Shown here piece by piece: positions 1 through 64,000 of a DNA stretch of 64,000 bases. Made by a program: the position numbers and the translations under genes. The notes below the pieces were generated by a model. The model was given only the letters and a program-made list of their open reading frames with translations, searched no databases and was not told where the DNA came from. Location of the stretch: contig MCFE01000394.1 of the NCBI GenBank assembly GCA_002104905.1, forward strand, positions 1 through 64,000, given 5' to 3'. Position 1 is the stretch's first letter. Every line of letters starts with the position of its first letter. This DNA comes from Basidiobolus meristosporus CBS 931.73. Lineage: Eukaryota; Fungi; Basidiobolomycota.

Positions 1-824
1 ACTGGCCATAGAGGAAGAGCAGAAATACTCTGGTCTTTTCAACATCAGTGACTTTGGGGAAGGACCAATCAATACCTTCACTGCTTTAAAAGAAGCATTA
101 ATCTATATTCATGTAGCACACTACCTATGCAAAGTTTTGAAAGTGGAACTAGATGATTTCATGGTACCTAAGTCTTTAAAGGGGCAAATTCTTTTAATAT
201 AATCTGGAGCCCCAATGCATCAGTAGACATGACTGATTTGAACAAGAGTTGCTGATTGATGGCTAAGAGTATCAGCAAGTTGACGGTTAGCACAGTAGCA
301 ACAGATTAATATGATGGAGCAAAAAAAATGAGGCATTATGCACAACTACAACACTTGTATACTCTGACCATCAAAACTATTGATCAACCATGCATAGATA
401 CACTCCAAAGATGGTAACAATAATCTACATAATAAGAACAACATATACAAATATGAAGGATAAAAGCTCCTTGCCCACTTGACCATATTGTGGATGTGCA
501 ATACCAAAGAATAAAGTTTATATATATGCTATCCCTAGTAAGCTATCCATAGTAATCTATACAGAGTAGCATAAGAAAACAGATAAAGTGCCTAATTGAA
601 GGTTGCTTCATACGGCTATAAGAGTTGGCGTGTGATTTTGTCAAAAGTAGAAAGAACAATTCGTTCCAGCTCATTGTTACTCTTTACTCATATTCCTCGA
701 TCGAACTCTGCATGCATTCAGATAAGAAAGAATCACTACGGCATTAAATTACGTTTAGAAGCCCAAGCCACGCATACTATCGAGTTATATTGCACTCACC
801 ACACATACGACAAGTAGCAAAAAT

Positions 825-1062
825 CTATTCATGTGCATAGGCCAGTTGTTTTATAAGAGTATTCCTTGACATCTGGCTGAGAATACCATCGATGTAGTGT
901 CGAATATTCTGCGCATCTTCTTCCCTATTGGACAAGAACTTCTTCACCACTAGGCCGCTTTGTGGGTTTCTATCGGAGATTTGTGCTTGACGCATCCACG
1001 GGACTTCCAAAGACACTGGCGACCATTAGTAGAGCACAAGCTGCGGTAAGTTGCTTGTACAT
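825..1062 (-). pseudogene. Family A copy 1 (GYRW prepro-peptide), frameshifted and 3'-truncated
   Basis: ATG at 1062 reads MYKQLTAACALLMVASVFGSPVDASSTNLR* because of a 17-bp deletion. The other frame continues SDRNPQSGLVVKKFLSNREEDAQNIRHYIDGILSQMSRNT and then loses the Gly-rich tail. TATA-like TATATAAAT at 1082-1090. Confidence 0.9.
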
Positions 1063-1201
1063 TGTGAATGCTGAACACTCGATTTATATACTAAACCAGG
1101 TTAATAGACATTGCATTTACGACACTTCGCAGAATTGATGGGTTTCAATCGAATCTATGTTACAAGCATTAGGAAGAAACTATCAGAGCTTCTAGCTTTG
1201 T

Positions 1202-1293
1202 GCTTGAGGAACTATGAAAACTGCAGCTTGAGGAACTATGAAAACTGCAGCTTGAGGAACTATAAAAACTGCAGCTTGATGAACTATACAAAC
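1202..1293. repeat. 24-bp tandem repeat, about 3.8 units (GCTTGAGGAACTATGAAAACTGCA)
   Basis: Units start at 1202, 1226, 1250 and 1274 (last one partial and degenerate). Confidence 0.95.
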
Positions 1294-1404
1294 ATCACCG
1301 AGTGGCTTCTGTTAATTACAATGAGGCTTAGTATGGGGCGTTGCCTATTGAAAGTATGAAGTTGAGCATGAAACATTGACAATGTGATGTTTATTTAAGG
1401 TAAG

Positions 1405-1480
1405 GATGTGGTGAATTACCCAGAAACGTAGCGTCCTAATCTCCTTCCGTTGCTGCCATCAGAGTCGGTGTCTTCAGGAA
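1405..1480 (-). pseudogene. Heavily deleted remnant of a copy-3-like family A gene
   Basis: GTAAGGATGTGGTG and CAGAGTCGGTGTCTTCA match the 3' flank and pro-region of the gene at 3702-4121. Confidence 0.5.
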
Positions 1481-2393
1481 TGGAATGATGATGGAGCTTG
1501 ATAAACCTATCTAGTTACATCCAACTCCATTATTTATTCCTAGCCGGTTATTCATGCCACAGCACGCCCTGAAGTATATATGGAGTCAGTGTATAGCTCA
1601 GCTGAACGGTGGTATACGAAATATAAAGATTATTGTACTTCTGTACTTATATAATATATTCCCTTGTAGTGCATATAGTTCGTTTGATATTTGTATAGGC
1701 TGGTTCAAGCATTGAAGGATTCTTATCAAACAACGTCCATTTATTGCATCAAGTGAACATTTTTAGTTGTATAGTCTCATTTGTGAATATCTCCAATGAG
1801 TTGTAGCAAGCGTGTTCAAATATTGTAGAAAACATATACCTTTGAAACCTTATGATCTTCTATACACCAGAGATATGATGGTGTAAGTGTCAGTCAGTGA
1901 TCAGAGTGTAAGTAATAACTTGACTAGTAGCTTGATGTGATAAATACTTCATCATGAGTGTATTTATCTACCATAGCCGTCATGGTTAGATACACTCCAC
2001 AAAGCTCAGATGGTCACACGGTCTTGTCTTGGTCAAAATCCGTGTTTGAGGCAGACGTTTTTGAATCAGAATCCTCGTATGAAAGGCTTATCTACGCATC
2101 AACGGGGCATCAACGGGGCATCATCTTTCACCACCACTATCAGTTATATGCCCAACGGTAAGACTATAGAGATTTCAGTGAGTTATTTCACTCTACGATT
2201 ATATGCATGCATTCAATCAAAGCAACTATGCCATTTGTTTACGTATCGAAACCCAAGCCACACACACTATAACAAGTCATACACACGATAAAGTTGTATA
2301 TTATTCCCCTTCATTATCTTAGTAACTCTGCTTATCCCCTTATGGCTCTACACAATCTTCTTTAATATTCAATTCAACGGTGAAGTACTCACA

Positions 2394-2651
2394 ATACGAC
2401 TCAATACCGTTCTCTCCTCCTTAAACATGGTACTGCCAACCTGCGTATCAACCTTGGCTCATGGCAACACGTGACTGCCGGGCCATTGGATATTGTAAGC
2501 ATAACTCCCGGACCACCCGGCACCTCCGCCAAAGCAATCCTGTACCTTTCTGTGCAAGATTGCAACAGGAAAAGGACCAGGTTTGCTGCGATTACCTCGA
2601 AACTACGGAAAAGAAGTGACCGTTGGAGCAGTGAGAGTCTCTGCTAACTAG
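2394..2651 (+). pseudogene. Family C copy 1 (secreted 2-Cys protein), start lost and frameshifted
   Basis: ATG changed to ATA at 2394. Carries the same 146-bp deletion as the copies at 6443 and 9214, plus a further internal deletion. Ends GKEVTVGAVRVSAN-TAG. Confidence 0.85.
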
Positions 2652-2776
2652 CATTCTCAATAAGAGTCATAATCACATGGCCATTCACTATCAATAGATA
2701 AAATGCAACGGTACTTTATTCAAGCACACAGACAAGCTGTGTTGTTGGAGTGAATGAAAACCTTGATTGTTATTAT

Positions 2777-3226
2777 TTAGCAACCCCAGTCGCATCCACC
2801 ATACCCTCCATATCCCCCATAGCGTCCGTATCCCCACCGACCTCCATAACCACCGTAGCGACCGTAACCTCCTCGTCCCCAGTATCTGCCCCTCCGCCGC
2901 CCATATCCACCGTATCTCCCCCATAGCTGGGCCTCTTCAGGATTACCTTCCTCTTCCTCGACTCCTTGGTCGGCGCCTTGCTTGCTCGAGATAGTCTGAT
3001 CAAACGTATTCCTCGACATCTGGCCGAGAATGCCATCGATGTAGTGTCGAATATTCTGCGCATCCTCTTCCCTGTTGGACGAGAACTTCTTCACCATTTG
3101 ACCGCTTTGCGGGTTCTTATCGGAGATGGATGCGCTCGCTACATTTGTGCTTGACACATCTACGGGACTTCCAAAGGCACTAACGACCATTAGTAGAGCA
3201 CAAGCTGCGGTAAGTTGTTTGTACAT
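2777..3226 (-). CDS. Family A copy 2: 149-aa secreted prepro-peptide with a Gly/Arg/Tyr/Trp-rich C-terminal tail
   Basis: Intact ORF from MYKQ at 3226; this start aligns with all paralogues, so the longer ORF-track start is unlikely. Signal peptide MYKQLTAACALLMVVSAFG|SPV, acidic spacer EEEEGNPEEAQL, tail ending GGCDWGC. TATA box upstream. Confidence 0.92.
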   Translation of the reverse strand: MYKQLTAACALLMVVSAFGSPVDVSSTNVASASISDKNPQSGQMVKKFSSNREEDAQNIRHYIDGILGQMSRNTFDQTISSKQGADQGVEEEEGNPEEAQLWGRYGGYGRRRGRYWGRGGYGRYGGYGGRWGYGRYGGYGGYGGCDWGC

Positions 3227-3264
3227 TGTGAATGTTGAATACTCCAATAAAGCTCGGCACCAGC

Positions 3265-3273
3265 CTTTATATA
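3265..3273 (-). promoter_or_regulatory. TATA box of family A copy 2
   Basis: TATATAAAG about 40 nt upstream of the ATG; same motif at the same position in copy 4 (7337-7345) and copy 5 (near 10103-10111). Confidence 0.75.
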
Positions 3274-3457
3274 CAGGGACAGCTTTTGGCCAAGACGGAG
3301 GTTTATAGACATCACATCTAGGAAGCTTCGCGAAATTGATGGGTTTCGGACGAACGATATATTATATTTTGCATCTATTCTACAGGCATTAGGAAGATAC
3401 AATAAGAGCTTCTAGAGTAGTGTTATCATGCGAAAAAAAATGACTACTAACAGTACA

Positions 3458-3550
3458 CCATTAAAAGGTAAAAATTGACAGCATTGAAGGTAAAAATTGA
3501 CCGCATTTAAAGGTAAAGATTGGCACCATTTATGAAGATAATTGACAGCC
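3458..3550. repeat. Degenerate ~23-bp tandem repeat, about 4 units (CATT..AAGGTAAAAATTGAC)
   Basis: AAGGTAAAAATTGAC and variants recur at about 3465, 3487, 3510 and 3535. Confidence 0.85.
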
Positions 3551-3701
3551 AAACTGCAATAAGACTTATCTTTGCCTAGACATCCACCTTATCCATACAC
3601 ATATCCGACTTTCTCTCCATGCTGCAGCTTGGTAAACATCACTGATTAATTACGATGAGCATTGTCATTATGATGTTTATTAAAAGTAAGGATGTAGTGC
3701 A

Positions 3702-4121
3702 TTAGCAACCCCAGTCGCATCCACCATAGCCACCATATCCCCCGTAGCGCCCATATCCCCATCGGCCTCCGTAGCCACCATAGCGACCGTAACGTCCTCG
3801 TCCCCAGTATCTGCTTCCCCATCTTCCATAGCCACCATATCTACCCCAAAGCTCGGCCTCTTCAGAGTCAGTGTCTTCACTTGTAGGAGACGCTTGTTCA
3901 TCTGCCAACCCACCGCCTGACATTTGGCCGAATATGTCGTCAAGAATGGCGCGAGCATCTTCGTCTTTTGTGGACTGGAATTGTGTTATCATTTTGCCGC
4001 TTTGTGGGTCCCGGATGGAGATGGAAGCACTTGCTACATTGGTTGCTTCTGGCTGCACAGGGGTTGCCACCGCATATGAGGCAATTAGGAGAGCAAAGGT
4101 GACGGAGAAGTGCTTTTACAT
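3702..4121 (-). pseudogene. Family A copy 3: divergent paralogue with an in-frame stop at codon 2 (ATG TAA), otherwise intact
   Basis: ATG 4121-4119, TAA 4118-4116, then KHFSVTFALLIASYAVATPVQPEA... in frame with the 3702-4070 ORF. The last 36 aa are identical to copy 4. Could be a real nonsense allele or a sequencing error. Confidence 0.8.
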
Positions 4122-4399
4122 TGTGAATCTGAATGAAGCACTTGAGCTGATTATGAGTATATATACCCGCACAGCATTAAAGACACTCAACTTTACCTCT
4201 GCCTTCAGTGGGAAGCGCTGCGGGTGATCCATTTGGCTGTTCAATAGAAGCTGTTTAGTGGCTCTTCATTCAATCAAACACGCAATACACAACAAAAAGC
4301 TTAAAAAGATCATTTGTTTAGCAGATATGTTACAGGTTAGCCACCTCCATATTAACCATATGCTAATATTGATTGTGTGAACTTCCAGTTGCAGTCATC

Positions 4400-6050
4400 T
4401 CCATGTACCAATGTATCCTGTCACTGTAGCGTCATTATCCCTTTCTGTTGATGCCATAGATTCCTTTATATCTTCATATTTACTGAAGAATGGCATGATT
4501 GATGACATCTCTTGAGCCAACTCCAGCATTTATTCCCAGTCGGTTACACATACAGTTAACCTGCCGCAGTAAATCCTGAAGAATATACTTGGTCGGTGTA
4601 TGGTAAGCGGAATTAGTAAGCTCCAAGTTAGGCTGCGATAATATAAAAATTAGTGTACTTATCGAATATATTCTCAGTGCATATAGCTTGTTGTAAGTTC
4701 ATGCTAGCTGATATTGGAAGGGGCTGCGGTTCAAGCACTGAGAACTAGCTGCGATCATTATTACTAAATGACAACCATTGATTGCCTCAAGTATTCCATT
4801 TTCATTCTTAGTTGTACAGTATCTGTTGCAAATATCTTCAAATATTGGGATATTGTGGAGAATATAGGGTACTTGATAGTACAACACTGATTTAGAAGTG
4901 TCTAAAATGATGAAAGCAGAGGCCTATTACACCTGGGCAGCCTTTAAGCAACTTTCAATCATCAATTACATAAAGAACTGCTCACCAAGGAGTCGATGTA
5001 AGTTCAAAATCCCTACTGCAGGCTAACTCCAATAGCCAACAGTATGGATCAAGGAGCTATCAGCACCATTCTATATGCTATAAGATTATTTATTGCAAAA
5101 ACATGAGTTGGAATGCCGCCTAGAACAAGTTTACTGAGCTTATGTTTTACCAGTAGCTTTAGAGCAATGGAGAGTTCCTACTCTTGCTTATCAGTGTTCA
5201 AAATAACACCAAATTACTATATGAAGCAGAGTCCTATGCAGTACAGCTGTATATCTGGTAGCTACCTGCAGAGGGAGTACAAAGCAAGTCATGTGTTGGT
5301 ATTTGGCTTTCTGCAGAAGGCAATTATTGACAAGAAATAATGATTAAGCATGGCCTATTTATGCTAGTGTGCTGTAATCAGCTAAACAGTAGGAGCCTCT
5401 CTGAAAGACAGCTGGAGCACCGTACAAAGCATGCCAATGTCCCAGTATATTGAGACTTTAGCCATACCTGTGAAGGAAACTGTTCATAACAGCAAGTGCT
5501 GAGGCCACTGCACTGCTGTGGAGAATACTGAAGAGGTAATAATATTTTGAGTATGACTACAATAAACCTTATGATCGTCTATGTAAGTATCAGTAGGTAA
5601 TAACTTGGCAAGTGGAATGCTGCCAGCTTGATGTGATAGATGCTCCATCTTACCATCAGGCGCCAAAGTAAGTTTATTTATCTATCATAGCCATCATAGT
5701 TATCGAACAAACGCTCAAAAGATACTCTCCACAAAGCTCAGATGGTCATAAGATCTTATCCGTGCTGTGGGGCAGACGAGAGGTTGAATCAGAATCCTCG
5801 TATGGAAGCCGGTGAGGGACAGCCGTGGTAGGGAGTGATGGAGGTTCAATAGGACGTAATCCCCGTCTCTCATCGCGTATCTCCCCGGTTTTGTCCCCAC
5901 GTCTTTAGCAAAGTCTTCGAGAACCCCGACCTCGTGGAACCTTTCACTAAGCAATGATACTTACATTTCACTTGGGATAAATACCTAAGTAGGTAAAGCC
6001 TTTCACCTTATCCACGCATCAACCGGGCGTGTCTTTCACCACCACTATAA
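4400..6050 (-). pseudogene. Possible relic of an unidentified protein-coding gene (partial second copy at about 1600-2150)
   Basis: Broken ORF pieces (5715-5954, 5484-5666, 4699-4887) keep similar peptides in the 1.6-2.1 kb duplicate (FHTRILIQ...DHLSFVE; AING...QCLN...LYAL). No family recognised. Confidence 0.3.
4865..5530. mobile_element. CpG-poor insertion absent from the paralogous segment near 1830
   Basis: Similarity to 1600-1860 stops near 4865 and resumes near 5560. The insert has few CpG, and TGTGGAGAATA occurs near both ends. Confidence 0.35.
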
Positions 6051-6442
6051 GTAATGGAAAGGCTATAAAGATTCGTGTTTTGAATAGATTTCCACAAGAG
6101 CCAGTGAGTTCTTTCACTCTACGAATATATATGCATGCATTCGATCCGGTTTTATACTTACAGCGAATAGAAATTCAAGCCACGCACACTAAAACAAGCT
6201 ACTCATACTATAAAATTGTAGCGCCCGTACTTCACTTGACTTAAGCCTTATTATGTTACTAGTAGCAAGGAACGGGCTCGCTTGGCTAGAAACTGAAGTG
6301 AGGGTAATACACCCAGGAGTGATCAAATATTCCCCTTCATTGCCATGGTAACTCTGCCTATCTCTCCTTGCCTACCGTCCCTATCCCCTTAAAGCTCTAT
6401 ACAGTCCTCTTCAGTATCCAATTTAGTGGTGAAATACACACA

Positions 6443-6723
6443 ATGCGATTCAATACCCTTCTCTGCTCCTTAACTGTGGCACTGCTAACCCGCATACCAA
6501 CATCAGCTCATGTCAACACGTGACCTGCGAACCGGTAGATATCACAAGCATCACTTCCGGTCCACCCGGCACCTCCGCCAAAGTAATCCTGTACCCTTCC
6601 CTGCAAGATTGCAACCGTAAAAGGAACACGACTGCTACGATTACCTCTAAACAACTCGAGATATACATCGCGAAGTACGGAAAAGAAGTGACCGTTGGAG
6701 CAGTGAGAGTCTCTGCCAACTAG
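6443..6723 (+). pseudogene. Family C copy 2, frameshifted by a 146-bp deletion
   Basis: MRFNTLLCSLTVALLTRIPTSAHVNT*; the C-terminal ORF (6520-6723) is in another frame. Confidence 0.85.
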
Positions 6724-6848
6724 CATTCTCAATAAGAGTCATAATCACATGGCCATTCACTATCAACAGATAAAATGCAACGGTACTTTATTCAAGCACA
6801 CAGACAAGCTGTGTTGTTGGAGTGATTGAAAGCCTTGATTCTTATTAT

Positions 6849-7298
6849 TCAGCAACCCCAGTCGCATCCACCATACCCTCCATATCCCCCGTAGCGTCCA
6901 TATCCCCATCGACCTCCATAACCACCGTAGCGACCGTAGCGTCCTCGTCCCCAGTATCTGCCCCTCCGCCGCCCATATCCACCGTATCTCCCCCATAGCT
7001 GGGCCTCTTCAGGATTGCCCTCCTCTTCCTCGACATCTTGGTCGGCGTCTTGCTTATCTGAGAGGGTCTGATCGAACGTATTTCTTGACATCTGGCCGAG
7101 AATGCCATCGATGTAGTGTCGAATATTCTGCGCATCCTCTTCCTTGTTGGACGAGAACCTCTTCACCACTTGGCCACTTTGTGGATCCCTATCGGAGATG
7201 GATGCGCTCGCTACATTTGTGCTTGACACATCCACGGGACTTCCAAAGGCACTGACGACCATTAGTAGAGCACAAGCTGCGGTAAGTTGTTTGTACAT
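6849..7298 (-). CDS. Family A copy 4: intact 149-aa secreted GYRW prepro-peptide
   Basis: Full ORF with signal peptide, a KR dibasic site (VVKR|FSS), acidic spacer and tail WGRYGGYGRRRGRYWGRGRYGRYGGYGGRWGYGRYGGYGGYGGCDWGC. TATA box at 7337-7345. Confidence 0.93.
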   Translation of the reverse strand: MYKQLTAACALLMVVSAFGSPVDVSSTNVASASISDRDPQSGQVVKRFSSNKEEDAQNIRHYIDGILGQMSRNTFDQTLSDKQDADQDVEEEEGNPEEAQLWGRYGGYGRRRGRYWGRGRYGRYGGYGGRWGYGRYGGYGGYGGCDWGC

Positions 7299-7658
7299 TG
7301 TGAATGTTGAATACTCAAATAAAGCTCAGTACCAGTCTTTATATACAGATACAAGATGGAGGTTGATTGATATCGCATCTAGGAAGCTTCAGTCAAATGA
7401 TGTAGTATATTTTGGAGGCAACCACCGCAGCCAAAGTACAAACACTCGATTTCTGTTAACAACAACACTAGTCGTGGTATAGAGATTTCTATACTATGTT
7501 ATATGAAAGTGGCAAGTACTTATCTCGTAAACGGAAATGGGTAGATAAACAGCGAGAGCCTCAAAAGAGAGCCTCAAAAATTGCCATTTATTTTGCATGA
7601 TTTAGAGTTGTGGATGATCGCAATATTAGTAGTAAGCTTAACAGCATGATGTATTAAA

Positions 7659-7849
7659 TTAGCAGCTCAAGCAAACCCTCCAAGTTCCCAGCGACCATCG
7701 TAGTCCCCGAAGTGACCATAACGACCTCGTCACCTGCCCTCTCTGGTGCGAGCACCTTCTTCCTACACACCGTTTCCCGGCTTTGGAGAAGAGATGGATA
7801 CACTTGTCACATTAAGAAGTATTAGAACGATGGAAAAGTACTTGCGCAT
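7659..7849 (-). pseudogene. Family B copy 1 (degenerate relative of family A)
   Basis: MRKYFSIVLILLNVTSVSISSPKPGNGV*, followed by RGRYGHFGDYDGRW, which resembles the family A tail. Confidence 0.7.
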
Positions 7850-8410
7850 GGTGAACACCAAAGGATAAACGGAGCCTACTCTTGTGTATCTTTTACGTTA
7901 TCAATCCCATACTGGTCATCTTTTTCTTGGGCCACCACCATCTGATTCCTTCACAAGGAGATGAATGAGTGGGCTACGAGTGGGTAATACCTATGTGTAA
8001 CACTCAATACTAAGCATGCACTCAAAATTTAAAGCTGAAGTGTAACAGAAACTACAACGCTTTATTTACGCCTAGATCGCACTCACCATAATCGGTGTAA
8101 CGATACTAATGGAAGTGAGCAGGCAACGCATCCGTGCCACATATGCAAGCCAACACTAGTCATCCCAGTGTAATCGAACAATACAAGGAGCATTGCTTGA
8201 GTTAGATAGTTTCTCTAAAAAAAAAGTGCTTAGCCCAAAGCGAATTTGGAAATCTCGGAGTGAATACATTAGTACAGAATATTCCGCTTCATCATGGTGG
8301 CTCAGCCTGTCTCTCCTTACAAGCCGGGCTAATTTCCTATAAAATCGCTTACAATGCTCACCTTGTTCATCAGACGTACACACAGAAGCACACACACCGA
8401 GGCACACACA

Positions 8411-8837
8411 ATGCGATTCAGTACCGTTTTCTGCTCCTTGACCATGGCACTACTAGCCTGCACAACAACTTCAGCACAATCCTCTAGTGCGTTACTAAGT
8501 ATGTAATCAGTGTATAACTCAACTAGCCGCAACCAGTGAGCCTTACTAACCAAATACTTACAATATAGAATTGGTGAATACTCCTGAAGATACTGCACAG
8601 CAACTACCATTCTCAGCTGGCTCATGCCAACGCGTGACCTTTGGACCGGTGGATACTGCCAGCATCACCCCCGAATCACCCAGTACCTCTGCCCAAGCCA
8701 TCTTGTATCCTTCTCTGCAAGATTGTAACAATCGCAGGAACAGGATTGCTGCTATAACATCCAATCAACTCGAGGTACATATCGCGAAGAACGGAAAAGA
8801 AGTGACTGTTGGAGCAGTAAGAGTATCTGTCAGCTAG
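8411..8837 (+). CDS. Family C copy 3: intact two-exon gene for a 118-aa secreted protein with two mature-region Cys (exon 1 8411-8498, intron 8499-8568, exon 2 8569-8837)
   Basis: Exon 1 encodes MRFSTVFCSLTMALLACTTTSAQSSSALL. The 70-nt intron has a GTATGT donor, TACTAAC branch point (8544-8550) and TAG acceptor. Splicing joins in frame to KLVNTPEDTAQQLPFSAGSCQRV...QDCNN...GAVRVSVS*. Confidence 0.9.
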
Positions 8838-9213
8838 CATCCTCAATAAACCGCATTGTTCAGTCAGGAGTTACAAAGAATGCATCCCATTAGATATACA
8901 CAGCCAGAATGAAAGAGCAACTGTAACAGACTAGTGAACGAAAGCCTAGAATACGCCTACATATCATTATGATTATCCAGCAAAAGGTGAATGGAGTGTA
9001 TCCTCCGTAGCAACCGCAACGTCTTTGTGATACTAATAGCAAGGCACCGGCTCTCTTGGCTAGAAACTAAAGTAATGGTGATTCTTCCAATAATCAAATA
9101 TTCCCCTTCATTATCATGGTAACTCTGCCTGTCTCTCCTTGCCAACCGTTTCTATCCCCTTAAAGCTCTATACAGTCCTCTTCAGTATTCAATTCAGTGG
9201 TGAAACACACACA

Positions 9214-9494
9214 ATGCAATTCAAATCCGTTCTCTGCTCCTTAACCGTGGCACTGCTAACACACATATCAACCTTGGCTCATGCCAACACGTGATCTACG
9301 AACCGGTAGATACCGCAAGCATCACTTCCGGACCGCCCAGCACCTTCGCCAAAGCGATCCTGTACCCTTCTCTGCAAGATTGTAACAGGAAAAGGAACAG
9401 GATTGCTACGATTACCTCCAAACAACTCGAGATACACATCGCGAAGTACGGAAAAGAAGTGACCGTTGGAGCAGTGAGAGTTTCTGCCAGCTAG
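9214..9494 (+). pseudogene. Family C copy 4, frameshifted by the shared 146-bp deletion
   Basis: MQFKSVLCSLTVALLTHISTLAHANT*; the C-terminal ORF 9291-9494 is in another frame. Confidence 0.85.
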
Positions 9495-9631
9495 CACTCT
9501 CAATAAGAGTCATAATCACATGGCCATTCACTACCGATAGATAAAATGCAACGGTACTTTATTCAAGCACACAGACAAGCTGTGTTGTTGGAGTGAATGA
9601 AAGCCTTGATCCTTGTTATTAAGGAGTTTAC

Positions 9632-10064
9632 TCAGCAACCCCAGTCGCATCCACCGTACCCTCCATATCCCCCGTAGCGTCCATATCCCCACCGACCTCC
9701 ATAACCACCGTAGCGACCGTAACGTCCTCGTCCCCAGTATCTGCCCCTCCGCCGCCCATATCCGCCGCATCTCCCCCATAGCTCGGCCTCTTCAGGATTG
9801 CCCTCCTCTTCCTGGACTCCTTGGTCGGCATCTTGCTTATCCGAGAGGGTCTGATCGAACGTATTTCTTGACATCTGGCCGAGAATGCCATCAATATAGT
9901 GCCGAATATTCTGCGCATCCTCCTCCTTGTTGGACGAGAACCTCTTCACCACTTGGCCGCTTTGTGGATCCCTATCGGAGATTTGTGCTTGACACATCCA
10001 CAGGACTTCCAAAGGCACTGACGACCGTTAATAGAGCACAAGCTGCGGTAAGTTGTTTGTACAT
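9632..10064 (-). pseudogene. Family A copy 5, frameshifted by a 17-bp deletion
   Basis: 433 bp = 450 - 17. Reads MYKQLTAACALLTVVSAFGSPVDVSSTNLR*; the rest of the protein is intact in a shifted frame (one Tyr-to-Cys change in the tail). Confidence 0.9.
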
Positions 10065-10452
10065 TGTGAATGTTGAATACTCTAATAAAGCTCAGCACCA
10101 GCCTTTATATAAAGATACAGCATTTGGACAAGACGGAGGTTTATAGATATCGCATCTAGGAAGCTTCAGTCAAATGATGTAGTCTATTTCGGAGGCAACC
10201 ACCGCAGCTGAAGTATAAATACTCGATTTCTGTTTGCCTTCTACCGCAATAAACAACAATGCTAGTCATGGTATAAAGATGCCTATACTGTGTTTCATGA
10301 AAGTGGTAGGTACTTGTCTCATAACCGGAAATGGGTAGAAAAGTAGCGAGAGCCTCCAAAGAGTGCCGCAAAAATCGGCCTTTATTTTGCATGATTTATA
10401 GTTGTGTTTGATGACAGTATTAATAGTAAGCTTAACAGCATGATGTAATGGA

Positions 10453-10598
10453 TTAGCAGCTCAAACAAGAGAGCATCTTCTCTGGTTGGCTGGAACCTAC
10501 ACACCATTTCCCGGCTTTGGACAAGAGATGAACACACTTACCACATTGACTGTACCGGAATTTAAAAGCATAAGGACAATGGAAAAGTGCTTGCGCAT
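10453..10598 (-). pseudogene. Family B copy 2
   Basis: MRKHFSIVLMLLNSGTVNVVSVFISCPKPGNGV*; the Gly-rich part is deleted. Confidence 0.65.
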
Positions 10599-11119
10599 GG
10601 TGAATACCAAAGGATAGATGGAGCCTCCTCTTGTGTATCTTTTACGTTATCAATCCCATACTGGTCCTCTTTTTCTTTGACCACCACTATCTGTCTTCCT
10701 TCATCAGAAGATGAATGAGTGAGCTACAAATGGGCAATACTAAGCATGCTGAAGTGTAGCAGAAACCACATCACTTTATTTAAGCCTAAATTGCACTCAC
10801 CATATTTGGCGTTACGATACTAATGGAAGTGAGGAGGCAACACATCCGTGCCACATATCATCCGTGCCACATATGCAGGCCAACACTAGTCATCCTGGTG
10901 CAATCGAACAATACAAGGATCATCACTTGAGTTCACTAGTTTCTCCTTAAAAATAAAGTGCTTAGCGCAAAGCGAATTTGGCGAATATTCCGCTTCAGCA
11001 TCATGGTAGCTCAGCCTGTTTTTCCTTACGAGCCGGGCTAATTCCATATAAAATCGCATGTAATGTTCACCTTATTCATCAGGCATACATACAAAAGCAC
11101 ACACACAGAAGCACACACA

Positions 11120-11245
11120 ATGCGATTCAGTACCGTTTTCTGCTCCTTGGTCATGGCACTACTTGCCTGCATGTCAACTTCAGCACAATCCTCTGGTGCA
11201 CTACTAAGTATGTAACCAGTATATAACTCCACAAGTCGCAGCTAA
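11120..11245 (+). pseudogene. Family C copy 5: exon 1 and intron start only
   Basis: Exon 1 at 11120-11207 with GTATGT donor at 11208. Similarity to copy 3 ends inside the intron, where another duplicated block begins. Confidence 0.8.
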
Positions 11246-11554
11246 AGCGACCATTATGTTGTGGTAAGTTCACGAATTAGATCAGAATTTTGACTGTTGT
11301 TTCTTATCAATAGGATTCAAGTACAGCCCAACTATGATGTTGAATCAATTGTGGCTGAGTCGTCATACTATTTAATCGCTATATTGTGACACTTAAGTTG
11401 CATCTATCTATACACACTATGTGTACACACTATCTATACGTATTACAGATTAAGCTACCCGAGAATGCCTTATACCTCGCTGGGCACGCACCTTCATAAC
11501 ACTTTGTGAATTCTGAAAAACACAACGCTGTTCCTTCTGCAACAGGATGTTTAT

Positions 11555-11821
11555 TCATTCGCCCAAGCCAGCTTGGGATGTGCTAGCTTTAGGTTCAAAC
11601 ACAATGGCTGTCAAGGCTTCACAAGCAGGCGAAGTCTCCAGAGGCTCGTCTATATTCCTACGCATAGCTGGCTTCCCTTTAAACTTTGCTACTACTTCGC
11701 CATTCTCCATCGTTAGCTCCTGCAGCCCATGTGTTGCTGAGAATACCTCGCACACCACGCGAAGAACCAGCATGGCTCTTTCTCTATAGATACGGTCCTG
11801 GGCTTGCACCATGGTTTGCAT
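11555..11821 (-). other. Duplicated ORF of unknown function (paralogue at 14931-15338), possibly a gene fragment
   Basis: MQTMVQAQDRIYRERAMLVLRVVCEVFSATH is shared by both copies; the frames diverge at the C-terminus. No family recognised. Confidence 0.3.
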
Positions 11822-12905
11822 AACAATGTCAAGCCATTGTCCCTTTATAGCGAAAACTTCACTCCAATATGATCAGATGATGGCTCGAACAATGGCCCTT
11901 TGTAAGTTCAATTAAAACTGGATTTCAACCATTGTTTCAACCATTGTTTAGTATTGATAATATGCCAACAACGATATGAGGCAATCCCGTTCAAGTTACA
12001 TGCCAAGCAATGATGATGCTGAATTTTATTTATATAGCTTGAGCCAATTGGGGCGTGGGAGCTGAGTCACCGTTCTGTTGGAGAGGGGCTTGCTGTTGTG
12101 AACAGAACGATGAGTTGACAGTAAATTGAGAATATTGAATGCTCGACATTAGCTAATATACATGGCTAATTGATATGCAGTCAAATGATGTAGTACATTT
12201 CAGAAACAACCACTGCACAAACACTCGCTCATGAAAACAAATCACAATGCAAGTCGAGCAAAGAGATTCCTATATTAAATCAAGTCGAGCAAAGAGATTT
12301 CTAACAACTACCATGGCCCTTCATCACACTATGCATGCATTCAATCCGGCCTAACATTTATGGTTGTAAAGAAAGCGCAACTATATCACTTGATCTATGC
12401 TCACCATAGCACTAGTAAAGTCTTATCCGCAATGAGCAGACAGCATCAGTAGATACCCATAGCTAGTCACTCTTTCTTAGCCTGCGAGCCAACTCAAATT
12501 AGTATGTAGTCGATGTATAGCTTGACTGGACGTAACTAGTGACTGTTGATTGCTCGAATAAAGCTTAGCACTGTTTTCGGCCAAGTTGAGGTTGATTGAA
12601 ATCCCATCCATGAAACTTCTCGGAATTGGTGGGTTTCAGTCGAATGATGTTGTGTATTTTGGAGGCAAACACCGCAGCTAGCATACAGCCACTTTTCCTT
12701 CTGTCTTCCACAGCAATAAGCGACTAAGCTAGCCATAGCAGAGAGATTCTTGTGTGAAAATGTCGATTATTGCTCACGTAAACAAATACAAGTGGGCAAG
12801 CAGCAAAAGTCTGCATAAACGACACTAATTTAGCATCTCTTTAAAGCTGTAGAGGATGACATTATTGCAAGTAAGCTTAACAGTACAATATAGTAGGTTA
12901 GTAAT

Positions 12906-13171
12906 TCAAAAGCACCTAAAGTTGCATCCGCACCCTCCATATTTCCATCGACCACTATAGTACTCGTGACGTCGTCGCCACCAATATTTTCCCTGCCCTT
13001 TCCGCCACAAACGTCTTCATCCTTTGTTGGCTGGGTTCTATATATATCGTTCGGGCTTAGGGGAGGAGATGAAGGCGCTTGCCGCTTTGGTATCCGTTGG
13101 CTGCACCTGAATCCATACTAAAATATTCAGGCCATTAGGAACGCACGGACGATGGAAATATGTCTGTGTTT
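12906..13171 (-). pseudogene. Family B copy 3
   Basis: Start codon lost. VQPTDTKAASAFISSPKPERYI*, then a tail GQGKYWWRRRHEYYSGRWKYGGCGCNFRCF* homologous to the family A tail. Confidence 0.7.
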
Positions 13172-13827
13172 GATGAACACCAAAGAGATAAACGTGGCCT
13201 TTTGGTTTGGCTACGTAAAATAGCATAATAGAAAATAATGATGGAGCTTGATAAAACCTTTCATCCAAATACTGGCCATCTTCCTCTTCTACTACCATCA
13301 CCATTGGTAGGGTGCCCGTCTTTGCCTGGAGATGGCTCGAAATGCTACACGTGGTTGCTTGTGTGAATTTGAAAGCCTATTTGCAATAACCTCATATTAT
13401 CCTCCATTCTTATACCTCTATCAAGCCATGCATGCATTCAGTCAGGTTTAGCATTCGTAGCTGAAAAGGATGCACAACAACGTCACTTCATTTATGCCTG
13501 GAAGCTCTGATCGCACTCACCATCGCACCCCTATTCCACGTGATCAAAATCTTGTTATGGCGAATGTAATGGTCATGGTATTGGTAATGAGCAGGCTGCC
13601 ACAAATGCATGCCAACAGTAGTTACCCAACTACCAGAATGACCATAATGTAACTGAAACTACGTCACTTTATTTACACCTAGATTGCACTAACCATAGTG
13701 CCATAGCACCCATATTCCGTGTAACTCAAGTCTCATTACGATACTAATGCTGGTGAACAGGCAATGCACCTGAAGGCATTTCATCCTGGCGCCCCCTGTA
13801 TCGACAGAAGCATTGAAAAATACACGA

Positions 13828-14116
13828 TCATTGCTCAAATTCAATAGTTTCTCTGAAGAAATCAATGCCAATTTGGGTTGAATGTAATACTACGGTATAT
13901 AGTACAATATATTCCCATTCATCATCATTGCCCGAGAGAATCTGATCAAATGTATCCCTTGACATCTGGCTGAGAATACCATCAATATAGTGGTGATTAT
14001 TCTGCTCATCCTCTTCCTTGTTGGACGTTGGTGGGTCCCTGGCAGAGATGGACGTCACATCCAAAGCCCTTGGCAATCATTAGCAGAGCACAAGCTACGG
14101 GGAGTTGTCCACGCAT
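13828..14116 (-). pseudogene. Family A copy 6, degenerate and lacking the tail
   Basis: ATG at 14116 reads MRGQLPVACALLMIAKGFG; shifted frame gives SNKEEDEQNNHHYIDGILSQMSRDTFDQ. Confidence 0.8.
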
Positions 14117-14530
14117 TGTGAATATTTATTGCTCGCTTTTTTCTCTTATATAAGATAGCGGTTGATTGACATACTTCACGGAACATATATCCACACTGCA
14201 CCTAGCATTCAAACACCAAATAACTGTCTGCCTTCCTTTACAATGAACGTTCGATTACATTACGTTGGATATGGTAAGTTAGCAGCTCCAATCGCGCCCA
14301 AAATGTAGGGTAGGTGAAAGCACTTGTCTATTGAATTCTCAGTAGCGTATGGGAAAGCATAGATTATATGATATTGGTAGAGAAGTCTATCTATAGCCTA
14401 TCCGAAGATGCTAATTGTCAAAACAACAAACGTCTCTATCTGTGAGTTGGCAAGATTTATATGATTACTGCTCTGCGTAACTTGAATTTTATAAACCAAC
14501 TTCCAACAGCCATAGTAAAGCTTCACTATG

Positions 14531-16890
14531 ATCAGACTTTGTATGTAAGATTGACGATTGTTTCTTATTAATAGGATTCAAGCACACACCAGCTAACAGT
14601 ACTAACTATGCACTGATGATATTGAATCAATTGTGGCTGAGTTGTCACTCTATTTAATCGCTATTTTGTGGCAAGTTGCACCGGTCATGTGGTGCATCTA
14701 TACACACTATCTTTACTCACTATGTATACACAATACACACTATCTATACGTATTACATATATAGCCTTTTAAGCTACTCGAGCGTGCCCAAGAAGTCAAC
14801 AGTAGAGAGTGTGTTGTTTAGCGCCGAGTGTTGACTGGCTCTAATGGTTGTCAAAGTTTATGGAGCATTGCTGAACAACCTGTATCCCATTATAAGGCTG
14901 GAAAGCGCTGCTTTTGTTTTCACGGGTTAATTACCCCAAATTGGCTCGATTCTTCTCTATCAATACTTCTATATAACAAAAACTCAAAAATCCCTCTGTG
15001 TGATATACTCTGAGTAATTCAAATTCTATAAAACCCAACGCTGTTCCTTCTGCAATAGGATGTTTATTCACTCGCCACACCCATCTTCTAAACTTTGGAT
15101 GTGCTAGTTTTAGTATATAGATGGCTATCAAGGCTTCACAAGCAGGTGAAGTCTTCAGAGGCTTGTCTATATTCCCACGCATAACTGGCTTTCCTTTAAA
15201 CTTCACCGTTATTTCGCCATTCTCCATCGTTGGCTCCTGCAGCTCATGTGTTGCTGAGAATACCTCGCACACCACGCGAAGAACCAGCATGGCTCTTTCT
15301 CTATAGATACGGTCCTGGGCTTGCACCATGGTTTGCATAATAGTGGCAAGCCGTTGTTCCCTTATAGTCCAATATGATCAGATGACGGCTCGAACAATGG
15401 CCCTTTGTAAGTTCAATTAAAACTGGATTTCAACCATTGTTTCAACCATTGTTTAGTATTGATAATATGCCAACAACGATATGAGGCAATCCCGTTCAAG
15501 TTACATGCCAAGCAATGATGATGCTGAATTTTATTTATATAGCTTGAGCCAATTGGGGCGTGGGAGCTGAGTCACCGTTCTGTTGGAGAGGGGCTTGCTG
15601 TTGCGAACAGAACAGTGAGTTGACAGTAAATTGAGAATATTGAATGCTCGACATTAGCTAATATACATGGCTAATTGATATGCAGTCAAATGATGTAAAG
15701 AGATTTCTAACAACTACCATGGCCCTTCATCACACTATGCATGCATTCAATCCGGCCTAACATTTATGGTTGTAAAGAAAGCGCAACTATATCACTTGAT
15801 CTATGCTCACCATAGCACTAGTAAAGTCTTATTAGCAATGAGCAGACAGCATCAGTAGATACCCATAGCTAGTCACTCTTTCTTAGCCTGCGAGTCAACT
15901 CAAATTAGTATGTAGTCGATGTCTAGCTTGACTGGATGTAACTAGTGACTGTTGATTGCTTGAATAAAGCTTAGCACGGTTTTCGGCCAAGATGGAGGTT
16001 GATTGAAATCCCATCCATGAAACATCTCGGAATTGGTGGGTTTCAGTCGAATGATGTTGTGTATTTTGGAGGCAAACACCGCAGCTAGCATACAGCCACT
16101 TTTCCTTCTGTCTTCCACAGCAATAAGCAACTAAGCTAGCCATAGCAGAGGGATTCTTGTGTGAAAATGTTGAATATTGCTCACGTAAACAAATACAAGT
16201 GGGCAAGCAGCAAAAGTCTGCATAAACGACACTTATTTAGCATCTCTTTAAAGCTGTAGAGGATGACAATATTGCAAGTAAGCTTAACAGTACAATATAG
16301 TAGGTTAGTAATTCAAAACGCACCTATAATTCCATACAAATCCTCCATATTTCCATTGACCACTATGGCACTCGTGACGTCGTTGCCACCAATATTTGCC
16401 CTGCCCTTTCTGGCACAAGCGTCTTCATCCTTGGTTGGCTGGGTCCTATGTACATCTCTCAGGCTTTGAGGAAGAGATGAAGGCACTTGCCTCGTTGGTA
16501 TCCGTTGGCTGCACCTGAGTCCATACTAAAATATTCAGGCCATTAGGAACGCACAGATGATGGGAATATGCTTGTGTTTGGTGAGCGCCAAAGAGATAAA
16601 CGTAGCCTCTTGCTTTTGCTATGCGAAATTGCATAAAAGAAATTGAAGATGGAGCTTGATAAAACCTTTCATCCGATTCACCACATACTGGCCATCTTCC
16701 TCTCCTACTACCATCACCATTGGTAGGGTGCCTGTCTTTGTCTGGAGATGGATCGAAATGCTACACGTGGTTGCTTGTGTGAATTTGAAAGCTTATTTGC
16801 AATAGCCTCATATTATCCTCCATTCTTATGCCTCAATCAAGCCATGCATCCATTCAATCAGGTTTCGCATTTGTAGCTGAAAAGGATGAG
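14531..16890 (+). repeat. Second segmental duplication, unit 2
   Basis: Collinear with 11281-13470. Confidence 0.9.
16305..16580 (-). pseudogene. Family B copy 4
   Basis: VQPTDTNEASAFISSSKPERCT*, shifted-frame TQPTKDEDA (compare copy 3 QSTKDEDA), tail GQGKYWWQRRHECHSGQWKYGG. Confidence 0.7.
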
Positions 16891-17461
16891 CAGGCTGCCA
16901 CCTATGCATGCCAACAGTAGTTACCCAGCTGCCTTTCACTCTGGTAACTCCTTCATTGACCGAAGAATAGATAAAAACGATGGCAATACAATCATTGCTC
17001 AAATACAAGGTTTCTATTGCAAGGAACAAATGGCAATTTTGACCCTTTTCAAGAGTACTACACTATGGGATATAAAATACGGCGGCAACACGATCATCAC
17101 TCCAATATAATGGAACCACCGGATTCTCTTCAAAGGCGCAAGTCGTGATCAAGCCTAAAGCCAAATTTACACTCACCGGAGTGTACAAGTTACTGTGGCA
17201 TATAGTATAAAATATTTCCCTCCATATCCCCGATGATCTCCGCAGCCTCTGTAATGCCTATAACGTTTGTATCTCCAGTATCTTCCCCTCTATTGCCTGT
17301 CTCTCCAATACCTAGGCCTTTCAATCGCAGATACGGTGAGTTGTTTATGCATATCATATAGTCAAATTTGTGGAGGAAAAATAGCGGGATGCTTTATAGT
17401 GGAATCAGTTACGGGATGTTCTTGTGGTCAAGGTAGCTGGTCTTTGAAAATAGCATGGTGT

Positions 17462-17830
17462 AGGGGAAAAAGGGGAAGGGGGAAACGCTTGCCTCCTGTG
17501 TGTGCAATGGTGGTGGTCAAGTCACCACTGCGCCCACAAAAGCCAAACAGTAGAAGAAAGGGAAAAGGGAAACGCTTGCCTCCTGTGTGTGCAATGGTGT
17601 TGGTCAAGTCACCACTGCGCCCACAAAAGCCAAACAATAGAAGAAAGGGAAAAGGGAAACGCTTGCCTCCTGTGTGTACAATGGTGTTTGGTCAAGGCAC
17701 CACTGCATCCAAAGAAGTCAAATAAAAAGAAAAACGGAGAAGGGAAAAGGGAAAAAGGGAAATGCTTGCCTCCTATGTTTACAACGGTGGTTGACCAAGT
17801 CACCACTGTGCCCAAAGAAGCCAAACATGT
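17462..17830. repeat. 87-bp minisatellite, 4 units, each with an internal hairpin
   Basis: AAACGCTTGCC starts at 17483, 17570 and 17657, with a variant at 17760 (periods 87, 87, 103). Each unit contains a GTGGTG..CACCAC-type inverted repeat. Confidence 0.95.
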
Positions 17831-19799
17831 ACATGATGAGGGGGAGGAAAGTAAAGGAAAAGAAAGGTTGAGCACCAGTGGATGCATTGAGGATTGATCA
17901 AGTTCTCGACACACACCAAAGGAACCTAACCGTATATGTAAAGAGAAAAGGGAAGTGGCCTAGTGCCTGCTATAAAGGTTAATCACGCCCTCATAACAAT
18001 ACAACCAAGCCAAACTTGTAAACAGACGGGATAATGTGAAGAAAAACATGTATATTAATGGTTGATCAAGTCATCAACATACATTTACATAATAAAAGAA
18101 ATCCAGATCCTCCGCGCACACTACTGGTTGACCAAGTCATTAGCGCACTAGAAAGGGTCAAGAAGTACATGCTATTCTTACCAACCAGGCTAACCAACCA
18201 GGAGCAAGGCCTTGATCCCAAACAGCTATTGAGGCAATCCGGTATATGCAAATTCCGGTAAATTTGCTAATGGCTGGCCAAGCCACTATACGGACAGCTC
18301 AAGTGCCAGGCAGGTGCAGAGAAGTGCGGGTAGATGTATCAGCGGTGTTGTGGGCAGGCATGTAGGGGATAGTGAAGGTGAGCGGGTGGGTGTGTGGCAT
18401 TTATATAGTGTAGTTACCAATAAATTTAATTAAACAATGTTTAGATGACTGCCAAGATGATTTAATGGAATCTATTGATGTTGGAGTCTTTTCCCTTATC
18501 CAAACTATGGATATTGAACACATTTATTTTACAATTACAAGTGTTGACAATAGTGGCACGGATCTAGATGAAATCACTCATCTGATGGGTTTGAGTGCGG
18601 TGTTATAATAAGCAAGCTGGATTATAGATTAGATTACGCTCTTTGCTTAAGCACAATTAAATCACTGGCTTCTCTTTCTGGAGGTAAACATTCCTAAAAA
18701 TGGAAGAGTAGAGAATGTTGCAGCAGTAAGAATTTCTGTCCATAAACATTCTTAATAAATGACTAATACATGCCATGAAGCTAGGCACAAACTTCTGCAT
18801 TACTTAGTAACTTTGTTGGAGATGAATGTGCTTACTTCATATGTGCTTGAGGTATGCATGTTGCTGACAGCTGTTAGCTGAGCTTAAGCTCTAAAAGTTG
18901 CTAGCACATTAATAATATTGGACACTCTACTAAAGCTCAGCAATATCTCATAGAAATTGCCAGTTGGAGCTTTTTGATAGTATATTGATGTAGAGCAGGT
19001 CTTTTGAGCTTGACAGTGAGGACATTCAGACCTTAGTCTTTTGCTTACTCTCTCTGCTAGAAATCAGTAGCTTCAAGTGTTGATAAATCCCATATAGATG
19101 CACCTTTATTGGTATCAACTTATTAGTTAACTAGCTTTACCAAGTTTACAGCTTATGCGTAGTTCTACTTGGAGCCTCTAATATTGAGCATTCCTAACTC
19201 TGTTTACTTGTATGGCATTTGACATTTGCTGTTGTGCTTGAGTATTCAAGAAAACTCAAAAGTCATCCTAATATTGCAAGGAGCAAGTCTCACTGGAATT
19301 CTTTTTTAGCCATTGGGTGCCCCAGCTCTAAAATCTAATCATACAATTATTTAGCTTGTTTTTTGTGTTGTGTCTACTGGCCACAAAGCAGACAATATAA
19401 TGGGACCTCAGTATATCTGCAAAATTAGCTGAAAATAATCTGATCAGATGGTGCATTGCACTTTATCTCTAGGTCTCATTCATGCCCCCCATTTACTTGT
19501 GCTTAAAATGCAATCTCTTGGTGCTAACAAGTTCACTTTACCTTGAGAGCTATTAGTAGGGTGTACAATGCCATTTGGCTGCTTCTTCAGGTGCTTGGCA
19601 AGAAATTAATCTTTTGAGTATTGCCTATAGGTCAAGTCAGCCCAACATCTTAAGAATACCAAGCCTGGCCTGTGTAGCAGATATATTTCTTCAATCATAG
19701 TAGTAAATCCCAGTTAAACTCTGTTTTGATATTAGTCAGAATCCACGCTGCAGATATCTTCTTGATACTCCAACAGTTCTAAGAACCTTTGCTATACTC

Positions 19800-21300
19800 A
19801 CTATTGTAAAGTAAGCTTTAGTTCAATACCATCATTCAGCAAGTGTTTCTGCCATAATGCTTGTTTTCCAGGAATATGGTGGGAACCATGTGGCTTTATG
19901 CCATTGTTCATTCACAAGTTCCTCAATGATTTGGTTTTTGGCCAGTGCAGCAAGGTCTGGCCCCTCATCTGCTAGTTTTTGCAATAAATCCTTCCAATAT
20001 GCAAGTATGTTCTCTTGGGCACTGCTCTTGAAAAAGTGCTGCAACCTGTTGGTGTGCCTGTTAATCCACCAAAACTCCACTATAGGCATTGTGATGAGCT
20101 CCTGACTTTTTGACATTGTTGCTTTGCCTGTTTATGAAATCTCTACCTTGTGTACAATGGAAGATGCAAAGGCTGCACTGTATGAGTTGCCTTTCTCTGT
20201 AAACTTGTCTACCTCACTGGAGTGTAGCTCAACAGGCTGTGCTTCAAATTGTTGTGAAAGCAACTGTTGTTTTGTTGGCAATTTTTCTTAGCTATGATGG
20301 GAATCAGTCAGTTGTAGGCTTGCTGCTTCAAGTAGTATGAGCTATCAATTTCTTTCACACAGTCTTACCACTGGCTGTGGTTGATTCTTCTTCTTTCATT
20401 TATACCATGTCTTAGCAATACCTGGTGTTTGACTGCTGCCTCAAATGAGTGTTTTTTGTGATGTACTTCAATTTCTCCTTGATAAGTATTGTGCTGGTGC
20501 CAACATTTCTGCCTGCTTGTCCCTCAATAGCTCTCTTCCAGCTACCTTAAATTCATTTGCCACCAGTTTTTAGCTTAAAACCTTAGTTGTGAGAGGCTCT
20601 TGAGAGTACCACTGGTTTTATTCTAGCCAGGTCCTGCACTGCTCTTTTGGCTAAATGCCTCATGAGCAGAACTTTGTTGTTTCCTTGATAAATGCTGCAT
20701 TGATGTATCTGTTTCTGCCTGCTTGTCCCATACTGGCACTCTTCCAGCTTCATGATGCTTCTTCACTACTTGTTTAGAGTTTTTGACCCAGCTTGTGATT
20801 GGCTTTTAGCTGTGACCCCCTTATACTGTTGCCTATGATAGCTTTGGCTATTTTGCAATACTTCTTAACATTGCATTGCCAGTCCAAATCTTCTTGCTTG
20901 TTTGAATCCAGGGAAATGCTCATGGAGCTAATGATGCACATTCTGCTTGGCCTTGGGTTTCCAATGACTCCATAATATGCTAGCATTAAGGTGATGGTGT
21001 GTTAGGCTTCTCACAGCCCCTTGAGTATTAGCCCACTGCTCATCAATATACTTAATGGCTTCATAGTTTATCAATGTCTTGTGATTCTTAGGCTTCAGGA
21101 TATATATATGGCAGTCTCTCCCTGCCATGCTGTGAAGCGGTTTTTGGTGGGCTTTATCTTTGGGCAAAGTTATTGTGCTTCAAAGAATATATGGTCTTCC
21201 TCTGCTGTTGCATTGAAAAATGGAGCAAATCTGGACTGTGATACTGATCTACTAGAGTTTTATCTTTACAACAAGGATTCTGTGCTCTTGGACTGGGATG
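19800..21300 (-). mobile_element. Degenerate non-LTR (LINE-like) retrotransposon: ORF1 end and endonuclease start
   Basis: MPIVEFW(W/N)IN...LADEGPDLAALA resembles the N-terminus of an APE endonuclease (xWNxN; PDIIxLxE). Homologous segments at 22.3-22.9, 44-46.5 and 55.6-57.2 kb. Confidence 0.6.
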
Positions 21301-22330
21301 TTGATTGCTTCCTAATGAGAATAATTTGGTCCCCCAGATGGATCTGATCTGGATCAAATATCAGGGTCCTGCAAAGAGTCTGTCACAATGCTGGCAGCTT
21401 GGAGTTATTGACACTCCATACAATCTCATGTTGGGACTGTGATGGCATTTTGCTGATTTTACTGCCAAGTAAAGTAAGATACCTAATAGTATTTGAGCAG
21501 TCTCCTGACAAGAATTGCATGGCATTCTAACAGTCTTAATTAACACCACACCTATTTGAGGGGACCTAGCCAGCCAATACATCTTGCCATTTATGACAAG
21601 AAACTTGAGAGTATTCTAAAGGCCTCTTGGCAACATCAGCTGACATCATTCCAGAAGTAGGGTAGCCTATAGCTAGTTTTGTTTAATGCTACCATACTAA
21701 TTTGCCAAATGATATTTCCTTTTTCAAACTCCTCTTGAGCTATTCATATTACCACTGTAGAATTGCCCCTCCTTATTTGTTTACCCACTACCACCTTGGG
21801 TACTCCACCTTTAATTCAAATAAAGAAAGCCAGAGCCTCCGACTAAAACCTCAATAAATGTGCACATCTGCCACAATTGAAACACTTTTATCACCCCAAC
21901 TTTACAGCTTTTTAGTGTTTTACTTGCAAAGCTGCCATATACCTTGTACTGCTGGTAACAAATACATCTTGAAAACACATGCTTGGTTGCAGCCACTTTT
22001 GCCATGAATGCTACCCAAACACTTGCTAAGAGCTTCCTGGTATTTAGCCAATATATTCCTTCTCCCTGCTGGATTCTAGACCACATTGTAGATGAGCACT
22101 GGATCTTGTTTGAGTGAATTTTGTATTGAATGGTACAGGAATTGGCTTGTACCTAGTAGAAGCCCAGCATACCTTGATGAAGTTTTCCTTATAGAAATCA
22201 GTTGCTTGTTGCATCCAGCGCAGCCTTTCAAACAGGTGCTTGGTTGCTACCACTTATGCCATGAATACTGCCTGAATATATGCAAAGAACTCTTGGTATT
22301 TAGTCAATATAATCCTTATCTGTGCTAAGT
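21300..22330 (-). mobile_element. LINE-like ORF2 C-terminal fragment
   Basis: CxxC motif (PCNSCQE). Homologous pieces at 34.3-35.1 kb and 57.3-59.4 kb. Internal ~130-bp duplication. Confidence 0.5.
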
Positions 22331-22860
22331 TCTAAATCCCCATCATAGGTGGGCTCTGGCTACACTCCAGTGAGGTAGATGAGTTTGCAGAGATAAACAA
22401 TTTGTCTACTACAGCCTCCATGTCCTCCATAGTTGACATAGTGGATATCCCACTGACAGACAAAGTAGTAATGTCAAGTACTCAGAAGGTTATCACAATG
22501 CATTTGGTGGAACTTGATCATTAATGTTGCAGCACTTCTTCAAGAGCAGTGCTGAAGAAAATGCATGTGAATATTGCAAGTATTTATTACAAAGACTGGC
22601 AGACAAGGTGCTAGACCTTGAAGTGCCAGCTGAAGACCAGGATGTGTGGGAACCAGTGAACAAACAGTGGAAGCTGTTGGGTTCCTGCAGGAGTCATGGA
22701 AACATAGTGTTACAGCAGAAATACTTAGTGAGTGGTGGATTTCAATGGTGTTACTTGTTGAGTGTGGGGTTGGGCTTAATGTTAGTGTAAGGTATAGGGA
22801 CTTGTATAGGTCAATACAATTGACTGTTGTGGTACTACTGCAGTTTCAACAGAAATAAAT
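22330..22860 (+). mobile_element. LINE-like endonuclease fragment in the opposite orientation
   Basis: LQHFFKSSAEENACEYCKYLLQRLADKVLDL matches the 19832-20116 and 55677-55865 ORFs. Confidence 0.6.
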
Positions 22861-23399
22861 CAATTTGTGAGCATGAAATAATAACAATATTAGTTAAGTT
22901 AGGAAGTAAGGAGTGTGAAAAGAGGCAATAACCAATCAATGCACACAAATGTATGAGGTGATTGAGTGTCAAGGACTAAAACAGGGTGAACTGGCAGAGG
23001 ACCAATCAAGAGCCACTGATGTAAAGTTGTGATGAAAAATCTCAACTAAGTTTTTGTGAAATCTGAGGTGTAATTATTTTTCATTGGTCTTGGCATAGTA
23101 TTTGAAGAGGATCAACACCTCTTAGTCACCGGAGTTTAATTATGTGACAGCTTTTTGATGGGATCATCACAATCATCTGAACAGGGGCTCTACATGTACT
23201 ATCTTCCCATCCTGTCTCTGGACTATGTCCTGATTTCTACAAGCCATTGCATCTATTCTATTAGTCACTCCACCTAACTGCCTCACTATTGCTTTAGTAT
23301 GAGCTCACAACTTACTTACTAATATAGTTGGCAGTGATGTTATAATGGTCTATTATTGGTGTTCTGCAGGAGGTGTTGCACTTGGTACATTCTTATCTG

Positions 23400-23740
23400 G
23401 CAGAGCATCATGATCAGCTGACAGTTCCTCAGATATTCTCAATTGCATCCTTGACTGGCGGCTTGTGGAGTCCATATTTGTACCTGCAGTAGGCACATTG
23501 TCAACATGGTCTTTTTTGGATGTAGCCACTCTTGTTCCACAGAATATCACAGCAAGTCATTGTCCAATTGTTGTTCTGCTGCTGTTTGCCATGGGACTTG
23601 GTTTGCTTTGTTTTTTGGCAACATATATATGGAAGAGAGTCAAGCCAAAAAGGAAATAGTGCTACATATTCCTATGTATGTGGTGCCACAACTTTATTTA
23701 TAGTGCTTCCTATGGTATGTTATCATTAAATGTTACATTC
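23400..23740 (-). mobile_element. 5' fragment of the same LINE-like family
   Basis: Nucleotide similarity to 56880-57175 and 46350-46450. Confidence 0.55.
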
Positions 23741-24389
23741 ATGTGATGCAATATCTTTGATACAAGACTGTCATCCCAAGTATTAACAAAAGGTGATACA
23801 ATAGCATCACATTGTTGAGTATTAAACTGTATGTCCCATGGACAAGACTACCTTGATTCAATTGTGTAAGGGAAGGAAAAAGAGACCATGTGGTTATTGT
23901 AACATTCCTCTCAGTCATGAAGGATGAAGTCAGCATAGGAAGTATTGTAAGGATGATGGTTAGTGCATTCCCACACAAGTTATACCTGAGCACTCATCAG
24001 TCACTACTGTACCAACAATTTCTTGTCAGCCACTTATACTTTCATAGTGACAACTAGCTGAAGTGGTTGACCATTGCACACTAAGTCAGGTGAACTTGTT
24101 AAGCCATTTGGTGCACTGCAGCCCTCTCAATATGGCCAACAGAGTGATAGCTCAGAAGAAAATGATTCATTAGTTGATTGTAAGCCTATCTCCCACTACA
24201 ACTGTGCCCTGTATAAGTCCAGCAAGATCCTATTATGCAATGGGTAATACCCATGGAAAAAATGCCAGCATTACTTTACAAAGTCAAGGAAGCCCAGCAA
24301 TCCATACACTGGCAAATTATGTGATTTTGCAGCTAGAAGAGTGGCAAGTAATCTGTAATGGGAACTTTATGGACTTACTGCTACATATT

Positions 24390-25123
24390 AGACTTGTTCC
24401 GTTGGATAGTGCCACATTGAGCCATGAGTGCCAAATGATGCCATTGTGTGCCAGAGAGATCAAGTGGGCCTATACTTGGCCACAGAGTGTGAAACATAGC
24501 TCTGCATCTTCATGTAAAGCAGTCCCTGTGTTTCACCCATTGCGCAGGAGAAAATCCATTTTTTGACCTTTTTTTGTGGATTAATGTAGCTCAGGATGTG
24601 TAACTGCACAGGAGAGCTGAAGATATGCATCTGGTACTCAACACCCATGGCACTTTGACTCTAGCTCCTGTAGCTTGTATCATGTCACAAAAATGAATGG
24701 CACTATCTTGGTCCACTGGTACTATCTGGCACAATAAGTGCTTTGTATAGATCTTACTTTAGGGCTAATATTTAAATATAGCGCCAGATAGTACCAGTGG
24801 ACCAAGAGAGTGCCATTCATTTTTGTGACATGATACAAGCTACAGGAGCTAGATTCAGAGTGCCATGGGTATTGAGTACCAGATGCATATCTTCAATCTG
24901 CTTGTGCTCTAACACATCCTGCACAACATTGATCCAAAAAAAAAGATCAAAAAATGGATTTTCTCCAACACAATGGGTGAAACACAGGGGCTGCTTTGCA
25001 TGAAGATGCAGAGCTATGTTTCACACTCTGTAGCCAGGTAGAGGCTCACTTGGCCTCTTTGGCACACTATGGCATCATTTGGCACTCATGGCTCAATGTG
25101 GCACTATCCAACGGAACAAGTCT
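24390..25123. mobile_element. 734-bp fold-back MITE, copy 1, ATT target duplication
   Basis: Termini AGACTTGTTCCGTTGGATAGTGCC and their reverse complement; about 340-bp inverted arms around an AT-rich spacer of about 45-50 bp; ATT at 24387-24389 and 25124-25126. Confidence 0.95.
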
Positions 25124-26583
25124 ATTGCCAAAACCATTTTGATATATTGGACAAACGAATGACCATCAAGCAGCTTGCAACATATCATCCAGAGACCATC
25201 CTGGTACAAGTATGCATGAACAGTTGAATGGCACTTCTGACCACCCTTGCAAGGTGTCCAGCTTGTCAGGAGTCCACCATCACAAGAAGAAAACATTGCT
25301 CACACTCCAGCAATTATCTAGTAATAACTGTCAAATAAGCTCATGCAGTCCAGTAAATAATCTGAAGTTATCAAGTACTGTAGTTAGTATGAATCAGGTG
25401 CAACCATCTCCAAAATACTTAGTAGCAAAGATTGCAATCAATGAGGAAGCAAGAGCAATTTGAAAATATACATGAACACGCATTCGCCTTGGCTCTTGAT
25501 GGATACTCTTGAGACAAGTACTCCACCAGCATATTATGTTGGCCTCTGATTCTCATCAACCTCAAGCTGCCCCTAATTCTACAATATAGGAGTAGTGGTT
25601 TGATGGTAGTATCACTGATTTTGAGGCTTTTATCACTGTCCAATTAGGGTAGCAACCTGTATCCTTTGCAGAATGAATTTCTATGCTAACCAACAGGATA
25701 CCAGTAAGTAGCTGTCATATTAAAATAAATATTCTTATCTGTATTAGAACACATCAGCCATCAGCACAATAGCTTGCTTTTCCCGGTACAATGAACAGTA
25801 TGGCTGCTGAATGTGTGTGATTCAGGGTATTCACTCCATAGCTCACACATGTTATTGTTATACAAACACTGATACTAAGAGCATCATCTTACCATGGATA
25901 GTAAATACAGAAGTCAGCATGCATTAGCAGCATGCTGGCAAAATATAAGCTATTGGCCTGAATAAGGAATTAATCATAATTGGAGATACTCCAGATAGGG
26001 AATACCTGTTTGTGCAAAAGTTTTTCACTAGGAGCAATGCATTTGCTGTTCAATAATATCCCTATACAGATGACCAAATTGTAGATGGTGCATATCAAGC
26101 TAAATGAGGCCTTTGAGAAACTGGAAAAATTTTAAATAATTGGCAAGATATTACAGAGTATCCACCACTGTAAGTACTTCTCACAGGCTACACTCAACAT
26201 TTATACACATATGCAACAATACAAGTGCAAGGACTGAATGAACTGGATATGTATTTATTCAAGTGACCTTCTGAAGTCATTTCCTTTTGAGTAATAACCC
26301 TATACTAAAGACTAAGCTCTATATGCGGCACTTCTAGTTAAACAAACTGTTTGAGGTACCAGAGAAACTTGAAAGAATTGCTCAGATGTTGCAGAGTATC
26401 CAGTGCCCAAAGTACTTCTCAACAGCTCCAGTTAATATTTGTATGCATATTTGGCAGTGGAGAACATGGACTGGATGAGCTGGGTACAGATTTATTGATG
26501 TGGCCTTCTGATGCAATATCAGCCTAGAGTACATTGGAAGCCTTGGCTGTCATATGCTGGTATGGTGGGAGTAATTACATAAT

Positions 26584-26794
26584 AGACTTGTTCCATTGTG
26601 CCATTGATCATAGTGCAAGAAAGTGCTCTATATTTTGTTATTAATTTGATATTTTAGGGTCATATGCATGTCAATTTTGATCCCAAATTGGCACTGTATG
26701 GCACCTTCTGGCACTCTGTGGCACAATCAGGCACCATCTGGCATGCTAGGGCACTATTGGGCACTATGATCAGCTGGAATGATGGAACAAGTCT
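26584..26794. mobile_element. 211-bp MITE sharing the AGACTTGTTCC termini, AAT target duplication
   Basis: AAT|AGACTTGTTCC ... GGAACAAGTCT|AAT; eight GGCAC-type motifs at 10-bp spacing. Confidence 0.9.
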
Positions 26795-29594
26795 AATAGC
26801 TGCTCACCAATGCCAACTTATTGCATCTAGAGCTTTTATGCAAGGGTTCTGCAATAGGTTCTGAGTGGGAATACTTCAAGCATAAAGCTGAATACCTAAA
26901 CTTTTACTGCTACTGTATTCATTTTCTATTCCATGTTGCCTGGTGTGAGGAGAATATTGAGCCATACTCAACCTTTGGGAATTTTCTATGGAGCAGATGT
27001 ATGAGGAGATAGGAGCGCAAGTCAGGTTGCAAGTAAAGACATAGCCTATTGTCATCAAGATTATAACATCCAAGCCCATTACAAATATCATGAGCTGACA
27101 TTCAGAGAAAAACTAGAAGGATTTGTAGCTACCAGCTTAGATGTGCACCTGCAGACATCAATGCCTTAGCATTAAGAAGCTAAGCAGCCCCAATGCATGG
27201 ATAATCAGTTAAGGAATGCAAGGTTGGGTTAAATACAATAAGTAACTAATATTTACTTGGACAACTTATCCATAGTTTGCTTATCATACAGAACCAGTTG
27301 TAGCTCCTGTAATGCTGTTACAATGACAACAGATGTCTGCATTACAGCTGTCCAGACACTGTGCTATTTCTTCTCATTTACTGCACTTGCATGCATTGGC
27401 TGGTTAGGCCTGCTCAAACAAATATTGACAACATTGAGAGCTTTAAATGCCATGTAATGCCTGCAAAAGAGCTGTTAAAACACTTTCCAGTTTCTTACTC
27501 CACCTGACAGTAATTGAGCAAAATACTTTCACAATCACACAATACAATTGTGAATAGGGTCAATAGTTCCAAGCTGCTGGTATTATGGTTTTCTAGTGGT
27601 GGGGCTTTGTCAGCTTATCAGAATTGGATCCACTCAGTAGACCATGCTCCCTTCATAGGGGGGTATAGATTCCACTGCTGTACAAAGCAAAAATGCTAAG
27701 AAAGTTTTGTACTATCACAAAGCCCATAATGGAGTTTAGAGACCATAACAGGCACATCACAATGTCACAGCACTTCTCCAACAGTTGTACTTAAGAAAAC
27801 TCCCTTCAATATTACATGGACTCATTGCTAATACTAGCGCATGAGTTGCCAAACCTTGCATTGCTGGCTGAAGACAAGGACTTATACAAAATAGTGGAGA
27901 TACAACATCATAAAGTCATGGGACTCCAGTTAAATTCATGGGCAAATGATACTATGGCAGAGATACTTACCTAATAGTGGATTTGAATAAAGTTGCTGGT
28001 AGAATTTGAGGTATGGTTAGTTGCTGGTGCTGAGTACAGGGACTTTATAGATCACTTCAGTTAATAATTGATATACAACAAGTGATTCAACAGACAGAGG
28101 CTAAATTATGTGCATGAAGAGTAAGTGCACTGTTTATCAGGAAATAAGGAATGCAAAAGCAAGGCAATAGCCAGTCAACGTTTACATATTTAGATGATGA
28201 TCAAGTGTTTGGGACTGAAAAGTTAGAGAAATGGTAGAAACCAATTAAAAACAACCTTATGGCTGTTGTAATGAAAAATTTTGACAATGTTTTTTGCAAA
28301 ATCTCAGGTGCAGCTTTTCAACAATCATGAATAGTGTCCTAAAGACTGTAGTACCTCCTAGTCATGGGATTTGAACTGTGTAATGGCTATTGGATGGCAT
28401 GATGACAATAATTTCTTAGAGCCTGCCCCAGCTATTCAAGTAGTGAAGCTTTGTCAGCAGTGAAGTCAGATGTTTCTCTGCACTAATAGAGTCATAGGTA
28501 GCACCAGGGTTGTACACTAGTGCATTCTTGGCATACAGCTCCATAATGTATATACAGATGACATCATGCAAATTAGTACATATACAAGCTTATACCAGTA
28601 TACAAACTTTCTAAGCATGCTATTGATGATGAATGTACTAAGCTTCTTGAAGTCTTATTAATGCAAAGTGCATGTGCTGCTGATTCCACTGAAATATTGC
28701 CAGCCAAAGCTGCCATTATCAAGGGTGGGGCAGATATATTAGTTATGTTGGTAAACAACTTACAACCACTGTTTGATGCTTTCCTTGATGTTTTGAGTTG
28801 CTTGGGAATGCCCAGAGTATGCAGGCTCAAAGGATAGATCAAAATTAAAAATATCCAGTATGAAACATAGACTGTAGAAGGTATAGTTACCGTGGGGATG
28901 CAATCAGCAACTGCAGAGTCATTGCTCCTGGAGCTGCAGATAGCAGACTCATCACATGTGTCATGAACATAAGATCTGGGTTATATTTTTTGTCAAGAGC
29001 TGCAGCAGCTTGGCAAAGGTCTCCATCATCATTGAGATTGCATAGTGAGTTGACCATATGAAAGGTGGCATGTGCTTGGCCTCAATGGATAGTAGTAATA
29101 AGAACTTTGCATGAGCTACAGTGTAAGTGCAGAGTTAACCTTATTTGATTGCTTTTATCTGCACTTAAAAGGGTGCTTGATTGAAAGTAGCATAGCACTC
29201 CTCTATTGAGGCTGAGTCAATGAAGCAGCTGTGTAACCAAACTCTAATTGAAAAATGGACTAAAGCCTCACTGTAGGAGTTCCTGGATACTGTTGAGTTA
29301 GAGCAAAGGTGAGATAACATATGTGTTATACACTACTATCATCAAGATATGAAGTGTGAGCATAAACCAACTGTATCTAATATACAAGGCTGAAGGATTT
29401 CATCAATATTGAGTGTAGAAACTAGACTTGCTCTGTTTGATGGTAACACATAGTGCCAGCCTGTTTATGGTGCCAGATTGATCTGGCACTATCTGCACTA
29501 TGGTAGAAACCATAGTGCCAGTGTTAGGATATAGTTGCTGGTAATTTTACTCAATCTTACTTTGTTGCTCAGAATAGTACTTTCCTTGCTTTAT

Positions 29595-30245
29595 TCACTC
29601 TTCATAATGCTCCAGACACATATCTCTCAGTGGATGTATTTGGAAATGAATATGCTGTGCACTGATAAGTATCTTAAAAGTTTTACTTATTCTGCTGTTT
29701 CCTCCTACATATGGCTTGCCTCTGCATTTACCTGCCAATGTGCTGAATGTCTTCAGATATCCATATGTATGCTCTACCCTTGCTCTGAAATGATTAAACA
29801 TCTCATTGTAGAGCTTCTGCTTCCGGCTAAGCACACCATTACATGGCTTCCTATAAGCTGTAAAGCATCCTAATCTCTGACAGTCCTCTTCTATATAAGC
29901 TAAGTCTGCCATCACATTTCCCCCCATACTGAATTCTGGTTGATTCTCTACCTAGAGTGCTTTGTCATGCCTAATTCCAGCAAATTACCCAGTAAACCAG
30001 ATAATGACACCCTCAGTATCAGACAGTTCTTGAAACTTCACACAGTGTGCCTTGTACTTGCCTGAATAAAAGTGCCATTGCCCTCTATAAGGTCTGTTGA
30101 TCCTGACTTGGAAGGTATCCAAAATATTCCTTACATGGAACCTACTGCTGAGCACTCTGGGATATGGAAGTCTATTGGTGCTTCTGAACCTGTTACTCCA
30201 AGCTTGCTCTAAATCATTCATACCCTTGGAAAGGAGAATCTTCAT
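29595..30245 (-). pseudogene. DDE_Tnp_4-type (Harbinger-like) transposase remnant
   Basis: ILDTF..INRP..GQ..FYSGKYKAHCVKFQ...D..G.II; MADLAY; YRKP.NG.LS.KQK.YN....H.RA.VEH.YG.LK.F..L. Confidence 0.9.
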
Positions 30246-30342
30246 TGCTTTCAGCTAGGGATGAAAGCTTCTGCAACTAATGTTGCCATGGATAGTGGGA
30301 TGGAACCTTGCAATGGTTCTTGTAATAGCAGTGAAGCTTAAC

Positions 30343-30709
30343 TGTTACAAGTCTTGGTATAAGAGTTGTAGAGGGATAGAGAGTTCAGCCAGTCTTGTAT
30401 TCATTAAAACATGAACTGATCTTTATTGAGGTTCCAGCAGCTCCTTATATACATTATGCCAGATCAATTGCTGACTTATTCTATTTCCTAATATAGGCTG
30501 TGGCTGATACTCATTTGATTGCATCATTATCACCCAATAAGATCCTACTTGATATATCTACTTCTGTCTGGTAAGGATCTGCTGATTCATTTGCTGAATA
30601 ATGCTACTGATTTGATGGATACTATTGATATACTGATAAGGTACACATATAACTAATTGATTTGACTAAAAACTGATCTAACTTAAACATTCAGGCAGTA
30701 GACCATTAA
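30343..30709 (-). mobile_element. Solo LTR of the gypsy family at 46.5-55.6 kb, inserted in the PHIS element
   Basis: Similar to the LTR at 55282-55646; flanks TTAAC and TTAGC form a near-perfect 5-bp target duplication. Confidence 0.85.
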
Positions 30710-32933
30710 TTAGCAAGGAATCTCCTTGAGTAGGATGCGGTAGATGGTCAACAGTATTTGGTATAGATCTCCTCTAGTGTGCTAAAAGAGAATCCAGTGC
30801 TAGTGATGGGATTGATGAAAAAGGACCATTTGGATGAGTAAGTCATTTTAAGATTAGTAAGTGATTGAACTGAGGTTACTATGGTCCCAATGCCAAGTCT
30901 CAACTCATCATCAGTACCACCTAGCCAAAACCCATCCACCAACTTACAAGCATTGTCCAGACTGAAGAGGTCAATGTTGGATCTGTTTGCATTCTTGCTA
31001 AATAATTATAGTATGGCCCAAGTGTCTATGATGAGCCTTCATACAGATATTTGGGTTCTACTCATTAATCTAGCAGAACCAGATACCTCAGAGAGTCAAC
31101 AGAAATGGAACATCCTGAGTTGAAAGCTGTGGAATGAGTTCTACATCAAGTAGCCAGCATATGTATGTACAAAGATGTATAACCAGACAAGTACTGAAAT
31201 CAAGAATGAGCTGAGAGTGAGGGGATTTGATGATGAAGCCATGCAGGAACACTTTTGCGTGCAATTAGCTCAGTACAGGCCTGGTGCATCCATTTGTACT
31301 TTAACTTTGGGAACCAAAGAGATCTTGAATGAGTTTTTGCCTCAAATGACTGATGTGCTATATGATATATTGGTAGAGTTAAGTGGCTTCCAAGAGCAAT
31401 ATACACAAAGCTCATCCAGGCAACAGTTCCAAGTATCAGACACAGGGTAGGTGAGTACCTTGAGGAATCAGAAGGTGAGCTTCAACAGGAAGAATACAGA
31501 CTGCAAGCAACAGTGTCCAGATTGTGCCAGCACACCTTGCTGGATTCCTTACTATCCCTTGCAACTTCTGCGTGCTGGCACATGTCAGTCCACGCTATGC
31601 CAACACCCTTCACAAGAGTGCCCTGCATTGAGTCAATGCGTGTTGGGTCCATGTGTGCACTTCTGTGCAAAACCATCAGAACTTGCCAAACTGCTTATTT
31701 AGACACAAGTCCATTAGAGCAGGCCAAGTTGTGTCAACAGACAGCATCATATCAAACTCAGCCAAGGGCCATGCTGGCTCATCATGTTGTGCCTGCACAT
31801 GCCATTGAACCTGACCATCAGCAAGTTACTTCCGGGGAACTTACTGATGATGACCAGCACAAAGTGCCTCTACCACCAGAGCCAGTGGCAAGTAAAAGAA
31901 CACGTCATCATGTAGCACTGCAGGCCAGTTCAGTAACATCACCTGGAGCAATTAAGCATGGTCAAGCTGCAGCATTGCACTCATCAACTAAGAGGCAAAG
32001 TACTGACTACAAATATGCAAGTAGCCAAGAGGATAGTCAACAAGGAAGAAGTTTAGGTGTGCAAAGTGAATTACTACCAAATGCTTCAGTAGTAATCCCT
32101 GTGAGAAAAAAACCTAGGAGAAGTTGAAGCAATTGCTATTGTTTGTGATCATCCAATCAATGCTTTTTTTTTTGAGATCCAAATCAAGCCATTGCAATTC
32201 AATGATCACTAAAATTTTGATGTAAGTAATATCAAGGTTGTCTCACATTTCAAACAGAACCCCTTTGAATAAATACCCTGCATTTATATACATCATCTGT
32301 AGCACCAGTGCAGCCATCTGACATGTTTTGCACCTATCCATTTATTCACTTGCTAGCTATGACACCTTATCCAATCACTAGGATCAGGGATTTACTTGCT
32401 GAATGACCAAAATGGGATATTTGGTGGCAAATCAGGTAGCTTGTATAATGGTCAAAGAGCCAATTGGGGGCTGACAGCTTCATGATATTTTTGGCTCAAT
32501 TAACCACAGAGATACCATAAAATTGGAGTGATAGTAACCAAAATGATATGTATCAGTGTAGTTTATAGTGTGATATGCATTTATTTCATTTACATAAAAG
32601 AAATACATCCAAATATAGGATCTTACCTACCATATTAGTGGTGTCCAATTGCACATGTGATGTAAATATTACTAGTAGGTGTGATCATCCACGCCAACCT
32701 CATCATGTCAAATTGTACCATAGCGTACAAGGTTATCCCACTTGGTGCAAAATTGTCCAAGAGTGGTCCTGCATACTGGTAGCTACAATATTGCACCCAA
32801 CTGTTCTTAGAGACTGTGGATTACACTGTGCACCCTGGTATGGTACAATGGATTAAGTCTATTTGCTGAGGGGGTACTATGTGTTGTAGAAGCTTTAGCA
32901 CCATAATAATCATACAAATCAATTACTTAAATC

Positions 32934-33302
32934 TGTTACAATTCAAGAACTGATTTGAATATAAGGAACTTATCAAGAAATAGTGATGATAGTTAAACTG
33001 TTGTTTATTAATAAAGAAGCTCATTATTTATACCTTTGTAGAGGAAATATAGCTCTAACACTAAGCAAGGAGGATTTCTCAATATTCAGGAGCATTCTGC
33101 AACAGTTTCAGGGTTAGTACATAATAGTTAGCATTAGTGCTAATTTGATCCCAACTATAGGGGAATAATCATAAGATTGTAGATCTGAAGAAAGTGGCAA
33201 AGTTAGAGCTGTGAATTAGTCCCACAGTGACCAAGACTATTCCAGAATTGCCAAGTAAACTTTTAGCTGCTGAATGATACCAAATAGTTCAGTATTCCAG
33301 CA
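32934..33302 (-). mobile_element. Solo LTR of the copia family at 40.2-43.8 kb
   Basis: TG...CA ends, similar to 40232-40600, perfect 5-bp target duplication AAATC. Confidence 0.92.
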
Positions 33303-33596
33303 AAATCAGTACTAGCTATCCAAGAAAACTTTGGGTGGATTCTTAATAGAACTTACCTAAGACATTTTCACCCAGAAATCAGGTACTCTGAACATTGAGC
33401 TTCTTGTGATTTCCTAACCTTGAACATATGTTTCTGTGATAAACCTTGACATATTCTGCTTGTTTGATTGTCACGATCTTGTAACAGTGTAGGCAGTACT
33501 TAACATTGTTTTAATCAATATGTGAGCATCTTGCGACCTACTTGCTCTTGGGAGCCGAATATGTGGCTGTCATAATGCCAGCAGCTTACAATTATT

Positions 33597-34330
33597 AGAC
33601 TTGATCCGTTGGATAGTACCACATTGAGCTATGAGGGCCAAATGATGCCATAGTGTGCCTGGGAGGCTAAGTGAGCCTAAACTTGGCCACAGAGTGTGAA
33701 ACATAGCTCTTCATCTTCATGCAGAGCAGCCCCTGTGTTTCACCCATTGAGTTGGAGAAAATCCATTTTTTGACATTTTTTTTTTGGATCAATGTTGTGC
33801 ATGATGTGTAAGAGGACAGAAGGACTGAAGACATGCATCTGGTACTCAATACCCATGGCACTCTGAATCTAGCTCCTGTAGCGTATATCATGTCACAAAA
33901 ATGAATGGCACTATCTTGGTCCATTGGTACTATCTGGCACTATATTTAAATATTAGCCCTAAAGTAAGACCTATACAAAGCACTTATAGTGCCATATAGT
34001 ACCAGTGAACCAAGATAGTGCCATTCATTTTTGTGACATGATATACGCTACAGGAGCTAGATTCAGAGTGCCATGGGTATTGAGTACCAGATGCATGTCT
34101 TCAGTCCTTCTGTCCTTTTACACATCATGCACAACATTGATCCAAAAAAAAGGCCAAAAAATGGATTTTCTCCAACACAATGGGTGAAACACAGGGGCTG
34201 CTTTGCATGAAGATGCAGAGCTATGTTCCACACTCTGGGGCCAAGTTTAGGTCTACTATGCCTCTCTGGCACGTAATGGCACTATTTGGCACTCATGGCT
34301 GAATGTGGCACTATCCAACAGAGCAAGTCT
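33597..34330. mobile_element. 734-bp fold-back MITE, copy 2, ATT target duplication
   Basis: ATT|AGACTTGATCC ... GAGCAAGTCT|ATT. Confidence 0.95.
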
Positions 34331-34334
34331 ATTG

Positions 34335-35100
34335 ACCCTCTACTTAATACTACAGCAGGTTTGTTTTAACATTTTGCTGGTTTATTGCCCAATAAGCTAC
34401 AACACTTTATGGTGTCTGAACAGTATTTTGGCTAGACTTATACAACATTTTGATAGTCTTATTGCAATTATATTTGTCTGAGTAGACTCAACAGGCTCAT
34501 CCATACAATTGCCTTATATGACAAAAAATTGGACAGTGTTTTGTCACCTACTTTGTGGATCCTGGCTGACATTTTGAGGGCAGTACAACAGCCTACAGCA
34601 AGTCCTGTCTTATGCTGCTGTACCAATATATAAATGAAATTCCCTTTTTCTGGCTCTCCATGCACCTTTCAAATGATGCACATTGAAATCACTTCTCCTT
34701 GTATTCCTGCCTACTACTTTCTAGGGTAAGTAACAGATACCTTGAATTAAGAGATGCTAGCACTTCCTGCTAACTACTGCAATTGACACACTTGGAAACC
34801 TCAGCCTTACTGCTCTCAATTTGATACTGGCAAAGTTGCTAAATACCTTGTATGGCTGGTTATATATTAATTTTGCAAACATATGCTGGATTGCTGTCAC
34901 TTTAGCCATTAGTACATCCTGAGTTACTGCAAAGTACTCTCTGGCACTTAGCCATAGTATTCCTTCTTCCTGCTGGATCTGGGACTCTTGTAGGTGCCCT
35001 CTGGCTCTTGTTTGTGTGAGTTCTGTATTGAAAGATGTGGAAATTGGTTTGTAATCAGGAAAGACCTAGCATAATATAGTAAAGGCATCATAAGAAAATT
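34335..35100 (-). mobile_element. LINE-like ORF2 C-terminal fragment
   Basis: Similar to 21580-22330 and, inverted, to 57370-57640. Confidence 0.5.
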
Positions 35101-37070
35101 AGTTGCTTTTTGTGACTGACCCTACCTTGCATTACTTAACTAATTACCCATGTGTTGGGACTGCTTAGCTTCTTAGTCCTATAGGTATAAGAATCTCCTT
35201 GAACACATTTGTACTGATTAGTTTATAACTGCTACTAGCTGTTCTCTGTTAGCCAACTCATCACATCCATGATGGACTTGAAGGATATATTCTTAATGAG
35301 TATAGGATAAGGTAGTATTGTACCTTGTCTTGCCCTCCTATTGACATATGTTCTCTTCATAGGAAACTCCCATAGGGTGATGCAAGATGCATTATTCACC
35401 ACAAACCATGCAAGATGGAGTAAAGAATAACAGTAGTGCCCAAGATCTACACACTTAGGTTCATGCTTTTTTATATTCTTGCTGCTGCCTAATATCTGCC
35501 TGATAGGAGATTAGTATCAGCCAGCTGGGTGAAGCAGCAGAAGTACTTGGCTTGATGGGGTATTTCATCATTGATGAGCATATGAACTTACTGACTAAGC
35601 CTAATTACCAATTTATTTTTATTGATGCCACTGTGCTTTTTTCCTGGTGTAAAAAATCTTGTCTCCTATATTAGTGACTTGTGTGTGCAAGGACTTAGCT
35701 CCTGATGGGTTTGGATCATCTGGTGGCTCCAGATGAGAAACAAGTCCAGTGTTGTAATGCAAATAATATCAGCAGATCATGTAAGGATGGTAACTTGTAA
35801 ACATTAGTGCTTGAAATTTGCATTAGAGAGCAAGCATATAATCACCTAGGTTACAGAGCTGTCATTTAGAAGTGTTATATTTTGAATGATTGAGATATAT
35901 GTTAATGGGAGTACTAGAACATGTTGAAGCTGAGTGTGATAGTCAGCATTGTTTCTACTTGCAGGAAAGCATAAATCCTTGCAAATCTGAGTTGCCCAAC
36001 ACAGTGATGAATTGGACATGACAGCTCTAAATTGTTATTAATTATTATGTTCAAGGCACTTCTGACTATAGTCACTTAGGTTAACAGCCATCTAGGACTT
36101 CTACCAAAGGAATATAGCTCATATGACCCTTTTTGTGAAAGTAGCTGCTCCCTTTATTGGCAGTGAATTTCAGTCCCAAGGTTAAGCATGGCAGCTGAAG
36201 CAAGGCAGTACAATGGGGAGTACAGAGGAGCTGTGTCTGCAAAAACTGCTCCCCATCCTAAGTGTTTTTCAAAAGGTACAATCCCAATTTTATTACTATT
36301 ACCAATGATAAGATTCATAGTCAAAAATTAACTCAAATTTCATCAAAGCTTAATTGCAACATATTTTTCACTGATGTGAAACATATGCAGAAAGTGTAGG
36401 TTGTTAGCCCTGGTGTACCATGAAGCCAACTTGCCTTGTTCTGCCTTAGAAACAAAGCACTCTGTCTAGTCAGAATACTAAGAGTCTATATACCCTCAAT
36501 GATTACATACCTATCAGTTGGCATGTGGTAGTTGGACTGAGCATACTTGGTACATTTCCTGAGCAGCACACTGCCAAGCTATTCTCCACCATCATCAGCT
36601 GTAATGAATGCTCACCAAGTCATATCTCATTTTTCAATTTCTAAGCTGTGCTATTACCTCATCAATGCAAAGAGCTTTCAACAATCACATTTATAAGTGC
36701 AGTAGAGCTCACTGCAACTTTGTATTCATTTGATTAAGGTACAGGAGTACCTCTACTACACCTGCAGTTGTTTTGGGTTGTATTATTAATAAGTGCACAC
36801 TCTCCTTGAGCATAAAGCTTAGTGCAGAATATGTGACTACCACAATTGCTGGCTCCAATCTGCATATTCAGGAACATCTAAAGCTGCAGCAAAGAGTGTT
36901 TTTTTATCAAACATGTATGAGATATTGCTTCATCACTAGTACTGAGTCCATGTCTCATTGACTTCCCAGCATGAATTTATTCAAATACCCAGTTCCTTCA
37001 CTATTTTGGTATCTAAGTTGTGCCCTTACACTTGCAATACCCCTTCAATTCTCCACAATACTCAAGATAA

Positions 37071-37453
37071 TATTGCAACTTGAGAAGTGATTTGAATACA
37101 AGGAACTTATCAAGAAATTGTGATCATGGTTGAATTACTGTTTATTCATAAGGAGGCTCAGTATTTATACCTTTGTTGTTGTAATACAATTGCAATACCA
37201 AGTAAGGAGGGCTTTGCAAAATTCAGGAGTATTCTGTGACAGTTATAGGAGTAGTATATAATGCTTTGTTAAAGTGCTAACTCATCTTAAGTGTTTTGAT
37301 CTTGACTATAGAGGAATAATAATAGAATTATAGATCTGAAGAAAGTGGTAAAGTTAGGGCTGTAAGTCAGTCCTAGAATGAACAAGACTAGTCCAAAATT
37401 TTCAAGTGAGTTCTTTGCTGCTGAACAATACTAAATAGCTCAATATTTCTACA
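37071..37453 (-). mobile_element. Older solo LTR of the copia family
   Basis: Similar to 40232-40600; terminal TG mutated to TA; no matching target duplication. Confidence 0.85.
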
Positions 37454-40231
37454 GAGACATCCTGCACTGCCAAGTGACCACAGCTGTGAGTTTCTTTTGA
37501 AAAATTGTAATAGAAATCCCACTTTCAAATGTTCAGGGAGCTGTAGATACAGTTTATAGTTGCTATTCTTTTGAGGTGCTATTGCATCATAAAGTATCAT
37601 AATCTGGCAACTAGTCCAAATGTATTCCATAGTAGCACTGTATTCAGCTAAAAACCTACATTACATTCCCTCTTGGTGATGCACAACACTGCCTATCTTT
37701 GCTATAGCCTTATATATGTGTAGTACCATACCATCTTAATTTTTTGTGTATCCTACAGTACAGTTCCATAGTATACAGCAGCTGAGCAATGAGTGTTGAG
37801 CCAAGAGAAGACTTATGTGCTCATAGTAGCTTGGTAATTTGCACAAGTTTACACTCTACAATGCACTTTCAGTGCTTTGATATTTCTGTAATATTTAGTT
37901 ACTGTTAATTAGGATCACCCACAAATTTTCTGCCCTTTCAACAATAGATGTCACAAAACAACTCATTGACTTAACTATGTAGTTGTGGGACCTAGTACAT
38001 GAGAGTGCTCAGCAGCCATTGGCTAAGAGGCATCACATGTCATGAGCACTTGGTACATCAGTAAGCCTTTTGTGTCATCAACATCTCACCTAGACATTAG
38101 ATCTGAAGAGAATAGGTAACTCAGGCACAAACCAGCAGACATTACAGTAAAAAGGATGGCTTTTGTTTACTAATACAGCTCAGTCACATATGCATCATCT
38201 CCTAGCTATTTTCTGCAGCTCTGTAATGCTAATACAAGGCAGTACAATGACATTGTATCAGAGCTTGAACAAATCCAAAATTCTAGTGCTCTAAGCCAAG
38301 ATGTGCTCTTTCTACTAAGTATTTGGCAGCTTGGTGTGGTTGCATTAGATACTGGCGTTAAGAAAATGGCAATACTTATGATGTCAAACATCTTTTGGGA
38401 ATATTTCTCCTGCATTCTTGCAACAATGACAATAGCAGTGCATGAGTAGCAGCTTGGTCTGTATGCTCCAATTTCTTTATCTTGTCAGCCTAATTATTGT
38501 GGGAAGCCTTCACTCAGTGTCCTTGCCTCATAAAGCAGCTATAGCAGTAAAAGTTCCTCTAGTTTTGTTGCTTTTCTTATTTTCTAAATGCTGCTTGGAC
38601 ACGGGTAACATACTGGTTTTAATTTCCCCACTTGTCTACCTTGTTTAAGTCACTGTAATGTAACCTTTTTTGACAAAGTGCAAAGGCATGTTGTATTCTC
38701 TTCCCTCCAAAGAATGCAGGAGATACTTATGATAGCTATGTTAGCTGCAAGCAAACATAATATGTATACAGTATTCAGAAGGTCTCTATCAAAGAGTTGC
38801 TTGAAATTGGCTCTGATATTATGTCCTTCTCTGAGTCTTCCAAACCTTGTGGGCTAAACTGGAAGCAAATATTTCTTCAGCAATGAAACCTTACACACCA
38901 ATACATGCAGCACAAATGGCCCCTGTGGTATAACTTCAAAGCTATACGTATGTGCAAAAGACTTTCAAAATGACAATATTACCTATGCTGGAGTTTAGTA
39001 ATATAATTCCTTGAAAGTATACAAAGCTGAGATGTAACTACTGGATTTGAGGAAATGTAAAATGCTAATGTGGTTAAATAATACATAATGTGTAACAATA
39101 TGCAGATAATATAAGCTTACTAACTTACATATCCAACTATAGACAGTGTATTGGAGTGTACCTGTGATAAAATGCAATTGCAATCTACAAACTCAACAAT
39201 TGGAAGTAAATGTACACATACTTATCATGTCACAAAGGTAATTTGTAGTGACTGTATTAGTGAGTAGATATAAATACAAACAGCACGAGACAAGCAAAAT
39301 CAGCAACCAGAACGGCATTTTGATTTTGTCAGCAGTTTATCCATCCAAGTTGCAAAAGCCATGTTGGAGAATTTCTAAAGGCATAATGATGCTGACATCA
39401 TGCAAAATTGGTTACAAAATGCCAATCTTTGTGTCTTGAAGCATTGCATAAAGTTGGTATATAAGTACCTAACCAGAGAATCTACAGTATAGAAGTGCAA
39501 TGGCACTGTATAAGGTTGGCAACAATACGCAAAGTAGCTTGGTGTTCATCTGTCTGTAGGCTTGAAACAGTTGTAGCTGTGTTGGGTATGCTAAGTAATA
39601 TAAAAAATTTATTACAACAGCTTCATAGTCCCTATTGAAGTAGGTTAAGGATATGTGCATAGTATTCAATCAATATTCCCATCTAATACTGACATCAAGA
39701 GATTATTCCTAGAAGCAATGATCTGATTGATGTGACACTGATGAGGCAATCAGTGTGCCTTTCAGTAGCCAAAACTACTCCTGAGTCTTTAAGTAAGCTC
39801 AGATCCTAGTATTACCAAATAGCTCAACATTTCAACTCTTCTACTTTACTCAATTACACATTGATCATATCTTCTTTCAGAGATTTGATGCTCTGGCTAA
39901 GTCAACAGTTTTGCTAATGAATCTGCATATGATTTGTCAGTTTAGCAATGAGCCAAATCTATCACATTATTATCCACCACTTTACTTACAATGTTCATAA
40001 TAATTTCAGGTTCTAACTTCTGACATACCTCACAAAATTTTTGGCCGATGAGATAGGGCCCTGCATGTCCTAATGGTGCAATCTAGTTTCTCTGAATTGA
40101 ACATCTCAATGTTTGGAGCTACTTGATATATCAAATGTGTACCTATAGGCTACAGTGGAGTACCTCCTCAAATGGTTTGTAACAGCATGTGAGTAAATAT
40201 ATCATGCTCTGCTGCTGCAAATTAATCTTAC

Positions 40232-43200
40232 TGTTGCAACTTAGGAAGTGATTTGGATATAAGGAACTTATCAAGATATACTGATAATAGTTGAGTTGTT
40301 GTTTATTAATAAGGAAGCTCAGTATTTATACCTTTGTAGAAGAAATATAGCTGTAACACTAAGTAAGGAGGGTTTCTCAGTATTTCAGGAGCATTCTGTG
40401 ACAGTTTCAGGGTTGATACATAATGTTTAGTAATAGTGCTAATTTGATCACAACTATAGGGGAATAATCAAAAGATCATAGATCTGAAAAAAGTGGCAAA
40501 GTTAGAGCTGTAAATTAGTCCCATAGTGACCAAGACTAGTCCAGAATTGTTAAGTAAATTTTTGCCGCTAAATGATACCAAATAGTCCAGTATTTCAACA
40601 CTCTCCCTCAACTGAAAAATTTCTCAATCCTAATTCCTCCCTGAGATTCTCATGTTGTGGCCTAGCAAGTGGTTCTGTCAATATATCTGCCACCATTTTG
40701 TTAGTTGGGCAGTACACTAACTCTACCAAGCTATTTTCTACAGCTTCCCTCACAGAGTGATGCTGTACATCAATGAGCTTAGTCCTGGCATGATTAGTAG
40801 GATTTCTAGCTAATGAGGTACAACTTTGATTATCCTTGTAAATACATGTAGGTGGATTTGAATAAAAACCTAAGTCATTGCGTAATTTTTGTAGCCATAC
40901 AGCCTCCTTAGTTGCTTGGCATGCAGCCATATATTCTGCTTCAGTTGTAGATAGGGCCAAAGTTGCTTGTTTCTTACAATTCCAAGTAATAGCTGCAGCA
41001 GCATAAAGAAATACATATCCTTTGGTAGAACATATGTTAATCAGATCCCTACCCCAATCTGAATCACTATAACCATTAAACGTTTGCTTATTAGCTGATC
41101 CAGAGTATTCCAGTACCATATTTATGGTACTTTGTAGATGTCTGACAATCAGCGTAACTGCTGCAATTTGATCTGATCCATAATTCTGCATGAATTGACT
41201 GACTATTCCAACTGCCACTGCAATGTCTGGATGTGTAGACACCATCAAGTACATTAGGCTACCAACTATTGATTGATAGGGAGTGTTTTGCTCAATATTT
41301 GAGCTGATTTTGTCTATAACTGGCTTAGATATGCTTGATTTCAGGTTATTGTCCAAAGGAGAAGCTGCAGGTTTGCAATTTTCCTTTTTGAAGCATCTAA
41401 GAATGTCCCTGGTGTACTTGGACTGATTCAGCTAAATTTTCTGCGTAGGATGAACACACCCTTTTTAAGCTGTTTCACATATATACTTTAATCTGCAGTG
41501 CTACATGAGAACTCAATTTCCTCTAGATATGTGTCAATCTTCTTATACCATGCACTAGGTGCCTGCTTAAGCCCATACAACAGTTTTCCAAGTTTGCACA
41601 CCTTTTGAGGGTCTTTAGGATTGGTAAAACCTTCTGGTTGCTCCATATATATAAAGTTTCTTGCAAATTCCCATTTAGAAAGGCTGTTTTGACATCCATT
41701 TGGTGTAGATATAGACTGTGTACAGCTGCCAGGGCTAGAACTTTCCTAATGGACTCAAACCTGGCAACCAGAGCGGATGTTTCCTTAAATTCTAGTCCCT
41801 GGATCTGGGAATAGCATTTACCCACTAATCTTGCCTTATACTTGTCAATGGCACCATTTGGGGTTATCTTGATCTTTAGACCCATCTACATCCTATTGGC
41901 TTTCTCCCATTTGGAAAATCAACCAGTTCCCATGTTTTTGCCATGATCAGTGATTGGTACTCCTTGTACATAGCTAGTTGCACATTGTAGCATCTGGACT
42001 TTGTATTGCCTGTTCCAGATTCTGAGGTTGGGCAAATCAGGCAAGATAAGCTTCTTCATGATCATTAGATGTCTGCCACCAGGATCCATGAGCACTTCTT
42101 ATTCTGGTAGATCTCCTGACTGGGATAATCTGCTCTGATCTGGAACTGGTAGATTTATCAAATATTTGTCTTGGCTCCAAAGGACAGTGTTTTTGTGGGG
42201 CCACATATGTTAGAGTGTACAATAGCCAATATTTGAGTGGTATTGACGCCTTCTGAGCTCTTGAAATGTTGCCTAGCTAATATGCCATATGAACATCCCT
42301 TACAAGCATTCAATTTGATTGGAATTGAGTATTCTAGGCCCAAGACAAGCTGATTTTTCACCAATTGGCTCATTTTCTGTTCCCCAATGTGTCCTTGTCT
42401 GCTATACCATGTTTCCCAGTTAGTTTCATCAGCTTTGGCAATGTTGACATACTAAGGTACAATGCTCTTGCATTGTGACTTGTATTTATTGTGACTTTTG
42501 ATTCCCAAACCTAATTTTGTCCATTTTCACTCAATATTGAGCAGCTCATCTTAGTAAAAACAAATTTCAGTCCCTGAGCAGTTGCTGCACTGATTGATTG
42601 TGGGTTCTTAGCAATAGCAGGTAAATAGAGTACATCAGTCAATGCAGCCATTGTTGCCCCTGAGCTATTGCTCATATTTAGTTACATAGACCCCCCTGCA
42701 GTAGCTTCCAGAGCAGAGTTATCTCCCAGATAAACCTTTCTTACAGGAAAAGTTTTTAAGTTGCTGATCCACTCCTTTATTCCAGAAGTATGCTGTGATG
42801 CTCCAGAGACAATATACCATTCATTACTTCAGTTACTTGAACTCTCTTATACGGTTACAAATAACTGTTCATCAGTAATTATATGGTTTGCCTGCTCTAG
42901 TTTCTGTTTTTTGTCTGCTTCTTTCATCTAGCATTCTCTTGCCCAGTGTCCTGGCTTTATACAGTAGTTACAGTAAACAGGTTTTCTTTGGTTTTGTTGC
43001 TTCTCCTTCTTTTCTGAGTGCATTTCTGAGCTGAATAAAGCATTATCTTCAATTTTCTCTGCTTGATCATTATATCTGAGTTCTTCATGGAGAAGTCTTC
43101 CTTTGACAAAGTCTAAAGTCATATTGTTTTCTTTGCTCTCAAAAGAAAGTAAGAGTGACTCATACTTGTCTGGTAGGCTGCAATGCAGACAGAGTATCTT

Positions 43201-43827
43201 TTCTTCATCATCTATACCAGCATTAACGCTGTAGAGTTCTTCTGCAAGTGTCTCCATTCTGGTAATGAGTTGTAGCATGTCACCATCTGGCTTTGTCCTC
43301 AAGTTGGAGAACTTTTGTTTTAAGTAAAGCTTGCTTGATACTTACTTTACTCTAAAGATCTTCTGAGAGGATTCTCATGCTGCTTTGGAAGTATTTGAGG
43401 CATTGATTTGCTGGTCAAAGTCATCTTTAGATTAGATGAAGGCAACAAGGGCTCATAACCTGTTGCAATTTAAGGAGTGATTTGGATACAAGGAACCTAA
43501 CAAGAGATAGTGATAGTAGTTGAATTCTTGTTTATTAATAAGGAAGCTCAGTATTTATACCTTTGTAGAAGAAATATAGCTATAACACTAAGTAACAATG
43601 GTTTCTCAGTATTCAGGAGCATTCTGTAACAGTTTCAGGGTTTATACATAATGTTAAGTAATGGTGCTAATTTGATCATGACTATAGGAGAGTAATCAAA
43701 GCATCATAGATCTGAAAAAGTGGCAAAGTTAGAGCTGTAAATAAGTCACACAGTGACCAAGACTATCCATAACTGTTAAGTAAACTTTTAGCCGCTGAAT
43801 GATGCCAAATAGTCCAATATTTCAACA
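40232..43827 (-). mobile_element. Ty1/copia LTR retrotransposon, internally deleted and inactivated
   Basis: LTRs at 40232-40600 and 43461-43827. PBS GGTTATGAGCCC (43449-43460); PPT TTGAGGGAGAG (40601-40611). Gag (SLPDKYE, CNYCIKPGHWAREC), RT ([19 protein letters not shown]) and RNase H (GYSDSDWG, ALSTTEAEY, KDNQS, KMVADILT). Flanks CTTAC and CTTGT match only partly. Confidence 0.95.
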
Positions 43828-43829
43828 CT

Positions 43830-46500
43830 TGTTCAACTCTGCATAAGTTGACAGGCTTTTCTAACTGCTGCTAGAGCACTTCAAAATAAAAGTATCACAA
43901 GTTCTTTGAGGCTACCATATATCAATTAAAAGCCAGTGATCATGTCCAGAGCTCATGCAAATTGACTACTTCTTGGCAAAGGTTTACATATTCCAAGGAT
44001 ATTTTCAATGGTATTTGCACATGTTTGCAGATTGCATTATTGAGATGCTTAAGATTGTGGTCAATATTGTGGTTCTAATTTGGCACAGCTTTCTGTCCAC
44101 ATTCTTCAAGTTTGACTTCAATATCAACAACAAAGCTCAAATTGCAATATTATTCTGATTCACCAAGGATACCTTGCAAAGACTGTCAAAAAGAATTGCT
44201 GCTCAGATTTCAAAATGTTGATGCTATAAATCCTCATCACATCAATAAATTGGTACCCTTTGAATGTTCTCCGCCAATTTTTGCACTCAATAATGCAAGA
44301 CCTTGATTCAACTCCTGCATTTGTGTACATTGATTGACTGTTGACTCTTTTACATACTGCTTACTTCCTGACTTGACTCAATATTCTTCTTAGATGAATA
44401 TACTGTGGATTTATTTCCATTTAGACTTTGTTAGTACCTCTATTGTCAGTTGTGGTGACCTATAGAAGTTCCTATACCCAGCACCAAAGTCTATCCCAAC
44501 ACCACACTCAACAAATATCTATGTTAAAATCCACCATTCAATAGTAATTTCTGCTGTGACACCATCTTTTCATAACTCTTTTGGGAGCCTTGCAGCTTTA
44601 TGTAACTGTTCATTCACTGGCTGCAATACATCCTGGTGTTCAGCCAGCACTGCAGGTCAAGTACCTTGTCTGCCAGTTTTATCAATAAATGCTTGCAATA
44701 TTTAGATGCATTTTCTTGAGCCCTGCTCTTGAAGTAGTGCTCCAGCCTCTTTGTACTTAGGTTGCATATTCCATCACAACAATACACAATTAGTATTTGA
44801 TTGGTTTTCTGTCAACTTGCACATGTTATGCTCTCTGGCATCTGATCTGCTTCTACGCTTGTGCTCAGTTAGTGGCTATTGCCACTTTTTCACACTCCTT
44901 ACTTTCTGACTGAACCAATATTGTTACTTTTCATGCTTATAAATTGGTTGATTTGCATGGACACCCCAGTTTTGACTTAACTGTTAGTTGTGCTGATCTA
45001 TATGGATCCTTTTACCCAACACCAAAAATATGCACAGCCTCACACTCAGCATGTAGCTTCATTAAAATTATCTGCTGTTGTCTTGTTGGCATTTCTAATA
45101 GGCTCTTATGGGATTTGGTCTATTCTTGGCTAATGGTGTTGATTGGTGCAAACTGCAGCTTTTCCCTAGTGTTTCCTTGTCTCTGGTTTCATTATACTCT
45201 TCCCTTTCCCTTTACCTTTATCACTACCAGGTTGTTCACTGCTGCTATAAGTGCAGCTTATATTGACTATTGTTTTTCTTTGCTAAATGCTGCACTAGTG
45301 CATTTGCATTGGCCTGCTTGTCCCTTACTTTGACTCTTCCAGCTACCTAATATTTTTGTGTTGCTTGTTTGGAGCTTTTAGTACTGCTCTGGATTGACTC
45401 TTGAGGAAGCTGCTGGATTTAAGCATTGGTACACTTGTTTTACTGCCTCTAAGAGATTCTGCTATTCTTGAGATATATTTTCAGCATACCAATGCTGGTC
45501 AAAGTCTGTTTGCTTGCTCAATCCAGCTTTACAGTTATGGAGCAATTTATAGGGTTCTGATTAGCCTTGAGATCCTGATGGTCCATTATAATGCAGGCCT
45601 TAAAATAATAGCATGCTAGACTTTTACAGCTGCCTGAATATTAGCCCACTCTACATCATTGCACTCAATGGGCTCAGGCATATTGTATGTCTTTATATAT
45701 CAGGCTGTGGAGGATAGACCTTAGTCTCTCCCTCCCATGCTGTAAGATGCTTTTCTGTGGGCTTTATCCTTGGGTACTGTGGTTGCGCTTTAAAGACTCT
45801 GTGGTGTTTCTCTGCAGCTACATATGAAAGTAACTCCATTCTGACCAATGACATTGAGTTATTAGAGCTTCTTCTTAACAGCATAGATACTGCATTCTCT
45901 ACCTGGCATAGTGAATGCATCACATGTATTGTTGCCTCATCCTGTCTCTGAACTACCTGCTGATTTCCCTGGGCCTTTGCATCTATCATATTAGCCACTG
46001 CACCTAAACCCCAGACTATTGCTTTGATATGAGCAGGCAGCATACTTACAAATGCATGTGGTAGCAATGTTATGATGGGAATATCATGGTTGTCTGGCAA
46101 GGGCTCTGCATTTGCTACATGCAACCACTTGACTTTTAAGGTCAGCTTGCAGCTATGCAGAGATTCTCTACACCTGGCCTAACAGAGAGCCTAAAATCTT
46201 TACATAATTGCCTTTAGTAAGCACACTGTTCAAATAGTCCTTATTGAATGTATCTGCACCTTGTGTACTAAGTGCCAAAGCAAGTTGTTGTGCAAACTTT
46301 CTCTGCTCTAGTTTGAATTGGGGCTTGGGGGGAAAGCAGGCAGCATTGCTTCATTTTTTGATGACATTCATATGGAAGTGAGTGTGACCAAAGGATAAAT
46401 AGAGCAACATGTACATGTGGATATGATGCCAGAGCTGTATTTATGATATGGTGAGACAATACCAGTAGCAGAAATACCAACAATACCTTATAAAACAAAG
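43830..46500 (-). mobile_element. LINE-like element: 5' region, ORF1 and endonuclease remnants
   Basis: Collinear with 19.8-21.3 kb and 55.6-57.2 kb; ORF1 remnant at 45693-46124. Confidence 0.6.
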
Positions 46501-49500
46501 GAGTCATCAGCCACAACCTATATTAGGAAGTACAATCAGTGAGCAATTGATCTGACAAAATGTATATAAGGAGCTGCTGGAACCTCAATAAAATTAGTTC
46601 ACGTTTTAGTGAATACAATACTGGCTAAACTCCCTATTCCTCTATAACTCTTTTACCAGGACTTGTAACATTGGTAGCAACAATAACCAGAAACCTCCCT
46701 CTTTGAGAAAGAAGCAGCCTCCCTCAAAATGCAGAAAATCTGGAATGGAAAAATGCAACACAGCAAATCTTAGTCCAACAGCTACAGTTACTGCTGATTC
46801 TTTGTTGGTGGCAACAAGGAATGACTATTATGGCCCAGAACCAGCAAAGCCTTGTCAAGAGCAACTTCTGTGTCAAAATCAGCCAGCACCATAGAAAGGT
46901 CAATCAAAACCTGGGAACTTGGCACTTTCAAATTGAAGAAGCATTTAAGGCTATATCGGTTGCCTCAGAAAGCACATTAGATGATGCAGCCTCTTACCTG
47001 GTAGATGCAGCTTTGCTATCGTACCACAACAGGATCAGGTCAGCCACTTTGATGGGATGCTCTACTAACTCTACCTGGGATGAGTTTGTGTAGAAATTCA
47101 AGATCCTTTGAACTTCCCCCACCAGCAGACAGTGCTAAGAGGGAAGCTGAAGACATGCAGATGGAAAGGATTTGTTGAAGAATGCACATAAGAGTATAGA
47201 TGTCTACTTCAGCAAATTGAAACCATGGGCCCCTTGGATCAAGTGGAAAACTTTATTGATGGGTTGAAAGAAAGAACTTGCAAGGAAGTGAATTACTGAA
47301 GACTTTACACTATTGAAGAAGCCATCAAGATTACCATTGACTATGACTCAGCTATGTATGAAGTTGGAAAGCCTAGAATGACTAATCAGAGGGGCTACAA
47401 TTGCTATGAAAGAAGTCAGTCAGAGGCAGTGCCAATGAAAATAGACTCTATGCAAAAGAATCCCCCCTCAAAAGAATGCTTGAAGAAAGGACTTTGTTTT
47501 AATTGCCACTGGTAAAGGTATATCTCAAGGTTCTGCCCTCAGAAAAGTAGTGGACACAACTTAACAAGAACCTTCAGCCACAATGTAGGCCTTGAGCATA
47601 GTAACATGGAGGACAAACTTGAAGAAGACCTGGAACTCACTTTCATATAATAAAATAATACTTATCCCAAATGACTCCAAGTTCAGCAAAGCTTTTATAC
47701 TTAAATGGAGTTATCATTGTAGCATCCACCATGATTATGATTGACTATGAGCATCACATGAGTACATATCAGAGCAATTTGCCTTGAAAACTGGAATTGA
47801 CTAAGAGCCCACAAAAGCAACTTCAGTCTTAACAGCCAATGGGAACTCTCACATAATCAACTCTATTGCTCAGCCAGTAATAGTTAAGATTGAAGACTAT
47901 GAAGAAGACCTACAGGCTTATATATCTGGGAACTGCAAGTTTGACCTTGTACCTGGGAAAGCAATGCTATTCCATTTAATCCATCAACAAACTGAAGAAC
48001 CCATGCCACCCAGATACAAAAAGACAACAATACTCATTGGCTCTAACCTGCCAGTCTGGATTTCAACTTGGCCAGTTCCAGTGTGTGTGAAACAATTAAA
48101 ACTAGCAAGACCTAGTCCTGTAAAGTAATTGGAAAACTTACCCAGGCGTTTCTCATGGCTGTGTTAGAGGAGGAATCTTTTACTCCAGCATCTTGATAGG
48201 TCCAGACTGTCTTGAAGGAATATTCAGACATCTTTCCCAATGAACTTGAAAGCCTACAACCAGTCAGAGATAGGGACTATGCTATTGATACAGGAGATAG
48301 CCCTTCAGTGAGCAAGACATCATACCGAATGAGTCCATTGGAATTGAACAAGATGAAGAGACATATAGTTCAGTTGTTGGAGCAAGGATATATCAGACCT
48401 AGCAAGTCACCTTAGGGAGCACTATTGCTTTTTGTGAAAAAGAAGGATGGAACACCTAGGATGTGCATTGACTACTGAGAGCTCTGTTTCAATTACTGTC
48501 AGGAAAAAGTACCCTATACCCTGGAATGATGAGCTATTGGACCAACTTAATGGAGCCATCAAGATATAACCAGATTGGGGTGAAACTAGAAGATATCCCT
48601 AAGACAGCATTCAGTACCAGATATGGATGTTACATGTAATTGGTCAGGAGCTTTAACCCCACCAATGCCCCTGCAATATTCATGACCTTGAGGCAAGCAG
48701 TCTTTCAGGAGCTCTTAAAGTTGATGGTAGTCTACCTAGATGATTTATTGATCTATAGCAAGACAGAAGGGCACTTGGTGCACATTAAAGTGATCTTGAG
48801 GAAGCTAAGAGAGAACAAGCTGTATGGCAAGCTAGTAAAGTGCAAATTCTTGAAGGAGCATGTTGAATACCTGGAAAACATAGTGACTAGCACAAGAGTG
48901 ACTTTAAGGCCAAGAAGGTTGAGGTCATCAAGAGTCCAAAGCAGCCCCATAGCATTTCAGAACTCTGATCATTCCTAGGAATGATTTCATATAATTAGAC
49001 ATTTGTCAAGTCCTTTGCAAGTATTACAGCCCCTTTAACTGATGTTCTCAAGAAAGACAACACCATGAAGTAGGACATAGCCTGTGAGACTGCCTTTCAG
49101 ATGCTCAAGAATGAACTTGCTAACCTGCCAAGCTTCAGAACTACAGGCTTCAGAAAAGGGCTTAATCTGTTTACAGATGCTTCAGACTATGCAATTGGTA
49201 GAGTACTGAGTAAAGAACATGAGGGAAAGGACTACCCAGTTGCTTCTGAGTCCAAGAAGCTGAATTCAGTAGAACAAAGCTATCAGTGCATGAGAAGGAG
49301 ATACTTGCTTTCAATATACTGCTTGAAGATCTGGAGATGCTGCATTGAAGGAGTTAAGTGCAATGTAAAGACTGATCATACCAAACTTAGGTATATATAA
49401 GCTTGGAAGGTACTATCCAAAAGAATGACAAGATGGACAGAATATACTCAGCAATTTGATATGGATATTTTCTACTGCACTGGTAAAAACAACATGGTTG

Positions 49501-49600
49501 CTGATGTCTTACCAATACAAGAACAAGTTGACAACTCAACTGGGTGCATGAATCAGATTGGCCTAGAGTATTAACAAAGTAATTGGAGAGCCAAGCTGTT
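46500..49600 (+). mobile_element. Ty3/gypsy LTR retrotransposon copy 1, degenerate and 3'-truncated
   Basis: Partial LTR ending TGTAACA at 46670; PBS TGGTAGCA; gag (WHFQIEEAF, YLVDAAL); RT (NAPAIF, VYLDDLLIYS); RNase H (LFTDASDYAIG, TDH). Confidence 0.93.
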
Positions 49601-49951
49601 GTATCCAAGAGAAAAGTTCAAAATGACCCTTGAGTAGTTTAACTGAGCCTTAGTGACAACTATGTGCAGAATCTTAGAATTGTTAGAGAGTGGTGAAAAT
49701 ATTAGCAGAGGGGTTCTAGTCTAGAATTGGTCTTGTATATAGCTGCATTTGGCTATAAGGCAGCAGGGTTTGTTTGCTGTGCAGGCTAGGCTTAGTGTTC
49801 TTGGGAGTGCCAGATATGCTAGGCTTGGGTAGAAACTAGAATAGAGTTGTGAGTTCTCCATCTTACTGAGACATAACCCTAATTTTGTTGAGACACACAC
49901 TAAACCAAAAGACTCAGTAAGCTTTATTTATACTTTTTGATCAAGTTGAAT

Positions 49952-51101
49952 AGACTTGTTCCGTTTGATAGTGGCACATTGAGCCATGAGTGCCAAATGA
50001 TGCCATAGTGTGCCAGAGAGGCCAAGTGAGCCTCTAACTGGCCACAGAGTGTGAAACATAGCTCTGCATCTTCATGCAAAGCAGCCCCTGTGTTTCACCC
50101 ATTGTGTTGAAGAAAATCCATTTTTTGACCTTTTTTTTGGATCAATGTTGTGCAGGATGTGTTAGAGCACAAGCAGATTGAAGATATGCATCTAGTACTC
50201 AATAGACTTGTTCCGTTGGATAGTGCCACATTGAGCCATGAGTGCCAAGTGATGCCATAGTGTGCCAGAGATGCCAATTGAGCCTCTACCTGGCCACAGA
50301 GTGTGAAACATAGCTCTGCATCTTCATGCAAAGCAGCCCCTGTGTTTTACCCAGTGTGTTGGAGAAAATCCATTTTTTGACCTTTTTTCTTGGATCAATG
50401 TTGTGCAGGATGTGTTAGAGCACAAGCAGATGGAAGATATGCATCTGGTACTCAATACCCATGGCACTCTGAATCTAGCTCCTGTAGCTTGTATCATGTC
50501 ACAAAAATGAATGGCACTATCTTGGTCCACTGGTACTATCTGGCACTATAAGTGCTTTGTATAGATCTTACTTTAGGTCTAATATTTAAATATAGTGCTA
50601 GATAGTACCAGTGGACCAAGATAGTGCCGTTTGTTTTTGTGACATGATACAAGCTACAGGAGCTAGACTCAGAGTGCCATGGGTATTGAGTACTAGATGC
50701 ATATCTTCAGTTCTCCTGTGCTCTTACACATCCTGAGCTACATTGATCCACAAAAAAAGGTCAAAAAATGGATTTTCTCCTGCGCAATGGGTGAAACACA
50801 GGGGCTACTTTACATGAAGATGCAGAGCTATGTTTCACACTTGGTGGCCAAGTATAGGCTCACTTGACCTCTCTGGCACACTATGGCATCATTTGGCACA
50901 CATGGCTCAATGTGGCACTATCCAACGGAACAAGTCTAATACCCATGGCACTCTGAATCTAGCTCCTGTAGCTTGTATCATGTCACAAAAATGAATGGCA
51001 CTATCTTGGTCCACTGGTACTATCTTGTACTATATTTAAATATTAGACCTAAAGTAAGATATATACAAAGCACTTATAGTGCCAGATAGTACCAGTGGAC
51101 C
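49952..51101. mobile_element. Fold-back MITE copy 3 (outer), interrupted by copy 4 and truncated after the spacer
   Basis: AAT|AGACTTGTTCC at 49952; the arm resumes at 50938 after the nested copy and joins the truncated gypsy LTR near 51102. Confidence 0.9.
50204..50937. mobile_element. 734-bp fold-back MITE copy 4, nested in copy 3, AAT target duplication
   Basis: GTACTC-AAT|AGACTTG ... CAAGTCT|AAT-ACCCATGG; the empty-site sequence GTACTCAATACCCATGG is seen in other arms. Confidence 0.95.
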
Positions 51102-54100
51102 AATCATCATAACCCAATAAGGTCCTACTTGATATACATATTTCTGTCTGACAGGTATCTGCTGATTCATTTGCTCACTAATGGTACTGGTTTGACTGAT
51201 AACACTGGTATAATGATAGGCTAAGCATATAACTAGTTGATTTGACTAAAAACTGATCTAACTTAAACATTCAAGTGGTAGATCATTACAGCCTCCCCTA
51301 CTAAGGTTGAGAGGGTTCTGCTTAATCCCATTTCCTGTGACACCAATATCCAGATAGTTCATTATTGTTGGCAAGTCTTGTAAGCTAGAGTCTGTCACTA
51401 TGAGCTAAATCTTGCCAGATGTTCCCTTGTTTATCATCTAGATGGTAAGTTGCAAATGGACATTGTCTCATGATCTTAAGGGGTCCTGTCCATTGTGGCT
51501 CCAGCTTCTTCCAAGAGTTATTTCTCAGCAATACAAAGCTCTCAAGTGCCAATGCTTCTGGTGATATAGTTTCATTAAATCTCTGCTTCATCTTTTTAGC
51601 ACTTTGTGATGCTTTGGCCTGTGTCTGTTGTTGTCTATGTTCCAGTTGCTGGTGTCCACTTGGCTGGCAGAACCCATTTTCTAAGGCATATGTAAGCTTT
51701 GGTTGTGTAACATCTCATGGAGTTCTTAGCTCACATCCATACACTAAGTAAAATGACAGTTGCTGGGTGGTGTTGTGTACTCTAACTCTGCATGCAAAAG
51801 TGCTTGGTCTATTTACTTATCCCATATACTAACAACTACATTAGTACACTTGGTGAATATTTTTCCAAATATGTCATTAAACCACTCAGTGACTCCATTC
51901 ATTCTAGGATGACATGCCATGATTTTCAGGTGTTTGATCTAAAACATTTTCAGTTACTCTTCCAATATCTTTACCATAGTGTTTACTCCTCAATTGGATA
52001 GAATCTCTAAAGGCCATCCAAACTTCATTAGGATCTCATGGCAGATGAGACTTTCAACTGCTTGTTCACTAGCTACAGGTACTGCTTTTCAAACTGTCTT
52101 ACAGGCTCCAAGTGAAAGAGTTTGGAAATTCTCTGTGGTTGGCCTTGGTTAATTTGGCAAATTGGACATGTTTTCACTAGCTTCTCAATGTCTTGTTTCA
52201 TTCTGAGCCACCATGCTCTGGCTTTCACAAGGCTACAGGTTCCTTCAAGTCCAGGATGTCTATATCCATTGAGTAGCCTATGTACTAAATCCAGGAAACC
52301 AATATAAGGGCAATAGACAATAGGCAATAGGGCTTCCATCAGCAATTTGGTAGAGTGCTCATCCTGTACCACAAATATGCTAGCTTCATCCCAGATTATC
52401 TTCTTGATCTCTTCATCCACCTTATTAGGAATATCTTAGGCTTCAAGTACTTTGGTAATAAGCTAGGCCAATCTGATATATGCACCAAGTTAAGTTGTGC
52501 AACTTGTTCTAATCTTTATAAGGTATCAGCAACCATGTTGCTTTTGCTAGAGCAGTAAGCAATCTCCAAGTCAAATTGCTGAATGTATTCACTCCTTCAA
52601 CTCATTCTTCTGGAGAGTACCTTCTGAGCAAATGCACACTTGAGTGAGGTATGATCAGTCCTCAGAGTGCACTTGACTCCTTTAATGTGGCATCCACAGG
52701 TCTTCAAGCAGTGTATTATGGCAAGGATCTCCTTTTCATGCACTGGATAGTACTGCTCTGCTGAGTTCAGCCTCTTGGACCTAAAAGCAACTGGATAGTC
52801 TGTTCCCTCTTGTTCTTAGCTGAGTATTCCACCAATTGCATAGTTTGAAGCATCTTTGCATAAAGTAAACTCTTTTCTGAAGCCTGGAGTTCTGAAGCTT
52901 GGCAACTTAGCAAGTTCATTCTTGAGCATCTGAAAGGCAGTCTCACAGGCTATGTCCTACTTCATAGTGTTGTCTTTCTTGAGAATATTAGTTAAAGGGG
53001 CTGCAATACTTCCAAAGAACTTGACAAATGTCCAATAAGAGGAAACCATTCCAAGAAATGAACAGAGTTTTGATATGCTATGGGGCTGCTTCAGATTCTT
53101 GATGGATTCAACCTTCTTGAGGTCTAAAGTCACTCCTATGCTAGCCACTAGGTGTCCCAGGTATTCAACATGTTCCTTCAGGAATTTACACTTTGCTAGC
53201 TTGCCCTAAAGCTTGCTCTCTCTTTGCTTTCTCAAGACCTTTTCAATATGTACCAAGTGTTCTTCTTCTGTCTTGCTGAATATCAATATGTCATCTAGGT
53301 AGAGTACAACAAACATGTCTAAGTATTCTTGGAAGACTCTTTGCATCAAGGTCATGAATGTTGCAGGGGCATTGGTGAGGCCAAAACCTATGATTAGGTA
53401 CTTGTAATGTCCATATCTGGTCCTGAATGTTGTCTTAGGGATGTCTTTGGGTTTCACCCTAATGTGATTGTATCCTGACATAAGGTCAATATTGCTTAAT
53501 AAGGTAGCTCCATTGAGTTGGTCCAAAAGCTCATCAATCCAAGGTATAGGGTACTTATTCTTCATGGTAACTGAGTTAAGAGCTCTGTAGTCAGTGTACG
53601 TCCTAAGTGTTGCATCCTTCTTTTTACAAAAAGTACTGGTGCTCCCCAAGGTGACTTGCTGGGTTTAGTATATCCTTGCTCCAATTGCTGATCTATTTGT
53701 CTTTTCATCTCTTCCAATTCCAACAGACTTATTCTGTAAGGTGTCCAACTCACTGGAGGGCTATCTCCTGCATGAAGGGCATGATCCTTGTCTCTGACCG
53801 GTGGTAGGCTTGCAAGTTCTTCTGGAAATACATCTGCATATTCCTTCAAAAGAGTCTGCACCTTCTGGGGTACTGAAGTAGCAAAATCCTCCTGTAATAC
53901 TGCCATGAGAAACATATGGGTACCTTTTCTAAGAGCTCTACATAAATGTGTCCTGCTAAGTTCACTTGTTTCACACATGCTGGAATTGACAAAGTTAAAA
54001 TCCAGTCTGGCAGGTAATAGCTCATAGGTCTTGTTGTCCTGGATCTGAGTAGCATGGGTTCTCTGGTTGATTGACCAATTACAACAAAATAGCCAGGTTT

Positions 54101-55646
54101 TCATGTACAAGGTCAAACTTGCAGTTCCTAAATATATAGGCCTGTAGGTCTTCTTCATAGTCATCAATGTTAACTGCTACTGGCTGAGTAATAGAGTTGA
54201 TTATGTGAGAGTTCCCACCACCTGTTGAGATTGAAGTTGATTTGGTGGGTTCCAAGTTGATTGCAGCTTTCAAAGCAAATTGCTCTGACATGTACTCATG
54301 TAATGCTCCTGAGTGAATTATGATCTTGGCAGGTACTCCATTGATTACTCCATTGAAGTATAATAGCTTTCCTGAGTTTGAGGTCATCTGGGATAGGTAT
54401 GCTTCTGTCATATTGAAGATGAGTTCTGAGTCTTTGTCAAGTTCATCCTTCATGTTACTATGCTTAAGGGCTTCAATATAGTTGAAGATTCTTAATGGCT
54501 GGTATCCATTTCTTCTCTGAGGGCAGTACTTTACAATATGTCCCTGCTGGTGGCAGTTAAAGCAAAGTCCTCTTTTCTTACATTCTTCTGAGGTAGGATT
54601 TTTCTGCATAGCATCTATTTCCATTGTCACTGCTTCTGATTGTCTTCTTATATAGTGATTGTAGCTTCTCTGATTAGTCACTGTAGGCTTTCCAACTTCA
54701 AACATAGCCAAGTCATAGTCAATGGCAATCTTGATAGCTTCTTTGATGGTCTGAAATCTTCAATAATTCACTTCCTTGCAAGTTCTTTCTTTCAACCCAT
54801 CAATAGAGTATTCCACATGATGCAGGGGCTCCATTCTTTCAGTTTGTCTAAGTAGACATCTATATTCATAGATGTACACCTGAACCATTCCTTTACTCCT
54901 GAGTGCCTATAACTTTCATCTTAGTAGTGTCTGCTGGTGTAGGGGTGCAAATCCATCCTTGATTTCTGATGCAAACTCATCCCAGGTACAGATAGTAGAG
55001 CATCCCATCATGGTGGCTGACATGATCTTGCTGTCATACCACTGTAAAGCTGCACCTACCAGGTAAGAGGCTGCATAGTGTGACTTGCTTTCTGGAGTAA
55101 TTCCCTTAGCATTGAAAGCTTCTTCAATCTGGAGGAGCCAAGCTCTCAGGTTTTCATTGACTCCACCATGGTACCGGTTGACCTTCACACTAAAGTTGCT
55201 CTTGACAGGGTTTTGCTAGCTTTGGGCCATGGTAGATTTTCAGACATCTTGAGGGAGGTTTCTGGTTGTTGCTGCTACCAATGTTACAAGTGTTAATATA
55301 AGAGTTGTAGAAGAATAGGAAGTTTATCTAGTGTTGTATTCAATAAAATTTGGACTGATCTTTATTGAGGTTCCAGAGGCCCCTTATATACATTTTGCCA
55401 GATCAATTCCTGAATAATTGTGTTTCCTAATGTAGGTTGTGGCTGATGACTCACTTGATTGCATCATCATCACCCAATATGATCCTACTTGATATATCTA
55501 TTTCTGTCTGATAAGGATCTGCTGATTCATTTGCTGACTAATGCCACTGATTTGATAGATAACACTAATACATTGATTGGCTAAGCATATAGCTAATTGA
55601 TTTGACTAAAAATGATCTAATTGAAACATTCAAGCTGCAGATCACA
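51102..55646 (-). mobile_element. Ty3/gypsy LTR retrotransposon copy 2, near full length but degenerate
   Basis: 5' LTR 55282-55646; PBS TGGTAGCAG; gag with CFNCHQQGHIVKYC; protease; RT (SPWGAP, FGLTNAPATF, LYLDDILIFS); RNase H; integrase HHCC region (HPG...TCPICQ); PPT AGGGGAGGC at 51291-51299; partial 3' LTR 51102-51290. Confidence 0.95.
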
Positions 55647-57180
55647 AAACAAGTCCCTATACCCTACAGCTTTATGCTATTGTTCATTCATTGGTTCCCA
55701 TATATCCTGGTCTTCAGCTGGCACTGCAAGGTCTAGCACCTCATCTGCCAGTATTTGCAATAAATCCATGCAATATTCAGGTGAGTTTTCCTGAGCACTG
55801 CTGTTGTAGAAGTACTGCAACTTCTTGGTGTACCTATCAATGTTCCAAAATTCCACAGAAGGCATTGTGATTGTCTCTTGAGTTCTTTACATTGTTGCTT
55901 TGTCTGTCAATGGGATCTCCACTCTGTCAACAATGGATGATGTGGAGGCTGTGGTGGACAAATTGCCTTTCTCTACAAACTCATCCACCTTGCTGGAGTG
56001 TAGCCTAACTGCCTGTGCTTTCAACTCTTGTGAAAAAGCTGTTTTCTTGTTTATAATTTTTCTTGGCTATGATGGGACTCAGTCTTCTCAAGGCATGTGG
56101 CATTAATTAGTAAGAACTGCAGTTTTCTTCTAGTGCTTCACCGTCTCAGGCTGGGTAGACATTTTCCTACTACCTTTTTCCTTTTACACTGCCCGGATCA
56201 CTCACTGCTACATTTTCTGAGTGCTTCATGTATTGAACCACATTTTCTTCTTGATAAATGCTGTTCTGATGCATCTGTTTTGGCCTGTTTGTCCCTTGCT
56301 GGCACTCTCCTGGCAACCTGAGGTTTTTTTCTGGTTGTTTTAAGCTCTCAGTTGTAATTGTGGTAAGCTGCTGCAAAAGCTGCCAGTTTTTAGTGCTGCC
56401 AGGTCCTTGACTCTTACTCTGACTGAGTAGTTCTTGAATAACACTACGCTTTTTCATTGATCAACTTTGTGCTGATGTATCTGTGTCTGCCTGCTTGTCC
56501 CTTTTTGGCACTCTTACAGCTACTCTTGAGATACTCTCTTAGCATACCAATGGTGACCCAAAACCATTTTCCTGCTTGAATCCAGGATTATACTCATTGT
56601 GCAGGTCATGTGCATTATGTTTGGCCCTAAGTTCCTGATGGTCCCATGGTATGCTGGACCTATGGTGATGGCATGCTAGACTTCTCATGGCCTCTTGAAT
56701 ATTAGCCCACTCTTCATCATTGCACTCAATGGCTTCACAGATCTTAAGTATCTTTTAATTTCTTGGCTTTGGTCCAAAACACCACAGTGCCACCCTCCCA
56801 TGCTGTGATAGGATTTCTGTGGGCTTTATCTTTGGGCACTGTTGTTGTGCTTCAAAACTGTGCAGCATTCTTCAGTTGCCTACTTGACTGAAAGCTTGAG
56901 GAGTCCACATTATTACCTTCAGTGGGCACACTGCCAACATGGCCTTTTTTGGATGTAGCCTTGCTTGTAGCACTAAATGCCAAAGCAAGCTATAGTCTAG
57001 CCAATCTTTTGCTGCTGTTAGCAGTGGGGCACAGTTGGGAATTAGATGACTTTGCTTTTCTTTTTGGCAGCATACATATGGAAGTGAGTCAAACCAAAAG
57101 GAAAATGGTGTTTCATATACATGTGTATGTTGTACCACAACTTTATTCATAATGCTTACTATGGCAGGTCATCATTGTGA
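55647..57180 (-). mobile_element. LINE-like element 5' part, ORF1 and endonuclease start
   Basis: MPSVEFWNIDRY...LADEVLDLAV; collinear with the other copies. Confidence 0.6.
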
Positions 57181-57299
57181 TAGAAGTGTGTCTATTGCAC
57201 CTGGTGTGCATTTTTGCAGTGGCTAGTAAGCAGGAGGCCATAGTATTTTTGGACTCATACTATATGTGGAACAACTAAGGTAGTAGTAGGTAAGCAAAT

Positions 57300-59400
57300 A
57301 AAGAGGGGTGATTCTACAATGGAAATATGAATGGCTCAGGGGGGCTAAAAAAATGAAAACCCACTTGGTAAATTGGTACAGTAGCATTATACCAAACTAG
57401 TTGTAGGCTGCTGTACTACTGTCAAAATACCATCAGTGGCTTGCAATGAGATTGTCAAACACTGTCAAGTTTCTTGCCATATAAGGCAACTGATTTACTG
57501 ACTAGTAAGGTCCACTTAAATAGATGTAGGGCACATTGAGACCACCATAATTCCATGCAACAATTGTCAAAAGACCACCAAACCCTGTCATGGTTTTAAC
57601 TTTATTTGGCAGCAAAATAAGCAAAAGCTATTGTGATCCAATCATAAGATCATATAGAGGGTCATTAGGCTTGTCCTGTTGGACAATACCTCATTGAGCC
57701 ATGAGTGCCACACAATGCCTTAGTATGCCAGGGAAACAAAGCGGACTTGTACTTGGCCACAGAGTATGAAATTTAGATCTTCATCTTCAGGCAAAGCAGC
57801 CTCTGTGATTTGCCCATTGTGCAGGAGAAAATCCATTTTTTGCCTTTTTTTCAGATCAATTTTGTGCATGATATGTAAGAGCACACAAGGACTGAAGACA
57901 TGCATCTTGTACTAAACACCAGTGACACTCTGAGTCTGGCTCTGGTGGCTTGTAACATGTCATAAAATGCATGGCACTATCTTGGACAACTGGCACTATC
58001 AGGCACTATATTTAATTATTAGACCTAAAGTAAAACCAATACAAAGCACTTATTGTGCCAGATAGTACCAGCGGACCAAGATAGTGCCATGCATTTTTGT
58101 GACGTGATACAAGCCTCAGGAGTTAGATATAGAATGCAATGGGTGTTTAGTACTAGTTGCATGTCTTCAGTCCCTCAGTCCTCTTACAGATCATGCACAA
58201 CACTCATCCCAAAACAATGGTCAAAAATGGATTTTCTCCTGCACAATGGGTGATACACTGGGGCTGCTTTGCATGAAGATTAGTAACTATTTTTCACACT
58301 CTGTGGCCAAGAATAGGTCCACTTGGCCTCACGGGCCACTAAGGCATCATTTGGCACTAATGGCTCAATGTGGCACTATCCAATGGAATAAGTCTATCAA
58401 TTCCAAGCTGCTGGTATTATCATGGTCTCTTGATGGGATCCTGATGGCTGATCTGGATTGGATCCTCCTTCTGGAACAAATTATTTTTCATACGGTACAT
58501 AGAGGACAGCCAGGAAGTGTGAGTAAATACTGAGTGCCAATAGGAAATTGGATACACACATGTCTTTGGTACCAAGAAGTTAAGCTACCGCAATGTGTTG
58601 GTTATCATTTAAGTCAGGCAAGACTGGGCTGAATGCAACAGGCAGCTAATCTTTATAAGGAAAACTTCATCAAGGTAGGCTGGGCTTCTACTGGATTGAA
58701 GCTAATTGCTAAACCACTCAATAAAGAATTCATATAAGTACAAACCAGATGACACCTATGATGAAAATAGGATACTACATGGCAAGTGAACATATTTGCC
58801 TAGTACCAGGAAGTATTTTGCAGATATTTAAGAGGTGTTCATTGCAAGAGTGCCACCACCAAGCATATACATGCAAGATATATATCCTACCAGCAATACA
58901 AGGTATATGCAAGATTTGCAAGTGTTAAACTGAGAAGCTGTAAAGTTGAGGCCATAGAAATGGGTCAGCTGCAGCAGGTGTGTGCACATGTAGAAGTTAG
59001 CAAGCACAAGGCCATAGTGTTCTTATTCAAAATATATGTGGCATACCTGTGGCAATTGTGTGTAAGCATATATATAGGGTGAAGCTACAGAGGAATGTAT
59101 GGATGGCCTATGAAGAGGTAGAAAAAGGTAATACAATTGTACAACTTGATACATTTGCATTATACAGGACAAGCTGAAGGCTGTGGTACAGCATGCTAAA
59201 ATGGCAAAAGTGTGTTGCAGCAAGGCCATCAAGTTTTTGCCGTATTATTCAATTGGATATACTTGTCTGTTAGGTCTGTCCAAACAGATGTGGACCACAT
59301 CAAAACCATCAATATGCCATGCAATTCTTGCCAAAGGAGCACCTAAATATTGTCAAGTTTGCTACTTTATTTATCTATGTAACATAGGGACAGCATATCC
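57300..59400 (+). mobile_element. Scrambled LINE-like ORF2 C-terminal fragments, interrupted by a MITE
   Basis: Inverted similarity to 21.4-22.3 kb and 34.3-34.6 kb. Confidence 0.5.
57667..58395. mobile_element. Older fold-back MITE, copy 5
   Basis: ATT|AGGCTTGTCC ... GGAATAAGTCT|ATC; same arm and spacer layout, more diverged. Confidence 0.9.
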
Positions 59401-59639
59401 AGGATGAAGATGATAGAGATGATGATATGGCTTGGTCATGTGTCACAGGTACTGGTATGGGCACTTGCCTAATATAGAAGTACTTACATCTAGTAATCAT
59501 ACATAGAGTGAAGGATAAATAATGCTGTAAATATGCATGTGAGTTAGTCAGCCAGCTTTTGGGGAGGTAATGATCAAACAAGACAAATGAGGTAAGCTAA
59601 GATAAAGGTAGTAGGAAATAAGCTAGTAGTAAATATGGG

Positions 59640-59995
59640 AATGAGCACATTGATTGGTGGGTGGCACTATGCCTGCAATGCAGAGCATTGCACTTATCAC
59701 ACATGTTGCAGACCCTGGTAGCCAGATTTACAGTGCTAAGGGTGTTGAGTACCAAATGCTTGTCTTCAAGTGATTTGTACACTGGCACCTTGTGCATAAT
59801 ATCAGACATAGAAATTAGACCAAAAAATGGATTTTACCAGCACTATGAGCAAAGCAAAGCAGTTACTTTGCATGTAATTATAAACTATGTTTCATAGTCT
59901 ATAGCTAGACTTTGGTTGGCCATGCTTCTCTGGCTTACTATAGCATGGATTGATGCCTGTGACTCATATAGCTCTATTCAACAGAACAGGTTTGT
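59640..59995. mobile_element. Highly decayed single arm of the fold-back MITE
   Basis: Residual GAGTACCA, CCAAAAAATGGATTTT and ACTATGTTTCA, ending TCAACAGAACAGG. Confidence 0.6.
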
Positions 59996-60639
59996 TGTAA
60001 AGTTACACCTACTGAAGCAAGCTGGTTGTCAGAATGAAGCTAAAGTTAAGCTTCATTGTGAAAGTGTTACTCTTGTTAAATAATTGGGCTTCTCATTTGG
60101 GCCCTCCTACAGGTACCAAGTAGCAGTAATGGTGCTTCTTTACAGCTTCAACTCTGGGTGCACTAATAGTGTAGTGGGTGAAGAGTCAAATAGAAATCTA
60201 TTTATGACTTTTGACACATGATGAACTAGTTATGTGCAACTTTTGTTTTGTCCAAAAGAATAGATATATCTTTCACACTACTGTGTTCTGAGCAATCAAC
60301 TGCTAAGTATGTAATGATCAGACACAAGGCAGGAGGGTAGAGCTAGGCAAGGCAGGACCAGCAAAAGAATTAGGTGTGGATTGACAAGGCAAGGTGGATT
60401 CCAAGGCAAGGCTGTTTATTCAAGACCTGTGCTTATCAGACTGAGGAATACATAAGGGGGGATAGCACTATGTATACTTTCTAATAATATGGATGCCAAG
60501 GGATATTGGCTAATACTGATGGGGCTCTGGGGTGAGGCACAGTGAGTTTGCCAAGATAGTAATATACTAAAGAATAGACTATAACATTAAATGAGGATAT
60601 GCCAAGAATAAGCAGATCATGTGACTAGTTCATGTGAGC

Positions 60640-62752
60640 TGCAGTCACCATTTATGGTATTGAGCTACATAGATTCCAAAGGGAAGCTTTGATAGATATT
60701 CACTTGTAAAAAATATTGCCATGAATTGGACTGATGTGCACCTGCAGGCTGGTGTTGCAAGGCTTGATAAAAAATCCAACAAGGTGGGCTGGTGCAATCT
60801 TGATGCAGTTGCCAGTGGTCTATATTCTTCCTCTTGAATTTCATCCTCTGAGTCTTTAAGGTATTCACTTACATAATGTCTTATATTGCCTTGATGAGTC
60901 CTATGTGCATTGCTCTTGGCAACCACTTAACCTTATTAATATGTTAAGCAGTACATTAGTCACTTGAGGCAAAGAGCTGTTCAACATCTCCTTGGATGGC
61001 AAAGTAGAGGCACAAACACAAGTATCTGGACCATACTGTGCAAATTGCATGCTAAATTGTTTTCATTTAGCCTCCTCACCAAGTCCTCTCACTGTCAGCT
61101 CATTCTTGACTTCAAAACTTGTCTTATTAACTATTTTCTTATATACACCTGCAGGCAACTTGATGTAGAGCTCATGCCACAACTTTCAGCTCATATTCTT
61201 CCATCCCTGTCAACTCTCTGAGGTATTGGAGTTCTGCTAGATTAATGAGTAGTGCCCTAATATTAGTATGAAGGCTTACCATAGAGACTTGGGCTATACT
61301 AAGATCATTTGTCATGATCTCAAGCAAATCCAACATTGACTTTTCTGGTCCAGACCACACTTGTAAGCTATGGAATGGATCCTATCTGGGTTGTACTAGC
61401 TATGAGTTGAAATTTGGAATAGGGACCATAGTGATAGATTACAATACTCATATAGAAGTATAATGCACAAGCCTGATTTTATGTGTGATATATATGACAA
61501 CCAACATGATTATTGGAATTTGCATGTATTATGCATGATTCATCACAGATTGCATTGGCATGGATGTGATTCCATCAGCTGCAGATTCCCTATTTGATTT
61601 TAGACTTGTGTGCAATTCATCAATAAAATCACCAAGTCATTATTTGAGGATAATTTTTGCAATATCATGATGGGATGCATGGCAATTGATGGAGATTTAA
61701 TCATAATACAATCAGAATGAGATAAATTAAGCAAATTGAGCCAAATCAATTCAACTTATTTGCACACATATACTTTTTAATATTGATATAACTTACTCAT
61801 CTTAGTAGTCTTTTCTTATCAATCCCATCCCTACTGCTGGATTTACTTTTGACATATTAGAGGAGATCCATACCAAGTACTGTGGGCCATTAAGCCCTAT
61901 TTACTCCAGGGGATTGCTTATGAGCTTCTCTGCTATGACAAGAACTATTGTCTTAAAAGGTTTCATCCCACCATCCATGGCAATAAAAGCCAAAGAAGTT
62001 TTCACTCCCATCTGAAAGCAATGAAGAACCACCTTGCAGAGTGTTTGAATGACTTGGAACAAGCTTAGAACTCTAGGTTCAGAAGCTCCAGTAGGCTTCC
62101 GTATCTCTGTGTGTACAGCAACAGGTCTCATATCAAGAGTATTTTGGATACCTTCACAGCAAAAATCAAAGACCTTCTAGAGGGCAGAGGTACCATTATT
62201 CTATCATAAATAAGGCACACTGTATGAGGTTTGATCCACTGTATGACATTGTGGGTAAAATCATCTGGCTTGGTGGGCCATTTGCAGGTAGTAGGCACAA
62301 CAAAACATTGTGGGATTACAATCATCCAGAGTTCAGTAATGAGAAGAAGTATATGGCACCCTTAGTTTATATTGGACAGGATTTTTGGAGATCAGGATAT
62401 ATTATGGCTAATAGGAAGCTAGGGAATGGTGACCTTAGTAGGAAGCAGAAGCTGTAAAATGAGATATTTAATCATTTTGAAGTGAAAATAGAACATGCAC
62501 TTAGATTTATAAGAAGATTCAGTATATTGGCAGGGAAGTAGAGAATAAAGACACATACAGGAGAAAACAGCAGAATAGGTAATATAGTCAGCATACTTAT
62601 TAATGCACAGTATATTCATACAAGGTGACATCCACTAAGAGAAATGTGTTTGGAGCATTATGATGAGTAAAAGAAGTAAGAAAAGTTATATTCTGGGAAT
62701 TATAAGTAAGATTGTGTAAAGTTACCAGTAATGGCTTCTTAACACTGGCATC
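60640..62752. mobile_element. Second PHIS element copy, inverted relative to 29.4-32.9 kb and truncated at both ends
   Basis: Transposase remnant on the plus strand at about 61.95-62.67 kb (SILDTF, KAHCMRF, GPFAGSRHN, LSRKQKL, HPLREMCLEHYDE); second-ORF region on the minus strand matches 30.75-31.65 kb. Confidence 0.85.
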
Positions 62753-63739
62753 ACTGTAGTTGAGGTATAAAAGTTATGATTGTCACTGCAATTCTGCTCC
62801 CTCTTGTATTGGAAACCTGGAGAGAATGATGCTGATCTGCTTGTGCAGAGGCTTGTGGCAGTCATGCACAAGTCTTCTTGGTTCATTCAAGCTCTGCTAT
62901 AGTATGCTCAGAAGTTAGATATCAACTGAGGTTTATGGCCCAATACAAGGATCTTTGAGTAATATAAGCTTTTAGAGCAATAAGATCATAAAGCCTTCCA
63001 TCAAATACATAAAAGTCTACTAAGCATTTTAGGTAATCCATATATGAGCTTCTACATCAACATTTTCAAGATAAGCAATATATATACTGATGACAACACT
63101 GCCCTGTGTCAAACCTTCCCATTAGAGGCATCTCAGGGTTTTTGCAGAGCACTTCCTTGTCAAAATTGTCCAGCATCTGATGCACACTATGGCACTTCTA
63201 CTAATATATTGCCAGTTCTGAATAGTCCCAATTAATTCATGGAATGCTGATGCATACTGACTGCAGGTGTTTTCCTGTTAGTATTACTGAGTACAGGCAT
63301 TTTATAATGATTAGGAGATTTGGCTTAGGCAGATTAAGTTAGCTTGAGAACCTAGGTTCAGTCAAGAGATCCCCAGAACCTTCCTGCAGTCCATCCACAA
63401 TCTTTTTGGGCCAGGAGATTTAGGTAACACCATGGTGTATAATCATTCCTGTGCCAATCTGATCCCAAACATCATTAGCTCCCCCCCCAAAATTCTACAA
63501 CAATCTCTGGAGTCTTTCTACTGTCTGCAAAGTCTACTACTGCTGTTTCTGGAGCTTTTCCCTCTGCTGAAAAGTTGCATGGATCAAGTTACCAAGTCTG
63601 GAAGGCTAAGAAGTATATGCTGCTACATGAAAGAGGTCTTTGAGATATTTTTATGGGAGAAGAATTCCCTCTTAAAAGTGTAAGACAAGAAGTCTTAACA
63701 TATTAGAAGAAAGTTTGAGGTGCCTTTAATTGCATTGCC

Positions 63740-64000
63740 TTAATGTTACAATAAATGCTAATTCCATATCTATAGAGCAAGAACAATCAAATGCCTGGAA
63801 GGCACTAGAAGACACCTACCAGGTATGTTCAGCTGAACAGCAAATGCATTTTAGACAAAGATTCTTTAAAACAGAAATACTCCCTGGAGAAAAGGTAAAT
63901 AATCTAAAAAACATATTTACCCTTTTAATTGATGACATGAAATCCACAGACATACATACTACTCAAGAAAATGTGATATTTACTCTCCTGAATAGCCTGA
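63740..64000 (+). mobile_element. Ty1/copia gag (UBN2-like) fragment running off the window
   Basis: NAWKALEDTYQ...QMHFRQRFFKTEILPGEKV...ENVIFTLLNSL fits the copia gag pattern W..L...Y, GE.V, LL.SL. Confidence 0.7.

Follow-up and report, generated by a model that had tools for sequence, protein, structure and literature searches.

The window analysed here is a 64-kb stretch of the Basidiobolus meristosporus CBS 931.73 genome. Six copies of one gene family, designated A, were located by tblastn within 13 kb, all on the minus strand (840-1062, 2780-3226, 3705-4121, 6852-7298, 9635-10064 and 13921-14116). The preliminary description had counted at least six. Intact genes are present only at 2780-3226 and 6852-7298; of the remaining four, one is interrupted by a stop at codon 2, another is frameshifted and the last two are fragments lacking the tail. 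Copy 1 (840-1062) is a frameshifted fragment that retains the signal peptide with a portion of the pro-region and has no tail. Copy 2 (A1; 2777-3226, from the ORF list and tblastn, tail at 2780-2923) is intact, encodes 149 aa and is 93% identical to copy 4. Copy 3 (A2; 3702-4121) belongs to a divergent subtype and, apart from its stop at codon 2, is open for 139 codons; its tail (3705-3848) differs from that of copy 4 at three residues, and other loci of the genome hold intact counterparts (P0003 and L004:11423-11839). In copy 5 (9632-10064), a frame-shifting deletion after codon 28 splits the signal peptide from the remainder of the ORF; the tail (9635-9778) is intact, and the JGI model begins at an internal Met (121 aa). 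Copy 6 (13921-14116) is a fragment with a degenerate signal peptide and pro-region and no tail.

Four short minus-strand remnants were also recognised from their sequences, at 7670-7849 (two in-frame stops), 10500-10598, 12909-13079 and 16320-16496. All four have a signal-peptide-like start and are broken by in-frame stops, and three, including 7670-7849, have an R/Y/W/G-rich end. These are most likely the four “B relatives” mentioned previously. A gene unrelated to A, designated B, is interleaved with the array on the plus strand. Its intact subtype (8411-8837) encodes a small secreted protein of 118 aa in two exons (8411-8498 and 8569-8837) flanking an intron at 8499-8568 (GTATGT...TACTAAC...TAG). 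The protein is 95% identical to P0040 and 77% identical to P0042 of B. ranarum, gave no match in a Pfam search, and has an AF2 model with a pLDDT of 40. A second subtype (6443-6723, plus strand) is convergent with A copy 4; its signal peptide ORF and body ORF lie in different frames and share a single base. The identical break is present at 9214-9494 and in three L004 copies, and a further decayed copy lies at 2471-2648. Elsewhere the window is occupied by remnants of copia- and gypsy-type retroelements and by other repeats; consistent with the preliminary description, no tyrosinase or peptidase gene was seen in the 64 kb.

Copy 4 (6849-7298, minus strand; P0024), taken from the ORF list and tblastn, is an intact single-exon gene of 149 codons plus a stop that exactly matches an annotated B. 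meristosporus protein and a JGI gene call. The predicted signal peptide (residues 1-19, 7242-7298) was assigned solely from its n/h/c-regions and the -3/-1 rule (A-x-G↓S): a basic n-region precedes a 14-residue hydrophobic core and small residues at -3/-1, with cleavage predicted after A-F-G. This segment is a helix in the AF2 model. Residues 20-101 (82 aa, 6996-7241) form an acidic pro-region containing 18 D/E and 7 K/R (net charge -11.4 at pH 7; pI 4.1), with a low-confidence AF2 helix at residues 52-85. The tail (residues 102-149, 48 aa, 6852-6995) consists of 21 G, 10 R, 10 Y, 4 W, 2 C and 1 D (94% G/R/Y/W), ends in CDWGC, and has a net charge of +8.7, a pI of 10.2, a mass of 5476 Da and a weak 18-nt internal repeat. 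AF2 predicts it to be disordered (pLDDT about 42). Spanning the boundary is P-E-E-A-Q-L-W-G-R (residues 96-104, 6987-7013), a candidate processing site identified by alignment and hhalign. The figures given earlier for signal peptide length, pro-region charges, tail composition and the CDWGC end are exact for this copy. Across the six reading frames of the window, the four tails are the only stop-free runs of 48 aa in which 40 or more residues are G/R/Y/W, and the composition is thus not due to chance.

The genes are genuine and subject to selection, with the constraint lying in the tail. Between the A2 and A4 tails, dS is 0.65 and dN is 0.028 (dN/dS 0.04), and tail values between copies range from 0.04 to 0.08, indicating strong purifying selection. 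The excess of synonymous over non-synonymous changes has P = 2e-7 in the tail (A2 versus A4); the pro-region shows such an excess too (P = 9e-5), with amino-acid change about 14 times slower in the tail (Fisher P = 4e-10). The CDWGC end and the tail Trp residues are conserved to the same degree as the YGG units. The layout proposed earlier, in which a signal peptide precedes an acidic pro-region and a cationic tail, is real, with the tail as its selected part.

In exhaustive searches, relatives of the A family turned up in Basidiobolus alone, and no homologue was found outside the genus in a set of 1.8 billion representatives. Many intact 149-aa copies are spread over at least 10 scaffolds of B. 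meristosporus CBS 931.73, about half of the copies on L004 are broken, and the annotation translates many paralogues in an incorrect frame. P0017 of B. ranarum is about 40% identical to the copy 4 pro-region and has no tail; the pro-region may therefore have a separate role.

Alignment shows A to be homologous to sister arrays in the same genome, W and F, whose tails are (WGRGR)n (+13 to +15; five to eight units end the W-type proteins) or an RFG-type repeat (+18). The supporting matches are hhalign alignments with 99.5% probability (E 7e-23, 132 collinear columns), two collinear blocks in composition-adjusted BLASTP, and a phmmer match of the A family to P0016 (E 7e-6, whole library). Sister tails are preceded by an acidic block and then PEEAEL or EETEL, the pre-tail block carrying -7 to -16 versus +13 to +18 for the tail. 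The junction PEEA(E/Q)L↓W is common to the three subfamilies and was found in all 21 of the tail-bearing ORFs listed; E97, E98, L101, G103 and R104 are nearly invariant columns of alignment A1. It is the most conserved motif of the superfamily, which upholds the attention previously drawn to EEAQL↓WG. W and R positions are conserved between the A tail and the W/F tails (alignment A1, hhalign), while the latter have almost no Tyr and carry Trp or Phe instead. By sequence, then, all superfamily tails are cationic and keep Arg, an aromatic residue (Tyr, Trp or Phe) and Gly, but not Tyr as such. W and F members possess an extra cationic module, which may be K/H-rich or take the form of an amphipathic RRLNIGALIDRLL-type helix, again after P-E-E-x-x-L/R, which gives them the layout of a multi-peptide precursor.

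We tentatively read the array as a set of Basidiobolus-specific secreted prepro-peptides that may be cleaved to a cationic, membrane-active peptide of antimicrobial type, and give this reading slightly less than an even chance. Retention of Arg, aromatic residues and Gly without Tyr, the shared junction and the charge-matched acidic block favour such a peptide over tyrosine cross-linking. The precursor would enter the ER via its signal peptide, and the acidic pro-region (net about -11) would neutralise the +9 tail in transit. This masking role, suggested earlier, fits the recurrence of charge matching in the distant sister families. An endoprotease would then cut at PEEA(E/Q)L↓WGR and release a disordered peptide (about 5.5 kDa, pI about 10), in which C-terminal C-D-W-G-C may close as a small disulfide loop. 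We know of no protease that cuts after Leu in a comparable acidic context, and no processing enzyme gene was found near the array. In place of the KR of copy 4, previously offered as a cleavage site, copy 1 has KK and copy 2 has TQ, and KR is therefore unlikely to mark the general site. The freed peptide would act as a glycine-rich, cationic host-defence-type peptide, with Arg binding anionic microbial surfaces and Trp/Tyr placed at the membrane interface. B. meristosporus is a fungus of reptile and amphibian guts. There Basidiobolus is surrounded by a dense bacterial flora (PMC7466969, PMC10964425), and the peptide could be aimed at competitors in gut contents and dung. Tandem amplification would supply dosage, with copies continually gained and lost.

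Mature antimicrobial peptides often diversify, and near-invariance is equally typical of bulk structural or adhesive proteins, so the nearly invariant tail counts against the antimicrobial reading. At least half of the copies are no longer intact, which also speaks against it, as do the lack of a known protease or nearby processing enzyme gene, the tail-less P0017 of B. ranarum and the fact that Arg-aromatic-Gly is the grammar of cation-pi coacervates and glues as well (tick GRP77, PMC11772090).

Several known systems share features with the A family. By composition, the W-type WGRGR tails are a natural Arg/Trp repeat resembling indolicidin, tritrpticin, lactoferricin cores and synthetic (RW)n, and the A tail has the conserved W and R positions in common with them; the Basidiobolus tails differ in having Gly spacers and 33-48 aa, versus 6-13 aa in the classical examples. 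In frog dermaseptin-type and alpha-defensin-type precursors, an anionic propiece masks the cationic peptide, and cutting occurs at KR or other basic sites. The A family has the same order of signal peptide, acidic spacer and cationic peptide, and the W and F relatives similarly have several cationic modules split by acidic spacers; unlike these precursors, A has a conserved non-basic junction, its single KR not being conserved. Trp/Arg-rich peptides are a classical antimicrobial class (PMC6017362). Arthropod glycine-rich peptides (armadillidin, ctenidins, acanthoscurrins and serrulin) are likewise linear and cationic, with roughly 45-70% Gly and short aromatic and basic repeats, and such peptides have no defined secondary structure and are membrane-active at micromolar doses (PMC5031766, PMC6784228). 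Armadillidin is disordered (PMC5031766), as is predicted for the Basidiobolus tail, and the order of signal peptide, pro-peptide and Gly-rich mature part is the same (PMC11772090). However, they have no homology to A, their repeat units differ (GGGF(H/N)(R/S) in armadillidin) and none is reported from fungi; for Basidiobolus, activity is a prediction from sequence.

The preliminary description had compared the tail with mussel mfp-3 and with the NLP-29 cluster and CNC peptides of Caenorhabditis elegans. The likeness is only compositional, and no homologue outside Basidiobolus was found in the set searched; in particular, no nematode protein matched the A family at E <= 1e-3. NLP/CNC precursors are not known to have an 80-aa acidic pro-region or a CDWGC end. 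Like A, they consist of a signal peptide and a short Gly/Tyr/Arg/Trp-rich peptide with YGGYG repeats, and form amplified clusters of antimicrobial peptide genes, NLP-31 being antifungal in vitro (PMC2453101, PMC11112505). The anti-infective role, shown or proposed in the nematode, is proposed for the Basidiobolus tail; the producer is an animal host in one case and a fungus in the other. The nlp-29 cluster is reported to evolve under positive selection (PMC2453101), in contrast to the strong purifying selection on the Basidiobolus tail.

Unlikely, although it carries real weight, is an adhesive or surface-coating peptide, in which the tail, cleaved or as an acidic-basic diblock with the pro-region, would undergo cation-pi or complex coacervation, for example at the sticky capilliconidia tip or as a layer on the hyphal or spore surface. 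The tail has a sticker-and-spacer pattern (Arg and Tyr/Trp/Phe spaced by Gly) and predicted disorder, its two terminal Cys could join chains, and near-invariance with high copy number is typical of bulk material proteins. Like mfp-3 and tick cement GRPs (GGY family, Tick-GRP77), which are not homologous to A, it is small, secreted and Gly/Tyr/Arg(/Trp)-rich. Coacervation and adhesion of mfp-3 are driven by cation-pi chemistry, and mfp-3 needs DOPA made by tyrosinase, whereas no tyrosinase gene lies nearby in the 64 kb. No glue protein of this kind (mfp-3, mfp-5, tick GRPs) is known to combine a charge-matched acidic pro-region and a conserved junction. Tick glycine-rich proteins also coacervate and adhere through cation-pi chemistry, and the solid that GRP77 forms on phase separation is adhesive (PMC11772090). 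Adhesive capilliconidia occur in Basidiobolaceae (PMC13370150). Against adhesion, dozens of genes seem excessive for a glue confined to a minute spore tip, the W/F relatives carry AMP-like K/H-rich or amphipathic-helix modules, and their Tyr-free tails speak against a shared function based on Tyr chemistry.

This last point also makes a structural wall or spore-coat protein improbable. Such a Gly/Tyr-rich matrix, cross-linked via dityrosine or DOPA-quinone and disulfides, would be comparable to plant glycine-rich wall proteins, schistosome eggshell proteins and hair high-Gly/Tyr proteins, and tandem amplification with many pseudogenes is also seen in chorion and keratin-associated protein gene arrays. 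Eight of the 10 Tyr in the 48-residue tail share one phase of a three-residue period, terminal Cys are present, and there are weak, sub-threshold matches to Pfam GRP (E 0.18) and, in an ESM Atlas feature search, to plant GRP clusters. On the other side, the Pfam GRP score is 12.9 bits, far under the 30-bit cut-off, no oxidase gene was seen in the window, and a strongly cationic tail with a conserved acidic pro-region is unusual for wall glycine-rich proteins. Since Trp or Phe takes the place of Tyr in the sister tails, the conserved function cannot lie in Tyr cross-linking, and the DOPA/dityrosine idea put forward earlier is weakened.

Animal-directed signalling is very unlikely. Cuts after Arg, such as gut trypsin makes, would give YGGYGR, YGGYGGR and YGGYGGYGGCDWGC, opening with opioid-like YGGYG, which could act on receptors of a host, prey animal or grazer. 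Three of the four YGGYG motifs directly follow Arg, the fungus inhabits animal guts (PMC7466969), and C. elegans NLP-24 YGGYG peptides activate NPR-17, YGGYG also activating human mu and kappa opioid receptors (PMC11112505). However, YGGYG is expected by chance in Gly/Tyr repeats and is missing from the homologous W and F tails, the units lack flanking dibasic prohormone sites, and the CDWGC end and Trp are equally conserved.

We hold still less probable a RiPP precursor whose tail Tyr, Trp and Cys, the favoured cross-link residues, are joined by dedicated enzymes. The leader-plus-core layout fits, the junction could be a recognition site, and B. meristosporus CBS 931.73 has the most Kex2-processed repeat proteins (KEPs; 43) among 1461 strains surveyed (PMC7329392). 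KEPs are likewise secreted fungal peptide precursors, yet A has no repeated cores flanked by KR/RR and its junction is not dibasic; four accessions, two of A type and two of W type, were absent from the survey supplements searched (PMC7329392). No UstYa/DUF3328, tyrosinase, P450 or radical SAM gene was found in the window or in L002, L004 and L005, and a 48-aa Gly-rich core far exceeds fungal RiPP cores. The UniRef name “rSAM-associated Gly-rich repeat” on two paralogues was not reproduced by NCBIfam. Least probable of all is a decaying, non-functional relic of segmental duplication in a transposon-rich scaffold end, which the four broken copies of six, the broken L004 copies, the misread paralogues and the surrounding retroelement remnants suggest but the synonymous excess in tail and pro-region and the many intact copies contradict.

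No description of the A family was found in the literature. What is new is that A is joined to the (WGRGR)n and RFG-type arrays of the same genome, and the family looks like an undescribed precursor of an antimicrobial-type peptide.

Six copies of one small gene, the A gene, were located by tblastn on the minus strand between positions 840 and 14116. Two of these, copy 2 (2777-3226) and copy 4 (6849-7298), are intact 149-codon single-exon ORFs. Copy 3 (3702-4121) belongs to a divergent subtype; apart from a stop at codon 2, its frame is open. In copy 5 (9632-10064) the frame is shifted by a short deletion after codon 28, and copies 1 (840-1062) and 6 (13921-14116) are fragments without the tail. 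The protein encoded by copy 4 consists of a 19 aa signal peptide (assigned by rule), an 82 aa pro-region containing 18 D/E and 7 K/R (9.06 kDa, pI 4.1, net charge −11.4) and a 48 aa tail of 21 G (44%), 10 R, 10 Y, 4 W, 2 C and 1 D that ends in CDWGC (5476 Da, pI 10.2, net charge +8.7). The composition figures in the preliminary description are exact for this copy. When all six frames of the 64-kb window were scanned for stop-free 48-residue stretches with at least 40 G, R, Y or W, only the four tails were recovered, which means that the observation holds and that a chance low-complexity ORF can be dismissed. AF2 modeling from a 13-sequence alignment (pLDDT 47) predicted a helix for the signal peptide, a further one with low confidence for residues 52-85 and disorder in the tail (pLDDT ∼42).

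The tails of copies 3 and 4 (labeled A2 and A4 in this comparison) differ by 15 synonymous and 3 non-synonymous substitutions, giving dS 0.65, dN 0.028 and dN/dS 0.04, and the synonymous excess (binomial P = 2×10−7) shows that the tail peptide is under selection. Because the tails have diverged at synonymous positions, gene conversion is ruled out as the source of their identity. The pro-region is also constrained (dN 0.40, dS saturated), with amino-acid change ∼14 times faster than in the tail (Fisher P = 4×10−10). The tail can also be read without stops in its other two frames, which have been taken up in several JGI models for frameshifted paralogues (P0002, P0006-P0013). These frames (GADTGDEDVTV... 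and LRSLRWLW...) were considered as coding and rejected: synonymous changes in the G/R/Y frame alter them, so they are not the selected ones.

The copy 4 protein is letter-for-letter identical to an annotated hypothetical protein of B. meristosporus CBS 931.73. Credible relatives of A were confined to Basidiobolus, both in a word-indexed search of 5.8 billion proteins and in an exhaustive phmmer search of 1.84 billion representatives. The latter returned 14 hits at E≤10−3, 10 of them from Basidiobolus; the remaining four, unnamed metagenome/assembly (ENA) proteins, match the low-complexity part only. Sequence searches of Pfam, NCBIfam and PDB gave no significant match for A proteins, and ESM Atlas feature searches gave no hit reaching 0.9, the best lead being an oomycete “glycine-rich protein” cluster (0.83). 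Two paralogues are named “rSAM-associated Gly-rich repeat protein” in UniRef. This name was set aside, as NCBIfam/TIGRFAM did not reproduce it (no NCBIfam family at E≤1 for copy 4 or for P0003, an A-type paralogue of a divergent subtype) and no A relative was found in prokaryote genomes.

A 90%-identity cluster holds 28 distinct A sequences from at least 10 scaffolds, and the summed cluster sizes of the word-indexed search give ∼50 A-type annotated proteins; such copy counts rest on annotated proteins together with four loci and read depth. A second scaffold (L004) contains 8 A-type matches in 13 kb, 4 of them intact. Read set X1 covers genes and spacers alike, with a depth over the A genes 3-10 times that over the spacers, and is thus DNA of the same organism. 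Note that the higher depth has no bearing on expression. X5, from another organism, contains just 90-95% similar pieces of the A gene. For paralogues P0002 and P0006-P0013, which lie on other scaffolds, public models either shift to another tail frame, ending in ...GADTGDEDVTVATVVMEV... or ...LRSLRWLWRS..., or are spliced to DNA further downstream, and they look like annotation artefacts of frameshifted copies. Since the wrong frame was chosen for many paralogue models, public annotation under-represents the family.

The B. ranarum protein P0017 is homologous to the A pro-region (∼40% identity), and no tail was found downstream at its locus in any frame; the tail would therefore be either an addition of the B. 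meristosporus lineage or a loss in B. ranarum. The P0017 locus (L001:265-1679, minus strand; contig JASJQH010008265.1) lies 1.5 kb from a gene at L001:3185-3532 (plus strand) with a hit to Sulfotransfer_3 (PF13469), a family that includes tyrosylprotein sulfotransferases. No Sulfotransfer_3 gene was seen at the B. meristosporus loci, and the proximity may be coincidence.

Weak phmmer hits (P0016 and P0018) pointed to two further scaffolds of the B. meristosporus genome, L002, with at least 12 tail-bearing copies in 16.7 kb, and L005, with 5. The arrays at L002:2233-15817 and L005:974-7365 encode prepro-proteins homologous to A that end in (WGRGR)n or, in one case, in an RFG/RYG/RFGPF repeat. 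Their products have a signal peptide similar to that of A, an A-x-A-S-V-S motif, an acidic block and (D/N)PEEAEL followed directly by W. The (WGRGR)n tails, which characterize subfamily W, are 33-38 aa long with charges of +13 to +15; the RFG-type tail of subfamily F (L005:6811-7365) is 49 aa long with a charge of +18. When alignment A3 (subfamily A) was run against alignment A4 (W/F) in hhalign, the result was 99.5% probability and E = 7×10−23 over 132 collinear columns from signal peptide to tail, a score that is inflated by low complexity. By composition-adjusted BLASTP, the junction block (E = 4×10−4) and the N-terminal block (E = 0.013) were matched in conserved order. Given these collinear non-repetitive blocks, the simplest reading is that the A, W and F families share common descent.

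From alignments A1, A3 and A4 we defined a class for the present analysis, the Basidiobolus PEEAEL-junction superfamily (subfamilies A, W and F), by a signal peptide, A-x-A-S-(V/I)-S, an acidic block and P-E-E-A-(E/Q)-L, then W and a cationic Arg/aromatic/Gly tail. All 21 tail-bearing ORFs fit this definition, and their charges are matched: +7 to +18 for unbroken tails versus −2 to −16 for the net acidic pre-tail region. W and F members have a second cationic module further upstream, a K/H-rich or amphipathic RRLNIGALIDRLL-type segment placed behind a first P-E-E-x-x-(L/R); in hhalign this module is matched by the central helix of the A pro-region. As the element common to all three subfamilies, P-E-E-A-(E/Q)-L is the best candidate processing signal, in agreement with the EEAQL site proposed in the preliminary description. 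The KR of copy 4, proposed there as the other cleavage site, is not conserved, being KK in copy 1 and TQ in copy 2. What the tails conserve is Arg plus aromatic plus Gly, not tyrosine.

Downstream of every A gene, in convergent orientation, lies a copy of B, a small secreted-protein gene unrelated to A. The intact subtype (8411-8837, plus strand) encodes 118 aa with two Cys, contains one 70-nt intron (GTATGT, TACTAAC, TAG) and is 77% identical to P0042 of B. ranarum; further plus-strand copies are at 6443-6723, 9214-9494, 2471-2648 and 11120-11185. In the subtype beside A copies 4 and 5 the frame is broken right after the signal peptide and, because the same break is found in at least five copies on two scaffolds, this subtype is probably a co-amplified pseudogene lineage. 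Gene B had no Pfam hit and an AF2 pLDDT of 40, which, like that of the A protein, is too low for comparing folds. In ESM Atlas feature searches its matches (0.74-0.89) hint at a small, beta-rich type of secreted protein (beta/gamma-crystallin, MiAMP1 or inhibitor I36-like). Four short minus-strand remnants (7670-7849, 10500-10598, 12909-13079 and 16320-16496) share an MRK(Y/H)FSIVL... start, an SSPKP motif and in-frame stops; three of them have an R/Y/W/G- or Cys-rich end, and an identical end peptide is encoded at L004:3085-3141. They are probably what had been counted as four B relatives, and all four are broken. Short introns that might mend the B2-type copies and the R/Y/W remnants were rejected, as the only GT..AG intervals are 27-35 nt long versus 70 nt for the confirmed intron of gene B.

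The window begins at the end of scaffold MCFE01000394.1 and its remainder is copia- and gypsy-type debris and other repeats; the A array sits in a transposon-rich scaffold end. Degenerate Ty1/copia-type ORFs (reverse transcriptase/RNase H, gag zinc knuckle) and Ty3/gypsy-type ORFs (reverse transcriptase, protease, gag) are found at 40595-43302 (minus strand) and 48640-54711. A direct repeat of ∼3.4-3.5 kb (11547-13472 and 15121-16888) has blocks that are 86-99% identical and a conserved minus-strand ORF (MQTMVQAQDRIYRERAMLVL...), and a ∼100-nt tandem repeat at 17100-17900 gives overlapping ORFs on opposite strands with reiterated KGKGKRLPPVCAMV and HCTHRRQAFPF units. Two 41-nt stretches (5428-5468 and 7390-7430), the sole parts of 2200-7500 shared at 90% with contigs of two other organisms (X8 and X9), are probably short mobile-element fragments. 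No tyrosinase or peptidase was seen among the window ORFs, as had been stated previously.

The A precursor has a signal peptide (by rule), a pro-peptide and a cationic part of more than 40% Gly that is predicted to lack stable structure (44% Gly, +8.7, pI 10.2), which is like the layout of glycine-rich AMPs (PMC11772090). Armadillidin (47% Gly plus aromatic and basic residues) similarly has no defined structure and yet lyses membranes at micromolar concentrations (PMC5031766). In C. elegans, the Gly/Tyr-rich NLP/CNC genes are likewise tandemly amplified, NLP-31 is antifungal (PMC2453101, PMC11112505), and a YGGYG/YGGWG motif has been described for these peptides (PMC11112505). The A tail carries four YGGYG in 48 aa behind its signal peptide; no nematode protein was among the 14 hits in the 1.84 billion representatives. 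Arg/Trp repeats are classical antimicrobial grammar. The habitat of Basidiobolus, gut contents and dung, is dense in bacteria (PMC7466969, PMC10964425). RNA-seq of strain CBS 931.73 exists (PMC7466969), and our literature search found no papers on such peptides in Basidiobolus.

With its signal peptide, charge-matched anionic spacer, conserved junction and disordered Arg/aromatic/Gly peptide, in that order and at times in several modules, the protein is built like precursors of cationic membrane-active peptides. We infer that the protein would be secreted and cleaved at the junction, that CDWGC would form a disulfide and that the product would have antimicrobial action. Based on this architecture, the glycine-rich AMP and NLP/CNC analogues and the gut/dung habitat, we put the chance that the A product is a secreted, cleaved, antimicrobial-type peptide at slightly below even. 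We place this fungal family, whose junction motif is new, among the glycine-rich cationic secreted peptide precursors.

A cation-pi glue or coat would fit the composition, disorder, invariance and copy number, with tick GRP77 as a precedent (PMC11772090), but would leave the pro-region with its junction and the extra AMP-like modules unexplained, and we consider it unlikely. No mollusc protein was among the hits that might indicate homology to mussel foot protein 3. That the tail is a Tyr-cross-linked wall protein is a good deal less probable, since homologous tails lack Tyr and the Pfam GRP profile (PF07172) scored 12.9 bits (E = 0.18) for copy 4 and 11.4 bits for copy 5, against a gathering cut-off of 30 bits. 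The (WGRGR)n and RFG-type sister tails argue against tyrosine-specific chemistry, and with it against DOPA or dityrosine formation, suggested in the preliminary description, as a common property. The present analysis contributes a quantitative test of selection and the homology of the Tyr-, Trp- and Phe-type tail families. It also adds the PEEA(E/Q)L junction that they have in common, the second module and, from these, the argument against tyrosine-specific chemistry.

YGGYG reportedly activates nematode NPR-17 and human mu/kappa opioid receptors (PMC11112505), and three of the four motifs in the tail are preceded by Arg; an “opioid-like” function is nevertheless very doubtful, as the motif is not shared by the sister families. 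Host- or grazer-directed “exorphins” would take this further. Trypsin-like cuts after Arg in the gut would give YGGYGR, YGGYGGR and YGGYGGYGG-CDWGC, with the acidic pro-region keeping the precursor inert until digestion, and a gut-passaging fungus could thereby delay passage through the gut or change how nematodes or insects behave. We regard this as highly improbable. A RiPP precursor has equally little to recommend it, with no modifying-enzyme gene at any of four loci. For KEPs (several repeated cores flanked by KR/RR), a survey ranks B. meristosporus as the richest (PMC7329392), and four family accessions (two A-type, two W-type) are absent from the accessible part of its supplements; the A genes have one KR in copy 4, KK in copy 1, neither in copy 2, and no repeated cores. 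Pure decay is contradicted by the substitution pattern and can be given almost no weight.

If the tails are released and active, as the antimicrobial-type reading would have it, they would constitute, as far as is known, the first glycine-rich Arg/aromatic host-defence-type peptide family from a fungus, and the (WGRGR)n sister family would be a natural counterpart of designed (RW)n antimicrobials. The producer, an early-diverging fungus, shares its habitat with dense gut bacteria, and its secondary metabolism is already known to be unusual. PEEA(E/Q)L is a candidate for a new processing signal that differs from the usual Kex2 site. The Tyr (A), Trp (W) and Phe (F) tails share one scaffold and offer a natural experiment in which the aromatic residues can be compared as sources of killing, adhesion or phase separation.
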